DNA of 62,672 nucleotides, the filler included. It is 5 parts of 5 records of this genome, joined end to end, with 100 filler letters (N's around TTAATTAATTAA, not from the genome) between each part and the next. Parts side by side here need not be neighbours in the genome. Positions count along the whole stretch, not along the records: positions 36,989 to 48,736 come from DRR723986_16872; 4 more parts are not named here. One strand, 5' to 3'. Below the pieces are notes generated by a model, which was given only the letters and a program-made list of their open reading frames with translations, made no database searches and was not told where the DNA came from. Below, in pieces: positions 1-62,672 of the stretch. The translations under genes and the position numbers were made by a program. Position 1 is the first letter of the stretch. Each line of letters begins with the position of its first letter.

Positions 1-718
1 GCAGGAACTTGGCGTAGGTCCAGCCCTTGTTCTCTTCGCCGACCAGGTTCTCGACTGGCACGCGGACGTCGGTCAGCCAGGTCTCGTTCACTTCATGCGT
101 GCCATCGATCAGTTTGATAGGACGCACTTCGATGCCCGGCGTTTTCATGTCGACGAGAATGAACGAAATGCCTTCCTGGGCTTTCGCGTTCGGATCCGTC
201 CGGCAAAGGAAGAAGCCCCAATCGGCGTGCTGCGCCAGTGTGGTCCATGTCTTCTGGCCATTGATGACGTAGTGATCTCCATCGCGCACAGCGGTAGTCT
301 TCACGCTTGCAAGGTCGGAACCGGCGCCCGGCTCCGAATAGCCCTGACACCACCAGACATCGCCGGAACGGATGCCCGGCAGGTGCTTCGCCTTCTGCTC
401 TTCATTGCCGAAGGTATAGATCACCGGACCAACCATGGAGACGCCAAACGGTAGCGGCATGATGGCGTCGATGCGGGCGTTCTCTTCACCCCAGATATAT
501 TTCTGGGTCGAGGTCCAGCCGGTGCCGCCGTATTTCTCCGGCCAAGCCGGCACAGACCAGCCTTTTTTGCCAAGCACCTTGTGCCAAGCGAGGAATTGCT
601 CGCGGCTCAGGTCTTCGCGGGTGCCGGCACCCGCCAGCTCCTTTGGGTAGTTTTCTTCGATGAAAGCCCGGACTTCCTTACGGAATTCGATTTCCTCGGG
701 CGTAAACTCCAGATTCAT
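1..718 (-). CDS. Acyl-CoA dehydrogenase (PimC-like), 3' part runs off the window
   Basis: Not in the ORF track. Manual translation from the ATG at 718 gives MNLEFTPEEIEFRKEVRAFI...WCQGYSEPGAGSDLAS...YVINGQKTWTT...NLVGEENKGW, which are classic ACAD motifs. GAGGAG SD upstream. Confidence 0.93.
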   Translation of the reverse strand, partial: MNLEFTPEEIEFRKEVRAFIEENYPKELAGAGTREDLSREQFLAWHKVLGKKGWSVPAWPEKYGGTGWTSTQKYIWGEENARIDAIMPLPFGVSMVGPVIYTFGNEEQKAKHLPGIRSGDVWWCQGYSEPGAGSDLASVKTTAVRDGDHYVINGQKTWTTLAQHADWGFFLCRTDPNAKAQEGISFILVDMKTPGIEVRPIKLIDGTHEVNETWLTDVRVPVENLVGEENKGWTYAKFL

Positions 719-851
719 GACATGCTCCTCCGAAACGGTCTGATCTTGCTGACAGGCACAGCTTCTCTATGTCAGTCATTTGTATTGGCTGGCAAGGTGA
801 CGCGAACGTCAACGTAAACTAAGTCGCCGATTAGTCGCAGATGCCGCTGCG

Positions 852-1853
852 TCAGGTAGAGGCTGGTTCCGCGATGAACGGCGCACATGCTGTTTTCAGC
901 AGGCCAATCGCCGAGGCAGATCCCAAGCCACCGCCCGTCTGGAACTCCATCTGCATCAGCGGCTTCAACCCCAGCCGCTCCAGGGCGGCCTCGTGCGCTG
1001 GCCGGCGCGTGATGTGCGAAGCGAGGCAATGGCTGATGGCTTTCGGGTCGATTGCGTGCACCACACCCGCAGCGATCGTGGTGGCAAATCCGTCCAGAAC
1101 AACCGGAATCCCCTGGTGCCGGGCCGCGATGATTGCACCGACACAGGCAGCGAGCTCCCGCCCACCCAGGCAACGCAACGTCTCCAGAGGATCGGACAAG
1201 TGTCCGCGATGGAGCGTCAGCGCCCGGCTGACAAGATCAATCCGCTTGCGGGAAAGCGTGGCGGACGTCTGGCCACTGGGGCGCACCCAATAATCGGGCG
1301 AGCCGCCATAAAGGGCGCAGGCCACCGCGGCCGCAGCCGTGCCAACACCCGCGCCGGCGACAGCCAGCGCCAGCAGATCAGGATGGTCCTCGGTCGCTTC
1401 AAATCCATAAGCGATGGTTGCCGCGCACTCCTTTTCTGTCATCGCCGCAGTCTCGGCAATGCTCGGCGTCGGCTTGTCGAGCGCCAGTTCAAAGACCCGA
1501 ATGGACGCGCCGGCCTGCGTGGCAATTGCCGACAAGGGCGCACGCCCTTCCCGCAAGGCATCCACATGAGCCTGGGTATCCTCGTTGGAAGACATGGAAA
1601 CGCCTTCCTCGACAATGCCGTGGGAGCCAGCAAAAATGGCCAAGGTGGGCTTTTCAATGCGCGGAGGGTAGCGGTTCTGCCAATTGGCCAGCCATTCGGC
1701 CGCCTCGCCCAGACGCCCGAAGTCTCCTTCCCGGCCCATGCCGAGCAGGGCTTCCCGCACCTGTTTGCCAGGTTCAGTTGGCGCCGATGGCGCGCTCAGG
1801 ACGAGCGCACGCACATCCGCCAGAGGGGAGCCTTCGCGAACAGGTTCGGGCAC
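852..1853 (-). CDS. cobT: Nicotinate-nucleotide--dimethylbenzimidazole phosphoribosyltransferase (CobT) homologue with degenerate active-site motifs
   Basis: FGRLGE, IFAGSHG, DPLETLRCLGGRELAACVG, PVVLDGF, SHITRRPAH and LGLKPL match the CobT fold; the two catalytic Glu motifs are missing. Confidence 0.85.
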   Translation of the reverse strand: MPEPVREGSPLADVRALVLSAPSAPTEPGKQVREALLGMGREGDFGRLGEAAEWLANWQNRYPPRIEKPTLAIFAGSHGIVEEGVSMSSNEDTQAHVDALREGRAPLSAIATQAGASIRVFELALDKPTPSIAETAAMTEKECAATIAYGFEATEDHPDLLALAVAGAGVGTAAAAVACALYGGSPDYWVRPSGQTSATLSRKRIDLVSRALTLHRGHLSDPLETLRCLGGRELAACVGAIIAARHQGIPVVLDGFATTIAAGVVHAIDPKAISHCLASHITRRPAHEAALERLGLKPLMQMEFQTGGGLGSASAIGLLKTACAPFIAEPAST

Positions 1854-1992
1854 GTTTATATTACTCCTGCATTACGCTGGCGCGATTTAGACGCCACAAT
1901 AACAGGTTACAGGGTGTCTGCACGACAAGGATTTGTTACCTTGCCCCTGCTACACTCCAACCCGCAACCCTCACTGGATACAGGGTATATTG

Positions 1993-2187
1993 ATGTCTCG
2001 TGAACCCATAAAGTCCCCTTGTATCAAGGTGTGTGCAGTTGACGCGTCGACAGGCTGGTGCCTAGGCTGCGGGCGCTCACTGAAGGAAATTGGCCAATGG
2101 GTTGCCATGGGGGAGGCTGGCCGCGACAGCGTCATCGCTGAGCTGCCTGAGCGTATCACCCGGTTGGAGACCTTGGGAAAGCGCTGA
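1993..2187 (+). CDS. DUF1289 family small Cys-rich protein
   Basis: SPCIKVC...WCLGCGRSLKEIGQW signature. Confidence 0.9.
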   Translation: MSREPIKSPCIKVCAVDASTGWCLGCGRSLKEIGQWVAMGEAGRDSVIAELPERITRLETLGKR

Positions 2188-2191
2188 CGCC

Positions 2192-2731
2192 ATGTATGCC
2201 AGACATGTTCTCCCCATGCTCGCCGCGGCAATGATGATCGCCGCAGCCGTGGTGTTTTTCATCGTTCCCAAAACCGAAGGCATGGACGGCATTACGCCAG
2301 CCGCCGCCTCCCTGACCAAAACCGGCACCCCGGAAATTACGTCTTCGCCCCGCGCGAATTTCGACAAAGCGGCCATCATCAGCCGCGAAGCAGATGGTCA
2401 TTACTGGACGCGTGCGGACGTTGAGGGAACTGACGTCCGGTTCATGGTCGATACCGGCGCCAGCATCGTCGCGCTGACACTTCACGATGCGCAACGGATC
2501 GGACTGATCCCTTCAGAACTCGAATTCGATAATGAAGTCCGCACGGCGGGTGGCACGACCAAAGGCGCTTACGTCGTTCTGGACCGCGTGCGTATCGGAC
2601 GCGTGGAAATGGAAGGTGTCAGCGCCATGGTGCTGAAAGAAGGTCTGGAGCAATCGCTTCTGGGAATGAGCTTTCTGGGCGAACTCTATTCCTATGAGTT
2701 CAAGGGCGACACGCTGATCATACGCCAATAA
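2192..2731 (+). CDS. Clan AA (retropepsin-like) aspartic protease, TIGR02281-type
   Basis: N-terminal TM helix, DGHYW, FMVDTGAS catalytic motif and SLLGMSFL. Confidence 0.92.
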   Translation: MYARHVLPMLAAAMMIAAAVVFFIVPKTEGMDGITPAAASLTKTGTPEITSSPRANFDKAAIISREADGHYWTRADVEGTDVRFMVDTGASIVALTLHDAQRIGLIPSELEFDNEVRTAGGTTKGAYVVLDRVRIGRVEMEGVSAMVLKEGLEQSLLGMSFLGELYSYEFKGDTLIIRQ

Positions 2732-4142
2732 TAGGCTTGCCATCCTCACCCTTACCAACCCCGACTTCCCAGGCGAAGCGCGCCTCGTCTCCAGCCCAGC
2801 GGGCATAGGCAACACGGCCTTTCAAACCCGCCGCCTCCATCAGGTCACGATACCAGTAGGCCGCCCCGGCATTGAGCCGTTGAGGGTGTACGCCCCATAG
2901 GAGGCACGCCTGCCTCAGGCGCCGGTCATCCAACGAACCATACAGGATCGGCGCGGGCCCGCGCACGCGGGAAAACCGGGCTAATCGGTCAAATGCCCCT
3001 GTTCTGAGCGCCAGCGCCCCTGCCCCCTCCGCGCAGGCCATCGCCTGTGCGGTTGTTGCGATAACGTCGACAGCAGATAGTTCCGAGGCTTCGCCAGCGA
3101 ACTGAGCAATGGCCTGACGATAGTCTTCCGCGGACTCCGTCGCCCGGATGATCCGCGACATGATCGCGACAGCTGTCGCCGGGTGGCGGCCAACAGCCGT
3201 TTCGGCAGAAAGCATCACAGCATCGGCGCCCTGATAAATCGCTGTCGCCACATCCGACGCTTCCGCCCGTGTGGGGGCAGCGTTCTCGATCATGGATTCC
3301 AGCATCTGCGTTGCGACGATCACCGGACGCCCTCGGGCCCGGGCGGCTCGCACAATGCGGCGCTGAATGACGGGCACATCTTCCGGGGCAAACTCAACGC
3401 CGAGATCACCCCGTGCCACCATTACAGCGTCGGACACCTCGACGATCGCATCCAGATTCGTGATCGCGGCGGGCTTTTCCAGCTTTGAGACAAGCGGCGC
3501 CCGCCCGGCAATGATGGCCTTCACCTCTTCGACATCCGACACGCTTTGCACGAAGGAGAGCGCCACGATATCAACGCCGATCTCCAGGGCGAATTCCAGG
3601 TCTGCCCGGTCCTTGTCCGTCAGGGCACGGACAGGCAGCGGCTTGCCGCGAACTGTGAACCCTTTCTTGTCGGAGAGCTTGCCCGGTACCTCAGCACGAA
3701 CCCTCGGTGCACTTCCGGCCTCAGTCACTGTCAGGATCAGTTTACCGTCATCCACAAGGATCTTGTCGCCCTCTTCGAGGATGTCGACGATCTCCTTGTG
3801 CGGCACCGGTATTGTATCGGCCTCATCGGTCTCGTCTGCGGCGACGAGCTTGTATTCTTTCCGGAAGCCAAGACGCAGGCCGCCGTCTGGAAACTTCCCG
3901 ACGCGCACTTTCGGCCCCTGAAGGTCCGCCAGCGTCGCCAGGGGCCTGCCGGTTTTCTCTTCTGCTGCACGCACAGCCTGCAGCGCTTCAAGATGCGCGG
4001 CATGTTCACCATGGCTGAAATTCAGGCGAAAAACGTCCACGCCGGCATAAGCCAGCGCGACAACTTCCTTGGGTGAGCGGCTGCCAGGCCCAAGGGTCGC
4101 GACGATTTTCGCGTTTTCGCCCATCAGCGGATTGTCTGCCAT
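2718..4142 (-). CDS. pyk: Pyruvate kinase
   Basis: KIVATLGP, FRLNFSHG, DLQGPKVRVG, VMVARGDLGVE, ATQMLESM, PTRAEASDV and MLSAETA. GGAG SD before the ATG at 4142. Confidence 0.96.
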   Translation of the reverse strand: MADNPLMGENAKIVATLGPGSRSPKEVVALAYAGVDVFRLNFSHGEHAAHLEALQAVRAAEEKTGRPLATLADLQGPKVRVGKFPDGGLRLGFRKEYKLVAADETDEADTIPVPHKEIVDILEEGDKILVDDGKLILTVTEAGSAPRVRAEVPGKLSDKKGFTVRGKPLPVRALTDKDRADLEFALEIGVDIVALSFVQSVSDVEEVKAIIAGRAPLVSKLEKPAAITNLDAIVEVSDAVMVARGDLGVEFAPEDVPVIQRRIVRAARARGRPVIVATQMLESMIENAAPTRAEASDVATAIYQGADAVMLSAETAVGRHPATAVAIMSRIIRATESAEDYRQAIAQFAGEASELSAVDVIATTAQAMACAEGAGALALRTGAFDRLARFSRVRGPAPILYGSLDDRRLRQACLLWGVHPQRLNAGAAYWYRDLMEAAGLKGRVAYARWAGDEARFAWEVGVGKGEDGKPIIGV

Positions 4143-4251
4143 GATCGTCTCCGCTCTTCCCGTGGACACCGCCCCTGTTTATGCGACTCGGGCTGATCCT
4201 ACCAGTCGCAGCAACGCCAGATCACACGCTTTAAGCGAGGTATTTTCGAAG

Positions 4252-6882
4252 TCAGGCGGCAAACGGGTCATAGTTCAAGATCGGCGCCAGCCACCGCTCG
4301 GCCGTGCGCAGGTCCCAGCCTTTCCGGCGGGCATAATCCGCAACCTGGTCTTTCTCGATCCGGCCGACAGCGAAATAGACGGCTTCGGGATGCGCGAAGT
4401 AGAGACCAGACACGCTGGCTGCCGGTGTCATGGCGAAGCTAGATGTGAGCGACACGCCAATCAGGTTCTCTGCGTCCAGTAAGCGGAACAGAGTCTCCTT
4501 CTCGGTATGATCGGGCTGGCTGGGATAACCTGGGGCCGGGCGAATGCCGCGATATTTCTCGGCAATGATATCGGTGGTGGAGAGTGTCTCATCCGGCGCA
4601 TAGGCCCACAGTTCCCGGCGCACCTGCTCATGCATGTATTCCGCCATCGCCTCGGCAAAGCGGTCAGCCAATGCCTTCACCATGATGGACGAATAATCAT
4701 CGCCCTTCTTCGCGAATTCGGATGCGATCCCTTCGGCTTCACCGCCCGCCGTGACGCAGAACCCGCCGACCCAGTCGTCACCTTCCGGAGCGACGAAATC
4801 CGACATGGCGAAGTTCGGACGGGTATTGTCCTTCTCCATCTGCTGGCGAAGGGTGTGGAACACTTCCCCCGTTTCAAGGCGAATATCATCGCCATCGCGG
4901 TTGGCCTTCCAGAAGCCGACAACGGCCTTCGGCTTCAGCCAGCCTTCACCGACCAATTGTTGCATCATCGCCTGCGTGTCATTCCAGAGCGAGGTCGCCG
5001 CCTCGCCCACAATATCGTCTTCCAAAATAGCCGGATACTTCCCGGCGAGGTCCCAGGCGGAGAAGTACGGCGTCCAGTCGATGTAGCGCGCAAGTGTCGC
5101 CAGATCGATATTCTCAAATGTCCGCACACCGCTATAAGTGGGCGCGGGCCGGTCATAGGCGCTCCAGTCCGGCTGCAACGCCTTCTCACGCGCGAGATCA
5201 ATTGGCAGGCGCGGTTTGGGCGGCCCGCCCTGCCGGGCTTCGCGCATGCGCTGGTAACGGGCGCGGGTCTGCTCGACGAGGCCTTGCTTCTCGCCAGCGC
5301 TTAGCAGGGCGCTGACAACCCCGACGGCCCGGCTGGCGTCCGTCACATGCACGACCGGGGCTGACTTGATCACCGGGTCGATCTTCACAGCCGTATGCGC
5401 CGGGCTTGTCGTCGCGCCGCCAATCAGCAGCGGCTGAACCATGCCGCGACGTTGCATTTCGGCAGCGACATAGACCATCTCGTCGAGGCTTGGCGTGATC
5501 AGGCCGGACAGGCCAATCACGTCCACTTTCTCCTTCTCAGCCGTATCGAGAATTGTTTCGGCCGGCACCATGACTCCCAAGTCGAGAATTTCGTAACCGT
5601 TACAGGCGAGCACCACGCCAACGATATTCTTGCCGATATCGTGCACATCGCCCTTCACGGTCGCCATCAGCACCTTGCCGTTGGAGACGTCCACCGTGCC
5701 GAGACGTTGCTTCTCTTCTTCCATATAAGGTTCGAGCCAGGCGACAGCCTGTTTCATCACGCGGGCGGACTTGACCACCTGCGGCAGGAACATTTTGCCA
5801 GACCCGAACAGGTCGCCGACGACATTCATGCCATCCATCAGCGGGCCTTCGATCACATGCAACGGCCGCTCCGCCTTCAGGCGCGCCTCCTCCGTATCCT
5901 GATCGATGAATTCGGTGATGCCATGCATAAGCGCGTGCTCCAGACGCTTCTCCACCGGCGCCTCGCGCCAGGAAAGATCCTTCACCGCCGTCTTGCCCTT
6001 CTGACCCTTCAGGCCTTCGGCAATCTCAACCAGGCGTTCGGTGGCGTCTGCGCGGCGATTGAGGATGACATCTTCCACGCGCTCCCGCAGTTCGGACGGG
6101 ATGTCGTCATAAATGTCCAGCTGGCCGGCATTCACGATGCCCATATCCATGCCCGCCGGAATGGCGTGATAGAGGAAGACCGAGTGCATCGCGCGGCGCA
6201 CAGGTTCATTGCCCCGGAAGCTGAACGATACGTTCGATAGGCCGCCGGAAATATGGCACCCCGGGCAGGTATCCCGGATGACGCGCGCAGCTTCGATGAA
6301 GTCGACGGCGTAGTTGTTGTGTTCTTCAATCCCTGTCGCCACGGCGAAAATGTTTGGATCGAAGATAATATCCTCCGCCGGGAAGCCGACGTCTTCGGTG
6401 AGGATGCGGAACGCCCGCTGGCAGATCTCGACCTTGCGGTCCTTGGTGTCGGCTTGCCCAACTTCGTCAAACGCCATGACGACAACAGCGGCCCCATAGG
6501 ACAAGCACTTCGCCGCCTGCTCCCGGAAATTGTCCTCGCCTTCCTTCATGGAGATCGAGTTGACGATGCACTTACCCTGCACACATTTCAGGCCGGCCTC
6601 AATCACTTCCCATTTGGAACTATCAATCATCACCGGCACCCGCGCGATATCCGGCTCCGCGGCAATCAGGTTCAGGAAGGTGCGCATGGCTTCGGCACCG
6701 TCCAGCATGCCCTCATCCATGTTGACGTCGATTACCTGCGCGCCGTTCTCCACCTGCTGGCGGGCGACCTCGACGGCGTCGGCATAACGCCCTTCCGTAA
6801 TCATGCGGCGGAATACGGCGGAACCTGTCACGTTGGTGCGTTCACCGACGTTCACGAATGATTGGGAAGCTGAAGCTGTCAT
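4252..6882 (-). CDS. metH: B12-dependent methionine synthase, C-terminal part (pterin-binding, cap/B12-binding and SAM reactivation domains)
   Basis: [41 protein letters not shown] (B12 His ligand), GIRPAPGYP; no homocysteine domain. Confidence 0.96.
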
Positions 6883-7307
6883 TTTCTCGTTTTTCCGGCG
6901 TCGAGCGGCCAGTTTCCATCGGCCACAGGTGGGAGTCCCTCGACCGGTTTGTTGTACAAATAAATCCAGGCGGTTTCGCCGGTTTTATTCCCGGTGTCAT
7001 CGCACAGCGGAATGCGGGTTCGGATATAGAGGCTGGTGGCCGGATCGTCCGTCACATCCTCAAACTCGTCCATCGGGCCGATGATGGAAACGTCGTCCAG
7101 TATCCACCGGATGCCATGGCAAAGCGCATTGCCTGCCACAACGCCCGGAAAGCCACCAAGGTCAACCATCTGCCCACGGAACCTGCAAGGCGCACCGAAG
7201 GCGCCTGCCGTCCCGAGCGGAAGGTCTGCAGGCTGCCCAGCTGCGCCAAGTTTCAGGAGGCCATAGAAGACGAACAGGTCTCCGGCCTGAACGGACGGAT
7301 TTGTCAC
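6879..7307 (-). CDS. Gamma-glutamylcyclotransferase (GGCT/AIG2-like) family protein
   Basis: [29 protein letters not shown] and AWIYLYN...GNW; overlaps both neighbours by 4 nt. Confidence 0.8.
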
Positions 7308-8377
7308 GAAGCCACCTCGAACGGCTCCAGCCCAGCAAGGCGCATCGTGTGCTTTTCCGGCGCCGGGTCGCGCGGCTTCACACCTTCCACCGCTTTTGCA
7401 ATGGCCGCGATATGCTCCGGCGTTGTACCGCAGCAGCCGCCGAGAATATTGACCAGCCCATCCTGTGCCCAGCCGCCGACCGCGCCGGAGGTCTGCTCCG
7501 GCTGCTCATCATACTGGCCCATCTCGTTCGGCAGGCCGGCATTCGGATATGCCGCGACCAGTGTATCTGCGACGCGCGACAGGGCCGCGATGTGCGGGCG
7601 CATCAGGTCTGCTCCGAGGGCGCAATTGAAGCCAATGGCAAACGGCTTCGCATGGCGGACCGAGTTCCAGAAGGCCTCCACCGTCTGGCCGGACAGCGTG
7701 CGGCCCGACCGGTCGGTGATCGTGCCCGAGATCCAGATCGGCAGTTTCTCCATGCCCTCGGCCTCAAGATCCATGATCGCCTTGATGGCGGCCTTGCAGT
7801 TCAGCGTGTCGGTGATCGTTTCGATCAGGTAGAGGTCCACGCCGCCTTCGTTGAGCGCCAGAATCTGCTGGCGGTAGGCTTCGTACACCTCGTCGAATGT
7901 CACAGAGCGCGCGCCCGGATCGTTCACGTCCGACGACATGGACAGCATCTTGTTGAGCGGTCCGATGGAACCCGCCAGGAAACGCGGCTTGTTCGGCTCC
8001 TTCGCCGTCCAGGCGTCTGCTGCCTCACGGCCAAGGCGGGCACCTTCGAGATTGATATCCCGAACGGATTCCACATCCAGCTTGTAGTCGTCCTGCGCGA
8101 TGGCCGTCGCGCTGAACGTGTTCGTTTCGGAAATGTCCGCACCCGCCGCAAAATAGGCATTGTGAAGGTCGGTCACGATATCCGGACGGGTGATGCAGAG
8201 GATGTCATTGTTCCCCTTCATCTGCCCCGGATATTTCGCCTCGGTGAATCGGTCGCCGCGATAGTCGGCCTCGTCGAGGCCACGCCGCTGGATCATGACA
8301 CCCCACGAGCCATCGAGAATCAGAATGCGTTCTTTCGCAGCCGCCCTGAGGGCCGCAATGCGTTCCTGCCGTGTCAT
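7304..8377 (-). CDS. metH: Methionine synthase N-terminal homocysteine S-methyltransferase domain, encoded as a stand-alone gene
   Basis: ILILDGSWG, ISETNTFS, SGRTLSGQT, IGFNCALG, YPNAGLPN and LGGCCGTTPEHI (Zn ligands). Confidence 0.95.
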   Translation of the reverse strand: MTRQERIAALRAAAKERILILDGSWGVMIQRRGLDEADYRGDRFTEAKYPGQMKGNNDILCITRPDIVTDLHNAYFAAGADISETNTFSATAIAQDDYKLDVESVRDINLEGARLGREAADAWTAKEPNKPRFLAGSIGPLNKMLSMSSDVNDPGARSVTFDEVYEAYRQQILALNEGGVDLYLIETITDTLNCKAAIKAIMDLEAEGMEKLPIWISGTITDRSGRTLSGQTVEAFWNSVRHAKPFAIGFNCALGADLMRPHIAALSRVADTLVAAYPNAGLPNEMGQYDEQPEQTSGAVGGWAQDGLVNILGGCCGTTPEHIAAIAKAVEGVKPRDPAPEKHTMRLAGLEPFEVAS

Positions 8378-8806
8378 CTAGAGCTCCATGGTTCCGTCTT
8401 CGCGCAGCGGCGAGTGAGGGTTGTAGGCGACTTCCCAGAGGTGGCCGTCGGGATCCGAGAAATATCCGGAATAGCCGCCCCAGAAGACTTTCTTGGCGGC
8501 TTTGATCAGCTGGCCGCCTGCCTCGATCGCGCGGATCATGGCGTCGTCGACGGCCTCTTCGCTGATCTGGTTCCATGCTAGCGTGACGGCCCGAAAGCCT
8601 TCACCCTCCGGCAGGACACCGGCGTCCTCTGCCAGAGGCTCACGGCCATACAGGCCGAGGGCGACGCCGCCCATATCAAAAAACACGACCGCCTCCTGCG
8701 AGGCTGGCGCACGCTTCAGGCCAAGCTTCTCATAGAAGGCTGCCGACGCCTGCACGTCGGCAACCCCGAGCGTGACCAGCGTGATGTGGATCGGATTGGC
8801 AGACAT
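8378..8806 (-). CDS. VOC/glyoxalase family protein
   Basis: ITLVTLGVADV...FYEKLG and FWGGYSGYFSDPDGHLWEVAYNP. Confidence 0.92.
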   Translation of the reverse strand: MSANPIHITLVTLGVADVQASAAFYEKLGLKRAPASQEAVVFFDMGGVALGLYGREPLAEDAGVLPEGEGFRAVTLAWNQISEEAVDDAMIRAIEAGGQLIKAAKKVFWGGYSGYFSDPDGHLWEVAYNPHSPLREDGTMEL

Positions 8807-8809
8807 GGG

Positions 8810-9697
8810 TCAGGCCGCCTCTGCGGGATGTGGCTTCAGGCCAAGCAGCCGGCAGGTGGACAGGGCCAGGCCCGCCCGGTTGAGCGTATAGAAGTGGAAG
8901 TTCTGGACTCCCTGCTCTGCCAGCTTGCGGCAGAGGTCTGCCGCGACATTCGCGGTGACCAGCTCACGGGTCTCTTCGTCATCGTCGAGGCCGTCATAAA
9001 GGTCGGCCAGCCAGTCCGGTATCGTCGCGCCGCAAAGTCCACTGATCCGCTGTAGTCCGCGGAAGTTCGCCTGAAGCATGATACCGGGCACGAGAGGCAT
9101 GGTCACGCCGCCCGCACGGGCCTTGTCCAGAAAGGTCAGATAAGTCTCCGGCTCGAAGAAAAATTGCGTGATCGCGCGGTCGGCACCGGCATCCTGCTTG
9201 GCCTTGAGATAAGCGATCTCGGCGTTCCAGCCCCGGCTCTCAGGGTGGAGCTCGGGATAACAAGACACCGAAATTTCGAAACATTTTCCGAGTTCCGGCC
9301 GATGCTCCCGCAGCCCCTTCACAAGATCCACTGCATCGCGAAACCCGCCCGGGTGCACTTCGAACTTTGCCCCCATGCCCGACGGCGGATCACCCCTCAG
9401 CGCCACGATATGCTTCACGCCCGCCTGCCAATACTCCTCCGCAACCGCCAGCACTTCCGCCTTGGTCGCGGACACACACGTCAGGTGTCCTGCAGGTTTC
9501 AGGCTGGTTTCCTGGGCGATGCGCTTGACGGTTTCGTGGGTCCGTTCGCGGGTCGAACCGCCTGCGCCGTAAGTAACAGACACGAAGTCCGGCGCCATCG
9601 GCTCAAGGCGTTGCACCGTGTCCCACAAGCGGTTTGCCATGGCGTCGCTCTTGGGCGGGAAAAACTCAAATGAAACGTGGGGCGTAGAGATGCTCAT
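8810..9697 (-). CDS. metF: 5,10-methylenetetrahydrofolate reductase
   Basis: VSFEFFPPK, FVSVTYGAGGS, ALRGDPP, AITQFFF and FHFYTLN; the ATG at 9697 overlaps the stop of the upstream gene. Confidence 0.96.
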   Translation of the reverse strand: MSISTPHVSFEFFPPKSDAMANRLWDTVQRLEPMAPDFVSVTYGAGGSTRERTHETVKRIAQETSLKPAGHLTCVSATKAEVLAVAEEYWQAGVKHIVALRGDPPSGMGAKFEVHPGGFRDAVDLVKGLREHRPELGKCFEISVSCYPELHPESRGWNAEIAYLKAKQDAGADRAITQFFFEPETYLTFLDKARAGGVTMPLVPGIMLQANFRGLQRISGLCGATIPDWLADLYDGLDDDEETRELVTANVAADLCRKLAEQGVQNFHFYTLNRAGLALSTCRLLGLKPHPAEAA

Positions 9698-10671
9698 GCA
9701 GCGGACTCCTGCGCGTGTGTGGACTTTTCGGCGGTCCATATATGGACCGTCAGACCTTGTTCATTTTCGGGTGGTGGAGCGAACGCACGCGGCTCTGACA
9801 GCTTCAGTCCGGCAGCGGAGGCCCAACCTTCCATGGCATCCGGCGACAGACCAAGTCTGTGATGGCCGTGTTCGGTCCTGAGGAATTCCAGATCGTGCGG
9901 AGCAAAATCCACAACCAGTAATCGTCCACCTGGCTGAAGAATCCGCCCGGCTTCCGAAATAACGCGGTTCGGCGCGTCCACATAGTGAAGCACCTGATGG
10001 ATGATTACGAGATCGGCCGAGGCATCTTCGAACGGTACGGCCGTCACGTCGCCTTGCCGAACGCGCGCGACAGGGCTCCCATCACGCTCCAGATTGGCCC
10101 GGGCGACTGTCAACATGTGATGGCTGAGATCAATGCCTTCAGCTTCCACCGCAAGTGGCGCAAACAAGGCCAGCATCCGGCCGGTTCCGGTTCCAAAGTC
10201 CACAACCCGGCGGAAGGGTCCCGGCCCCGCAATTTCCAGAAGCGCCTGTTCGATTGCTTCATTGGGATAATGGAGCGTGCGAATCGCGTCCCAATTATCT
10301 GCAACCGATGAAAAATAAGCCTGCGCGGACGCGGCACGCGAGGCGCTGACCTCGTCCAGCCTTTCAGCATCCCTCAGCAGCTCGGGCACCTGGTTTCCAA
10401 GCTGCTCGAACAAGGCGTCCAGGAATACCCGCCCATCGCCGCGGCTTGCGGCTCGGTAAAAGACAAAGGACCCTTCCGGCAAACGCTCGACAAGACCAGC
10501 GCCAGTAAGTGCTTTGAGGTGATGAGACAGCCGTGGCTGGCTGAGAGACAGAATTTGCACGATCTCGCCCACGGAAAGGTCACGTTCACGCAAAAGCGCC
10601 AATATGCGTAGACGGGTCGGCTCTCCGGCCGCTCGCAATTGCTCCAAGGTGAGGTCAAATCGCTCGCTCAT
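9694..10671 (-). CDS. sahR: ArsR-HTH/SAM-methyltransferase fusion regulator (SahR/SamR type)
   Basis: N-terminal ArsR HTH (EPTRLRIL...SQPRLSHHLK) plus a class I MTase domain (VDFGTGTG, HQVLHY); heads the metF-metH operon. Confidence 0.88.
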   Translation of the reverse strand: MSERFDLTLEQLRAAGEPTRLRILALLRERDLSVGEIVQILSLSQPRLSHHLKALTGAGLVERLPEGSFVFYRAASRGDGRVFLDALFEQLGNQVPELLRDAERLDEVSASRAASAQAYFSSVADNWDAIRTLHYPNEAIEQALLEIAGPGPFRRVVDFGTGTGRMLALFAPLAVEAEGIDLSHHMLTVARANLERDGSPVARVRQGDVTAVPFEDASADLVIIHQVLHYVDAPNRVISEAGRILQPGGRLLVVDFAPHDLEFLRTEHGHHRLGLSPDAMEGWASAAGLKLSEPRAFAPPPENEQGLTVHIWTAEKSTHAQESAA

Positions 10672-10675
10672 GACG

Positions 10676-10701
10676 AACGTATAAACATTCTTTTATACGT
10701 T
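10676..10701. promoter_or_regulatory. Palindromic operator, probable SahR binding site
   Basis: Perfect inverted repeat AACGTATAAA-CATTCT-TTTATACGTT lying 4 nt upstream of the sahR ATG. Confidence 0.75.
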
Positions 10702-10818
10702 TTGCAAGAAACCATGACGCTGTTGCAGCATAGTCGCATGTAATTCGAATTACGTAAGTGTGAGTTGCGTCGATTGGGGGAAGTAACCATGTACCGGGCC
10801 AAGAAACGGGAAATCGCA

Positions 10819-11586
10819 ATGATGAACGTCCGAATTGCGGCCGCCGCGGTGGCCTTGACGCTGAGCGCATGCGCTTCGACACCGCCAAATCCAGCGGATC
10901 CAGGGTCCATTGCTGATCCTTATGAAGGCTTCAATCGCCAGATGTTCGCATTCAACAACGGCGTGGACAAATATGCGCTCGGCCCTGCTGCCGGTGCCTA
11001 TAAAACTGTGACACCCGACTTCGCCCGCGACCGCATTGGCGATTTCCTGCGCAATCTTCGCGCGCCTGTTATTTTCGTAAACGATGTGCTGCAGGCAGAG
11101 CCGTCCAGAGCTGCAGACACCTTTGTTCGTTTTACGATCAACACAACGGTCGGCATTGCGGGCCTTTGGGACGCCGCAGATCATATGGGTGTCGAGCACC
11201 ACTCAGAAGACTTCGGTCAGACATTGGCCGTCTGGGGAGTCGATAGCGGCCCCTACCTGGTGATGCCGATCATGGGTCCAACGACTCCGCGCGACTTGTT
11301 CGGACGTGGCGTGGACCGGGCAATTGATCCGCTGACATGGACCGAATTCGATGGGGATCCGGATCTGGACGACAAAATTGCCGCCGGCCGGGGCGTTCTC
11401 TCCGCGCTGAACGCCCGTGTCGCGCTGGAAGAGCAGATCGAACAACTGAACGCCCAGCCGGAACCTTATGTGGCCCTTCGTCGTATTTATTCATCTCAGC
11501 GTCAGGCTGAGATTCGTAATGGTCGTCCGGAAGATGAGTCAGAGTTGTACGAAGATCTCCCAGATTTTGACGAATTTGACGAATAG
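10819..11586 (+). CDS. mlaA: MlaA/VacJ family lipoprotein
   Basis: Lipobox LSAC, DPYEGFNRQMFAFN, RFTINTTVGIAGL, EDFGQTLAVWG and GPYLVMPIMGP. Confidence 0.94.
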   Translation: MMNVRIAAAAVALTLSACASTPPNPADPGSIADPYEGFNRQMFAFNNGVDKYALGPAAGAYKTVTPDFARDRIGDFLRNLRAPVIFVNDVLQAEPSRAADTFVRFTINTTVGIAGLWDAADHMGVEHHSEDFGQTLAVWGVDSGPYLVMPIMGPTTPRDLFGRGVDRAIDPLTWTEFDGDPDLDDKIAAGRGVLSALNARVALEEQIEQLNAQPEPYVALRRIYSSQRQAEIRNGRPEDESELYEDLPDFDEFDE

Positions 11587-11620
11587 CCAAGCAGACACGA
11601 TCGAAGCAGGAGCCCGCCCC

Positions 11621-12247
11621 GTGAAACGCCTTGTGACCCCCGCAATCGCCCTGACCGCGCTCGCCGCGCTGGCGCTGCCGGCTGCCGCGGACGCGAAAAC
11701 AGAAGCCTATGTTCAGAAGAACGCCAGCGAAGTGCTCGCGTCTCTGAACGACCCTTCCCTGAACGCAGACGAGCGCACCCAGAAATTCAATGCCTATATG
11801 GACGAATTCACGGACATGAAGGCGGTCGCGAATTTCGCGATTGGCAAATATGCGCGCCGCTTCACCGAGACAGAACTTGCTGACTATCAGAAAGTTTTCC
11901 GGGAATACGCGCTTGCTGTTTATGAGAATGAACTTGATGCCTATCGGGGCGAAGCCGTCGTCGTGAAAGACTCGGTCGACCGTTCCGACACAGATTCCAT
12001 CGTCAACACCGTCATTCGCCGCGACGACGGCAAGGATATGGATGTTCGTTGGCGCGTTCTGCTCCGCAATGGGCAATATCAGGTTGTCGACGTCGCGCTG
12101 AACCTCGACGGAAACCTGATCTGGCTCGGCATCGAACAGCGCGCCCAATTCCTCGCTCTACTTGACCGGACAAACGGGTCCGCCCAGGCCCTCATCGAAA
12201 AGATCGAAGGCATGACGCGAAAACTGGAAAGTGAAAAGCGCACCTGA
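11621..12247 (+). CDS. mlaC: MlaC/Ttg2D phospholipid-binding periplasmic protein
   Basis: GTG start after a GGAG SD, signal peptide, FAIGKYARR, YQVVDV and QRAQF; adjacent to mlaA. Confidence 0.88.
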   Translation: MKRLVTPAIALTALAALALPAAADAKTEAYVQKNASEVLASLNDPSLNADERTQKFNAYMDEFTDMKAVANFAIGKYARRFTETELADYQKVFREYALAVYENELDAYRGEAVVVKDSVDRSDTDSIVNTVIRRDDGKDMDVRWRVLLRNGQYQVVDVALNLDGNLIWLGIEQRAQFLALLDRTNGSAQALIEKIEGMTRKLESEKRT

Positions 12248-12273
12248 ATTTGTGCAGGCATTTGACCTGATCG

Positions 12274-12308
12274 AAGGCCCGTTTCCCGCCGGAAGCGGGC
12301 CTTTGCTT
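12274..12308 (+). terminator. Intrinsic terminator-like hairpin after mlaC
   Basis: AAGGCCCGTTTCC-cgcc-GGAAGCGGGCCTT followed by a T-rich tail. Confidence 0.7.
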
Positions 12309-12528
12309 ATCCGGTATCCTGTAGCTTCTGCGTCGATGCATCGCGCATACAAACATCCTGTGGGGAGCCGACTCCTATACAATAAATCTGCATCGGCATG
12401 CTGCCATGTATCCCCACATGACCGGTGGCATTTGAGGTGTTATGGTTAATTGGCGGCATGGCGAGGAGACAGTCACGACCTCGAAGCCGCATGAGGCGGA
12501 AGGCTGCTGAGATTTGGTGGGTGAGACG

Positions 12529-14568
12529 ATGACAGCACATACTAGTCCCTTCAGGAAAATCTGGACCGCATCACTTGGTGCATTGGGCGTTCTGTCGATT
12601 GTTGGCTGCGCGTCCACAGCGTCTGGTATCTCGGTTCCCGTCCAGGCGAAGCCATGGTCGAGCCTGAGCGATTGCTTTGACCGGGCAGTCGCCGTTCCCA
12701 CATCGGCTGCGGAAGAAATGGCGCGGACCTGCGGCGGCACCTCCGCCACCGGTGATCCATCCCGCAGCGGAATCGAACGGGCGACTGCCTCGTTCAATGC
12801 AGCGAGCGCCTACAATGCCCTTGCTGCGATGGGCGCGGCCAGTTCGCTTTGCCAAAGCACAAGTGCCTGCAGCCAAATGGCGCTTAGCCTGCTCGACCAG
12901 TCTCTAGCATCGCAACAAGATAACCAGATCAGTCTCATGGGAAGCGAAACGCAAGTTGCGACCAACAAGCAGTTCATGCTTCGCAGAACACTGGAGCGCA
13001 GCAAGGCCCTGCGCGGAGTTGCGAACAGCAGCACGACAAACGCCAGTTGCGGCACGCGAACCGCTTGCCTGACGGATGCTGCCGCCCTGCTTTCTGGCAT
13101 CACGGTCGAGATCCCGGCAGCATCCGAAGCACCTGATGCTGCCCGCCTGGGGTGTGAGATTCTTGATACGCGATGGCGCGTGAACAGCGATATCGGCCGC
13201 GAACGGGAATATCTCTATGTCGAAGATCTGAGGCGCCTCGTCAGTTCTTGCCCCGACTACGCCGCTGCCGCTTCAGACCAACTCGCCGAAATCGCTTTTG
13301 AGCGGGCAGAACGCGTTCGGGAAAACCTGGCACAATCCAACACAACGATCTCCGTAGAATCCTCACTCGGCGCCATTACGGATTATCGCGATACGCTCAG
13401 CACAGACCGGTTCAGATTGCCCGCCTATCGGGGCATGGGCGCGGTCTATCTGGCATTGGCCAAACAAGACCCAGCTGGCACCCGCACCTATCTTGAAAGC
13501 GCGGTGGATACCTACAGCAATGCAGTAACACTGTCCGTATCCGAAGCGGCCGCTGAGCGCGCGGGCGACTATGAGGCTCTTGGCCGGGCACTCATGGCAC
13601 TTTCCAAAGTCACCGGGCTGCCAGGATCGGTGGAACGCCAGGCCCTCGCGGAACGTGCGGCCAGCGCGCTACAAAGCGCTGTCGATCTGGCGCCCACAGC
13701 CGTTCGGTACGCCGTGCTGGGTGATGCCTATGCGGACACAGGACAATGCACTCTCGCAATTCCGGCCTATAATTCCGCAATTCCCGGGCTTGCGGCAGCG
13801 CACAAGGTTTCGACGATCCTCGCCCTTTCGGCAGCTTATGATGCGTGCGGACAACCGGACCTGGCATTGCAGACCCTCAATCAGGCCAGCGCCGCTGGAA
13901 ACGTGTCTGCTGAAGTCCGATACGAGATTGGACGAAAAGAATTCAACAACGGTAACTTCCAGGCAGCCCTTGGCGCACTGCGCGCTGCCGAAAGCGGACT
14001 GAACGGCCTCCAGGCGGCTGAAGCCAACTACATGATGAGCGTCGCCGAAACGATCACCCGTCCAGACGGCTGGCAGAAAAGCGCGCTGAGCCATGCGGAG
14101 CGGGCTGTATCACTGAATGCCCGGACCTGGGTTTACAACCGACAGGCTTGCCTCGCGACCATCCTGAAAGGCGGCAAAAGCGTAAAAGACGGCACCAGCC
14201 TGGCTCGCTGTCCGGATGCCGGCACACCGGAAGCCAGTCTGCTGCGCGGCATGTTCTTCCTCAAACAAGCTCAGTCGATGGATGTCAGCGCCTACAATCT
14301 GGCATCCCAGACACAATGGCGGTCTGTGCTCCAGGCAGCAGAAACCGCTTTCACTCGCGGACAGGAAGCCCTCACCGACGCTCCCGATCGTGAGCGCCTT
14401 GTCCAGTTCGATGATCTACAAGCGAATGTCGATATCGCCGCGAGACTTCAACAAGGACTGACGGTCATCCAGCGTTGCAATCGCGAAGTCACGCTTGGCC
14501 CGCAGGATCCTGTCTGGAATGATCTGAACACCTTCTATGGCCACTATGGAATCTTGAAATGCTCCTGA
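12529..14568 (+). CDS. Large helical/TPR-like lipoprotein with paired cysteines
   Basis: Lipobox IVGC, TPR-like segments (YAVLGDAYADTG, RYEIGRKEFNNGNFQAAL) and 14 further Cys. Confidence 0.75.
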   Translation: MTAHTSPFRKIWTASLGALGVLSIVGCASTASGISVPVQAKPWSSLSDCFDRAVAVPTSAAEEMARTCGGTSATGDPSRSGIERATASFNAASAYNALAAMGAASSLCQSTSACSQMALSLLDQSLASQQDNQISLMGSETQVATNKQFMLRRTLERSKALRGVANSSTTNASCGTRTACLTDAAALLSGITVEIPAASEAPDAARLGCEILDTRWRVNSDIGREREYLYVEDLRRLVSSCPDYAAAASDQLAEIAFERAERVRENLAQSNTTISVESSLGAITDYRDTLSTDRFRLPAYRGMGAVYLALAKQDPAGTRTYLESAVDTYSNAVTLSVSEAAAERAGDYEALGRALMALSKVTGLPGSVERQALAERAASALQSAVDLAPTAVRYAVLGDAYADTGQCTLAIPAYNSAIPGLAAAHKVSTILALSAAYDACGQPDLALQTLNQASAAGNVSAEVRYEIGRKEFNNGNFQAALGALRAAESGLNGLQAAEANYMMSVAETITRPDGWQKSALSHAERAVSLNARTWVYNRQACLATILKGGKSVKDGTSLARCPDAGTPEASLLRGMFFLKQAQSMDVSAYNLASQTQWRSVLQAAETAFTRGQEALTDAPDRERLVQFDDLQANVDIAARLQQGLTVIQRCNREVTLGPQDPVWNDLNTFYGHYGILKCS

Positions 14569-14602
14569 CGGCTACGAACATTGAGAATGAGGAAAACTGG
14601 GT

Positions 14603-15175
14603 ATGACGGTGCCAACAGTCCAATCTCCCGACAATTCGGACATGCAAGTATTCCAGTCCGTGCCGACCCATGACGACATGATGGCTCTGTCCAGCCAGGT
14701 AAAAGAAGCCAAGCGCGGTCAGGCCAGGCTGCTCATCATGGTCATCTTCCTTGCCGGCGTTCTCGTCGCCGCAATCGTTGCCTTGTTTATGGTGTTCTCG
14801 AACACCAGCGCCCAGCTGGCGGAGGCAGATCAGAAACTGGCAACGCAAGCGGCCGAAATGGAAAAGCTGGAAACGCAGGTGGCAAACCGCGATCAGGTGA
14901 TTGCTCAGCAACAGGCGACAATCGCCAGCTATGCCGGCTTCCAAAGCATCGTTCAGCTGCAGCAACAGTCTAAGGCGGTGGAAAAGGAGATCGCCGATCT
15001 TCTTGCCCAGCCGAGCCGCGCAAATGCGCCACGCCGCCTGAGAGAGTTACCTGACAATGTCGAATGGCTGGACGATGTCATCACAGCGCTTACGGAACGC
15101 AGGGATGCATTGGTGGAACTGAAGTCTGATATTGAAGCCTGGCCTCCGGTGCCAGCCCCCGTCCGCCCCGACTAA
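14603..15175 (+). CDS. Single-TM membrane-anchored coiled-coil protein
   Basis: Hydrophobic stretch LLIMVIFLAGVLVAAIVALFMVF followed by a Q/E/K/A-rich heptad region. Confidence 0.7.
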   Translation: MTVPTVQSPDNSDMQVFQSVPTHDDMMALSSQVKEAKRGQARLLIMVIFLAGVLVAAIVALFMVFSNTSAQLAEADQKLATQAAEMEKLETQVANRDQVIAQQQATIASYAGFQSIVQLQQQSKAVEKEIADLLAQPSRANAPRRLRELPDNVEWLDDVITALTERRDALVELKSDIEAWPPVPAPVRPD

Positions 15176-15220
15176 GGCCACCGTTTGTCCCCGTAGCCAT
15201 TGAAGCAGGAGTATACGCCA

Positions 15221-15724
15221 ATGGGCGATCCACAAGACAACTCTCAGGCCTTGTTTGGCCCGATCACTGCCGAGAAGAAATCGGGCTTCAGTATGCAGGA
15301 ACTGGTCACGGAGTTTCCGGACCATCCCAATGATTGGAGCATACCAGAAGCGTTTCTGTGCCTGATCCTTTCCGCCGCCTTCGCAGATGGCCGAATTGCG
15401 GAGCAGGAACAGGAAGAAATACGCGCTCTGTCACACCGTTCGCGCACCCTCAAAAACCTCGATCAGAATGAGTTGGCACAGGTGAACCGGATTGTACTCA
15501 AACGGCGGGCCGACCGACCAGACTGGCTAGCGGAGGCCTGTGAAGCCCTTCCCAAGGATATGCACCTGGCAGTGTTTGCTCACTGTCTCGACATCGCCCT
15601 TGCCGATGGCGTCCTCGTACCATCCGAGGCGGAATTCCTTGAAAAGCTGATTGGCTTGCTCACCATCACCGAAGAAGAAGCGAAGCTGATCACAAAAGTG
15701 ATCTCGCTGAAGAACCGCTTCTGA
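15221..15724 (+). CDS. TerB-family (tellurite resistance-like) protein
   Basis: Two internal ADG motifs (AAFADGRIAEQE and IALADGVLVPSEAEFL); AGGAG SD. Confidence 0.85.
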   Translation: MGDPQDNSQALFGPITAEKKSGFSMQELVTEFPDHPNDWSIPEAFLCLILSAAFADGRIAEQEQEEIRALSHRSRTLKNLDQNELAQVNRIVLKRRADRPDWLAEACEALPKDMHLAVFAHCLDIALADGVLVPSEAEFLEKLIGLLTITEEEAKLITKVISLKNRF

Positions 15725-15753
15725 CGAAGCTAAAGTTCAGCGGAGCATAAAAC

Positions 15754-17082
15754 ATGGAATTTCTGCGGCCCGGGCCAATGGCCACGCTATTGGCCGCCAT
15801 TGCCATTTGTTTATCCAGTTGCACACAGGTGCCTGCAACCACGCCACCACCGGCTCCGAAGCCGCCGCAAGACGCAATGGTTTCGCCACCCATTGCAGAC
15901 GAGCAAGACCATAGCCAGACTACTCAAACGGAGGCCCTGATCAATGCGCTCCAGAGAATGTCCGAGCACGGCCTACCGGTTGAAGCATATGACCTCAAAA
16001 ATATTGAAGCCTTGTCTGGCCAAGCGCAAAATTCTGCCCTTGGCAAGGCGTGGCAACTCGCGGCCACGCATCTGGCTCGTGGATATCTGAACCAGGAAAC
16101 ACTGAAGCCCCGGACCGTGCCGGATGTTGCCGAAGTCAACATGTATGCCGCCATACAAACCAATGGCGCAGAAGAGCTGGCCTCTGCGCTCGGTACGCTC
16201 GCACCACAACATCCCTCCTATCTGGCGCTCCGGCGAGAACTGATTCGTCAGCAAGCCGCAATGGAAGCAGCAACCGATCCCGCGGCCAAGTCCCGACTCC
16301 TCACTCAAGTAAATCAGCTACGCGTAAATCTGGAGCGTTGGCGATGGCTCCCGCATGACCTCGGAGAGCGGTCAGTGCTTGCCAATATCGCCGGTTTTGA
16401 TGTCACGACCTTTGAACAGGAAACACCCACATCAAGCTATGCTGCCATTTTTGGCAAAGCGCAGCGGCAGACACCGATCTTCACTGATGAAATCGAATAT
16501 ATCGTGTTTAATCCGTGGTGGGAGATTCCGCACAGTATCGCCCGCAAGGATAAACTGGTTCAGTTCCGGCAAGACCCGGGTTCGGTTACCCGGCTAGGAT
16601 ATCAGGTTCTGGACCGCCAGGGCCACAAGGTTGATCCTGCGACCATCGACTGGAATGCGGTCTCGGCGGAAACCTTCCCCTATCGCTTGCGCCAGGCTCC
16701 CGGCCCACAGAATGCGTTGGGACAGGTCAAGATCATGTTTCCCAATTCGTACAATGTTTATCTGCACGATACCAACGACAAGAGTTTGTTCGACTCCGAT
16801 GAACGCACCTTCTCTTCCGGGTGCGTGCGCGTCCAAAATCCCCTGGACCTTGCTGCGTGGATTTTGAAGGAAACACCCGGCTGGGATCGGATGACCATAG
16901 AAACAGTTGTCGCCTCAGGCGATGAAACACGCGTGGATCTGAAGAGTGCGGTTCCCGTCTACGTCGTCTACATGACGACGGTCAGCAATGCCTGCGGGGA
17001 CGTGACTTACCTGAAAGACATTTATGGCAGGGATGCTGCAGTGCTTGCCGCCTTGCAGCCGTCCCCCACCCATCAGAACTGA
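15754..17082 (+). CDS. Murein L,D-transpeptidase (YcbB/LdtD-like), probable lipoprotein
   Basis: LSSC lipobox, NLERWRWLP, FNPWWEIP, QAPGPQNALGQVKIMFPN, YLHDT and FSSGCVRV (catalytic His and Cys). Confidence 0.92.
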   Translation: MEFLRPGPMATLLAAIAICLSSCTQVPATTPPPAPKPPQDAMVSPPIADEQDHSQTTQTEALINALQRMSEHGLPVEAYDLKNIEALSGQAQNSALGKAWQLAATHLARGYLNQETLKPRTVPDVAEVNMYAAIQTNGAEELASALGTLAPQHPSYLALRRELIRQQAAMEAATDPAAKSRLLTQVNQLRVNLERWRWLPHDLGERSVLANIAGFDVTTFEQETPTSSYAAIFGKAQRQTPIFTDEIEYIVFNPWWEIPHSIARKDKLVQFRQDPGSVTRLGYQVLDRQGHKVDPATIDWNAVSAETFPYRLRQAPGPQNALGQVKIMFPNSYNVYLHDTNDKSLFDSDERTFSSGCVRVQNPLDLAAWILKETPGWDRMTIETVVASGDETRVDLKSAVPVYVVYMTTVSNACGDVTYLKDIYGRDAAVLAALQPSPTHQN

Positions 17083-18690
17083 TTATTTCGTCATCGCCGC
17101 AGAGATCTCAAGCCGGTCTTCTGCACTTTCCAGATAGTTCGGATCGGGCCGCAACTGGCTCGCCTGCTCGTAGGCGTAGCCGTATGCAATGATTGCGGCA
17201 TCATCACCAGCGGACCCGATAAACGACACTCCGATCGGGATGCCATGGACATCACCCATCGGCACCGTCAGGTGCGGATAGCCCGCCTGCGCCGCTATGG
17301 AACCCGCGCCAGCCCATGCCGGCCAGACATCGCCGTTGACCGGATCGATGCGAGGCGCGACGGGGCCAGATGGAGACACAAGCAGGTTCACGTCATATTC
17401 GGCGAGCAGGCGATCAATCCCCTGCTCCCGCGTTGAAAATCTGACGGCCGCCTTCGCGCCGAGATATTCGGGATCGGTCAGTGGTCCACGTGCTTCAGAC
17501 TCCTCAAACAGGCTCTGACCGAACAGAGGCATCTCTTCGTCCGCATGGATTTCATTGAACGCAATCAATTCCCGAAGAGTCCGGGTGGTCACCGTTTCCG
17601 GAGTGGTTGCGAGATACGCATTCAGGCTGTCCTTGAATTCGTATTCTAGCAGCGGGAGCGTGCTGTCCCGGAAATTTTCTGCCGCCGGCTCAAACGCTTC
17701 AATATCGACAAGCGTGGCGCCCTGAGCTTCCATCACAGCCAATGCAGCGTCGAAGTGCTCCTTGATGTCCTTGTTGGATCCTTCTGCAAATCGCAAGACG
17801 CCGATCCGCATGCCTTTGAGCGCATCGGGCGACAAGCTGAGCGTATAGTCCTCATCGCCCGGATCCATGGCGTTCATCATCAGGGCCGCACCGCGTACTG
17901 ATCGCGTCATCGGACCCGCTGTGTCCTGCGAAGGAGAGATCGGCACAATGCCTTCCTGAGAAATCAGGCCAACCGTGGGCTTGAAACCCACAATGCCATT
18001 GACGTTGGACGGGCAGATAATCGAGCCATTGGTTTCGGTGCCGACGGCGCCAGCTGCAAGTGACGCGGCGACCGCCACGCCGGATCCGGAACTGGATCCA
18101 CAAGGGTTCCGGTCCAGCATATGCGGATTGCGAACCTGTCCGCCTACAGAAGACCAACCACTCATGGAGTCGTTATCGCGAAAATTGGCCCATTGGCTGA
18201 GATTGGTTTTGCCAAGAATGATCGCCCCCTGCGACCTGAGCCCGGCAACCAACGGGCTGTCACGGCCTGTGATATTGTCTTTCAACGCCAGCGACCCGGC
18301 AGTTGTCGGCATGGGATCGAGGCTTTCGATATTGTCCTTCAGAAGAACTGGCACACCGTCCATCGGCCCAAGCGTATCGCCATTCGCGCGGCGCTGGTCA
18401 CTGGCCCGCGCCAGAGGCAAGGCATTCGGATTGAGCGAAATGATGCTCTGCAGGCGAGGTCCTTCACGATCGAGTTTTGCAATACGGTCGAGGTAGGCCT
18501 GGGTGAGTTCTTCCGATGTCACCTCTCCGGCAGCGAGGCTCTCCACCAGTTCAGGCAGAGTTTGTGCAACAATACCTGTGGCCTCATAGGACGGGATCAC
18601 CGCAATCTCCTCCTGAGGAGCGGGTTCAGGTTGCCCCCCGCATCCAGCCAGGACCAGAGCCATCAACGAAGCTGTCACCAGAATTCTCAT
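17083..18690 (-). CDS. Amidase-signature family amidase, lipoprotein
   Basis: LAGC lipobox; LLKDNI, PCGSSSGS and GTETNGSI (Lys-cisSer-Ser triad). Confidence 0.93.
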   Translation of the reverse strand: MRILVTASLMALVLAGCGGQPEPAPQEEIAVIPSYEATGIVAQTLPELVESLAAGEVTSEELTQAYLDRIAKLDREGPRLQSIISLNPNALPLARASDQRRANGDTLGPMDGVPVLLKDNIESLDPMPTTAGSLALKDNITGRDSPLVAGLRSQGAIILGKTNLSQWANFRDNDSMSGWSSVGGQVRNPHMLDRNPCGSSSGSGVAVAASLAAGAVGTETNGSIICPSNVNGIVGFKPTVGLISQEGIVPISPSQDTAGPMTRSVRGAALMMNAMDPGDEDYTLSLSPDALKGMRIGVLRFAEGSNKDIKEHFDAALAVMEAQGATLVDIEAFEPAAENFRDSTLPLLEYEFKDSLNAYLATTPETVTTRTLRELIAFNEIHADEEMPLFGQSLFEESEARGPLTDPEYLGAKAAVRFSTREQGIDRLLAEYDVNLLVSPSGPVAPRIDPVNGDVWPAWAGAGSIAAQAGYPHLTVPMGDVHGIPIGVSFIGSAGDDAAIIAYGYAYEQASQLRPDPNYLESAEDRLEISAAMTK

Positions 18691-18762
18691 GCCCATTACC
18701 CTCTGCATCTGGATAGAGAGCCTAGCCGACAGGCCACAGAGAACAAGGGTAATCGTGCGGAA

Positions 18763-19827
18763 CTAGTTGGTTACGATGCCCAGCCGCTTTCGAAGCGTGC
18801 GACCGAGATTGTTCATCCAGACCGGGCGAGCCGCCACGTCAATTTTCCAGGAAAGCAGGGTTCGCGCGGCTCTATTTGGCAGAATACCCATCAGGATCCA
18901 CCAGGCATTCTTCGGCAAAGCCTTGCTGCCATACTCAAGACGGTTTGCCCGGCGCAGCTTCTGCAGAAGATTCTTCCGGGTGTCCGATTGGACCGGGTGG
19001 GCGCCGGGGTCAAAGATGATTGAGATGAGCCGCTCTTGCAGGTGATCCGCATCCCGTTCGCCAATGTCTTCCGCCACCTCGAGGCCGAGCCGGGCAGAAT
19101 GGCTGCGGATCACATCATGACGCGCCTGATGATGTTCAATCCGCCACCGGCCTCGCTTGGCGTAGTTTTTAGCAAACTGTGTGTGCTGTGAGGGGTGAAG
19201 ACGATACCCGCAAATTGCTTCGTCCAGACCCCGGACCGGGCCATACAACGGAACTGCGGCCGTCAGGTACCCGTCTCCGCCATAGGCGAACGCCTCTGCA
19301 TTGACCGGCACAATCCGCTGCAATGCCCAACGAGCAAAAACCATACCGGACGTGATGGTGCCGGAATAACTGCCGATGTCGCGGAGCCTGGCTGACACAT
19401 CTCCATTTGCAAACGGTACCTGAAGCGGTGGGTAGAACTCGCCCAAATTGTCCTCAAGATCCGCATAGCGCATCCGATATAGGTACATGGCAACATCGGG
19501 ATCATAATTAGCCAGGATCCGGTTCGCCGCGCCAGGCAACAGGAAATCGTCGGCGTCCAGGAACTGGACGAGATCGCCGGTCGCACATTCAAGCCCGGCA
19601 TTAAAACCGCCTCCCTGCCCGACATTTTGCGCCAGGAAAACCGGGATGACGCGATCACCATATGACTGAATGACTTCGCGCGAATTGTCAGTGGAACAAT
19701 CGTCAACCACGACCAATTCGATCTCAACGTCCTGCGACAGGACGCTGTCGATCGCCCTCGCAATGAAGTTGGCGTAATTGTAGTTCGTGATCACCACCGA
19801 AAATTTCGGTGCAGCACTTGTTGTCAT
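18763..19827 (-). CDS. Glycosyltransferase family 2
   Basis: SVVITNYNY, VVDDCSTD, FLDADD and YRLH. Confidence 0.92.
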   Translation of the reverse strand: MTTSAAPKFSVVITNYNYANFIARAIDSVLSQDVEIELVVVDDCSTDNSREVIQSYGDRVIPVFLAQNVGQGGGFNAGLECATGDLVQFLDADDFLLPGAANRILANYDPDVAMYLYRMRYADLEDNLGEFYPPLQVPFANGDVSARLRDIGSYSGTITSGMVFARWALQRIVPVNAEAFAYGGDGYLTAAVPLYGPVRGLDEAICGYRLHPSQHTQFAKNYAKRGRWRIEHHQARHDVIRSHSARLGLEVAEDIGERDADHLQERLISIIFDPGAHPVQSDTRKNLLQKLRRANRLEYGSKALPKNAWWILMGILPNRAARTLLSWKIDVAARPVWMNNLGRTLRKRLGIVTN

Positions 19828-19909
19828 ATCGGGCTCCCTGACGCCCGTCCTTACGCAAGATTCGCACCGAATTGGGTAAAGGACAGCGCCGGGAGCTGAA
19901 AATATTCGC

Positions 19910-21574
<1,665 letters not shown>

Positions 21575-21658
21575 GGCGGAAGAATCCTGTTTGGGGAAGT
21601 TATATCGCCGCTGAGTTACGCACTCGCCCCATAAAATCAAGCGCGCAGGTGCCCGCGG

Positions 21659-21961
21659 TCACCCAACTGGAGCCAACAGCGACGCCATGGGCAGGATATC
21701 CCACCGGAAGCCGAGACCGGCACGAATGACAGGGTCGTCGGCACAAAGGCGCCGCGCTTCCGCCTCATCATCGGCCTCCGCAATCGCCACAGCCCAGGTC
21801 CCTTCAGGGTCCATCACCGGTCCGGCCGCAAACACGACCCCGGCGTCGACCAGGTGCCGGATATAGTCGGAATACCGGTCCATCGCTTCCAGCTCAGACG
21901 TGTTGGCATCCGCGGGGAAACTCCGGCGCGGTGGAATGAGCTTCATAAGGAAAAAGGCCAT
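21659..21961 (-). CDS. YciI family protein
   Basis: AAGPVMDPEG...EARRLCADDPVIRAG...ILPM. Confidence 0.8.
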   Translation of the reverse strand: MAFFLMKLIPPRRSFPADANTSELEAMDRYSDYIRHLVDAGVVFAAGPVMDPEGTWAVAIAEADDEAEARRLCADDPVIRAGLGFRWDILPMASLLAPVG

Positions 21962-21982
21962 TCTATCCGGCTCCTCTTCCGA

Positions 21983-22624
21983 TCAGCCCGCCCTTCGAAA
22001 AGCGCGATCCTGTTCTTCTGCGCTCATGGCGTGCTCAAGACGGCGAAGCTCCTTGGCGGCTTGAGTATTTCCAAGCCGCTCGGATTGCCGGAACCAACGC
22101 CAGGCTTTCACCAGATCCTGCGGACTTCCATGGCCACCCGCATGGGCAATACCGAGATTGAAAGCGCATCGGCTGTTTCCGAGGGCCGCCCCCCGGCTCC
22201 ACCAGTTGCGCGCAGCGGCCGGATCGGCCTCCCCGCCTTGTCCGGACATCAACATCAGTCCGAGATAGGTGATGGCGTCCGTTTCATCCTGCTGCGCGGC
22301 CCGCAGAAACAGGAACCGGGCACGGCGGTGGTCTGCCGCTCCCCCGAGACCGTGAAAGCACATAAATCCCAGATTAAACAGTCCTGTAGGGTGACCCGCG
22401 CTCGCCGCCTGGTGGTAATAGGCTCGTGCAGCGACCAGATCCTGCCGTACCACGCGTCCTGCGTGAAGCATCGCACCATAATTGTTGGCTGCAGCAATAT
22501 GGCCGGCATCGGCGGCGCGGCGCATCATGTCAGCGCCACGAAGAAGTGCGTTGCCGCCTCGGTCTGAAGCGACCAGGGTAATTGCTTCCTGAAACAAGCC
22601 CACCCCATTCATCATGAAACTCAC
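21983..22624 (-). CDS. Sel1-repeat protein
   Basis: Repeated NLG...G.GG..D...A..W/F..AA units; the start is uncertain because it lies near the contig end. Confidence 0.85.
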   Translation of the reverse strand: MSFMMNGVGLFQEAITLVASDRGGNALLRGADMMRRAADAGHIAAANNYGAMLHAGRVVRQDLVAARAYYHQAASAGHPTGLFNLGFMCFHGLGGAADHRRARFLFLRAAQQDETDAITYLGLMLMSGQGGEADPAAARNWWSRGAALGNSRCAFNLGIAHAGGHGSPQDLVKAWRWFRQSERLGNTQAAKELRRLEHAMSAEEQDRAFRRAG

Positions 22625-22634
22625 CTTATTGTGA

Positions 22635-22734
22635 NNNNNNNNNNNNNNNNNNNNNNNNNNNNNNNNNNNNNNNNNNNNTTAATTAATTAANNNNNNNNNN
22701 NNNNNNNNNNNNNNNNNNNNNNNNNNNNNNNNNN
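22635..22734. other. Artificial contig linker
   Basis: N44-TTAATTAATTAA-N44, which places stops in all six frames. Confidence 0.99.
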
Positions 22735-23027
22735 TTGGTGATGGTCATCAAGGGGCTTTCGCCCGCCTCTTCGTTCCAGATGGATTTATAGGCCGTACCG
22801 GATGTAAACGGGCGTTTGGTCAGGATGATCCCTTGCAAAAGCGGCTGCCACAGCCAGGGCGAATAATCGATCACCCGACGATCCGACAAAAACTCGCTCA
22901 GATAGCGGCGCATCGACCAATAGTCATAGTTGTCCGGCGTTCCCAGATTGGCCAGCAGAACACCCACCTTTTGTTTCGGCAAAGCGGGGTGGTCAGCATT
23001 GGCATGTGGCGGACGGGCAGGCTGCAT
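22735..23027 (-). CDS. hemH: Ferrochelatase, 5' fragment cut by the contig end
   Basis: GVLLANLGTPD...RRYLSEFLSDRRVID...YKSIWN...SPL. Confidence 0.93.
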
Positions 23028-23082
23028 GTGGGAAAATCCTAAAAGCGGTGTTCTTGGTGAAATAGACGCTTTGCCCTTGGGG

Positions 23083-23901
23083 TCAAATAGGCAGTTTTGT
23101 CTCATCGGTTTTGAGGGCATCGGCCAGCCGCTGTTGCGCCGAACCGGGGCGTAAAGGTTTGGGTTGGCTTTCGTCGGGGGCCCAGCCCGTGAGAAAGATC
23201 AGTTCGAAGGTCGCGGTGATCCGCCCCTCTGCGCCCAGATAGTTGTCTTGGTAAAGTTGCACGGCCGTTTCCATAATGCGGCGGGCGGTCGGACGGCGTA
23301 ACCGGCCAGTGAGGGCGTTGGTCTCGCCCATGCTGCGCAAATCCCGCATCAGATGCCAAGCATCGTCATATTCGACAGTGAGCGGCAGGCTGTCTGCGAC
23401 GGGCAATGCAAACCCGGCCCGTTGCAACAGCGCGCCCATGTCGCGCAGTTCCGCCATTGGCGCGATGCGCGGTGACATACCCCCGGTCACATTGGCCTCC
23501 GCCTGGCCCAGGCAGGCCCGCAATTCATGCAGGGTCTGGCCACCAAAAGCGACGGACAGGAACAACCCATCCGGCCGCAGGGCGCGGCGACATTGAATAA
23601 GCTGGCCAACCGGATCATTCGCCCAGTGCAGGGCCATGGCATGGACCAGCAGATCATAGCTGGCAGGCTCAACCGCGAGAATATCGTCATCGGCCAAAGC
23701 GGTCATGTTTGGCAGACGTGATTCCCAGAAATCAGCAAAGCCGGTGATCAATCCCATCTTGCTAAACGGCTTTTTAACCAGTTGCAGGCGATCTTCCACT
23801 TCATCGGCGGCGGTCTGGTGCAGGAACATCCCGTCCGCATTGGCGCGGGCGCGGTGAAGGTGCAGTGCCTTCAGGTCGGTAAGAACAGGATTCTGGGTCA
23901 T
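23083..23901 (-). CDS. SAM-dependent methyltransferase (NDUFAF5/BioC-like)
   Basis: ALHWANDP, LRPDGLF, TLHELR, GALLQRAGFALPVAD, LMRDLRSMGE, ATFELIFLTGWAP and QPKPLRPGSA. Confidence 0.9.
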   Translation of the reverse strand: MTQNPVLTDLKALHLHRARANADGMFLHQTAADEVEDRLQLVKKPFSKMGLITGFADFWESRLPNMTALADDDILAVEPASYDLLVHAMALHWANDPVGQLIQCRRALRPDGLFLSVAFGGQTLHELRACLGQAEANVTGGMSPRIAPMAELRDMGALLQRAGFALPVADSLPLTVEYDDAWHLMRDLRSMGETNALTGRLRRPTARRIMETAVQLYQDNYLGAEGRITATFELIFLTGWAPDESQPKPLRPGSAQQRLADALKTDETKLPI

Positions 23902-23912
23902 CCGGGGTAGAT

Positions 23913-24647
23913 ATGACGATAACAAGCAGACTTCAAACAGGGCTGAACGCCATTTATCCGCCTCGGTGCCTGGCTTGCGGTGATATTGTGGATGGCGATT
24001 TTGGTCTCTGCGGGAAATGCTGGCGCGATACCGCTTTTGTTGGCGGTATGGTCTGCAACAGCTGCGGGGTGCCTCTGCCGGGCGAGGAGGATGATGTCTC
24101 ACATCAATGTGATGCCTGTTTGTTATCGCCCCGGCCATGGGTGCAGGGGCGGTCTGCGCTCTTGTACCGTGATACTGGGCGAAATCTGGTTTTGGCGCTG
24201 AAACATGGCGACCGACAAGAGATCGCGCAGCCTGCGGGCCTATGGATGGCCAATGCGATCAAGGGGCTGGTGCCAGAGCAGGCTTTGATCGCGCCTGTAC
24301 CGCTACATTGGCAACGGATGATACAGCGCCGCTATAACCAATCGGCCCTTCTGGCCAAGGCGTTGGCAGAGCGGAGCGGGCTGTCATGGGCGCCCGATCT
24401 GTTGCAGCGGCATCGGCGCACCCGTCGTCTTGATGGTATGGACCGCGAAACCCGATACCGGACCTTGCAAGACGCCATGCGCGTGCATCCGCGGCGACGG
24501 CACCGGTTGATCGGGCGACCGGTGCTTTTGGTCGATGATGTGATGACAACAGGCGCGACGTTATCTGCTGCAACGCAGGCCTGTTTGGATGCCGGATCAG
24601 GGCCGGTCAGTGTCGTAACACTGGCGCGGGCGGTGAAAGACGCTTAA
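23913..24647 (+). CDS. comF: ComF family protein (double zinc ribbon plus PRTase)
   Basis: CxxC pairs, PVPLHW...RRYNQS and LLVDDVMTTGAT. Confidence 0.92.
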   Translation: MTITSRLQTGLNAIYPPRCLACGDIVDGDFGLCGKCWRDTAFVGGMVCNSCGVPLPGEEDDVSHQCDACLLSPRPWVQGRSALLYRDTGRNLVLALKHGDRQEIAQPAGLWMANAIKGLVPEQALIAPVPLHWQRMIQRRYNQSALLAKALAERSGLSWAPDLLQRHRRTRRLDGMDRETRYRTLQDAMRVHPRRRHRLIGRPVLLVDDVMTTGATLSAATQACLDAGSGPVSVVTLARAVKDA

Positions 24648-24684
24648 ATCCCTCTCAACAGTTTTGTTGAAAAGGGATCGGTTC

Positions 24685-24942
24685 ATGAAAACCGTCGAGA
24701 TATATACATCACCGCTTTGCGGGTTTTGCCACGCGGCCAAACGGCTTTTGAACAGTAAGGGTGTCAGCTTTGCCGAGGTGGACGTGTTGGCAAATCCGGG
24801 CCGCAAGGCAGAGATGATCCAACGCGCCAATGGTGGGCGCACCGTGCCGCAGATCTTTATCGGCGGCGATCATGTGGGCGGGTCGGATGATCTGCATGCG
24901 CTCGAACGGGCTGGCAAACTCGACTCCCTGCTTAAGGCCTGA
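24685..24942 (+). CDS. grxC: Glutaredoxin 3
   Basis: CGFC active site, TVPQIFIG and GGSDDL. Confidence 0.95.
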   Translation: MKTVEIYTSPLCGFCHAAKRLLNSKGVSFAEVDVLANPGRKAEMIQRANGGRTVPQIFIGGDHVGGSDDLHALERAGKLDSLLKA

Positions 24943-24944
24943 GC

Positions 24945-25790
24945 GTGAAATCCGCGCTGCTTCAGCTGAATGTAACGGATGATCCGGCAAAAAACCTGCC
25001 GGTGACCGTTGCGATGTTGCGCGATGCCGTGGCGCAGGGGGCAAAGTTTGTTTTGACCCCTGAGGTGACCAATTGTGTTTCCACCAGTCGCAGACACCAA
25101 CAGGATGTGTTGCAGCACGAGAGCGAGGATCAAACCCTCGCCGCGCTTCGGGAAGAGGCAGCAAAGGCGGGGATCTGGCTTTTGATCGGGTCGCTGGGCC
25201 TTAAGACCAATGACCCTGACGGACGCTTTGCCAACCGCAGCTTTCTGATTGCGCCCGATGGGGCCGTGACGGCGCGGTATGACAAGATTCACATGTTCGA
25301 TGTGCAGATCAACGAGACCGAAACATACCGCGAATCCGAAGGATACCGGCCCGGCACACAGGCCGTTGTTGCGGACACAGCTTTTGCCCGGATCGGGATG
25401 AGCGTTTGCTACGATGTGCGCTTTCCCAAATTGTATCAGGCTTTGGCCAATGCTGGCGCAGGGATCATCACGGTGCCTGCGGCTTTTTCCCCTGTGACGG
25501 GGGCGGCGCATTGGCATGCCTTGTTGCGGGCGCGGGCGATCGAAACGGGATGTTTCGTAATTGCACCCGGTCAAACCGGCACCCATGCCAGCGAAAGCCG
25601 CAAGACACGTGACACATATGGCCATTCTTTGGTCGTTTCCCCGTGGGGCGAGGTGATTCTTGACGCCGGGGAAGCGCCGGGCGTTTACAACTTTGATCTG
25701 AATATGGAAGAAGGGGAAGCGGCGCGGCGCAGGGTGCCAAGCCTGTCCAATGCCCGTGAATTTCGGCCCCCTGATCCGGTAGACCAATGA
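24945..25790 (+). CDS. Carbon-nitrogen hydrolase (Nit1/deaminated glutathione amidase-like)
   Basis: TPE, YDKIHMFDV, SVCYDVRFP, HWHALLRARAIE and GHSLVVSPWG. Confidence 0.93.
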   Translation: MKSALLQLNVTDDPAKNLPVTVAMLRDAVAQGAKFVLTPEVTNCVSTSRRHQQDVLQHESEDQTLAALREEAAKAGIWLLIGSLGLKTNDPDGRFANRSFLIAPDGAVTARYDKIHMFDVQINETETYRESEGYRPGTQAVVADTAFARIGMSVCYDVRFPKLYQALANAGAGIITVPAAFSPVTGAAHWHALLRARAIETGCFVIAPGQTGTHASESRKTRDTYGHSLVVSPWGEVILDAGEAPGVYNFDLNMEEGEAARRRVPSLSNAREFRPPDPVDQ

Positions 25791-26221
25791 CCCAAGACAA
25801 GAATGCCCTCGCCATATTGCTTTTTAGTGAACTGCTTGCTGCAGATCACGCGGTGCGGGGCAGTCTGACCAAAATCCTGCCAAAAGGCATGGAAATCTCG
25901 CATTTTTCGGTCCTGAACGTCTTGGCCTTTAAAGGCGAGGAAAGTACCCCGGCCAAGCTGGCGGAGCGGTTCAACGTGACGCGCGGGGCAATGACGAACA
26001 CCCTGAACAAACTGCAATGGGCGGGGTATATTCATGTGCGCCCGGATTGGGACGATGCCCGCCGCAAGATTGTGCAGATCAGCCCTGCCGGACGGCAGGC
26101 GCGTGATGATGCCTTTGCCGCGATCACCCCGACCATCAACAAGGTGGTTGATGATCTGGGCGAAGAACAGGCGCGGGCCGCTTTGCCAATCTTGCGCGGC
26201 ATTCGCAAGCAGCTCGCGTAA
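25787..26221 (+). CDS. MarR family transcriptional regulator
   Basis: wHTH PAKLAERFNVTRGAMTNTLNKL...DARRKIV. Confidence 0.9.
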   Translation: MTQDKNALAILLFSELLAADHAVRGSLTKILPKGMEISHFSVLNVLAFKGEESTPAKLAERFNVTRGAMTNTLNKLQWAGYIHVRPDWDDARRKIVQISPAGRQARDDAFAAITPTINKVVDDLGEEQARAALPILRGIRKQLA

Positions 26222-26223
26222 GG

Positions 26224-26970
26224 TCAGCCAGGCCGCGTGCTGGCGGTGACGTAGTTCACACTCAAATCTCTGTCCGACAGGCTCCAGCTCCAGGCGATGG
26301 GATTGAACACAAACCCTTTTCGATCCACCGGGGTCAGGCCCGCACGGGTCAAGAGGTCAAACAGTTCGTCCGGAGTGATGAATTTTGACCATTCATGGGT
26401 GCCCTTGGGCAGCCAGCGCATGATGTGTTCCGCCCCGACAATGGCCATCATATAGGATTTTGGATTGCGGTTGATCGTCGAACAGATGTGCAATCCGCCG
26501 GGCTTGAGTAGATCATGGCAAGCAGTCAGATAATCAATGGGGGAGGCAACATGTTCGACCACCTCCATATTCAACACCGCGTCAAATTGTTCGCCTGCCT
26601 CAGCCATGGCTTCGGCAGTGGTGTGGCGGTAATCAATATCGAGACCTGATTGCGCGGCATGCACCTGCGCCACGGGAATGTTGCCAGCGGCGGCATCCGC
26701 GCCCACCACATCCGCGCCCAACCGCGCCATCGGTTCGGCCAGCAGGCCACCGCCACAGCCGATATCAAGGATTCGCAAGCCCTTGAACGGCGCATTTGAT
26801 TTCAGGTCACGGTCAAACTCGCCCGCGATCTGACTGGTGATATAGTCCAACCGGCAGGGATTGAGCATGTGTAAAGGTTTGAATTTACCGTTCAAATCCC
26901 ACCATTCGGCGGCCATCGCTTCGAATTTTGCAACTTCAGCGGGGTCAACTGTTGTTTGAGGCGTTTGCAT
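26224..26970 (-). CDS. ubiG: Ubiquinone biosynthesis O-methyltransferase
   Basis: [41 protein letters not shown] and VNY. Confidence 0.96.
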
Positions 26971-27018
26971 TCCACGCTCCCTATGCTCTTGTGTTGTGAA
27001 AGACTATATAGGGCCGTG

Positions 27019-27990
27019 ATGGACAAGTATCCCGACCAAAAGCGCGCAGTGCAGTATCTTTATCCGCCCGTTGATCCGTTTGATCAGCGGATGCTGGCGG
27101 TTGGGCAAGGTCATCAGGTCTATGTTGAGCAATGCGGAAACCCTGATGGAATCCCTGTTGTGGTGCTGCATGGCGGGCCCGGCGGCGGGTGCAGCCCGTC
27201 GATGCGGCGCTATTTTGATCCCTCCGTTTACCGCGTGATCCTGTTTGATCAGCGCGGCTGTGGCCGGTCGCGGCCCCATGCGTCAGTGACCGACAATACG
27301 ACATGGCATCTGGTGGCGGATATCGAGCTGATTCGGAGCACGCTTGGCATCTCAAATTGGATCGTTTTTGGCGGGTCTTGGGGGGCAACGCTGGCCCTGA
27401 TCTATGCGCAGACCCATCCGGGCGCGGTGCGTCAATTGGTGCTGCGCGGTGTGTTCTTGATGACGCAGGCCGAGCTGGATTGGTTCTATGGCGGCGGTGC
27501 AGGCAAGTTCTGGCCTGAAGTTTGGGCGCGGTTTGTCGATCTGATCCCCGAGAACGAACGTGATGATCTGATTGCGGCCTATCACCGGCGGCTGTTTTCC
27601 GGCGATCTGCAAGTGGAGCGGCAATATGGCCGGGCGTGGTCTGCTTGGGAAAATGCACTGGCGTCGATCCATTCGGCGGGCGCGGTTCATGAAGGTCCGG
27701 CGGATTATGCCCGCGCGTTCTCGCGGCTCGAAAACCACTATTTCACCCATGCCGGGTTCCTTGAGAGTGATGGTCAGATCCTTGCCAATATGGACCGGAT
27801 CAAACACATCCCCGGCACCATCGTGCAGGGGCGGTATGACATGATCTGCCCGCCCAGCAGTGCCTATGCCTTGTCCGAAGCATGGCCGGAAAGTGAGCTG
27901 ATGATGGTGCGCAACGCCGGGCATGCCTTGTCGGAGCCGGGGATTTCAGCAGAGCTGGTGCGGACCATGGACAGGATCGCAGCGCAATGA
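27019..27990 (+). CDS. pip: Proline iminopeptidase
   Basis: HGGPGGG, FDQRGCGRS, GGSWG nucleophile, QGRYD and AGH. Confidence 0.95.
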   Translation: MDKYPDQKRAVQYLYPPVDPFDQRMLAVGQGHQVYVEQCGNPDGIPVVVLHGGPGGGCSPSMRRYFDPSVYRVILFDQRGCGRSRPHASVTDNTTWHLVADIELIRSTLGISNWIVFGGSWGATLALIYAQTHPGAVRQLVLRGVFLMTQAELDWFYGGGAGKFWPEVWARFVDLIPENERDDLIAAYHRRLFSGDLQVERQYGRAWSAWENALASIHSAGAVHEGPADYARAFSRLENHYFTHAGFLESDGQILANMDRIKHIPGTIVQGRYDMICPPSSAYALSEAWPESELMMVRNAGHALSEPGISAELVRTMDRIAAQ

Positions 27991-28844
27991 CCCGGCGGTC
28001 GCATATCGACCGGCGTGCCTTGTTCACCAGCGGTGCGGCGGCGGCGCTTTTGGCAGCGTCGGGCGTATCGGCGGCGGGGCTGCCAAAGCACGGCGGCCGG
28101 TTGCGCATGGCGTTGTCGGGTGCGGATCGCAGTGACAATTGGACGATGGGCGATGGTTTGTTCATGCAGGTCGCGCGGCAAGGGTTGGTTTTTGATACGC
28201 TGACCGAGGTCGCTGCGGATGGTACGCTGCGGCCTGAGTTGGCGGCGGATTGGCGGGCCTCCGGGGATGGCCGGATCTGGACCTTTGATCTGCGCCCGGA
28301 TGTGCGGTTTCACGATGGCAAACCTTTCACGTCGGCGGATGCTACCGCCAGTCTGGCACCGCATTTGGATGCGGATCTGGTTCCGCTTGGTCCCCATGCG
28401 CTGCAAATCCGTTTGAGGGTACCGGATGCGGGCTTGCCCCTGAGACTGGCCCAACCGGAACATGTGATTCGCTCTGCTCATGCCCCGAACAGCGGCATTG
28501 GCACGGGTCTTTATCAGGTGAAACGGTTTGAGGCGGGGCAGAGGTTATTGGCAACGCGCGTGGCACAACACTACAAGGATGGCAGCGCGGGTTGGTTTGA
28601 CGAGGTTGAATTGACGTCGATCCCATCCGAGATGGTGCGCGGGCAGGCGCTGGGCGAATATCTAGTGGATGCCGCAGACCTGCATGATGCCAGAGGGTTG
28701 GCCGGGTTCCCTGACATCGTGTTGCTGCCAGATGCCCGCGATCCGGTTCAGGCGGTCAGCGCCGATCTGGCGCAGCCTGCCCAGATCAGCAACCTGCGCC
28801 CGCTGGACAACCTGCGCGCGGCAGAGCGGTGGTGGTTTGGGTAA
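27987..28844 (+). CDS. Family-5 (peptide/nickel) ABC substrate-binding protein homologue, Tat-exported, shortened
   Basis: IDRRALF Tat motif, [26 protein letters not shown] and GTGLY; only 285 aa. Confidence 0.8.
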
Positions 28845-28933
28845 AGCGGCTTGCAGTTTCGCGCCCTTCCCCCTATATGCATCTCAACAGCGGCGCGTTC
28901 GGGTCCACACCAAACGCTCCACCGAAACACGAT

Positions 28934-28956
28934 ACGGGCCGCGCGCCCGTTTTTTT
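28934..28956 (+). terminator. Terminator/attenuator hairpin in the rimP-nusA leader
   Basis: ACGGGC-cgcgc-GCCCGT-TTTTTT located 22 nt upstream of the rimP ATG. Confidence 0.7.
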
Positions 28957-28978
28957 GTGCCTAATACCAAGCGAGATC

Positions 28979-29557
28979 ATGACCAACGACCTGATAGCCA
29001 AAGCCGCCATTGACCGCCGCATGGCCGAGATCATCACACCGGTGATTGAGGATCTGGGGTTTGAACTGGTGCGCGTGCGTCTGATGAGCGGCAAAACCAC
29101 AACGCTGCAGATCATGTGCGACAAGCCTGAAGGCGGGATCGAAGTGGATCATCTGAGTGACATCACACAGGCGATCGGCGCGGTGCTTGATGTCGAAGAC
29201 CCGATTGTTGAGGAATATACGCTCGAAGTGTCCTCTCCGGGGATCGACCGCCCGCTGACCCGTCTCAAAGACTTTGACATGTTCGAAGGCTATGAGGCCA
29301 AGATCGAGACAGAAGAACTGATCGACGGCCGCCGCCGCTTTAAGGGCGCGCTGGCGGGTGTTGAGGATGACGAAGTGCTGATCAACGTCGAAGAGGGCAC
29401 CATTGGCCTGAAATTCGATTGGCTGTCGGATGCCAAACTGGTTCTGACCGATGATCTGATTAAAGAAATGCTGCGCCAACGTAAGGCGTCAGGTGCAATT
29501 GACGAAACCCAATTCGATGAGATCCAGACTGATGAGTCTGCTGAGGGAGAAGACTAA
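28979..29557 (+). CDS. rimP: Ribosome maturation factor RimP
   Basis: [31 protein letters not shown] and AKLV. Confidence 0.96.
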
Positions 29558-29673
29558 TGGCCATTACATCTGCCAACCAGCTTGAGCTGCTTCAAACCGC
29601 CGAGGCGGTTGCCCGTGAAAAGATGATCGACCCCGGTCTGGTGGTCGAAGCGATGGAAGAATCGCTCGCCCGT
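29557..29673 (+). CDS. nusA: Transcription factor NusA, 5' fragment
   Basis: Manual translation [39 protein letters not shown] directly after rimP. Confidence 0.92.
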
Positions 29674-29773
29674 NNNNNNNNNNNNNNNNNNNNNNNNNNN
29701 NNNNNNNNNNNNNNNNNTTAATTAATTAANNNNNNNNNNNNNNNNNNNNNNNNNNNNNNNNNNNNNNNNNNNN
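29674..29773. other. Artificial contig linker
   Basis: N44-TTAATTAATTAA-N44. Confidence 0.99.
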
Positions 29774-30037
29774 TGGGCGGACCCATTGATTTCTCAAAAA
29801 GAAGCGTCCAATTTATTCAAAAAACAAGCATTTCAACGAATCCTACCCAAAACCAATATACCGTTTTCAGCGCAGAATTCCCGCTGAAAAGTGTTAAGTG
29901 CCGAATTTGTAGTTCAGGAGATGCCGAGTTTTAAGAGTCTTGGGACGTGGGTGAAAATCTCGCCTTGCTCGCTCTCAGTATATCTATAGCTCTGTCAATT
30001 CTGATGTCTGCACAATCTCTTCTGAAATCTGCCGACC

Positions 30038-30078
30038 AAAAAAAAACAGACTGCCGCCGTTGCCGGCAGCAGCCTGTT
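30038..30078 (-). terminator. Intrinsic terminator after the 1836-aa gene
   Basis: On the minus strand AACAGGCTGCTGCCG pairs with CGGCGGCAGTCTGTT, followed by a T-run. Confidence 0.8.
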
Positions 30079-30140
30079 CAGGGAGAGAAGTAAACATCTT
30101 CAAATAGCTACGCTATTAACGATGCAACAGCCTGCAAACG

Positions 30141-33100
30141 TCAGGGATTAATCAGCAATGTACTTCGTACAGGCGGCAGAGCATAGGTGCCCGGATTTGC
30201 CGCTGCTGCCTCCACGGTATACATTCCGGCCGACCAATCGGCAGTTTCCAGTCGTAGTGTAACGCCATACTGTCCCTCCGCGCGTTTAATAACGCGGCCG
30301 CGTACATCCCGCACTGTAATGTTGAGAGCCTGACTGTTCAACTCCTGGTTGCGGACCAAAATGTTAACAAAGTCATTGGCAGGGTGTGGATGTAGCGCCA
30401 TCTGCGCTGCATTGTCATTGATAGAGTGAAACCCAAGGTCGATAGATGCACGCCGCGTCTGTTGCTCACCTTTTAACATGCCTGTGATTGTCCCGTTTTC
30501 AACCTCAAACTCACCGGCAAGGAAGGTCTCGGTATAAGTTGAAATTGGATCGCTGTCATTAAAAGAAAGCTCCAGGCGGTACTGCGTTGCAGCGGGATTC
30601 AAAATGGTATACTCAACCTTTAACGCCACGTTTTTGTCAGTCCTGGGTAAATCTACATCGATCGTTGTTGAGTCATCCAGACGCCGCAGGCGCCCCTTGA
30701 CGCAACCGGAGTCAATTCCCATGACATAAAACGATAAAACGTCGCCGCTGTTAAAGTCAAACCAGTCGCTGCTTAACACATCAGGTGCCGGAAATTGTGT
30801 GTCATGTGTTAAAGTTGCACTCGCAGATGGACCGGGGCTGAAAAAGCGAATAGGTTTTGTGACAAGTGTGTTATCGACCAGAGTTGGCCAGAAGAAAATA
30901 TAAGTTGAGCAAAAGTTTCTGCATCCGGGAGCAATCAGAACCTCTTCGATGTCTCCCTCTTTTTTGTAGAAGTGCTTAGCATTGGCAACGATCTCACCTG
31001 TTGATGGTAGGTCGTATACACGGCGTGTTCGCCGGTAGTTGGCTGCATCAAATGTTAACTCGTCAATAGCGCCCAGTTGTGTGTAGCCAATATCATCCAT
31101 AGGCGGCGCAATCCGCGAATTGCGCAGACGTTCTTCCTCGGATAATTGCTCGTCTTCGTCCAGGGAACTGAAATTGCCGTGTTTAGCAATGTTTAAATGC
31201 CTGCCGTATGTCAGGGTCGCGTTTGAAGACGACGCAATGTAATTCAGTACAAAGTTGGAAGGGCCGCCATTGAGGGAGCCAAGATCTTGGGGGCTGTACA
31301 TTGTCCACCAACGCGGCAAACTAACACCATTTGTAAGGTCTGGGCGTGCAAGACTTCTATCACCTATTTCGTGAACCATGCGCACGTTCGGCAAGTGTAT
31401 CGTAGTTCTTAGTGTGTTATTGAATGTATGCTCAAAGAAATCAACTAGCTGCAGAAATATCCTGTTGTGATCGCCTTCCTCGTCATCGCGGGCCCAGGCG
31501 ACACACTCGCTAATATATTTGCCGTACGTTAATACGTTCAAATTGTCTATAGCTCCAATTTTGCGATATATCATGAGTTGTTGCGCCTGGTCACGATGCA
31601 GAACGGGGGCCACGTTAACTTGGCTGTCACAACCAGGTTCATTGCCTGGATCCAGGCGACTCAAGATCATAATTTTGTCACTATCGGTTAACTCTGCCTG
31701 TCTGCTCGTGCCACTCCATTCCAGGGTTCCATTTGCCAGGAAGTGCTCAAGCTGTTGCGTCTGAGTATTGTAGCGCAAGCGCGTATAGTAAATTTCAGAA
31801 AAAGCGGCTGGGTTTGACAGCGGCGAAGCACCTTCCTGCCAGACCAGCGCACATTCCGGATCGTTTTCAACTGTAGGCGTAGTGCTTGTTGTGATCCGCG
31901 AATAGGAGTTTAGCGCAGGGTGGCGCGCCACTATTTGGTCCGCACAGCGGTCCGGGCCCGAGCCATCAGGTGTTGCTCGAATTTTTGTGGTAGCCAGGAA
32001 TGTATTGGCTGAAGGTGTTTTAACACCTACGCCAATTCCCAAACACGATTCAGCCCAGGCGATATAGTTGTAATCGGCGGCGGCATTGATAACCGGTGTG
32101 CCCCAGGCGTCGAGTGGATTAGCATGATTTGTTAAGTCCGAGACGTCGAACGTTGCCAGGACCCTGCCTGTACTGCTGGGCGCATTCGGCGCAAACTTGT
32201 TCTCAACGATATGGATTTCGCGCTTGAGGTTGCCGTTCAGGGTCAGACAGGCATAGACAACATAAACCATGTCTTCGGCCTCACGATGCACAATCGCCGG
32301 GTGTGAGCAGTCTTCAATTCCAGCTAGTGGATTGCCGTTCTGCAGAATGATATTTGCTGAGAGTTCTGTCTCAGTTGTTTCCCATTCAATATTGGCAAAG
32401 TCGCTATCGGCAAAACCGTCCGCAGTTGCACCGCCATTAACATTCCCTGGAATGCTGGCGCGATAAAAGACGCGATCCTTGTTTTGGCCGCCGCCAACAT
32501 CCACATTTCGATGATACACTGATAGATACTGTTGATGTGTTGGGATGCCATTGACTTGCCGACGAACCGCAAGTTTGCGCTGGTTCGCATAGGCTAGTTC
32601 GCCCTTGGGGTTGTTAACCCGATCAGGTGCAAGAACTTCAATCTGGAAAAAACGTCCCTCGCCGGGCTGCATGTCCAATTCCAGAAACTTATCCTGACCA
32701 ATTACCATGTCAAGGCCTTGACTTTCGGTCCCGACCTCGCGAACGTGCAGCAGGGCATAACCGTCCTGGTGTGCATAGTTAAACTTCACACGCATGTGGC
32801 GTGATCCAACCTGATCGTACTTACTGAAATTGGCCGTAGTGGCCAGTTCATCCATCTGTGAACTTGTGATAAAGTATACCGGGTTGGCCGGTGCACCTTG
32901 AACAATCGAGTTTGTACTTGGAACATATAATCGAAAGGGATCGAGAGAAGAGAGGTTGGCACTTGTTACTAAAGCTGGATTTGTTAACCTGTTAACCACA
33001 CCAACATAATAGATTTCTTCGGTCTCACTCTCATCTTCAAGCAGCATCAAATCAAAAAAACGATTGTCACTAACCGGGTCACCGTCTGGAGATACATCTG

Positions 33101-35651
33101 TGACATCGTTGATAAATGTCGCTTCTGTTCTGTCTCCATCCAATACAGATTCAAAAAATGCAGGTGCATTGTCTGCGCGGCTCGTAAAGTGTGGCGTGGC
33201 ACGGAACCCACGTCCGTACCAGGAGTCTAGACGCAGACGCATAAGCAGGTCACCTACAGTTTCGTTCTGCGTAACACCACTCGCGCTACTGATCCAGTCG
33301 TGCATCTTGGCGATTTCAAGGCGCATCGAACGCCGCCCAAGGTACAGTTTGGTATTGCCGAGGTTTTCGCCGCCATTTAAGAGCCCATCAATGATGAGGT
33401 TTATGTTAATGTCTTGCTGAGCCGGTGAGGCGTCTGGGTTTCGCAGCATTTCGCGCAGATTTGTGTGATCCGTTGCATTGGGGCTTAGATCAACAAAGTC
33501 GCCCCCAAGAACATTGTCATTCTCGAGCAAGTCTTGTCCAGTGAGTGGCTGGCCGTTAAGTGTTGGCACAAAGTCTTGTTCATTGCTGATGCCAACGTGA
33601 TCGGCGACGCCGCCAGCAACCATCTCTGGGCTGGTTCCACGGTAATGCACCAAACCTTTGGCACCGGCGAGGATATAAGTCCACAACTCCATACGAAGTT
33701 CCTCACCCGTTTTGGGGCGGTGTATGTCGATAATGGCACGTCTGGGATTTGTGGTTTCGGTGTTTTGATTGGTCGGGTCATTCCAGGCCGAAACTGCCCA
33801 GACATTAGCCCACCAGGGCTCCTCACCAAACAATAACTCGCGATTGTTGAAATAGCCAAAATGGAGTGTATTCTCCCAATATGCCTGAATGTGTTTGCTT
33901 TTTGTGTTTGCCAGGAAGTTGTCATACGCCGAACCATCACTGATCGGCGGGTAGGACCAACCGACGTTGGGTCCCAGGTGAAGTCCGCTTTCGTATCCCA
34001 TTAGAAAATTATTGGTCAAATTCGGATCACCATTGTAGCGGAAGTCGGAAGCAAAGTTAAGATAGTGGATCAGGCTTTTGTTTGTATAATCACCACCCAA
34101 TATATATGGTGCCGTATGTGGACCGCCCAGATGCCAGCCGGATATCCAGCGTTCATTTGCTCCTGTGAGCTGGGACCAATAGTCCGCAAAATAGCGTCGT
34201 TGGCCCTGGTTTTGAGTTCCGGCAGACATTACAAAACCGCGTTCAATCGCCATACGTCCGCCGGTTATGACATTCAGGTAGCGGCAGGCATGCCATTGTG
34301 GTATACGTGCTTCGTCGATGCCATAAAAACGCGAAATTTGCAGGTTGGGCCGGATCTCGTTCGGATCTGTTGAATTGCGAATGTCACTGACATCGTCTAT
34401 GACATTGTTGACAATGTTAGTAATATCGGCGTCGTGTTCTCCGCGGAACAGGGCCTGCGCATTCGGTGTTTCAAAACGAATCCAGTTGATGGCGACATCG
34501 GCCGTGCCGTGGTAGTCGACTTCGATTCCAAGTGTCGAAATATTATTGTTGCCGGTAGCATCGTTGGGGACTTCTGACGCTATTGCCAAATCGTGATTAA
34601 TAAAGTCAAGCCCATTGAGTTCAAACTTCGCTGAAACTGTAACATCAATCGAACTTGATCCACTCGAACTGGTCTGTGGCAACATCTCGCGTGTGATGTG
34701 ACAGTTTGTCACAACACTTGTTGCCGATGTAGCTACATTTACTTTGCCACGTCCGCCGCTGAGCTCAGTTGTTAAGGTCCCAGGGACCATGTTAAACATT
34801 ATGTAGCGTGTTGTGTTTTGATCACTGCCAATAGTGTATGGCAACTTTAAGGTTAATACGGTGCTTGTATTGCTCAGGTTGGCGTCACTAGGTAGACGTC
34901 GTAAATTGATCGAGACATACCACTCACTGCCGTCAATAAGTGCTCTCACATTCCCGAGGCCTGCAAAATTTTCAAATCGAAACATCACATCATTTGGCCA
35001 GGGATCAGCCAGGACTTTGGCTGGATGGCTTGTGCCGGCAAAGGCGCTTTGTGTGAGTTCATAACGATATGCAGCGTTGTTGCCGGAACCACTATGAACT
35101 ACACTTGCGTTCGGGTGTTTTGTTCGAAAACCAAAAGCTGTGCCGCCGGCTGCAGGACCATGTGTGCCATCATCAAATACTGTCAGATTGCCATTTGTGC
35201 CAATTGTATTAACCGGGCTGTAGTGCATGGCCATACCCTGCAAGAGGCTCAGCGAATTCCAGCCGGTTGCAAGACTCGCGAAATCAACAGATACACCGGC
35301 AACTGTTTTTGTAAGACCTTCATCCAGTAATGCTATCAATTGCATGTCGTCGGTGGCATCATTGGTATTGGCAGCCGGTATTCCCAGAAAGTTTGAAACG
35401 GTCCCATGCCGCAGGTTCATGTTTAAAGCTTCGCTGAGTGCTCTTGGCGGCCGGTCATTCCAGTTCCAGCCCAGCACAAAGTTGTCCTGTAAAAATTTGC
35501 CGTTGACCTTCTGCACAACTGCCGTAGTACTCAGGTCCATCTGAGTCGGATCAAAGGTCTGCGCCTGCAGATTAGTACAGCAAAAAAACGGAAAAGACAT
35601 GAAGGTGGCTGACAGCGTTAAAAACGCCGCCCATTTTGGACATTTAAACAT
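30141..35651 (-). CDS. 1836-aa secreted multidomain protein with a T9SS type-A C-terminal sorting domain
   Basis: Signal peptide (AQA-like cleavage at LQA/Q); C-terminal LHPHPANDFVNI...VRDVRGRVI...DWSAGMYTV; internal GH-like TIM-barrel motifs. Confidence 0.82.
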   Translation of the reverse strand: MFKCPKWAAFLTLSATFMSFPFFCCTNLQAQTFDPTQMDLSTTAVVQKVNGKFLQDNFVLGWNWNDRPPRALSEALNMNLRHGTVSNFLGIPAANTNDATDDMQLIALLDEGLTKTVAGVSVDFASLATGWNSLSLLQGMAMHYSPVNTIGTNGNLTVFDDGTHGPAAGGTAFGFRTKHPNASVVHSGSGNNAAYRYELTQSAFAGTSHPAKVLADPWPNDVMFRFENFAGLGNVRALIDGSEWYVSINLRRLPSDANLSNTSTVLTLKLPYTIGSDQNTTRYIMFNMVPGTLTTELSGGRGKVNVATSATSVVTNCHITREMLPQTSSSGSSSIDVTVSAKFELNGLDFINHDLAIASEVPNDATGNNNISTLGIEVDYHGTADVAINWIRFETPNAQALFRGEHDADITNIVNNVIDDVSDIRNSTDPNEIRPNLQISRFYGIDEARIPQWHACRYLNVITGGRMAIERGFVMSAGTQNQGQRRYFADYWSQLTGANERWISGWHLGGPHTAPYILGGDYTNKSLIHYLNFASDFRYNGDPNLTNNFLMGYESGLHLGPNVGWSYPPISDGSAYDNFLANTKSKHIQAYWENTLHFGYFNNRELLFGEEPWWANVWAVSAWNDPTNQNTETTNPRRAIIDIHRPKTGEELRMELWTYILAGAKGLVHYRGTSPEMVAGGVADHVGISNEQDFVPTLNGQPLTGQDLLENDNVLGGDFVDLSPNATDHTNLREMLRNPDASPAQQDININLIIDGLLNGGENLGNTKLYLGRRSMRLEIAKMHDWISSASGVTQNETVGDLLMRLRLDSWYGRGFRATPHFTSRADNAPAFFESVLDGDRTEATFINDVTDVSPDGDPVSDNRFFDLMLLEDESETEEIYYVGVVNRLTNPALVTSANLSSLDPFRLYVPSTNSIVQGAPANPVYFITSSQMDELATTANFSKYDQVGSRHMRVKFNYAHQDGYALLHVREVGTESQGLDMVIGQDKFLELDMQPGEGRFFQIEVLAPDRVNNPKGELAYANQRKLAVRRQVNGIPTHQQYLSVYHRNVDVGGGQNKDRVFYRASIPGNVNGGATADGFADSDFANIEWETTETELSANIILQNGNPLAGIEDCSHPAIVHREAEDMVYVVYACLTLNGNLKREIHIVENKFAPNAPSSTGRVLATFDVSDLTNHANPLDAWGTPVINAAADYNYIAWAESCLGIGVGVKTPSANTFLATTKIRATPDGSGPDRCADQIVARHPALNSYSRITTSTTPTVENDPECALVWQEGASPLSNPAAFSEIYYTRLRYNTQTQQLEHFLANGTLEWSGTSRQAELTDSDKIMILSRLDPGNEPGCDSQVNVAPVLHRDQAQQLMIYRKIGAIDNLNVLTYGKYISECVAWARDDEEGDHNRIFLQLVDFFEHTFNNTLRTTIHLPNVRMVHEIGDRSLARPDLTNGVSLPRWWTMYSPQDLGSLNGGPSNFVLNYIASSSNATLTYGRHLNIAKHGNFSSLDEDEQLSEEERLRNSRIAPPMDDIGYTQLGAIDELTFDAANYRRTRRVYDLPSTGEIVANAKHFYKKEGDIEEVLIAPGCRNFCSTYIFFWPTLVDNTLVTKPIRFFSPGPSASATLTHDTQFPAPDVLSSDWFDFNSGDVLSFYVMGIDSGCVKGRLRRLDDSTTIDVDLPRTDKNVALKVEYTILNPAATQYRLELSFNDSDPISTYTETFLAGEFEVENGTITGMLKGEQQTRRASIDLGFHSINDNAAQMALHPHPANDFVNILVRNQELNSQALNITVRDVRGRVIKRAEGQYGVTLRLETADWSAGMYTVEAAAANPGTYALPPVRSTLLINP

Positions 35652-35669
35652 TTTAAACTCCGCAGAAAA

Positions 35670-36887
35670 TTAGTGTAGTATGATCTGTTGATTCAGTGTA
35701 ACTGTTTCACTTGTCAGGCGGCATAACAACGCTGCATCAGTCCCCATTGCGAATAGCTCTTCACGGCTAATCGCTAGCGTCTGCTCACCACCCGCAACAA
35801 AAGAGTCAATAAATGTGTGCAGAATTTGTCCGCGCAGATTAAAAAGGCTGAGCTTAACAGGTGCGCCCTCCGCCGGCACTCTAAATGTGATCCTGACTTC
35901 ACCACTGGCCGGATTCGGTGTGACACTAAAGTCCCAGTTATGTAAATTTGGATCTTTTACATCCGTGTTAACACGATTCCAAGGGCTGTGAATCAGGCTA
36001 AGTTGCCCGCGTCCGCGGCCAAGTGCGATGTACTTTGAGTCGGGAGAAAGAGCAATCTGGCTCGCTCCACTTTCAGGAAACATCAATAAGTATTCTTTTG
36101 AAATGAGATCCAGAACATGGAAAATGCTGTTGTCATCCGTAAACAGTACCGCCAAAACAGAAGAGGAAACTTCTAAAACTCTTGGGACGGGGTTGGGCCG
36201 ACTTCGCAAGACCTCCAGACGTTCTCCGCTACGAGTATCAAATCGTGCAAAATTGGGCTCTCCGTCTCTGTCCGCAGACCATGCCGTCAACAACTCTTCA
36301 GTCCCAGGGATAAATTGGAGATCCTGCACGCTGCCGTCTTGATGCAGAACGCGTCCTTTTTTCGTTTCACGCTCAACAATCATCAATTGGTCTGTTAGTC
36401 CAATTGCAAGCAGCTCGTTGTTGAACGATATATCTGCCTGCTTGATGAAACTATCGGTTGTGGATTGGTAGTCGAAACGCCAGACTTCATTTAAATCTGG
36501 TATAGACAAAAGTTTGACATAAGCTGAAGCTCCCAGGACTAGTAGTTGTGAGTCACTTGAATATCGTAGACTGAATGCAGGCGGAGTACGACTGACCTCC
36601 AATTTGTGGACTTCCCGGCCGCTTAATGGATCAATCAGCAGGATTGTTGAGCTTCCGATTTTTGCTTCGAGGAGCACGGCAATGTATTTACCGTCGGGTG
36701 CAAAGTCAATGTCATCCACATATCGGTCTTGATACTCCACCTCATGCAGAATCTCTCCATCCGGCATCGACAAAATGCGGATTGTGCCTTCGACATCTCC
36801 TACTACCAACCGCGTACCGTCAGGCGAGTAGGCTATCTGCGGTCCCTTGGCAAACAGACCGCCAAAACCGTCTTTATTCCAGATGAA
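35670..36887 (-). CDS. WD40-like beta-propeller protein with a T9SS CTD, 5' end truncated by the contig edge
   Basis: Frame open to the contig end (FIWNKDG...IAYSPDGTRL); repeats FAPDGKYIA, YSSDSQLL and LSPDSKYIA; CTD VTPNPASG...LFNLRGQ. Confidence 0.85.
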   Translation of the reverse strand, partial: FIWNKDGFGGLFAKGPQIAYSPDGTRLVVGDVEGTIRILSMPDGEILHEVEYQDRYVDDIDFAPDGKYIAVLLEAKIGSSTILLIDPLSGREVHKLEVSRTPPAFSLRYSSDSQLLVLGASAYVKLLSIPDLNEVWRFDYQSTTDSFIKQADISFNNELLAIGLTDQLMIVERETKKGRVLHQDGSVQDLQFIPGTEELLTAWSADRDGEPNFARFDTRSGERLEVLRSRPNPVPRVLEVSSSVLAVLFTDDNSIFHVLDLISKEYLLMFPESGASQIALSPDSKYIALGRGRGQLSLIHSPWNRVNTDVKDPNLHNWDFSVTPNPASGEVRITFRVPAEGAPVKLSLFNLRGQILHTFIDSFVAGGEQTLAISREELFAMGTDAALLCRLTSETVTLNQQIILH

Positions 36888-36888
36888 T

Positions 36889-36988
36889 NNNNNNNNNNNN
36901 NNNNNNNNNNNNNNNNNNNNNNNNNNNNNNNNTTAATTAATTAANNNNNNNNNNNNNNNNNNNNNNNNNNNNNNNNNNNNNNNNNNNN
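36889..36988. other. Artificial contig linker
   Basis: N44-TTAATTAATTAA-N44. Confidence 0.99.
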
Positions 36989-37322
36989 GGCCTAGGTGGC
37001 CCCTGATCACGCAGAGGTACGTCCAGACTGCTCTTATGCCACACTAGCTCTCCCCACAGCCCTCCCGAATCACCAACTGCCCGATCCAAAATATCCAACA
37101 ATCATATACCGCCTTTAATCCAGGCACAAGACATACTTCATCCATACAACTCAAAACTCCGCTGCACGGGAATCAAGTGCAAAAGCGTACAATCAATTCT
37201 TTCGATTACCGATCTGAGCATTGCAGATCTGGCAATTCATCACCGCGTTTTCACTAAGTGTTTTTGATAAGAGCTCCCAGGGCCCGCAACGCAGACTGGG
37301 TTTTTCGGCACAGCAGAGACAC

Positions 37323-37943
37323 TCAAGGTCGTTTTTGCGCCAGCAAAATACTCGAACCGCCACACTCAGGGTCTTCTGGTACGAACTTAACAATCGCAAT
37401 GCCCAGACCATTTAAAAGAGCTGCGTACTTCTCTGGTGAAAAGCTGGCGTGATAAACTTGTTCACCGCCAACATGGCCCAGGACTTCACCCTCCGAATCT
37501 CCGACGGTTAGCATTAGAACACCACCTGGCGCAAGATGTTCAGCAAATTTGCGCAGAGTGACTTCCTGATCGGCATGTGTTAAGTGAAAAAAACTATGCC
37601 AGGCGATGATGCCGTCAAATTGCGCTTGCAGCTTTAATTGACGCATATCCATGTGATACCAATTATTGTCAGGAAAACGTGTGCGCGCAATCTGCAGCAT
37701 GTTGTGTGCGAAGTCAACACCGGTGAGATCAAAGCCCTTTTCGATATAATACTTTGCGATTGGCTCGCCGGCCCCGCAGCCCACATCCAGAATTTTGGCG
37801 TCTTGTGGCAACAAATTCAAGAACCGATCCTGCCAGGTTTTCTCAAAGAGAGTTTTTGAACGTTCTTTATCGAATCGTTCAGCATTGCGCTCGTAGACCG
37901 CATGCGTATTCTTTTCAATGTTTACAAAGTCTTGATTTTGCAT
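37323..37943 (-). CDS. Class I SAM-dependent methyltransferase
   Basis: ILDVGCGAG, TGVD, FDGIIAWHSFFHL and LAPGG. Confidence 0.92.
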   Translation of the reverse strand: MQNQDFVNIEKNTHAVYERNAERFDKERSKTLFEKTWQDRFLNLLPQDAKILDVGCGAGEPIAKYYIEKGFDLTGVDFAHNMLQIARTRFPDNNWYHMDMRQLKLQAQFDGIIAWHSFFHLTHADQEVTLRKFAEHLAPGGVLMLTVGDSEGEVLGHVGGEQVYHASFSPEKYAALLNGLGIAIVKFVPEDPECGGSSILLAQKRP

Positions 37944-38051
37944 TGTTTGATTTTTTTACGTTTCGGATGAATGCTGCACTCTCCGGCCAATATACTGATA
38001 CTTATGCGAATGCTTGTTAATGGCAAGGAACAAGGTTAGTATTTGCGAATT

Positions 38052-40676
38052 TTAGTCTTTGGAATCACTATTGCCATCAATGTCTTCTTTGTTTTTTGCA
38101 TCATCTGTCGGCTTAATTAACAGCGACGATTCTGCAGCGCTGCTTGTTTCCGGCTCGGCAGGCCCTGAGTTTTCCGAATCTACTTTGTTTAATGGCTTAG
38201 TAGTTAACTCAATGAATTCTGGATCTGCGTGCAGAGACTTGAAGTCTTCGCTCTTGGCGGCTTCGGCTGAATAGCTGTCATTTAACTCTATTGACTGGCG
38301 CAATGCTTCGATTGCTGAGGTTCGTTCGTTTATTTTGGCATGCAGACGAGCTTTCTCGAACATTGAGAACGCATTGTGCGGTTGCAGTTCGATTGCCTTG
38401 TTAATTGACTTGAGCGCTTCTGCGAACTCGCCCATTTTAAACAAGGCAGCAAAACGATTTCTCCAGGACTTAATATGGTTCGGATCGAGTTTTAATGCCT
38501 CGTCGTAGGACTCGACTGCCTCACTGAAACGCTCCAGCTCAGCTAATGCGGTTCCGCGACCGTTCCAGGCATTGACATACGATTTATCTAAGCTAATAGC
38601 CTCGTCAAAAGAGCCGAGTGCATCTTCAAACCGACCAAGATCAAACAGAGAGTTACCGCGACCATTTAAGGCAATTACAAGTTTTGGGTCACACTTCAAA
38701 GCATTGGCATATGCTTCCAGAGATTCATCTTGACGGCCTAGAGAACTAAGAGCGTTGCCACGACCGTTAAATGCATTGGCATATTCCGAGTCTATTTTTA
38801 GAGCACTGTCATAAGATTCCAGGGCTTCTTTATAGCGGCCAAGCCTTTTGAGAACATTCCCGCGGTTATTCCAGAGCCTTGCATGCTCTGGAGCAATCTT
38901 AGTCACTCTTTCATAAACTTCAAGTGCGTCTTCGTGCTGCCCTAATTCAAGTTGGACACTACCAAGGTTGTTACAAACCTCTACGTTGTTCTCGTCAATC
39001 TCGAGAGATTTGATATAACAGTCCTTGGCCTCTTCAAGGCGGCCCAATACAGTTAAGGTATTTCCACAGTTACTCCAGGTGATTGCATCCTTTGGATCAA
39101 TTGCCAAGGCTTTTTCGTACGATTTAAGTGCGTCATCATAATGCCCACTTTCGTGAAGTGCAGTTCCACGATTGCTCCAAATATCTGAATCTGCCTGGTC
39201 CAATTGAAGTGCCTGATCATAAGCTTTAATTGCTTCTGAATATCTTTTTAGGTTAAGTAGGGCATCACCCTTATTCTTCCAATTCAACTTCGCGTTGGGA
39301 TTGATTAAAAGCGCTTTTTCGTACGATTCAAGTGCCTTTTCAGTTTGATTCAAGCCCATCAGTATCAAACCATAGCCGACCCAGGCATGCTCCGAATCTT
39401 CGTCAAACTCAATGTACTTCTCATAGTCTATTAACGCATCTTCCTTTCGGCCGAGTGCGAACAGAGCCAGGCCGCGATTAGCAAGTATCTGCTTAAACTC
39501 TGGAGCAAGCTCAACAACTTTATCTATTAATTCCAGTGCTTCCTCATGGCGACCAAGCCCCTGTAATACGGAGATCTTCGTCACCAAAAATCGAACTTCA
39601 TCAGGTTCGAGTTCTTCCGCATTCTCAACTTCTACGAGGGCTTTTTCAAATTCCTGATTACTGATAGAGTCTTGGGCTTTAACCAAGTAGTCCTGCGCTG
39701 TCAGCTGTCCACCGGTTGATTCGATTTTGTTTTGCAGTTCTAACAACTGTTCAATCTTTCGGGTATTCTCTTCAGACTGTTTCACGGAGGAAAGTAAATG
39801 ATCAAAGTCGATACTTTGCCGCAGCGCTTCGGCTTCCTGTTCTGCACTCTGTCTTACCTGTTTCACGATTTCAAGGTGCCCAGATATCTCTTCGCTTTTG
39901 CGCTCAGAGTCAACCAATGATTCTGTTGCGGATGTCAATCGCGCATCCATTTCTTCGAGAATCTTATCTGCGGCATTTTTTGCATCGGTAGCTTTTTCTG
40001 ACAATTTGCTTAACTCTTCCCGTGAACTGCTGAATTCTTCTTCAAAACTCGCCCTGGCCTGTCTCGCTGACTCCAGATTAGTTTGCATTTCGGCAAGGGC
40101 AGCATCTTTTGCAGACTTGGCTTCTAATGATAACCTGCTAATGTCCGCCTTTGACTTTGATACCAATTCTTCAAATTCTTGCTTGACCTGGATTGCTGAC
40201 TCTAGCGTGTTTTTTACGTCTGTTTGCGCCGTGATACTTTCGTTCCTGGCTTTTCGGGCTTCTTCGGCAAGTCTTTTTAGCTTAGCTCTTTCTGTGGAGA
40301 GGTATTTTGTGAACCTGCGATAAAAGAGCGTCCCCAGCCCAGTCAAAACCGCGAGTATCAGCGAGAACACGGTCATGGCACCAGCCAAAATTGCAACAGA
40401 CACGCCAAAATAGTCCGGTGGCTCAACGACTTGTGGCGTGTACTGCAGTGACTGCGAACTCTTTTGACTCATCTGTGGACTCACCCGCAGATTCACTTGC
40501 TCATTCTGTTGTGCTTTGGTTTGGGCTGCTGCCTGATCCACCTGAAGTGAGTCAGGCCGAGCAGTTCCAGTATCTGGCGACTGTGCCGAGGCAGGCACTG
40601 CCAGGCAGAACAAACTCAAGAACATGAGTGTCATACAAAAGGTCTGGCGCCAAGGCCAAATGCATTCAGACTTCAT
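38052..40676 (-). CDS. Membrane-anchored coiled-coil plus 14-TPR protein
   Basis: Signal peptide (VPASA/Q), one TM helix (VSVAILAGAMTVFSLILAVLTGLGTLFY), about 200 aa of coiled coil, then 14 consecutive 34-aa TPRs. Confidence 0.88.
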   Translation of the reverse strand: MKSECIWPWRQTFCMTLMFLSLFCLAVPASAQSPDTGTARPDSLQVDQAAAQTKAQQNEQVNLRVSPQMSQKSSQSLQYTPQVVEPPDYFGVSVAILAGAMTVFSLILAVLTGLGTLFYRRFTKYLSTERAKLKRLAEEARKARNESITAQTDVKNTLESAIQVKQEFEELVSKSKADISRLSLEAKSAKDAALAEMQTNLESARQARASFEEEFSSSREELSKLSEKATDAKNAADKILEEMDARLTSATESLVDSERKSEEISGHLEIVKQVRQSAEQEAEALRQSIDFDHLLSSVKQSEENTRKIEQLLELQNKIESTGGQLTAQDYLVKAQDSISNQEFEKALVEVENAEELEPDEVRFLVTKISVLQGLGRHEEALELIDKVVELAPEFKQILANRGLALFALGRKEDALIDYEKYIEFDEDSEHAWVGYGLILMGLNQTEKALESYEKALLINPNAKLNWKNKGDALLNLKRYSEAIKAYDQALQLDQADSDIWSNRGTALHESGHYDDALKSYEKALAIDPKDAITWSNCGNTLTVLGRLEEAKDCYIKSLEIDENNVEVCNNLGSVQLELGQHEDALEVYERVTKIAPEHARLWNNRGNVLKRLGRYKEALESYDSALKIDSEYANAFNGRGNALSSLGRQDESLEAYANALKCDPKLVIALNGRGNSLFDLGRFEDALGSFDEAISLDKSYVNAWNGRGTALAELERFSEAVESYDEALKLDPNHIKSWRNRFAALFKMGEFAEALKSINKAIELQPHNAFSMFEKARLHAKINERTSAIEALRQSIELNDSYSAEAAKSEDFKSLHADPEFIELTTKPLNKVDSENSGPAEPETSSAAESSLLIKPTDDAKNKEDIDGNSDSKD

Positions 40677-41264
40677 AGTGTCCACGCTATGTGACTGGCC
40701 CTGGAGCCGGTGTGGTTTTAAGCCGTGCCGCGAGCGCCGGAACAGGCTCACAGATAAATATTCGAGGCATTGTGCTGCAATTCCAGGCACTCATTATCGG
40801 CTCTAAGTACGTGAATTACAACCTTTTGTGATACGAATGAACTTACAAATTCGTGCTAAACATTAACAAACCTCAAGTAGCCGAGCCCGTAGGCACTTGA
40901 CTAGATCTATCCGGCTGAGATTTTCTGGTAAATCAGTGTCCTGGAGCTTGCGCCGATGGCCTGCAAGACTCAATAATTAACATGCACAATGTTATGCCTG
41001 AATTCGCAACTGAAATACGCGAGGCTGCGGACTGATTTGCTGGAAGTTTGACTTCCTGAGGGCTGCGGCGCTGGCGGCATTGCGGCGCAGTGGCGTACTT
41101 AACTACTTCTGGATTCCGACACAAGAACTAACAAAAATATCAAAAGGCAAGCCCAAAAAACGGAGTGATGCAGGGCGCTGCAATCAAGACCCAAACCCAA
41201 ATTGTTTAAGACTTTGAAGCGATAGATGCGAATTCACAAACACACAAGAAATGCTCAAACGTTT

Positions 41265-41303
41265 AAACAAAATACGGCCGCCGGAACCACGTTCCAGCGA
41301 CCG
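41265..41303 (-). terminator. Intrinsic terminator after mscS
   Basis: Minus strand CGGTCGCTGGAAC-gtg-GTTCCGGCGGCCG followed by TATTTTGTTT. Confidence 0.65.
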
Positions 41304-41363
41304 CACGATATAATCCGGTAAACAGTCTTACCCGAAGGCAAGCTGCAATGTGACCGCGATTTA

Positions 41364-42179
41364 TCAGTTTGTTTTGTCCATGTGGACGTCCATCTGCGGG
41401 TATGGGAAGGAAATATTAGCGGCGTCAAATGCCAGCTTAACTTTTTCCGTTAACTCAAAGTTCAGTGGCCAGTAGTCACCACCGTTAACCCACATGCGCA
41501 CGCTGAAGTTAACAGCGCTATCACCAAGTTCGGAGACGAGAATCTGTGGAGCAGGATCCTTGAGAATACGGCTCTCAGCAGCAATAATTTTCTCCAGCTC
41601 GGCGCGTGTTTTTGCGATATCATCGTCGTAACCGATACCGAATGTCATGTCCAGACGGCGCTGAGGCTCGGTTGAATAGTTAACAATACTACCGCCGGCC
41701 ACGGGACCGTTCGCCAGGATAACTGTTTTGTTATCTGGCGTCTTAAGGATCGTGTTAAAGATTTGAATTGAGTGCACACCACCAGTGTGGCCCTGTGTTT
41801 CGATAACATCTCCAACCTTAAAGGGCTTAAAGATCAGAATCAACACACCGCCTGCAAAGTTGGCAAGACTACCCTGCAGAGCCAAACCAATGGCAAGACC
41901 CGCCGCACCAATGATGGCGACAAACGACGTTGTTTCAACGCCCAGCATCGAAGCGATACTGATTAACAGAACAACCTTAAGAATGACGCCGGCAATCCCC
42001 ATCAGAAAGGGCTGAAGCGTAGCGTCAACTTCGGAACGATCCATTAAACGTTTAAGGCCGCCAACGATGCGTTTAATAATCCAGAAACCGACTATGAGGG
42101 CAACAAGCGCCAGTGCGATGTCGGGCACGATGCGAACCACGAGGTCCGTCACATACTGCACTATGTTAAAATCTTCCAT
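41364..42179 (-). CDS. mscS: Small-conductance mechanosensitive channel
   Basis: GAAGLAIGLALQGSLANFAGG, KPFKVGD, NYS...RRLD, GIGYDDD and FPYPQ; GGAGG SD. Confidence 0.95.
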   Translation of the reverse strand: MEDFNIVQYVTDLVVRIVPDIALALVALIVGFWIIKRIVGGLKRLMDRSEVDATLQPFLMGIAGVILKVVLLISIASMLGVETTSFVAIIGAAGLAIGLALQGSLANFAGGVLILIFKPFKVGDVIETQGHTGGVHSIQIFNTILKTPDNKTVILANGPVAGGSIVNYSTEPQRRLDMTFGIGYDDDIAKTRAELEKIIAAESRILKDPAPQILVSELGDSAVNFSVRMWVNGGDYWPLNFELTEKVKLAFDAANISFPYPQMDVHMDKTN

Positions 42180-42258
42180 GGTAAACCTAGCCTCCGCAAG
42201 AAACTCAATATTGTTATTTGGTGCTGCTCCGCATAACGGAACCAAATGTATAGCTCAA

Positions 42259-43059
42259 TCAAACTTTTAATTCAGGCGAACCGCTTTTCCCCGGTCCTGG
42301 TACATCTTCGCCGGCCAAAGTACGGCGGATAGCCCGCTCGACGTCGATACCATAAGTAGAATCAATCAGAAAAACTGTTACTCTGAAAACGAAGGTCTCC
42401 CGCCCCTCGGATTCGAGTTCCACGCGCGGCGGCTGCCGCAAAATTGTCCAGGGCATCTGCCGCAAAAGCGCCAATAGCTGCCGCACAATTCGGTTGGGCT
42501 CCGAACCGGCGTCCACATTCACATGAAATGAATGCCTGTGAACTGTAGCAGCCGGATTTTCGCGCGCGTGCACGATTGTGCTCAACTTGCTCCACGGCAA
42601 ACGCCAACGGCGCCCGTCGGCACTCTCCAATTCCAATGCCAGATTGCCACGATTGCGGATGGTTCCGCTTTGTTCGCCAAAACTGATCGTGCGCCCAACT
42701 TCATAATTCGACTGCGATTTGAGCACTATCCCCGCCAGATAGTCGCGTGCGGCAAACCACGCAAAACCAGCTGTCAGGACGATCAATAGCGAAATCGTTG
42801 CAACAATGCGCATGGAGTCATGCACAAATATCTGATCGAAACTCCAGAGCGCATACAACGACCAAAAGGCCGTTTCCGCAAAGGGAAAGCTGCGCTGCAG
42901 GATTTCGCGCTGCGAACGACGCGTTAAAAATAGGTTTAATCCGCGACTTATAACGCGCAAAAGCACAAAAGCGATCAGACCAACAACAACGATGCGCAGC
43001 AGCGCCCAGTTGTTCAGATCAAATGCAAAGGTCGAGAGGTCAAAGAAATCCTGTCCCAT
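42259..43059 (-). CDS. Divergent MscS-family membrane protein
   Basis: Three TM helices, ARDYLAGIVL (TM3b-like), YEVGRTI...GTI...RLPWS middle beta domain and a C-terminal alpha/beta domain. Confidence 0.72.
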   Translation of the reverse strand: MGQDFFDLSTFAFDLNNWALLRIVVVGLIAFVLLRVISRGLNLFLTRRSQREILQRSFPFAETAFWSLYALWSFDQIFVHDSMRIVATISLLIVLTAGFAWFAARDYLAGIVLKSQSNYEVGRTISFGEQSGTIRNRGNLALELESADGRRWRLPWSKLSTIVHARENPAATVHRHSFHVNVDAGSEPNRIVRQLLALLRQMPWTILRQPPRVELESEGRETFVFRVTVFLIDSTYGIDVERAIRRTLAGEDVPGPGKSGSPELKV

Positions 43060-46000
43060 TAGATGACCTCCAATTCATGCAGATGCTGGCGCAGCCAGGG
43101 CTGCACATCTGCCGAAATTTCGAGCAAGCCCTGATCATTTTCTACGAGCAGGCCGCTGCGGCGCAGCACGTCTACATCCTCACGCAGCTCATCGAGCGGC
43201 CGCTCAAAGATGCGCGCCAGCTGCTCCAGACGGCAACGCTTGTGGATTGTCACGTTCAGCAGCAGAACCAGCCACTCGGGGCGCAGAGCCTCAAGAGCTG
43301 CCAGGTTCGGCTTGCGTGGTGCACGCAACGTGATTCTGTCGGCATCAATGCGCTCAATCAGGCCGATCCAGGTGCGCAGAGCGACGCCGACATTTCCGCC
43401 GGAATAATCGAACAACTTATTAAAAAAGCCGGCCAGCGCCAGGCTGCTGATTTTATCTTCGGTTTTGCCCTCGATTTCAAACATCAAACCCGTGGAGCGA
43501 TGGCGCAGCAAAATTGCCTGCTGCAAGTCCAGCGCACGCATCGGCTCACACTCAATCGCACCCAGGAAGTAGCGATCCATTGCGACGATGGAGTTGATGA
43601 ACCTGAAAGCCGTCGTATCGGCATTAACAATAAAGAAGTGACGCGCGCCAAATTCTTCAATCAGCCCAAGCAGACGCTCCAGCGCTTTTTCGCCACCGGG
43701 GCGGCGCTCCCACCAGCGCTCCAGATCGTGAATAATTATCGCGGACTGGCGCGGCAGTGTGCGCAGCATATCTTCACATTCACCACGACCATCCAGGCCG
43801 ACGGCAAAGGCACGATCGACGTCCTGCGGACGGCCGCTCAAATCGTCGGGCACGTAAAGATTAAAGACAGATCCGCGCGAGAAGTGGCGCGCGGCGATGC
43901 TGCGCGAGAGATCACTCTTGCCACAGGCCGACTCACCCAAAATCAGAAGTGCACCTTCAATGCCGCGCTTGTGACGCTGCACGGCGCGCTCCGCCAGCGC
44001 CAGTTCGTTGCTGCGGCCAACCCACAACTCACGCACTGCCAGCTGACGCCCCAGGAACAGCTGCCGGTAATACGGCGGCAAGGCCTTGACGTGATCCGGA
44101 TTGGGCGTCACCTGCTCCACGAAGTCGATCAGGCGCTCAATACCGGCGACTTCGCTCGACTCAAGCCGCTGAAAGCGACGCGCGAGCAAAACACCCTCGC
44201 TACGGCGATAGAGCAGCCCCACCAGCCAGTCATTGATGCGACTGCGCAACACGCGCGTTTTGGAGCCGACGGTCAGATCCAGGCGTGAGCGACCATCGAC
44301 ATTGCGCCAGCCGTCCATGCGATCGACCGTGCGCATAATCATGTAGGGCGTCAAATTTTCGAGCAGGGCCGCGCGGCGCGTTTCGATATCGGCGCGTAGT
44401 TCTTCGAGCGCAGCGCGAATCTTACGGCCTTCGCTGCTGATGCGTTCGATGCTGTGTTTGGCCAGCTCAGCGGGAGTGCGCAATTCTATCGAATCTTCGT
44501 CCAGCAAGGGCTCCGATTCGGCGCGCACAAGTGCCTGATCGCTAAAGCCGCGTGCCACATCACGCGCCACGGCGATTGAGCGTTCAAGGCGCATCGGCAG
44601 GTCGCCGATGTTATCCTGAATCGGGCCAACCAGACGACTTTCCACCTGCATTTCGGCAACGCGGCGCAGCGGCAGTTCGAGCGTCTCAACGTCGGAGAAC
44701 TGTTTCTCGGCCAGATCGCTGTATGCCTGATCGGAAATCAGCGTGCTCAGCTCGGGCAGCTCGGTCAGAGCGCTTTTGACGTCGTTGCGCAGTTGTTCTA
44801 CAACCTGCCCGTACCAGCCGTCTTTGTGGCCGGCCTTGCGGCTGACATTCTGGCTGCTGCGATATCCGGGAATCAGCGGCGCCAGGTTGACGTCTTCGGC
44901 GCCTTCGGCCATTTGCGTCAGGCGCTTTTCCATCTCGTTCAATTTATCCAGCAGAACCTCGCGCACTTCGCGTTCGGTTTCGGCTTCAAACTTATCGATC
45001 ACGGCTCCAAGGCGGCTGTGCAGCGCTGTCAGCGTCAAGTCAAGCGTCGCGTAGTTAAACGTCAGTCCAACATTGCGCGACCAGCGTTCGGCCACCTGCG
45101 CGATGCGTTCGCGCGTGTCCAGATGTTTGCGCACGCGCCGGCGAATGCGGTGGTTGCCGTCTACGGCCAGAATCTCACTAGTAATCACTTCGATCACGCT
45201 GCGCAGATCGGCATGCAGACCACTTTTGAGCTGATCACAACTCTCCTGGATGGAGCGCTCCAGCTGTTCGAATTTGTGTTGCAGCTCATCCGGCTCTTCG
45301 GCGTGTTGGCTTTCAGCGCCGACTTCAATCGCGCGGTCCAGGCGGTCATGCGCCAGCCCCAGAACCTGACGCAGTTCGGATGCCGTCTTATACGCCTCCA
45401 GACCAAAAGCCTGCAGACGCTCAAACAGAAGTTCCGGGAAATGGGTGCTCAGCTCGTGACGCACGAGCGTGCCGATATTCATTATGATGACGGGCTGGCC
45501 GCGGCGCAGGCGCATGCCCAGGCGCACGCGAAACTTCAGGAAGGCAACGCCAAAACTATCGCCCGGCGCCGCCTGTAACTCAGCTGGGTCAAAACTTACT
45601 GCAACCGTTGACTGCGAGAGCCCGGCGGCGGCATCCACAGAATTGAGCAGGCCTTCCAGTCCCAGATCCAGACGCCGGCGCATCTCGTCAACGCGTTCTT
45701 CCACAAATCTATCTACCAGGCGACGGCTCTGATACAACAAGGTGCTGCGCGCGCGTACAGCCGCTTCGCGGCGGCGGCGGCCACCCTGTTCGTCGTTGAT
45801 TTTACGCCAGGACTCGTCCAGGCGCTCCACCAACTCACGCGCTTCGGCATGCAGGCCAATGAAAGATTGTTCGATGCCGACAACAGCCGAAGCCGCAAAT
45901 TCTTTGAGCGCATCATTCGCAGAACTGTAAACCGATTCCAAAATCGAGGCGGGTTCCGACTGCAGCGGCAAGACCGGTGCAAAATCGCGTTTGTCCTCAG

Positions 46001-48233
46001 AGCGTTTGCGTGCCAGCGCCGCCAACTCGTTTGAGTTCGGCCCCAGCGCGCCCGCAAGCGGCTTAAAGAATGAGGAAGCCGAAACCAGCAGCACGGTGCC
46101 AATTTGGCGCAGGACGTCGTCGGTGCGCTCTACAAATTGAACCACATTGTCTTTGTCCAGGCCGGGCAGGCCAAACAGCGTCAGGTCGGCATCAAGCGAT
46201 TCGGCGCGCAGCAGGTCGTGGAAAGGCCGGCGCTCAATTCCGTTGTTGATGACTTTAATGACGGCATCTACGCGCTGCTCGGTCAGCAAATGATCCAGCA
46301 TCTTCTGTACTGGATTCACCGAAGCGCTGTCGTCCACCACCACAATTATGCGTGCGCGGCTGCCGCGCCACAGCTCTGTAGACTGTAAAAACTTGAGCAA
46401 GGTCAGCGCCAGCGTAACGTTGTTTCCGCCCGCACGCCACCAAATATCGATGCGTTCGCGTTTCCCAAAACCGCGCTCGGCATCGTAGTCCATCACCAGA
46501 ATGTTGTGGTCCAGTTCGCGCATGCGCTGCAGCAGCTGCGCAAAACGCTGCGGATTTTTGGTGTTGCGCGCCCAGCCCATGATTACCGTATTTGGCTCGA
46601 TACCGGAGAAGCCGTAGATGCGTGTGATTGTCTCGATCGCATCATACACATTGCGCGCCTCCAGGCGACGCATGAACTTGCCGGGAATGTTTGGGTCAAC
46701 TTCCAGCTCGCGGCCCGTGGGACGCGGAAAAAGATCCTCGGCCTGCTCGTTTTCAACTAGCTCAAAGGCCGTCAGAATTCCGCGCTTATAGACCAGCTGC
46801 TCAGCAAATTCCATCAGATGCGGCCGCATCGCCGGGTTGCCGCTGAACAACATCACGTTCGGACGCCAGTTGCGCTGATGCGTCTGGCCCTGGCTCAAAC
46901 GGTAGAGTCCCGAGCGCACCACCGACGACCAGACACCTTCCCAGGTATCGCCGCTTTCCAGCGTCAACTCACGTCGTTTTAGAAAGATGTACAACACGCC
47001 CAGCACCACCAGCGCACCAAAGGAGGCCAGCGGATTGAGCTGCGTCATAATGCCTATACAGGTCGCAAATCCCAGCCAGGCAATCCACGATGGAATTTTG
47101 AAGGTCGGCCGGAAATCAGTGCTGCCAAAACTTTCTATCGCATAACTCAGGTTGAGTACGCCGTAGGTGGTGATGAAGAACATCGAAACAACAGCGGCAA
47201 TCGCGTCCAGCTCACCAATCAGAATCCCGGCTTCGGCAATTACAATCACCAGCAGCATGGCATTCCGTGGTTCATTGCCGACGCCGTGCCCTTTGGCAAA
47301 CCACTTGGGTGTAATGCCGTCCAGCGAAGTCGCCTGCAGAATCCGTGGTGCTCCCAGGATACTGCCAATCGCCGAAGAAAGCGTTGCGCCCCAAATCCCG
47401 GCCACCACAAAGGGCGCCCAGATCGCAATGTCATTCAGAATTGTAGGGTTGTTGCGCAACTGCTCTGCATCGACCGTCAGCCCCAGGAAAATCGTAAATC
47501 CGATGTAGACAATCAGGCCAAAAACGATTGCGGCAATCGTTCCGACCGGCAGCGAACGCCGCGGATCTTTCAAGTCGCCCGACATCTGCACACCAGTCGT
47601 GAACCCCGTCACCGCCGGAAAAAATATCCCAAACAATACAAGTAACGAGCTGCTGCCACCTTCACCACTGCCAACACTCGTCAGCCCGCTGACAGCATCG
47701 GCCGAGGGCGCAAAATCATGCTGACCAAAAAAGACGGCGACCAGGGACATCCCAATCGCAGCCATAATAAAGTACTGTGTTTTAATCGCCAGCGAGGTGC
47801 TGATATAGGTAATGATCGCCACTGCCGCCAGCGCAATCGAACCGCAGATCCGAATATTATCTTTAGTGACTTCCCAGTCGAAGTACGCCAGGAAACTCTC
47901 GGAAAAACCAATCAGGTAGAGGCTAATGCTACAGGAAAAACCAACGAAGAGCGCCAGGCCCAGCGTCCCCCCCACCGGCAGCCCCATACTGCGCGAAATG
48001 ATGTAGTAGTTCCCGCCGACCCGCACCTTCTTATCGGTCGCTATCGAGGCGACACTCAGGCCGGTCGTAAACGAAATCAGGTGCGCTACAACAATGATCA
48101 GGATCGTGGTTACAATCCCGGCCTCACCAATAATCCACGGCAGGCGCAAATACATTATGACGCCGAGGATCGTCAGAATCGACGGAGTAAACACTCCACC
48201 GAAGGTTCCTAACTTCGAATTGCCAGACGCCAT
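43059..48233 (-). CDS. SLC12/CCC cation-chloride cotransporter fused to a long helical region and a C-terminal P-loop NTPase/wHTH
   Basis: GVFTPSILTILGVIMYLR, GGNYYIISRSMG, FFPAVTG...SGDLKDP, ATLSSA...APRILQA, NWRPN, IEPNTVIMGW and IDIWW; then Walker A GESACGKS and Walker B IIIHDLE. Confidence 0.9.
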   Translation of the reverse strand: MASGNSKLGTFGGVFTPSILTILGVIMYLRLPWIIGEAGIVTTILIIVVAHLISFTTGLSVASIATDKKVRVGGNYYIISRSMGLPVGGTLGLALFVGFSCSISLYLIGFSESFLAYFDWEVTKDNIRICGSIALAAVAIITYISTSLAIKTQYFIMAAIGMSLVAVFFGQHDFAPSADAVSGLTSVGSGEGGSSSLLVLFGIFFPAVTGFTTGVQMSGDLKDPRRSLPVGTIAAIVFGLIVYIGFTIFLGLTVDAEQLRNNPTILNDIAIWAPFVVAGIWGATLSSAIGSILGAPRILQATSLDGITPKWFAKGHGVGNEPRNAMLLVIVIAEAGILIGELDAIAAVVSMFFITTYGVLNLSYAIESFGSTDFRPTFKIPSWIAWLGFATCIGIMTQLNPLASFGALVVLGVLYIFLKRRELTLESGDTWEGVWSSVVRSGLYRLSQGQTHQRNWRPNVMLFSGNPAMRPHLMEFAEQLVYKRGILTAFELVENEQAEDLFPRPTGRELEVDPNIPGKFMRRLEARNVYDAIETITRIYGFSGIEPNTVIMGWARNTKNPQRFAQLLQRMRELDHNILVMDYDAERGFGKRERIDIWWRAGGNNVTLALTLLKFLQSTELWRGSRARIIVVVDDSASVNPVQKMLDHLLTEQRVDAVIKVINNGIERRPFHDLLRAESLDADLTLFGLPGLDKDNVVQFVERTDDVLRQIGTVLLVSASSFFKPLAGALGPNSNELAALARKRSEDKRDFAPVLPLQSEPASILESVYSSANDALKEFAASAVVGIEQSFIGLHAEARELVERLDESWRKINDEQGGRRRREAAVRARSTLLYQSRRLVDRFVEERVDEMRRRLDLGLEGLLNSVDAAAGLSQSTVAVSFDPAELQAAPGDSFGVAFLKFRVRLGMRLRRGQPVIIMNIGTLVRHELSTHFPELLFERLQAFGLEAYKTASELRQVLGLAHDRLDRAIEVGAESQHAEEPDELQHKFEQLERSIQESCDQLKSGLHADLRSVIEVITSEILAVDGNHRIRRRVRKHLDTRERIAQVAERWSRNVGLTFNYATLDLTLTALHSRLGAVIDKFEAETEREVREVLLDKLNEMEKRLTQMAEGAEDVNLAPLIPGYRSSQNVSRKAGHKDGWYGQVVEQLRNDVKSALTELPELSTLISDQAYSDLAEKQFSDVETLELPLRRVAEMQVESRLVGPIQDNIGDLPMRLERSIAVARDVARGFSDQALVRAESEPLLDEDSIELRTPAELAKHSIERISSEGRKIRAALEELRADIETRRAALLENLTPYMIMRTVDRMDGWRNVDGRSRLDLTVGSKTRVLRSRINDWLVGLLYRRSEGVLLARRFQRLESSEVAGIERLIDFVEQVTPNPDHVKALPPYYRQLFLGRQLAVRELWVGRSNELALAERAVQRHKRGIEGALLILGESACGKSDLSRSIAARHFSRGSVFNLYVPDDLSGRPQDVDRAFAVGLDGRGECEDMLRTLPRQSAIIIHDLERWWERRPGGEKALERLLGLIEEFGARHFFIVNADTTAFRFINSIVAMDRYFLGAIECEPMRALDLQQAILLRHRSTGLMFEIEGKTEDKISSLALAGFFNKLFDYSGGNVGVALRTWIGLIERIDADRITLRAPRKPNLAALEALRPEWLVLLLNVTIHKRCRLEQLARIFERPLDELREDVDVLRRSGLLVENDQGLLEISADVQPWLRQHLHELEVI

Positions 48234-48453
48234 ACAATCTATCTTCCCTGGTCGCAAACTCTCACTTGGCCGTGAATATACGCGAATCTAACGTAGTGGC
48301 GAACCCAGCGGCCCTCAAACCCTCGCAAAAACCCGCAAATCCTCAATTTTCTATATCTAATCGGCACACGTGTTTCGCTGTTTACCGGCAGCAATTGTAG
48401 CTCTGCGGCACCCCAATCTCTGGAACCTGGTTTCCTCTGCTCGTTTCGTTTTT

Positions 48454-48490
48454 GGCATATTTCTCAGGGCATTTTTCTCAGGGCATTTTT
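48454..48490. repeat. 14-bp tandem direct repeat (about 2.6 copies)
   Basis: GGCATATTTCTCAG GGCATTTTTCTCAG GGCATTTTT. Confidence 0.8.
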
Positions 48491-48736
48491 ATCCCGGCTT
48501 CCTGCCGGTCGCCGCCGTTTTTGGGTCAGCGGTAGTTGAATAGTTGTTGTAGTTTTTTTGTTCGTCTTTGGGTGTTGAGGCTGGGGCACATGTGACTAAG
48601 ATGCTGCTCACTAAAAATTTTCAGTCTTGGAGTCTCTGGGAGTGATGCTTAACGACTTGACAAACAAAAGAGGCATTGAGTCTAAAAATATCGTCATTCT
48701 GACACCTCAAGACAACCGGATCCAGCCCTAAGGGCT

Positions 48737-48836
48737 NNNNNNNNNNNNNNNNNNNNNNNNNNNNNNNNNNNNNNNNNNNNTTAATTAATTAANNNNNNNN
48801 NNNNNNNNNNNNNNNNNNNNNNNNNNNNNNNNNNNN
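48737..48836. other. Artificial contig linker
   Basis: N44-TTAATTAATTAA-N44. Confidence 0.99.
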
Positions 48837-48837
48837 T

Positions 48838-51800
48838 AATCGCGGGAAGCGCGGTTTTCCGGATGATTTTGATTCGACGGAGGTCGAATTCTTTAACAAA
48901 GCGCCTAAGAACGAGACGTATGGGATAGGGTATCAGTTGGGAACTGAAATATTTAGTGGCGATCAAAACCTGTCAACGGGCGGGCTGATCCGCTATAACA
49001 ACTATACAGGCTATTCTACCATCCAAAGCAACACGTACAACGCTGCTGGTTTGGCTAATATTGGCTTTAACTATGAAGATGGTTATGGGAAATTTCACGG
49101 AAGTATTTCACCACTCAGAATACTCTTTACAGTGGCGGTCGCCGCTGCGGATGCAGCAAATTCCAAGGCCAAAACCGATAGCCGGAGCAATATCAGTGGA
49201 GTTGATAGGCTTTCAAATGCGGCGTCAGCTGTGAATCGTACTGAACAATATTCCGGTAATGCAATTTCAATCTATGACTCGTTTTTGATGGACCGAATTC
49301 GTGACTATCTCTCAGCACCGGTCCATTCACTGTCCACCCCAAGATATTCCGGTGAACACTTCAATGTTCGGTTTGGTGGCATGCCCTTTCCCTTGCCCCT
49401 CCTTCCCGGCATTATCAGCACACGCCTGGGCATGACGGGACTGTACTCCTATCAGGAGTCTTTTGACCGGGAGAGCCGAATTGCCTATGGCTATATGTAT
49501 CTGGGAGATGTTAAACATGGTGAGGGGAGTGAAAAATTCCTGCTGGACTATGACCGTGAGGGTGGCGCTCAATACTCTGCCCGTGACCTTTTCCTCGGAA
49601 TGCCTTATGCAAATGCTGATATGTTCAGTGTTGTGGGTGAGGGAATTGGAGGTGCATTCCGCCTGCACAATCGGCGTGTCGGAATATTTCATCCGGACAG
49701 GCAGAAGAGCAGTGTCAGCATGAATGATATTGGGGTGGATTTCAGTGTTGGCTCGCAGTGGGGCGTGGGGGCGGATGCTTCCTATGGGCAGCAGTCTTTA
49801 ACCATTGACGAATGGAAAGTCGAGAATGCGAATAGTTATCGTTTTATGGGGGACATGGACACGGATGATCCTCACTATGACGGTGAACCGGTCTTTTTTC
49901 GTTTTGCCGGCGACAAGGGCGGTGAAGTGAACTTTACCGATAGCGATGGTGCCGAGAGAATGAACTTGGACGGAGATGAATTAGAGATTAATCAAGATCG
50001 AATAAAACCGTACATGAATGATGGTGCTCGCGCGGGGCGTTCCTCGCACATAAACTTTAACACTAACGCACAGATGATGGATAGCGTTGGGGATGTGCAC
50101 TACCGCTCCTATACCAAGGATCATCAACTCCTGCACGAGTTTATTGATCGCAATGATCCACAGCTGGCCAGTCAAATCGGTGAGTTACACATCGTTAACG
50201 AGGCCGGCAATGCCTACACCTATGGTTTGCCCGTTTACAATCGCAATGAGGGTAACTTCCGATACGTGCGCCCATCCTTCGGTCTGGAGGATAATACATT
50301 TGCGTTTGCAGCCATCAGTGACAGCAGCCACAATCATTTCAGTGGTCAAAGGATATCTACGCCGTATGCCCGCAGCTTCTTGTTAACAAAAATTACTACA
50401 CCTGAATACCTTGACCGCACGGGCGACGGGCCAACGCCTGATGACTTTGGCGGGTACACGCGCTTCGGCTACCGTCAGACCGCCGGGTCATTTGTGAAGG
50501 GCGGCGCAGATGTTAACGATGAATGGTACAAATGGCGTTCACCATACCGCGGTTTCCACTACGATCCAGGGAAGTTAGTCACCGCGCAGGACAATGCTGG
50601 AACGGTAGCCCTGGGTGAAAAGGAACTCTACTACTTAAACAACATCGATACAAAAACACATGTGGCCTACTTCGTAACCAACAAAACACGTGATACAATT
50701 GAGCGTGGCGCGGCTGGAGACCTGATTATCAGCGGTTCGGGTGTGGAACGTCTGGATGCCTACGAAGCGTACCGCGATATTGAAAAGACGAGTAATCAGG
50801 AAGAGGTTTTGAGTGCCTCGGGTGTTATCCCAACCAATTACGATGGACAATGGTCGAGTGATCTGGAAGGCAAGGCCTGGAATGCGGGGCGGTATAATGA
50901 ATTGGCAATGGACAGTGCAACGATGGCGACACCAACACCCAACAAAAACGAGTATCTTGAACGAATTGAACTCTACGCCAAGGACGCCGACGGCAATCCA
51001 ACAAACCTGATAAAAACAGTTCACTTTGAGTATGACTATTCGCTGATGTCTTCGGACCCACAGGATTCGTATCGTCGTCCCGATACGAGCGGTGCAGGTG
51101 TGATCACCTTTGATACAATCTATCACAGGCCGAGTGTGTTGAATTCTGCCTTCGGATTCTCAACAGACGTACGGCCGGAACATGCACAGACACACGTGGC
51201 TATGTCACAGGCCGGCAAGTTAACACTTAAACGCGTCTGGATGGAATACGAAGGGATTGTTAATGCACGTATTAGTCCCTATGATTTCGAATACGGCTAT
51301 CGCTGTAATACCACAGATCACGAAGATTATGCGCCTGAAGTTGCCGCTGTCTATGATGACGTTATCGACGATGTTAAGCAGCGCAGCGATTCTTGCAATG
51401 GGCGTACAGGTAAAATTGAAAACCCCGGCTACCGTTCCACCAACTATGATCGCTGGGGACACTATGCACATGACGGTCATTCGCGGCGGCGGCACTATCG
51501 CAATTACACCGACCAGTCGCCACCTTCGTGGATTGATCCTGCGGCCTGGCATCTTAAAGTCATACGCATGCCCTCCGGCGGTGAAATTCAGGTACAGTAC
51601 GAGCGCCACAGGTATGACTATGTGCAGGATCAGCCGGCATTGGCCATGGTGCGCATGCTGGACGCTGGTCCCGTTGACGATGATGACGAGCATTTTCGCT
51701 GCACGCTGAATGTTCAGGAGGACCTGGGAGTTACATCTACTGAAGAGCTCGATTCGCTGGCAAAACGAATTCTGAGCCTGTACAAAGGGACAGGTGAAAA

Positions 51801-54800
51801 AATGTACTTCAAGATGTTGTACCAAATGAAGGAGTGCGACTTTAACCACAAGTCACGTAATCTTCCGTCCTCCGGTGCAGATTTTATTTCCGGCTATGCC
51901 GATGTGGTTGATGCCGGAGTGACTACCGAGACCGACAGTGGCCGTCCTGCGGTCTGGGTCGAACTCAAAGGCCGCCCCACCCCAATTGAATTGGCGGAAC
52001 AATTCATCCGTGCAGAGCATGTGAAGGATTTGACTTGCAATAGTTTGACTGCACTTAACGACCCGGATCGTAACAGTGAAGCATTCTGGCAGGAACTCCT
52101 GCGTTCAGTGTTTTTTGCCGGGCCGCTGGAGGCCACGATTTCATATTTCTTTACCGATGAACTCAAGCCATTTGTTCATCATAGTTATCTGCGCATACCT
52201 TTAACACGGCCGAAACTGGGTGGCGGAGTGCGCGTCAAACGCCTGCTCATGTATGATCAGGGCCTGGAAACAGGTGATGCCGTACTCTATGGGTCGGAAT
52301 ACCTCTATGAACGCACAGATGGATCCTGTTCCGGCGTGGCTACAAATGAACCCGGTGAGGGTCGCGAGGAAAATGCTCTGGTTGGTTTCCTGAAAAAGAA
52401 GGAAGATCAGAGTGCTCTTAGTGAATTCTTTGCCGGCAAAGACCTTGAGCAGTTTGAAGGTCCCCTGGCTGAAGGACTCCTGCCTGCAGCAACAGTGCAG
52501 TATGGACGGGTCGTCACTCGCTCAATTCACAGCGGTAAAAGCAGTACGGGCTTTGCGGTTAGTGAGTTCTTTACAACACGTGACTATCCCTCTCTGCAAG
52601 TCAAGTATACGGGAATACATCGTGATCCTAGTTTGGCCTGGCCCGTTGTAACGCCGCACTCAAATACGTCCTCCGGACACCGCAGTTCGACGCAAGGTTA
52701 TTCAGTGGTGCGCAATACCATGGCCGGCCAGATCAAGAGTCAGGCGCGATATAGCGGGGAATATAATTCGGATGACCCGGCGGCGTCTGAGGTCGTCGAG
52801 TCTACCGAGTACAGGTACTTTGAGCCGGGCGAAGCAGTCCCAATGTTTAACGGTATTGATCAGCCGATCAGTTACGGACACCCCGGCCGCGAGGTTGAAA
52901 TTGCCATTGAAACACGCAAGGCCGAAGACCGATTTGACAGTGGTGCAGCCTCCTATGATACCGGAGTTACGATTCCAAGTCTGTTGGCATTTCTGCCTTC
53001 GCCATTTGCGCACTTGCAGATGCGTTACACGATGCATGAAGCGTCGATCCAGACAGCTGTTATCAGCAAGGTCATCGACTACCCCGTCATTGTGCGTTCA
53101 GTTACCAGCAGCAAGGAAGGTATTAAACATACGCAGACCTTTGCGGCTTTTGACCCTGCGACAGGAAACCCCGTGATAACACTTAACAGTGACAATCACG
53201 ACGGACTTAACCTGCCGCACTCGCAGGATCACAAAGGAGTATATGCGAATTACAATTTGCCTGCCTGGCAGGAATATCCGGAGTTGGGACAAAAAGCGGA
53301 ACGCGAAAGTCGTGTAGTTGCGGGTGTTGTCAATGGCTATGGAGGGTATCCATTGAAGCTGACCGCGGGAGTCTCGCCCCCATTGGAAACCGGCGATCTG
53401 ATTTATCTGCACGGAGTTAATGATCGCAATGATACGGTTGGAGGAGCGTTCAGAATTGTCGCGAAGACCGGTTCTCCTTTTATTTACGACTGTGAGCCCA
53501 TGGCCTATGATCCCGAAGCGTATGGCTCTGGAACGTTTTTGGCAGGAAGTGGGCAGATCATCCGCAGCAACCGCCAAAATCGTCTCAACCTCAGCGCCGG
53601 AAGTTTAACAACCTACGGTCGCGATCTGGCTGATGTGCTAGATAGCAACGTTCTGCTCAGCTCCTTAACAACTAATGTCATAGCCGCTTCGGCGACCGTG
53701 TTTAAGGATGACTGGGAGTACGATAAATCTGTCTATGATTCGGTTGAAATTGGAAGCACGCATCCTGAAGACCTTTGGTCCCAGGGTATTCGCGGCCGCT
53801 GGCGGCCCTACCGCTCCTACGTCTATCGCGGTGACGTGCAGGCGGGTGTCGGCAGTTCTACCGAGCGCAACTACAAAAATGCGGGTGTACTTAACTCTTT
53901 CACCTTCTTCGACTGGTCACCGAATGCGACGCAGGCCGGTAATTGGGTCGGTTTAAGTGAAGCCACGCAGTTCTCGGCACATGGCGAAGTCCTCGAAGAA
54001 GTTGATGTACTTAACATTCCATCCTCGGCGCGTTTTGCGCATAAAGGCATGTTGCCCTCAATGGTGGCGGCCAATGCCGAACGCGGTGCAATTGTTTTTG
54101 AGAGTTTTGAGGATAAATCCGGTACGGCAACAGATGCATACCACTCCGGATTTAACAGTCTGTACCCGCCGGTAGGTTACACACTCATCGACAGCGTTTT
54201 GCCGACTGCACGCCTGGCGGCATCCGGCGCAATTGTTAACTTCTGGGCGAAAGGTGGATCGTCTCCGCCTTGTGATGTCAGGCTTGGAACACAAACAGTT
54301 ACCCCGACATATATTGCCCGCAGCGGTGAATGGAGTCTTTACGAAGCGGTCGTTAATTCGGGTGTGTTGTTACAAGGCACTGACCGCATTGCACTTGATA
54401 TTCACCGCTTGGCGGATTCTGCCACGTTCCACATCGACGACGTGCGTCTGCAGCCGCTGGATGCGCAGGCCACCTGTTACGTGTATGATAACGCGACCTT
54501 CCGCCTGCTGGCACAGTTCGATGATCAGCACTTTGGTCTGTATTATCAATATTCCGCCGAAGGAAAGTTAACACGCCGGATAATTGAAACCGTGGATGGT
54601 ATGAAAACCGTGCAGGAAACGCAGTACCACACACCACTGTCGGCGCGCAGGGGCTACGGCCTGGGAATTGCCAGTGCGCAGTCAATCAGCTCCAATCTGT
54701 ATCTGCCGAATCTGCCTGGCCGTGGTGCATTGAGCCCCAACCTGCAGATCATGCCGCGACCGGATGCCGCTGATTATCGCCGCAGTGGCGATAATGAGTT

Positions 54801-54894
54801 CGATCTGTTTAACATAGAGTTAAACCCCGACGACGGGCGTCTGCGCATCCTCGATATCGACACGCTTGATCTGCACGGTAAGGAGGGCAATTAA
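48838..54894 (+). CDS. Giant YD/RHS-shell-type protein (FCB-group family), 5' truncated, >2000 aa
   Basis: Frame open from the contig start (NRGKRGFPDDF...); motifs GKLTLKRV, AWHLKVIRMPSGGEIQVQYE, GGGVRVKRL, SGVATNEP and IDDVRLQPLDA..CYVYD...LLAQFDDQHFGLYYQYSAEGKL. Confidence 0.8.
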   Translation, partial: NRGKRGFPDDFDSTEVEFFNKAPKNETYGIGYQLGTEIFSGDQNLSTGGLIRYNNYTGYSTIQSNTYNAAGLANIGFNYEDGYGKFHGSISPLRILFTVAVAAADAANSKAKTDSRSNISGVDRLSNAASAVNRTEQYSGNAISIYDSFLMDRIRDYLSAPVHSLSTPRYSGEHFNVRFGGMPFPLPLLPGIISTRLGMTGLYSYQESFDRESRIAYGYMYLGDVKHGEGSEKFLLDYDREGGAQYSARDLFLGMPYANADMFSVVGEGIGGAFRLHNRRVGIFHPDRQKSSVSMNDIGVDFSVGSQWGVGADASYGQQSLTIDEWKVENANSYRFMGDMDTDDPHYDGEPVFFRFAGDKGGEVNFTDSDGAERMNLDGDELEINQDRIKPYMNDGARAGRSSHINFNTNAQMMDSVGDVHYRSYTKDHQLLHEFIDRNDPQLASQIGELHIVNEAGNAYTYGLPVYNRNEGNFRYVRPSFGLEDNTFAFAAISDSSHNHFSGQRISTPYARSFLLTKITTPEYLDRTGDGPTPDDFGGYTRFGYRQTAGSFVKGGADVNDEWYKWRSPYRGFHYDPGKLVTAQDNAGTVALGEKELYYLNNIDTKTHVAYFVTNKTRDTIERGAAGDLIISGSGVERLDAYEAYRDIEKTSNQEEVLSASGVIPTNYDGQWSSDLEGKAWNAGRYNELAMDSATMATPTPNKNEYLERIELYAKDADGNPTNLIKTVHFEYDYSLMSSDPQDSYRRPDTSGAGVITFDTIYHRPSVLNSAFGFSTDVRPEHAQTHVAMSQAGKLTLKRVWMEYEGIVNARISPYDFEYGYRCNTTDHEDYAPEVAAVYDDVIDDVKQRSDSCNGRTGKIENPGYRSTNYDRWGHYAHDGHSRRRHYRNYTDQSPPSWIDPAAWHLKVIRMPSGGEIQVQYERHRYDYVQDQPALAMVRMLDAGPVDDDDEHFRCTLNVQEDLGVTSTEELDSLAKRILSLYKGTGEKMYFKMLYQMKECDFNHKSRNLPSSGADFISGYADVVDAGVTTETDSGRPAVWVELKGRPTPIELAEQFIRAEHVKDLTCNSLTALNDPDRNSEAFWQELLRSVFFAGPLEATISYFFTDELKPFVHHSYLRIPLTRPKLGGGVRVKRLLMYDQGLETGDAVLYGSEYLYERTDGSCSGVATNEPGEGREENALVGFLKKKEDQSALSEFFAGKDLEQFEGPLAEGLLPAATVQYGRVVTRSIHSGKSSTGFAVSEFFTTRDYPSLQVKYTGIHRDPSLAWPVVTPHSNTSSGHRSSTQGYSVVRNTMAGQIKSQARYSGEYNSDDPAASEVVESTEYRYFEPGEAVPMFNGIDQPISYGHPGREVEIAIETRKAEDRFDSGAASYDTGVTIPSLLAFLPSPFAHLQMRYTMHEASIQTAVISKVIDYPVIVRSVTSSKEGIKHTQTFAAFDPATGNPVITLNSDNHDGLNLPHSQDHKGVYANYNLPAWQEYPELGQKAERESRVVAGVVNGYGGYPLKLTAGVSPPLETGDLIYLHGVNDRNDTVGGAFRIVAKTGSPFIYDCEPMAYDPEAYGSGTFLAGSGQIIRSNRQNRLNLSAGSLTTYGRDLADVLDSNVLLSSLTTNVIAASATVFKDDWEYDKSVYDSVEIGSTHPEDLWSQGIRGRWRPYRSYVYRGDVQAGVGSSTERNYKNAGVLNSFTFFDWSPNATQAGNWVGLSEATQFSAHGEVLEEVDVLNIPSSARFAHKGMLPSMVAANAERGAIVFESFEDKSGTATDAYHSGFNSLYPPVGYTLIDSVLPTARLAASGAIVNFWAKGGSSPPCDVRLGTQTVTPTYIARSGEWSLYEAVVNSGVLLQGTDRIALDIHRLADSATFHIDDVRLQPLDAQATCYVYDNATFRLLAQFDDQHFGLYYQYSAEGKLTRRIIETVDGMKTVQETQYHTPLSARRGYGLGIASAQSISSNLYLPNLPGRGALSPNLQIMPRPDAADYRRSGDNEFDLFNIELNPDDGRLRILDIDTLDLHGKEGN

Positions 54895-54895
54895 C

Positions 54896-55654
54896 ATGCC
54901 TGACCCAATGACAAACAAAAATGGCCCTGGTATGGCTGTTAAAGCCGCCGAAAAACTGGCACGTGCCTTAATACTATATCCCAGCCTCGCGCTGCTTGTT
55001 GCCTCAATGTTAATGGCCGCCGATCCCACGCCCTGTGAACCCTGCCGTTCGACGCTGGACACCTGGACAGCGCTGGATACACACATTGTGACGGTGTATT
55101 CCGGCTGTCAATTGCGCGTGCTTTATCGCACGCGTTCCTGCGACAATGATGGTTGTTTTGAATTGGACATCGTACGTGCCGAGGTCGAAGCCGGGTCGTG
55201 TAATCTCGACTCCTTGCTCGGGTTTTCGCCGGAGAGTTTAACAACGAGTATGCTGGCTGGATTTTTGTACGATAACCCCATGAATTTTCCGCCGAATTCC
55301 ACGGACGAAGATCAGTGTTGGCGTATTAAACGTCCGCGCTGTTGGCGCATTGCCAGTAATGTCTGCAACCCCGATCCCCCCGGTGCTTCCACGTCGCTGG
55401 TAGCCTGCGATCCGAACTCATGTTGTGTTAGTCAGATTGCCGTGCATCAGGATAGTTGTGGTCAGTTGTTTTTCTACGACTACCCGATTGACCATTATGT
55501 TAAGGAAAGTCAGGACTGGGTCGATTCCTACGACAGCACGCTGGCTTGTGACGAGTGTGGTCCGGAAGGTGGTTTGCTCGACTGTTCGTTTGGCTGTGTC
55601 GAAAAACTCATGCGTGCTATTAATCGCAATGCCGAGGCGCTGTCTAATGATTAA
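54896..55654 (+). CDS. Secreted cysteine-rich protein of unknown function
   Basis: Hydrophobic signal region followed by 17 Cys in about 210 aa; abuts both neighbours. Confidence 0.75.
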   Translation: MPDPMTNKNGPGMAVKAAEKLARALILYPSLALLVASMLMAADPTPCEPCRSTLDTWTALDTHIVTVYSGCQLRVLYRTRSCDNDGCFELDIVRAEVEAGSCNLDSLLGFSPESLTTSMLAGFLYDNPMNFPPNSTDEDQCWRIKRPRCWRIASNVCNPDPPGASTSLVACDPNSCCVSQIAVHQDSCGQLFFYDYPIDHYVKESQDWVDSYDSTLACDECGPEGGLLDCSFGCVEKLMRAINRNAEALSND

Positions 55655-56510
55655 TGTATTAAACAATTTTGGCCGCTCAATGAATGTACTTTTCTCTCGG
55701 GATGGCTTAACATACTGCCTGATTTGCATGAGCTTCTTGTTTGTACCCGCAGCCGGGCATGCATCCGACGTGTCACAGGTGACGGTGTTAACATCCGAGG
55801 CTGCGTCTGAGATAAAAGCCGAATTCCGCCGCGTGCTCGCAAACATGCAGGAGCCGCCAGTTAACAGTGGCTTGCGCATGCGTTATACCTACACCGTTCA
55901 GCCGCGCGATTCTGCGCAGTTTGAGCGCCAGGAAATAGAGCAGGAAATCATTAGCAACAATGGCCGCAGCCTGATGCGTTCCGGTGACGATCTGGTAGCC
56001 GATGACAAGCGCCACTACGTGGTTGTCAGTCATGCCATGCGCCGCATTATTGTGCGTGAGTGGCCCGCAGAAAAAACATCTGCGCCTGCAGAACAGCCCC
56101 AGACCTTTGCGCTCCTGCGCGACTCTCTACTGCAGTCAATGCGTGTCGTGCACGATGAAGTCTTTGAGCAGGACGGCAGGCATATGCGCCGCGTCAAACT
56201 CGAATGTGCCGCCGCCGGCCGAAACGATAACAGGGACGATAACAGCGACGATAACAAGGCCAAATGCCGCGAAATCGCTGCGGTGACAGCAGAGTGGGAC
56301 GCAGAAAATGCAACAATTACGCGCATGCATATAAGCCACACTCCCGAGGCAGAATCCAGCAGTGCCTGGGTCGAAATCCAGATTCACGAGCTGGAATATG
56401 ATGACCAAACCGCGCTCGAACCCGCATTAAATCTGGCGTTTGAGCGCGGCAAGTTACGTGCAGAACTGGCCGGCTATCATTTGCTGGATCTGCGCCGGGA
56501 GGCACGCTGA
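55647..56510 (+). CDS. Exported protein, possibly LolA-like fold
   Basis: Signal peptide (AGHA/S), helix then alternating beta strands (MRYTYTV, SLMRSG, YVVVSH, RRIIV); the start may be 55647 or 55680. Confidence 0.6.
   Translation: MINVLNNFGRSMNVLFSRDGLTYCLICMSFLFVPAAGHASDVSQVTVLTSEAASEIKAEFRRVLANMQEPPVNSGLRMRYTYTVQPRDSAQFERQEIEQEIISNNGRSLMRSGDDLVADDKRHYVVVSHAMRRIIVREWPAEKTSAPAEQPQTFALLRDSLLQSMRVVHDEVFEQDGRHMRRVKLECAAAGRNDNRDDNSDDNKAKCREIAAVTAEWDAENATITRMHISHTPEAESSSAWVEIQIHELEYDDQTALEPALNLAFERGKLRAELAGYHLLDLRREAR
56224..56259 (+). repeat. 12-bp in-frame tandem repeat x3 (encodes NDNRDDNSDDNK)
   Basis: ACGATAACAGGG ACGATAACAGCG ACGATAACAAGG. Confidence 0.8.
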
Positions 56511-56614
56511 TGTCTACTGCACAATTGCACGCTGCCTGCGCCCTTGGGCATTCGCTGCCCGCGCCATATTTTACGCTAAACCCCGAATTTTGCACCCCTA
56601 AAGGGATCCGTCTT

Positions 56615-57514
56615 ATGCCAACGCTCAAACAGTTTTACAGCTTTCTGCTCCTTGCTTTTTCAGTACTGGCCCTTAGCGCCTGCGGCGATGATGACAACGG
56701 CGGCGGCGGTACAACAGGCCCTGATCCAGACCCTGATCCGGACCCCGATCCGGAAAAGAGCATCGGAATTGAGATGGTGCGGATTGAGCCGGGGACGTAT
56801 ATGCGCGGGGATGACTTTGAGCGTAGTAAAGCGCAGCCTTTTCATCAGGTCACAATTACCAAACCCTTCATGATTGGCAAATATGAATTCCTGGGGTCGG
56901 AATACGATAAACTGATGGGGGAAGAGCTTTCAGGCGCTCTTAGTGACAGGCACCCACATAATGATTTTTCGTGGCTGGACGCCTTTGAAATTTGTAACCA
57001 GTTATCTGAATACGAAGAGTTGAACCCCGTGTATACGATTGTGGGCGAAGATGTGACCTGGAACCGATCGGCAAATGGCTACCGCTTACCGACCGAGGCT
57101 GAATGGGAGTATGCCTGCCGTGCGGGGACTTCAACTTCTCTTTACAATGGAAATATTCCGCAGTTTGTTGGTGAATCCCCGGCGACACATCCTTTGCTGG
57201 ACGCGATCGCATGGTATTACTCAACAGAAGAGTTTCCTGTAAATGCCAAAGCCGTCGGTCTAAAAGAGCCAAATAGTCATGGCTTGTATGATATGTTCGG
57301 TAATATTCATGAGATGACTTGGGACCGCTTTGGTCCGTATAGCGCAGATCCTCTAATTGATCCTAGCGGGCCAGATGAAGGTGAACAAAGAATTGCACGC
57401 GGAGGGAATATTCGTCAATCTGTTAACGAAATCAGAGCAGGGTATAGATGGCCTGTGCCACAAAGCGAGAAAAATACTGTAGTCGGAATGCGAGTGGCAA
57501 GAAATACTGAGTAA
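56615..57514 (+). CDS. FGE-sulfatase/SUMF1-family (CLec fold) lipoprotein with a (PD)5 linker
   Basis: LSAC lipobox, PDPDPDPDPDP, YRLPTEAEWEYACRAG, PNSHGLYDMFGNIHE and RGG...GMRVAR. Confidence 0.92.
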   Translation: MPTLKQFYSFLLLAFSVLALSACGDDDNGGGGTTGPDPDPDPDPDPEKSIGIEMVRIEPGTYMRGDDFERSKAQPFHQVTITKPFMIGKYEFLGSEYDKLMGEELSGALSDRHPHNDFSWLDAFEICNQLSEYEELNPVYTIVGEDVTWNRSANGYRLPTEAEWEYACRAGTSTSLYNGNIPQFVGESPATHPLLDAIAWYYSTEEFPVNAKAVGLKEPNSHGLYDMFGNIHEMTWDRFGPYSADPLIDPSGPDEGEQRIARGGNIRQSVNEIRAGYRWPVPQSEKNTVVGMRVARNTE

Positions 57515-57678
57515 GCAGAATCACAGGGAGAGACATTCGAAGCACTGATCTTGAATTGAATGTTTTCCGCAACATACGAGTTGTGTTCACAATCCGATAG
57601 TTGCCACAAGCAGGTAACGATTTAATACAACAAAAATGGAATATTAAAACGCTGAAATTTTGCAGCGGAGGGATTGTC

Positions 57679-60600
57679 ATGTCTAATCTGAACAAAAACT
57701 TGTGGTCATATGTTGGCCGAGTGGTCACAGGACTCGTCGTCGTCGCGGGTGTTCTGTTTGCAGCTGCACCTCCGCAACAATTTGCAAAATCTGGAGATGA
57801 GCAAAACGGTAAGAGTTCTGCCGATGATACTTTTATAGATCCCCCTCTATTGGAATCATACTATGTGCATGAAAAAAGCACGGATTCACTTCTGTCTGGT
57901 ACAGATCTTGCCCAAGGGGGGACAATTGAGTTAAACCTGCATGCTGACCCTGGCCTTGACTATTGTGCTTACCGTTGCATGAAGTCTACCAAACTCATGG
58001 TACGCCTGGATGTAAATGGAGGTGATGAAGTCTTTGACAATGGCAAGAACTCCATGTTTTCAGCAAGTGTTGAATTCGAAATGAAAAGGGCTCGCAATTC
58101 TGGAATATTGGTTGCCTCAACAATCAATGAATCGATAGATATTGGCGTTAGCGGGGACTCTGTTTCCCCTGAAGGATGGTTCGTCTGGGATTTAACAGAT
58201 GATCATCCTGGTAATTGCGTGACATCCGGAATATCTCAGTTTGAAAAAGTTATTGTTGATATCATATCAGTAACTCTGCCAGGCGGTTCACTCAACGACA
58301 GCCTGCGCTTTGAAGCCCGCCTCGTCGAAGAATACGCCGTGGACGCTCAGAAAACAGGTGAAACCTGCGGCACAGCTGCCGCACGTCTCGTAGAACCTAT
58401 TCCTGCATTTTCACAACACCCGCAGGTGTTTAAGTGGCAGAATATTAGCTGTGCCAATGACTCCTTCCCGAATTATCAATTTCAGCTCTTGCGTCTGTTT
58501 AACACAGATACGGCCAACCGCAATGAAGCAACAATCATCAAGACCAAGGTGGACTGGGACAAAGCCTTAACACTTGAGACCTATGGTCCTAAGCAGGAGA
58601 TGAAGTTAACGGTTGCTGAGGGCTCGGGTCTATACGTCTGGCGTGTGCGCCCGATTGGTGATAGATATGAAGGCGGGGTTGCCAACAGTGCCAATTGGGG
58701 CTGCTGGTCGCTCGCGCCGCCCGATGATACGGTCATGGAGATTACTTCAAGTGTTACAAGTTTTTTACCGGCATACTACAACGATTGTTTACTGGATTAC
58801 ACGCAGTTTGACGACACATTAAACTTTATCTATGGCCGTACCTTCAGTGAGGGGCAGAACAGCGTTCCCGGTATTTCAGAGACAATTAACTATGCCGACG
58901 GCCTGCTCTTCAGCCGTCAGCAGCAGGCGCGTTTGCAGTCGCAGGATTGTGTGCTGGTGTCGGGTTCGATCTACGACTACAGCGGCCGTCCATCACTTGC
59001 ACCTTTGGGCGCGCCGGTAAACCAAAACCGCTTTGGGTATATCAGTGAGTTATACAAGGCAGATGGTGAACTTTACCGCGCCGAACATTTTGATACTGAT
59101 ACCAAACTCTATAGTCCTGACTTACTTGATGGCGGGCCGGTAGCGGATTACTGGTCGAGTGTTAACCCCGATAGGCAAATTCCTTCGGCCGATTCATTGG
59201 CCTTTGCACGCACGATATTTTACCCGGAAGCATCCGGGCGCGTTGCCGAACAATCCGGGCCGGGCCGTACACATAGTCTTTACGGCGGCCGCACAGTCAA
59301 GACTGTCTACAGCAATGCCACCGACAAGGAACTGACAAGCATATTCGGTGAAGAAGCGCCGCTCGATAGTGGGGTGACGCGTGTGACATCTACCGATCAA
59401 AACAAGGTCAGTAGTGTGCAGTACCTCGAAAAAGAAGGGCGTGTGCTGGCTACGGCGCTGATCTGGCAGCCGGGCAATGATAGTTTGTTAACGGCGCTGG
59501 ATCAGGAGACGGAAGTAAACAATTTAGTTAACAGTCTTTCAATTGCCGACACCATTAAAACTCCATCAGCTAAAAGCCTTGACTATAATATTCACGGCAT
59601 GCGTAAGCTGGTCCTGACCGATTCGCAGGATGTGGTGTTTAAGTATAAGCTGACAGCCAAGAGTTTTGAGTCGATGTGTGAAGACTACTGCAGCACGTGT
59701 GACTATCTGGTAGTTCGCAATGTGCGCGAGCTTGGTTCCGATGCGGGGCCAATATTGCGTGACACACTTATCGTCAACCCCGCCGATTGTTTAATGGCGG
59801 GAGATACGAGCCTGCCGGATGTGACGATTACACTTCCGCCGGGAGTATACAGCTATTCGCGGCGCGTGTATACCAACAATGCCGATCCTGCCGTCTTACC
59901 TGATACTACTCGTCTAATGCGCGTATCACATGCGAATGCCGTGCGTGAGATGTTTTTGCAGCGCGCCTCCAGTGAACTGAATGCAATCTTTGGCGCTGAA
60001 CTCACCACGTATTTTGATCCGAATATTGCTCCCAACGACACTTTGTTTGAAGCAATGCTCAGCAATTACGAAACCTACCGTGGGCAACTCGACAGCAATA
60101 AGACCATACTATTTGATTCCTGCTGCGCAATCTTTTTGCCGGAAAATGACTGCCCGGATGGATGTAATCCACGTGTTAACTTTGAGGAATACCTTTATGG
60201 GATGTGGGCGGATTCACTGGGGTTGGATTCAACGGTGAATGCCTTTTTCCGGCACCGTGATGGTACGGATCGTTTTCCGCATCTGCAGGATACTACCGGG
60301 CAGGACACGGGCTGGTTTAATCTGATCGTTGATAACATGATCGCCGACGGTTATGATTGCAAGGAGCTGTTCCGCTGCTGGCAAGGTGTTGCTCTCGCCT
60401 ACCCTGGTCGTGCCTACAGAGTGATCTACAATTCAGTTGGAGTTAACAGACTGGATACGAATGAGAGCGGAGAATATGTCTACAATCGTGGATATGACTT
60501 GCTCGAAGATTTTTTGAATTGTGCCGGGTACAAATTGTGTAAGTATAGTGATTATGCCTATGCCGAGCCCGCAGGCAACTTACGCTACCCCTATAAACAT

Positions 60601-62672: not shown

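Follow-up and report, generated by a model that had tools for sequence, protein, structure and literature searches.

Why should an ion transporter of the CCC type continue, in one reading frame, into an ATPase-like module, and why should its gene be followed directly by genes for MscS-family channels? The question is raised by a cassette in the 62,672-nucleotide stretch of DNA analysed here (the window, five joined parts with filler), which a first-pass annotation had described as a transporter–ATPase fusion in an operon with two MscS channels.

The fusion gene and its cassette

Positions below count along the whole window, and residues of the fusion protein are numbered from a TTG start. The features, in gene order and with the elements of each gene below it, are as follows.

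48275..48302, minus strand: weak sigma-70-like promoter match 5' of the fusion ATG (TCGCCA, 16 nt, TATATT; 9/12 consensus)
43062..48233, minus strand: fusion gene, CCC transporter plus helical region plus AAA+/winged-helix module (1724 aa from ATG; stop codon 43059-43061)
46848..48233, minus strand: CCC membrane core, APC/LeuT-type (AA_permease match; alignments to KCC4 and NKCC1)
47910..47924, minus strand: TM3 segment SLYLI, its Tyr aligned with the K+-coordinating Y216 of KCC4
47370..47387, minus strand: TM8 segment ATLSSA, with the two consecutive serines of the NKCC1 Na+ site (identical in human NKCC1)
46053..46847, minus strand: probable CCC cytoplasmic C-terminal domain with NWRP, EPNT and IDIWW motifs (TIGR00930 alignment; KCC chain matches)
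44226..46052, minus strand: helical middle region of about 609 aa, fold not placed (long helical hairpins and two small beta inserts)
43062..44225, minus strand: AAA+/STAND-like module (N-terminal helices with LPPYYRQLF and FWVGR..EL, P-loop core, lid, winged helix)
43914..43937, minus strand: Walker A, GESACGKS (residues 1441-1448)
43719..43739, minus strand: Walker B-like strand IIIHDLE, then WWER (residues 1507-1513)
42259..43059, minus strand: divergent MscS-like gene, 266 aa (three hydrophobic segments, beta domain, C-terminal domain)
41364..42245, minus strand: canonical mscS (ORF from TTG; likely ATG at 42179, 271 aa)
41272..41306, minus strand: intrinsic-terminator-like hairpin and T run (16 pairs, 9 G-C; 58 nt past the mscS stop)

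In the ORF listing, the open frame of the fusion gene spans 43059..48257 on the minus strand and encodes 1732 aa if begun at TTG; the ATG at 48233 (MASGNS...) is the likely start and agrees with the end coordinate given in the first-pass annotation. Seven sigma-70-like sites were seen versus 4.4 expected, and these are matches to a consensus only, with no evidence of function. At the other end of the gene, the reported overlap with the divergent MscS-like gene is present, the stop codon TAA having one base in common with the next ATG (TAATG), and the MscS-like protein is probably translationally coupled to the fusion gene on one mRNA. The canonical mscS and terminator said to follow are also there: the third gene has four MscS Pfam domains above their cut-offs, TM helices included, and matches NF007662 (MscS) at 3.4e-70, with 236.5 bits against a curated 321, and it is followed by the 16-bp stem and T run, a strong terminator-like element.

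The fusion is a genuine, conserved gene and not an assembly artefact. Among 80 loci kept from species-level genomes, the CCC and P-loop architecture proposed in the first-pass annotation lies in one ORF in 60; in the others, it is split into adjacent ORFs (8), cut by the contig end (9), or without a CCC (3). Eleven homologues of 1685–1793 aa have the same architecture, and 105 of the 159 proteins collected are at least 1600 aa long. An exhaustive phmmer search with residues 740–1732 returned 1823 cluster representatives at E≤1e-3, 878 at E≤1e-10 and 416 at E≤1e-30. A search of 185,579 species genomes gave 304 candidate stretches, and a relative is encoded in 294 of them. In the literature, we found no paper describing a CCC–helical–AAA+ fusion with an MscS-like partner.

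The transporter and its helical extension

The fusion protein was claimed to begin with a complete CCC core and a cytosolic NWRP/IDIWW domain, and the comparisons bear out the core, with the quoted motifs all present. Pfam AA_permease matches residues 22–427 (1.4e-51), and NCBIfam TIGR00930 ("K-Cl cotransporter") matches residues 12–680 (8.3e-113), the latter with 378 bits, where the curated cut-off for that subfamily is 953. Solved chains of KCC1–4, NKCC1 and NCC match at E values of 6e-85 to 6e-58, confined to residues 11–717, and the best of these (KCC4, 6e-85; NKCC1, 1.4e-68; NCC, 2.8e-59) place the transporter, by overall score, nearest the KCCs. A Kyte–Doolittle scan gives 13 hydrophobic segments up to residue 425, and the NWRP (residues 463–466), EPNT (554–557) and IDIWW (603–607) motifs are all located beyond them. 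For the C-terminal domain, PF03522 (SLC12) scores 20.8 bits, under its cut-off of 27, and two chains of the KCC C-terminal domain are matched, 6vw9 at 4e-5 and 6vwa at 1e-4. The prokaryotic CCC_C models of Pfam do not match the fusion protein at E≤0.01, whereas the plain CCC of another locus (L075) does match them.

The ion sites bear on the direction of transport. ATLSSA aligns to C-G-A of KCC4, with both serines opposite G-A. In the available part of PMC7200160, from which the K+- and Cl−-site definitions for KCC4 also come, the difference between the NKCC/NCC serines and the KCC4 residues at this place is given as the cause of the Na+ independence of KCC4. The KCC4 residues Y216 (K+ site), P429 and T432 (TM6), and Y589 (Cl− site) all have identical counterparts in the alignment. 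When the 47-aa TM8 segment is searched alone, all 18 solved chains matched at E≤0.01 are NKCC1 or NCC, and the pattern xSS[AG] is present in 86 of the 105 full-length homologues. Because the transporter has the Na+-site serines of NKCC and NCC, it is, as judged from its sequence, more likely a Na+-driven importer of the NKCC type than an exporter of the KCC type, although its higher overall score to KCCs counts against this.

Like other SLC12 CCCs (NKCC1, NCC, KCC1–4 and the archaeal MaCCC), the window protein combines a membrane core with what is probably a two-lobed cytoplasmic C-terminal domain, and at the Na+, K+ and Cl− sites it has the residues of NKCC1. Unlike them, it is without an N-terminal regulatory tail (about 10 residues precede TM1) and has about 1000 additional residues, which bear the AAA+ module. 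The available parts of PMC4301019 and PMC7200160 make no mention of an AAA+-type extension on CCCs.

The first portion of this extension is an in-frame helical stretch, as claimed, but its length is nearer 600 than the estimated 650 aa. An AlphaFold2 model predicts long helices for residues 736–1344, mostly with pLDDT of 85–95. The region belongs to no family in Pfam or NCBIfam, and an Atlas search gave no match.

The nucleotide-binding module and its channel partner

All of the P-loop motifs quoted for the end of the protein (GRSNEL at residues 1414–1419, GESACGKS and IIIHDLE) are located in the translated fusion, and the reading of this part as a STAND/AAA-like ATPase with a wHTH-like tail is upheld by model, Foldseek and VIA alike. 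In the model of residues 1345–1732, which has a pLDDT of 81, an AAA+ core is followed by a lid and a winged helix. Foldseek with this model finds RuvB, ORC/Cdc6 (including ORC2), Apaf-1, Roq1 and RFC at E of about 1e-8, and VIA gives Z scores of 15.4 to NSF-D2 (rmsd 3.3, 208 residues) and 14.1 to Cdc6/Orc1 and TnsC; MalT is also among the fold matches. Pfam AAA_16 reaches 28.3 bits on the P-loop domain, below its cut-off of 32.6, which makes the domain AAA_16-like rather than a curated member. The STAND/ORC switches (AAA_16, MalT, Apaf-1, plant NLRs and Cdc6) have the P-loop core, helical lid and winged helix in common with the window module, as well as an FxGR..EL motif ahead of Walker A. The window module differs from them in its D-L-E-x-W-W-E-R Walker B region, in having no repeat-type sensor domain, and in being attached to or paired with ion-transport proteins.

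This Walker B region is widespread in the family. The pattern x[DEN][LIVMF]xxW[WF] occurs in 142 of 159 proteins scanned (17 are unmatched), and 130 of these 142 also have a Walker A of the form GxxxxG[KR][ST]; R1518 and R1585 are invariant. From sequence and model, we infer that the module binds nucleotide as a switch-type NTPase. As about one in ten members (12 of 142) are without a canonical Walker A, a pure scaffold role is possible in some lineages.

What is new here is that the AAA+ module also exists unfused, paired with MscS-family genes. Unfused relatives are either 975–1152 aa (L034, L035, L038, L087, L084, L088 and L089) or about 445 aa in length, and one of 448 aa is homologous over the whole module (hhalign probability 99.7%, E 5e-27). 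Of the six that were scanned, none contains a convincing membrane segment, two having a single segment just over threshold. The unfused module was found in 61 of 301 sampled genomes of one phylum, or about a fifth. Stand-alone ATPase homologues adjoining MscS genes, which the first-pass annotation had suggested looking for, prove to be the rule, for each of the 30 loci retrieved from these 61 genomes shows an MscS-family gene immediately downstream.

The fused genes behave similarly. Of 78 related loci, 74 have an MscS-like homologue as the next gene downstream, and it is missing in 4. In 41 of 59 loci its start overlaps the preceding stop, and 34 of these overlaps read ATGA. Of the two MscS channel genes in the operon, only the small divergent one is a conserved partner; the canonical mscS is part of the cassette, among 80 loci compared, only in the window and in its two nearest relatives, L001 and L002.

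The small partner is an unusual member of its family. It resembles other MscS proteins in its three N-terminal hydrophobic segments and its beta and C-terminal domains, the latter two barely above their cut-offs (PF00924, 23.7 bits against 20.2; PF21082, 21.3 against 21). It matches solved MscS at E 0.007, and BLASTP finds no similarity between it and the neighbouring canonical MscS. In 60 sequences, the TM3b "AG" motif keeps its Gly without exception, and the pore helix has a near-invariant Trp (56/60) and Asp (59/60). The pore helix TM3a of E. coli MscS is rich in the small residues Gly and Ala, and the canonical MscS of the window has such a stretch; in the MscS-like partner, positions 85–100 are instead mostly Leu, Ile or Val. 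With these bulky residues in place of small ones, the partner may not conduct like MscS. Unlike E. coli MscS and its relatives, it is very divergent, and its gene always follows one for an AAA+ protein. The MscS channels characterised so far are known to need only tension for gating.

A putative turgor-control unit and its alternatives

We lean, with some reserve, toward reading the locus as a two-part ion and turgor control unit, to which one lineage has added a canonical MscS valve; in this unit, the module would dock on the MscS-like cage and couple it to the transporter. The first part would be a Na+-coupled, NKCC-type cation–chloride symporter that brings salt in, its cytoplasmic domain running on into a helical arm, roughly 600 aa long, and from there into the AAA+/STAND-like nucleotide-binding module. 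The second would be the small MscS-family membrane protein, made from the same mRNA by translational coupling. The nucleotide modules would, as a family, be dedicated partners of MscS-family channels, docking on the cytoplasmic cage of the oligomer. ATP-dependent switching or oligomerisation could then link membrane tension or channel state to transporter activity, or the reverse, such that salt import and solute release would be controlled reciprocally. The presence of a canonical mscS in the same operon of the window cassette is consistent with this reading. So are two loci where the CCC is missing (L034 and L035): there the ATPase and MscS pair is followed by a gene for a Na+/H+ exchanger-Usp protein, and the theme of cation transport recurs. 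Against a ready stoichiometry for such a complex we count the oligomeric states of its components, with six subunits in most AAA+ rings, seven in MscS and two in CCCs. Architecture and conservation, pairing of the genes, ion-site residues, fold and nucleotide motifs are established by the comparisons; in this scheme, we infer the transport substrate and direction, nucleotide hydrolysis, the physical contact and the direction of signalling.

Several other explanations could account for the same gene arrangement. First, the genes may be co-regulated without contact between their products, the AAA+ module regulating only the attached transporter (and something else where it is unfused) and the MscS-like protein serving as an independent valve. 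A shared operon alone is no proof of contact, and canonical mscS is also in this operon yet is not conserved there. We nevertheless regard this as unlikely, because the pairing persists across nearly all fused and all unfused loci, in frames of about 445, 1000 and 1700 aa, because stop and start so often overlap, and because the unfused ATPases are soluble and the channel gene is their sole constant neighbour.

Second, and somewhat less likely still, the module could be a chaperone-like factor for the assembly, insertion or quality control of the MscS-like oligomer rather than a signalling switch. Translational coupling would suit co-translational assembly, and the best VIA matches include remodelling ATPases (NSF-D2, p97-like, Vps4 and ClpB-type). 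However, a switch-type NTPase is suggested by the FWVGR..EL motif, by the winged helix past the lid, and by similarity to ORC/Cdc6, MalT, Apaf-1 and Roq1 (an NLR), all from families whose members act as switches, and assembly alone explains a covalent fusion to a transporter poorly.

Third, the protein could serve in phage defence or abortive infection, as a STAND-like sensor driving ion flux through its membrane portions upon infection. STAND NTPases with membrane effectors are frequent in defence, and only the cassette, whose GC3 is raised, can be aligned between the window and L001/L002. There is also a precedent in Tmn, a YobI-family P-loop NTPase that, in the available part of its description (bioRxiv 10.64898/2026.03.01.708804), defends against phage by plasmolysis; it is likewise large and membrane-linked, has a helical arm, exports ions and alters cell ion content. 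Tmn differs, however, in its NTPase family, in having membrane helices inside the P-loop domain, in having no transporter or MscS domains, and in being triggered by a phage protein. A defence role seems improbable here: PADLOC gives no real match (only a P-loop-level hit to mad8, E 9e-4, 16.8 bits), none of the substrate-site residues of functional CCCs is lost from the transporter, the AAA+ tree is made up of large clades that track phyla without scattering, the helical region is conserved across homologues and not hypervariable, and the genes around the cassette are not defence genes. Finally, the C-terminal winged helix could bind DNA, as those of ORC/Cdc6 do, in a membrane-tethered, transport-coupled transcription regulator, but this is very improbable, as the wHTH matches are weak (HlyU, E 0.17; TrmB and Csa3 in the paralogue L089), a winged helix past the lid is integral to STAND/ORC nucleotide modules, which fits the fold matches, and the one partner conserved in the genomes is a channel rather than a regulon.

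The turgor-control reading has analogues, in working only, in the RCK rings of TrkAH/KtrAB and in KefF/KefG of KefC/KefB. In these systems, the activity of an ion pathway used for turgor is set by a nucleotide-binding protein of the cytoplasm, whose gene often adjoins or overlaps that of the membrane component. Their folds (Rossmann for RCK, flavodoxin-like for KefF/KefG) are unrelated to AAA+, and they are not known to include an MscS-type partner or a CCC. The fusion and its MscS pairing suggest that cells control salt and turgor in a way not yet described. A broader and distinctly more speculative proposal is that many bacterial MscS-family channels, rather than being autonomous tension valves, are paired with a dedicated AAA+/STAND-like ATPase that sets or reads their state, and that in one large clade this ATPase has been fused by way of a helical arm to an NKCC-type importer, giving a single ATP-dependent turgor homeostat with reciprocal control over salt uptake and solute release. 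If true, such a homeostat would be to bacteria what kinase-based volume control through NKCC/KCC is to animal cells.

Layout and spread of the gene cassette

The cassette comprises three minus-strand genes and a hairpin behind them, as follows.

43059–48257, minus strand: ORF of the fusion gene, 1732 aa from TTG (ORF listing)
42259–43059, minus strand: ORF of the partner MscS-like gene, 266 aa
41364–42245, minus strand: third ORF, canonical MscS, 293 aa
41306–41272, minus strand: hairpin of 16 pairs plus a T run, after the third gene

For the fusion gene, the ATG at 48233 (MASGNS...) is the most likely start and gives 1724 aa; residue numbers here count from the TTG. The fusion gene meets the partner gene in the sequence TAATG, where the TAA stop of the former and the ATG of the latter have one base in common. 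The ORFs, the stop/start overlap and the terminator-like hairpin all bear out the three-gene layout proposed in the first-pass annotation, and every motif quoted there is present in the translated fusion ORF. An Rfam scan of 40800–49000 revealed no riboswitch and only one sub-threshold chance match.

The joining of a cation-chloride cotransporter (CCC) to a P-loop ATPase, first read in this one stretch of DNA, has many homologues. A word-index search found 11 proteins of 1685–1793 aa with the same Pfam pair, and an exhaustive search with residues 740–1732 as the query yielded 1823 cluster representatives at E ≤ 1e-3, 878 at 1e-10 and 416 at 1e-30; 105 of the 159 homologues collected are at least 1600 aa long. 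When one genome per species was searched (185,579 species), 294 of 304 candidate stretches encoded a protein related to the AAA+ module. We retained the best 80 loci, all of them metagenome-derived assemblies by their titles, and these belong to Calditrichota, Ignavibacteriota, Bacteroidota, Myxococcota, Latescibacterota, Gemmatimonadota, SAR324 and Delongbacteria. In 60 of the 80, CCC and ATPase share a single ORF, and in 8 they occupy adjacent ORFs, through frameshifts or stops; 9 are cut by a contig end, and 3 (L034, L035 and L038) encode a 975–996-aa protein without CCC. Because the 60 single-ORF assemblies are independent, misassembly or frameshift as the source of the fusion is ruled out.

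Two related loci depart from the simple arrangement. In L086 (4031–9127), an in-frame stop at 5828–5830 parts the CCC (599 aa) from the helical-AAA+ portion (1099 aa); an error in sequencing, a pseudogene or an intermediate on the way to a split gene could each account for it. L075 (6041–21127) carries two modules on one contig, the first consisting of a fused gene, a plain 756-aa prokaryotic-type CCC (CCC_C_1st_pro, CCC_C_2nd_pro) and an MscS-like gene, and the second, on the opposite strand, of another fused gene with its own MscS-like gene.

At the DNA level, alignment of the window to L001 and L002, the loci of its nearest relatives, is confined to 41373–48234 (73% nucleotide identity) and coincides exactly with the three-gene cassette, and GC3 is 0.67 in the fusion gene versus 0.45–0.54 in its neighbors. 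Both features are suggestive of transfer, and the cassette may have moved recently as one unit. Just downstream of the terminator lies a gene for a 912-aa TPR/BTAD-domain protein (38052–40790, minus strand), which is not conserved beside the cassette in L001/L002 in a DNA-level comparison. A 1985-aa ORF (48937–54894, plus strand), divergent from the cassette, has no Pfam family at E ≤ 0.001, and a very long ORF (>1690 aa; 57601–62670, plus strand) runs past the end of the window. Elsewhere in the window, an 1836-aa protein (30141–35651, minus strand) ends in a T9SS sorting domain (Por_Secre_tail), which fits a Bacteroidota-type host; the genome of L001 is of the same phylum as the Bacteroidota genome of L035.

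Ion sites of the transporter part

The N-terminal 735 residues of the fusion protein are a complete CCC. They match Pfam AA_permease at 1.4e-51 and NCBIfam TIGR00930 at 8.3e-113 over residues 12–680, yet fall under the curated subfamily cut-off of the latter. In a PDB sequence search, the solved KCC1–4, NKCC1 and NCC chains matched this part with E values of 6e-85 to 6e-58; the matches end at about residue 717, and the C-terminal 1000 residues have no sequence match to any solved structure.

According to PMC7200160, K+ in KCC4 is bound by the backbone of Asn-131, Ile-132, Pro-429 and Thr-432 (N131, I132, P429, T432) and the hydroxyl of Tyr-216 (Y216), Cl− binding involves G433, I434 and Y589, and KCC1–4 have Gly-Ala in place of the two adjacent serines that coordinate Na+ in NKCC1. 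In the phmmer alignment, Y216, P429, T432 and Y589 of KCC4 are identical in the window protein, and Ser-Ser stands opposite the KCC4 Gly-Ala. With the TM8 segment alone, all 18 of the chains at E ≤ 0.01 are NKCC1 or NCC, and human NKCC1 has the same ATLSSA sequence. Pattern scans of the 105 full-length homologues found xSS[AG] in 86 and FFP[AS]VTGF in 96. On the strength of these ion-site residues, and despite an overall score slightly better to KCCs than to NKCC/NCC, the transporter looks to be coupled to Na+, K+ and Cl−, like NKCC, and would then be a salt importer. The available text of CCC reviews and structure papers (PMC4301019, PMC7200160, PMC8280820) names only archaeal MaCCC among prokaryotic CCCs and mentions no such C-terminal extension.

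The ATPase module and its MscS-type partners

In an AlphaFold2 model of residues 735–1732 (43 aligned sequences, mean pLDDT 83, pTM 0.54), roughly the first 600 residues form long helical hairpins that include two small beta inserts, and a compact module comes after them. Fold searches with the whole model were filled by the AAA+ domain rather than the helical region, which itself gave no usable match in Atlas. A separate model of residues 1345–1732 (pLDDT 81) was matched by Foldseek to RuvB, archaeal ORC/Cdc6, RFC, Apaf-1 and the plant NLR Roq1 at E of ~1e-8, and by VIA-align to NSF-D2 (Z 15.4, rmsd 3.3, 208 residues) as well as TnsC and Cdc6; MalT matches at Z 12.4. Because the model matches both AAA+ and STAND ATPases, the C-terminal module is assigned a predicted P-loop core, lid and winged helix, in agreement with the P-loop domain and wHTH-like tail of the initial reading. 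Its motifs are a Walker A GESACGKS preceded by FWVGR..EL, and a Walker B-like IIIHDLE and then WWER; Pfam AAA_16 matches below its cut-off only. Across the family, these nucleotide motifs are mostly intact: 142 of 159 proteins carry the Walker B pattern, and 130 of those 142 also have Walker A.

The first-pass annotation had linked the fusion to both MscS genes. This linkage holds for the small MscS-like gene, a homologue of which directly follows the ATPase gene in 74 of the 78 loci whose downstream sequence extends to 750 nt or more (L023, L070, L071 and L073 are the exceptions, also in a profile search), but not for the canonical mscS, which among the best 80 loci comes immediately after, in the same orientation, only in L001 and L002; in L004 and L053, it is convergent. 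Where the partner start could be called (59 loci), it overlaps the upstream stop in 41, 34 times as ATGA, 4 times by one base and 3 times otherwise. The partner protein has three hydrophobic segments, scores barely above the Pfam thresholds for the beta and C-terminal domains of MscS and has no BLASTP similarity to the adjacent canonical MscS (P0003), the latter an ordinary MscS. In 60 partner sequences, the Gly of the TM3b AG motif is invariant and Trp101, Asp106, Gly132, Gly149 and Pro155 are nearly so. The pore helix of the family is rich in bulky residues, in contrast to the Gly/Ala-rich helix of P0003; that of Escherichia coli MscS is likewise Gly/Ala-rich.

The ATPase module is also paired with MscS genes where no transporter is attached to it. 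Stand-alone homologues of the ATPase half beside MscS genes, absent in their shorter forms from the word-index search, were later found by genome searches. Distant unfused relatives of 1152 aa (L009/L084), 1014 aa (L088) and 1068 aa (L089, in the genome of L001) adjoin MscS proteins of 396, 381 and 388 aa, respectively. The L089 protein as the query matched 61 of 301 genomes of the L001 phylum, in frames of about 445, 1000, 1500 and 1700 aa, and in all 30 loci fetched from these 61, an MscS-family gene (Pfam beta-domain ~1e-21) lies directly downstream on the same strand. With the window's module as the query, 59 of the same 301 genomes were matched, 5 of them by frames of 1671–1821 aa (E ≤ 1e-56) and the others by unfused ones. 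With hhalign, the module of the window and a 448-aa family member could be aligned across 360 columns (probability 99.7%, E 5e-27). The unfused proteins have no Pfam or NCBIfam name, and six that were checked have no convincing membrane segment (one segment just above threshold in two). Module relatives in frames of ~1470–1580 aa (genomes G365, G383, G208, G471 and G239) represent a further architecture.

A quick maximum-likelihood tree covering 88 rows of the module (root assumed on four distant unfused rows, with a long-branch warning) groups the window with L001/L002 (support 100), within a Calditrichota/Latescibacterota/Ignavibacteriota set (95). L034, L035 and L038 nest in a fused Bacteroidota clade, beside L086 (SH-aLRT 97), and given the assumed root, their stand-alone forms look like secondary losses. 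In two of them, a gene for a 707-aa Na+/H+ exchanger fused to a Usp domain comes after the helical-AAA+/MscS-like pair (L035 11915–14038, L034 7983–10106), and L035 has a second, divergent Na+/H+ exchanger upstream; the other unfused loci have no constant third gene.

A possible coupling of transporter and channel

The cassette therefore joins an NKCC-type transporter, a conserved helical arm and an AAA+/STAND-like module to a translationally coupled partner, within a wider family whose module always precedes MscS genes in the loci fetched. On balance, we think it probable that the module would bind the cytoplasmic cage of an MscS-type oligomer, and that nucleotide-dependent switching would couple the state of the channel, or tension, to the transporter, or the nucleotide state of the cell to both, which would place salt import and the release of solutes under reciprocal control. 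The window's additional canonical mscS is in keeping with an osmotic role.

Several other explanations can be considered. First, the ATPase and MscS-like genes may be co-regulated without contact between their products, which seems unlikely. Second, and in our judgment quite unlikely, the AAA+ module could be an assembly chaperone. Third, a phage-defense device like Tmn is improbable; PADLOC defense models matched nothing meaningful on the cassette. Finally, a DNA-binding regulator is very improbable.

CCCs are major drug targets, and to our knowledge, work on their regulation has been confined almost entirely to animals; the bacterial branch described here combines NKCC-type ion sites with a completely different, built-in, predicted nucleotide-dependent regulator. 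MscS channels are the textbook case of gating by membrane tension alone, and a conserved ATPase partner, fused or free, in about a fifth of the genomes of one sampled phylum would give bacterial osmoprotection a further layer, dependent on energy or on a signal. In the literature covered (openly available full texts, main articles), we found neither a CCC-ATPase fusion nor an ATPase partner of MscS; the parts are of known kinds, and their combination and the ATPase-MscS pairing are not described there. The family is unnamed in Pfam and NCBIfam, its members appearing at source as "hypothetical protein" or "amino acid permease, partial." Among the unfused pairs, which are small and soluble, some are found on contigs of several megabases; organisms that are tractable and carry such pairs therefore probably exist, and the question is directly testable.
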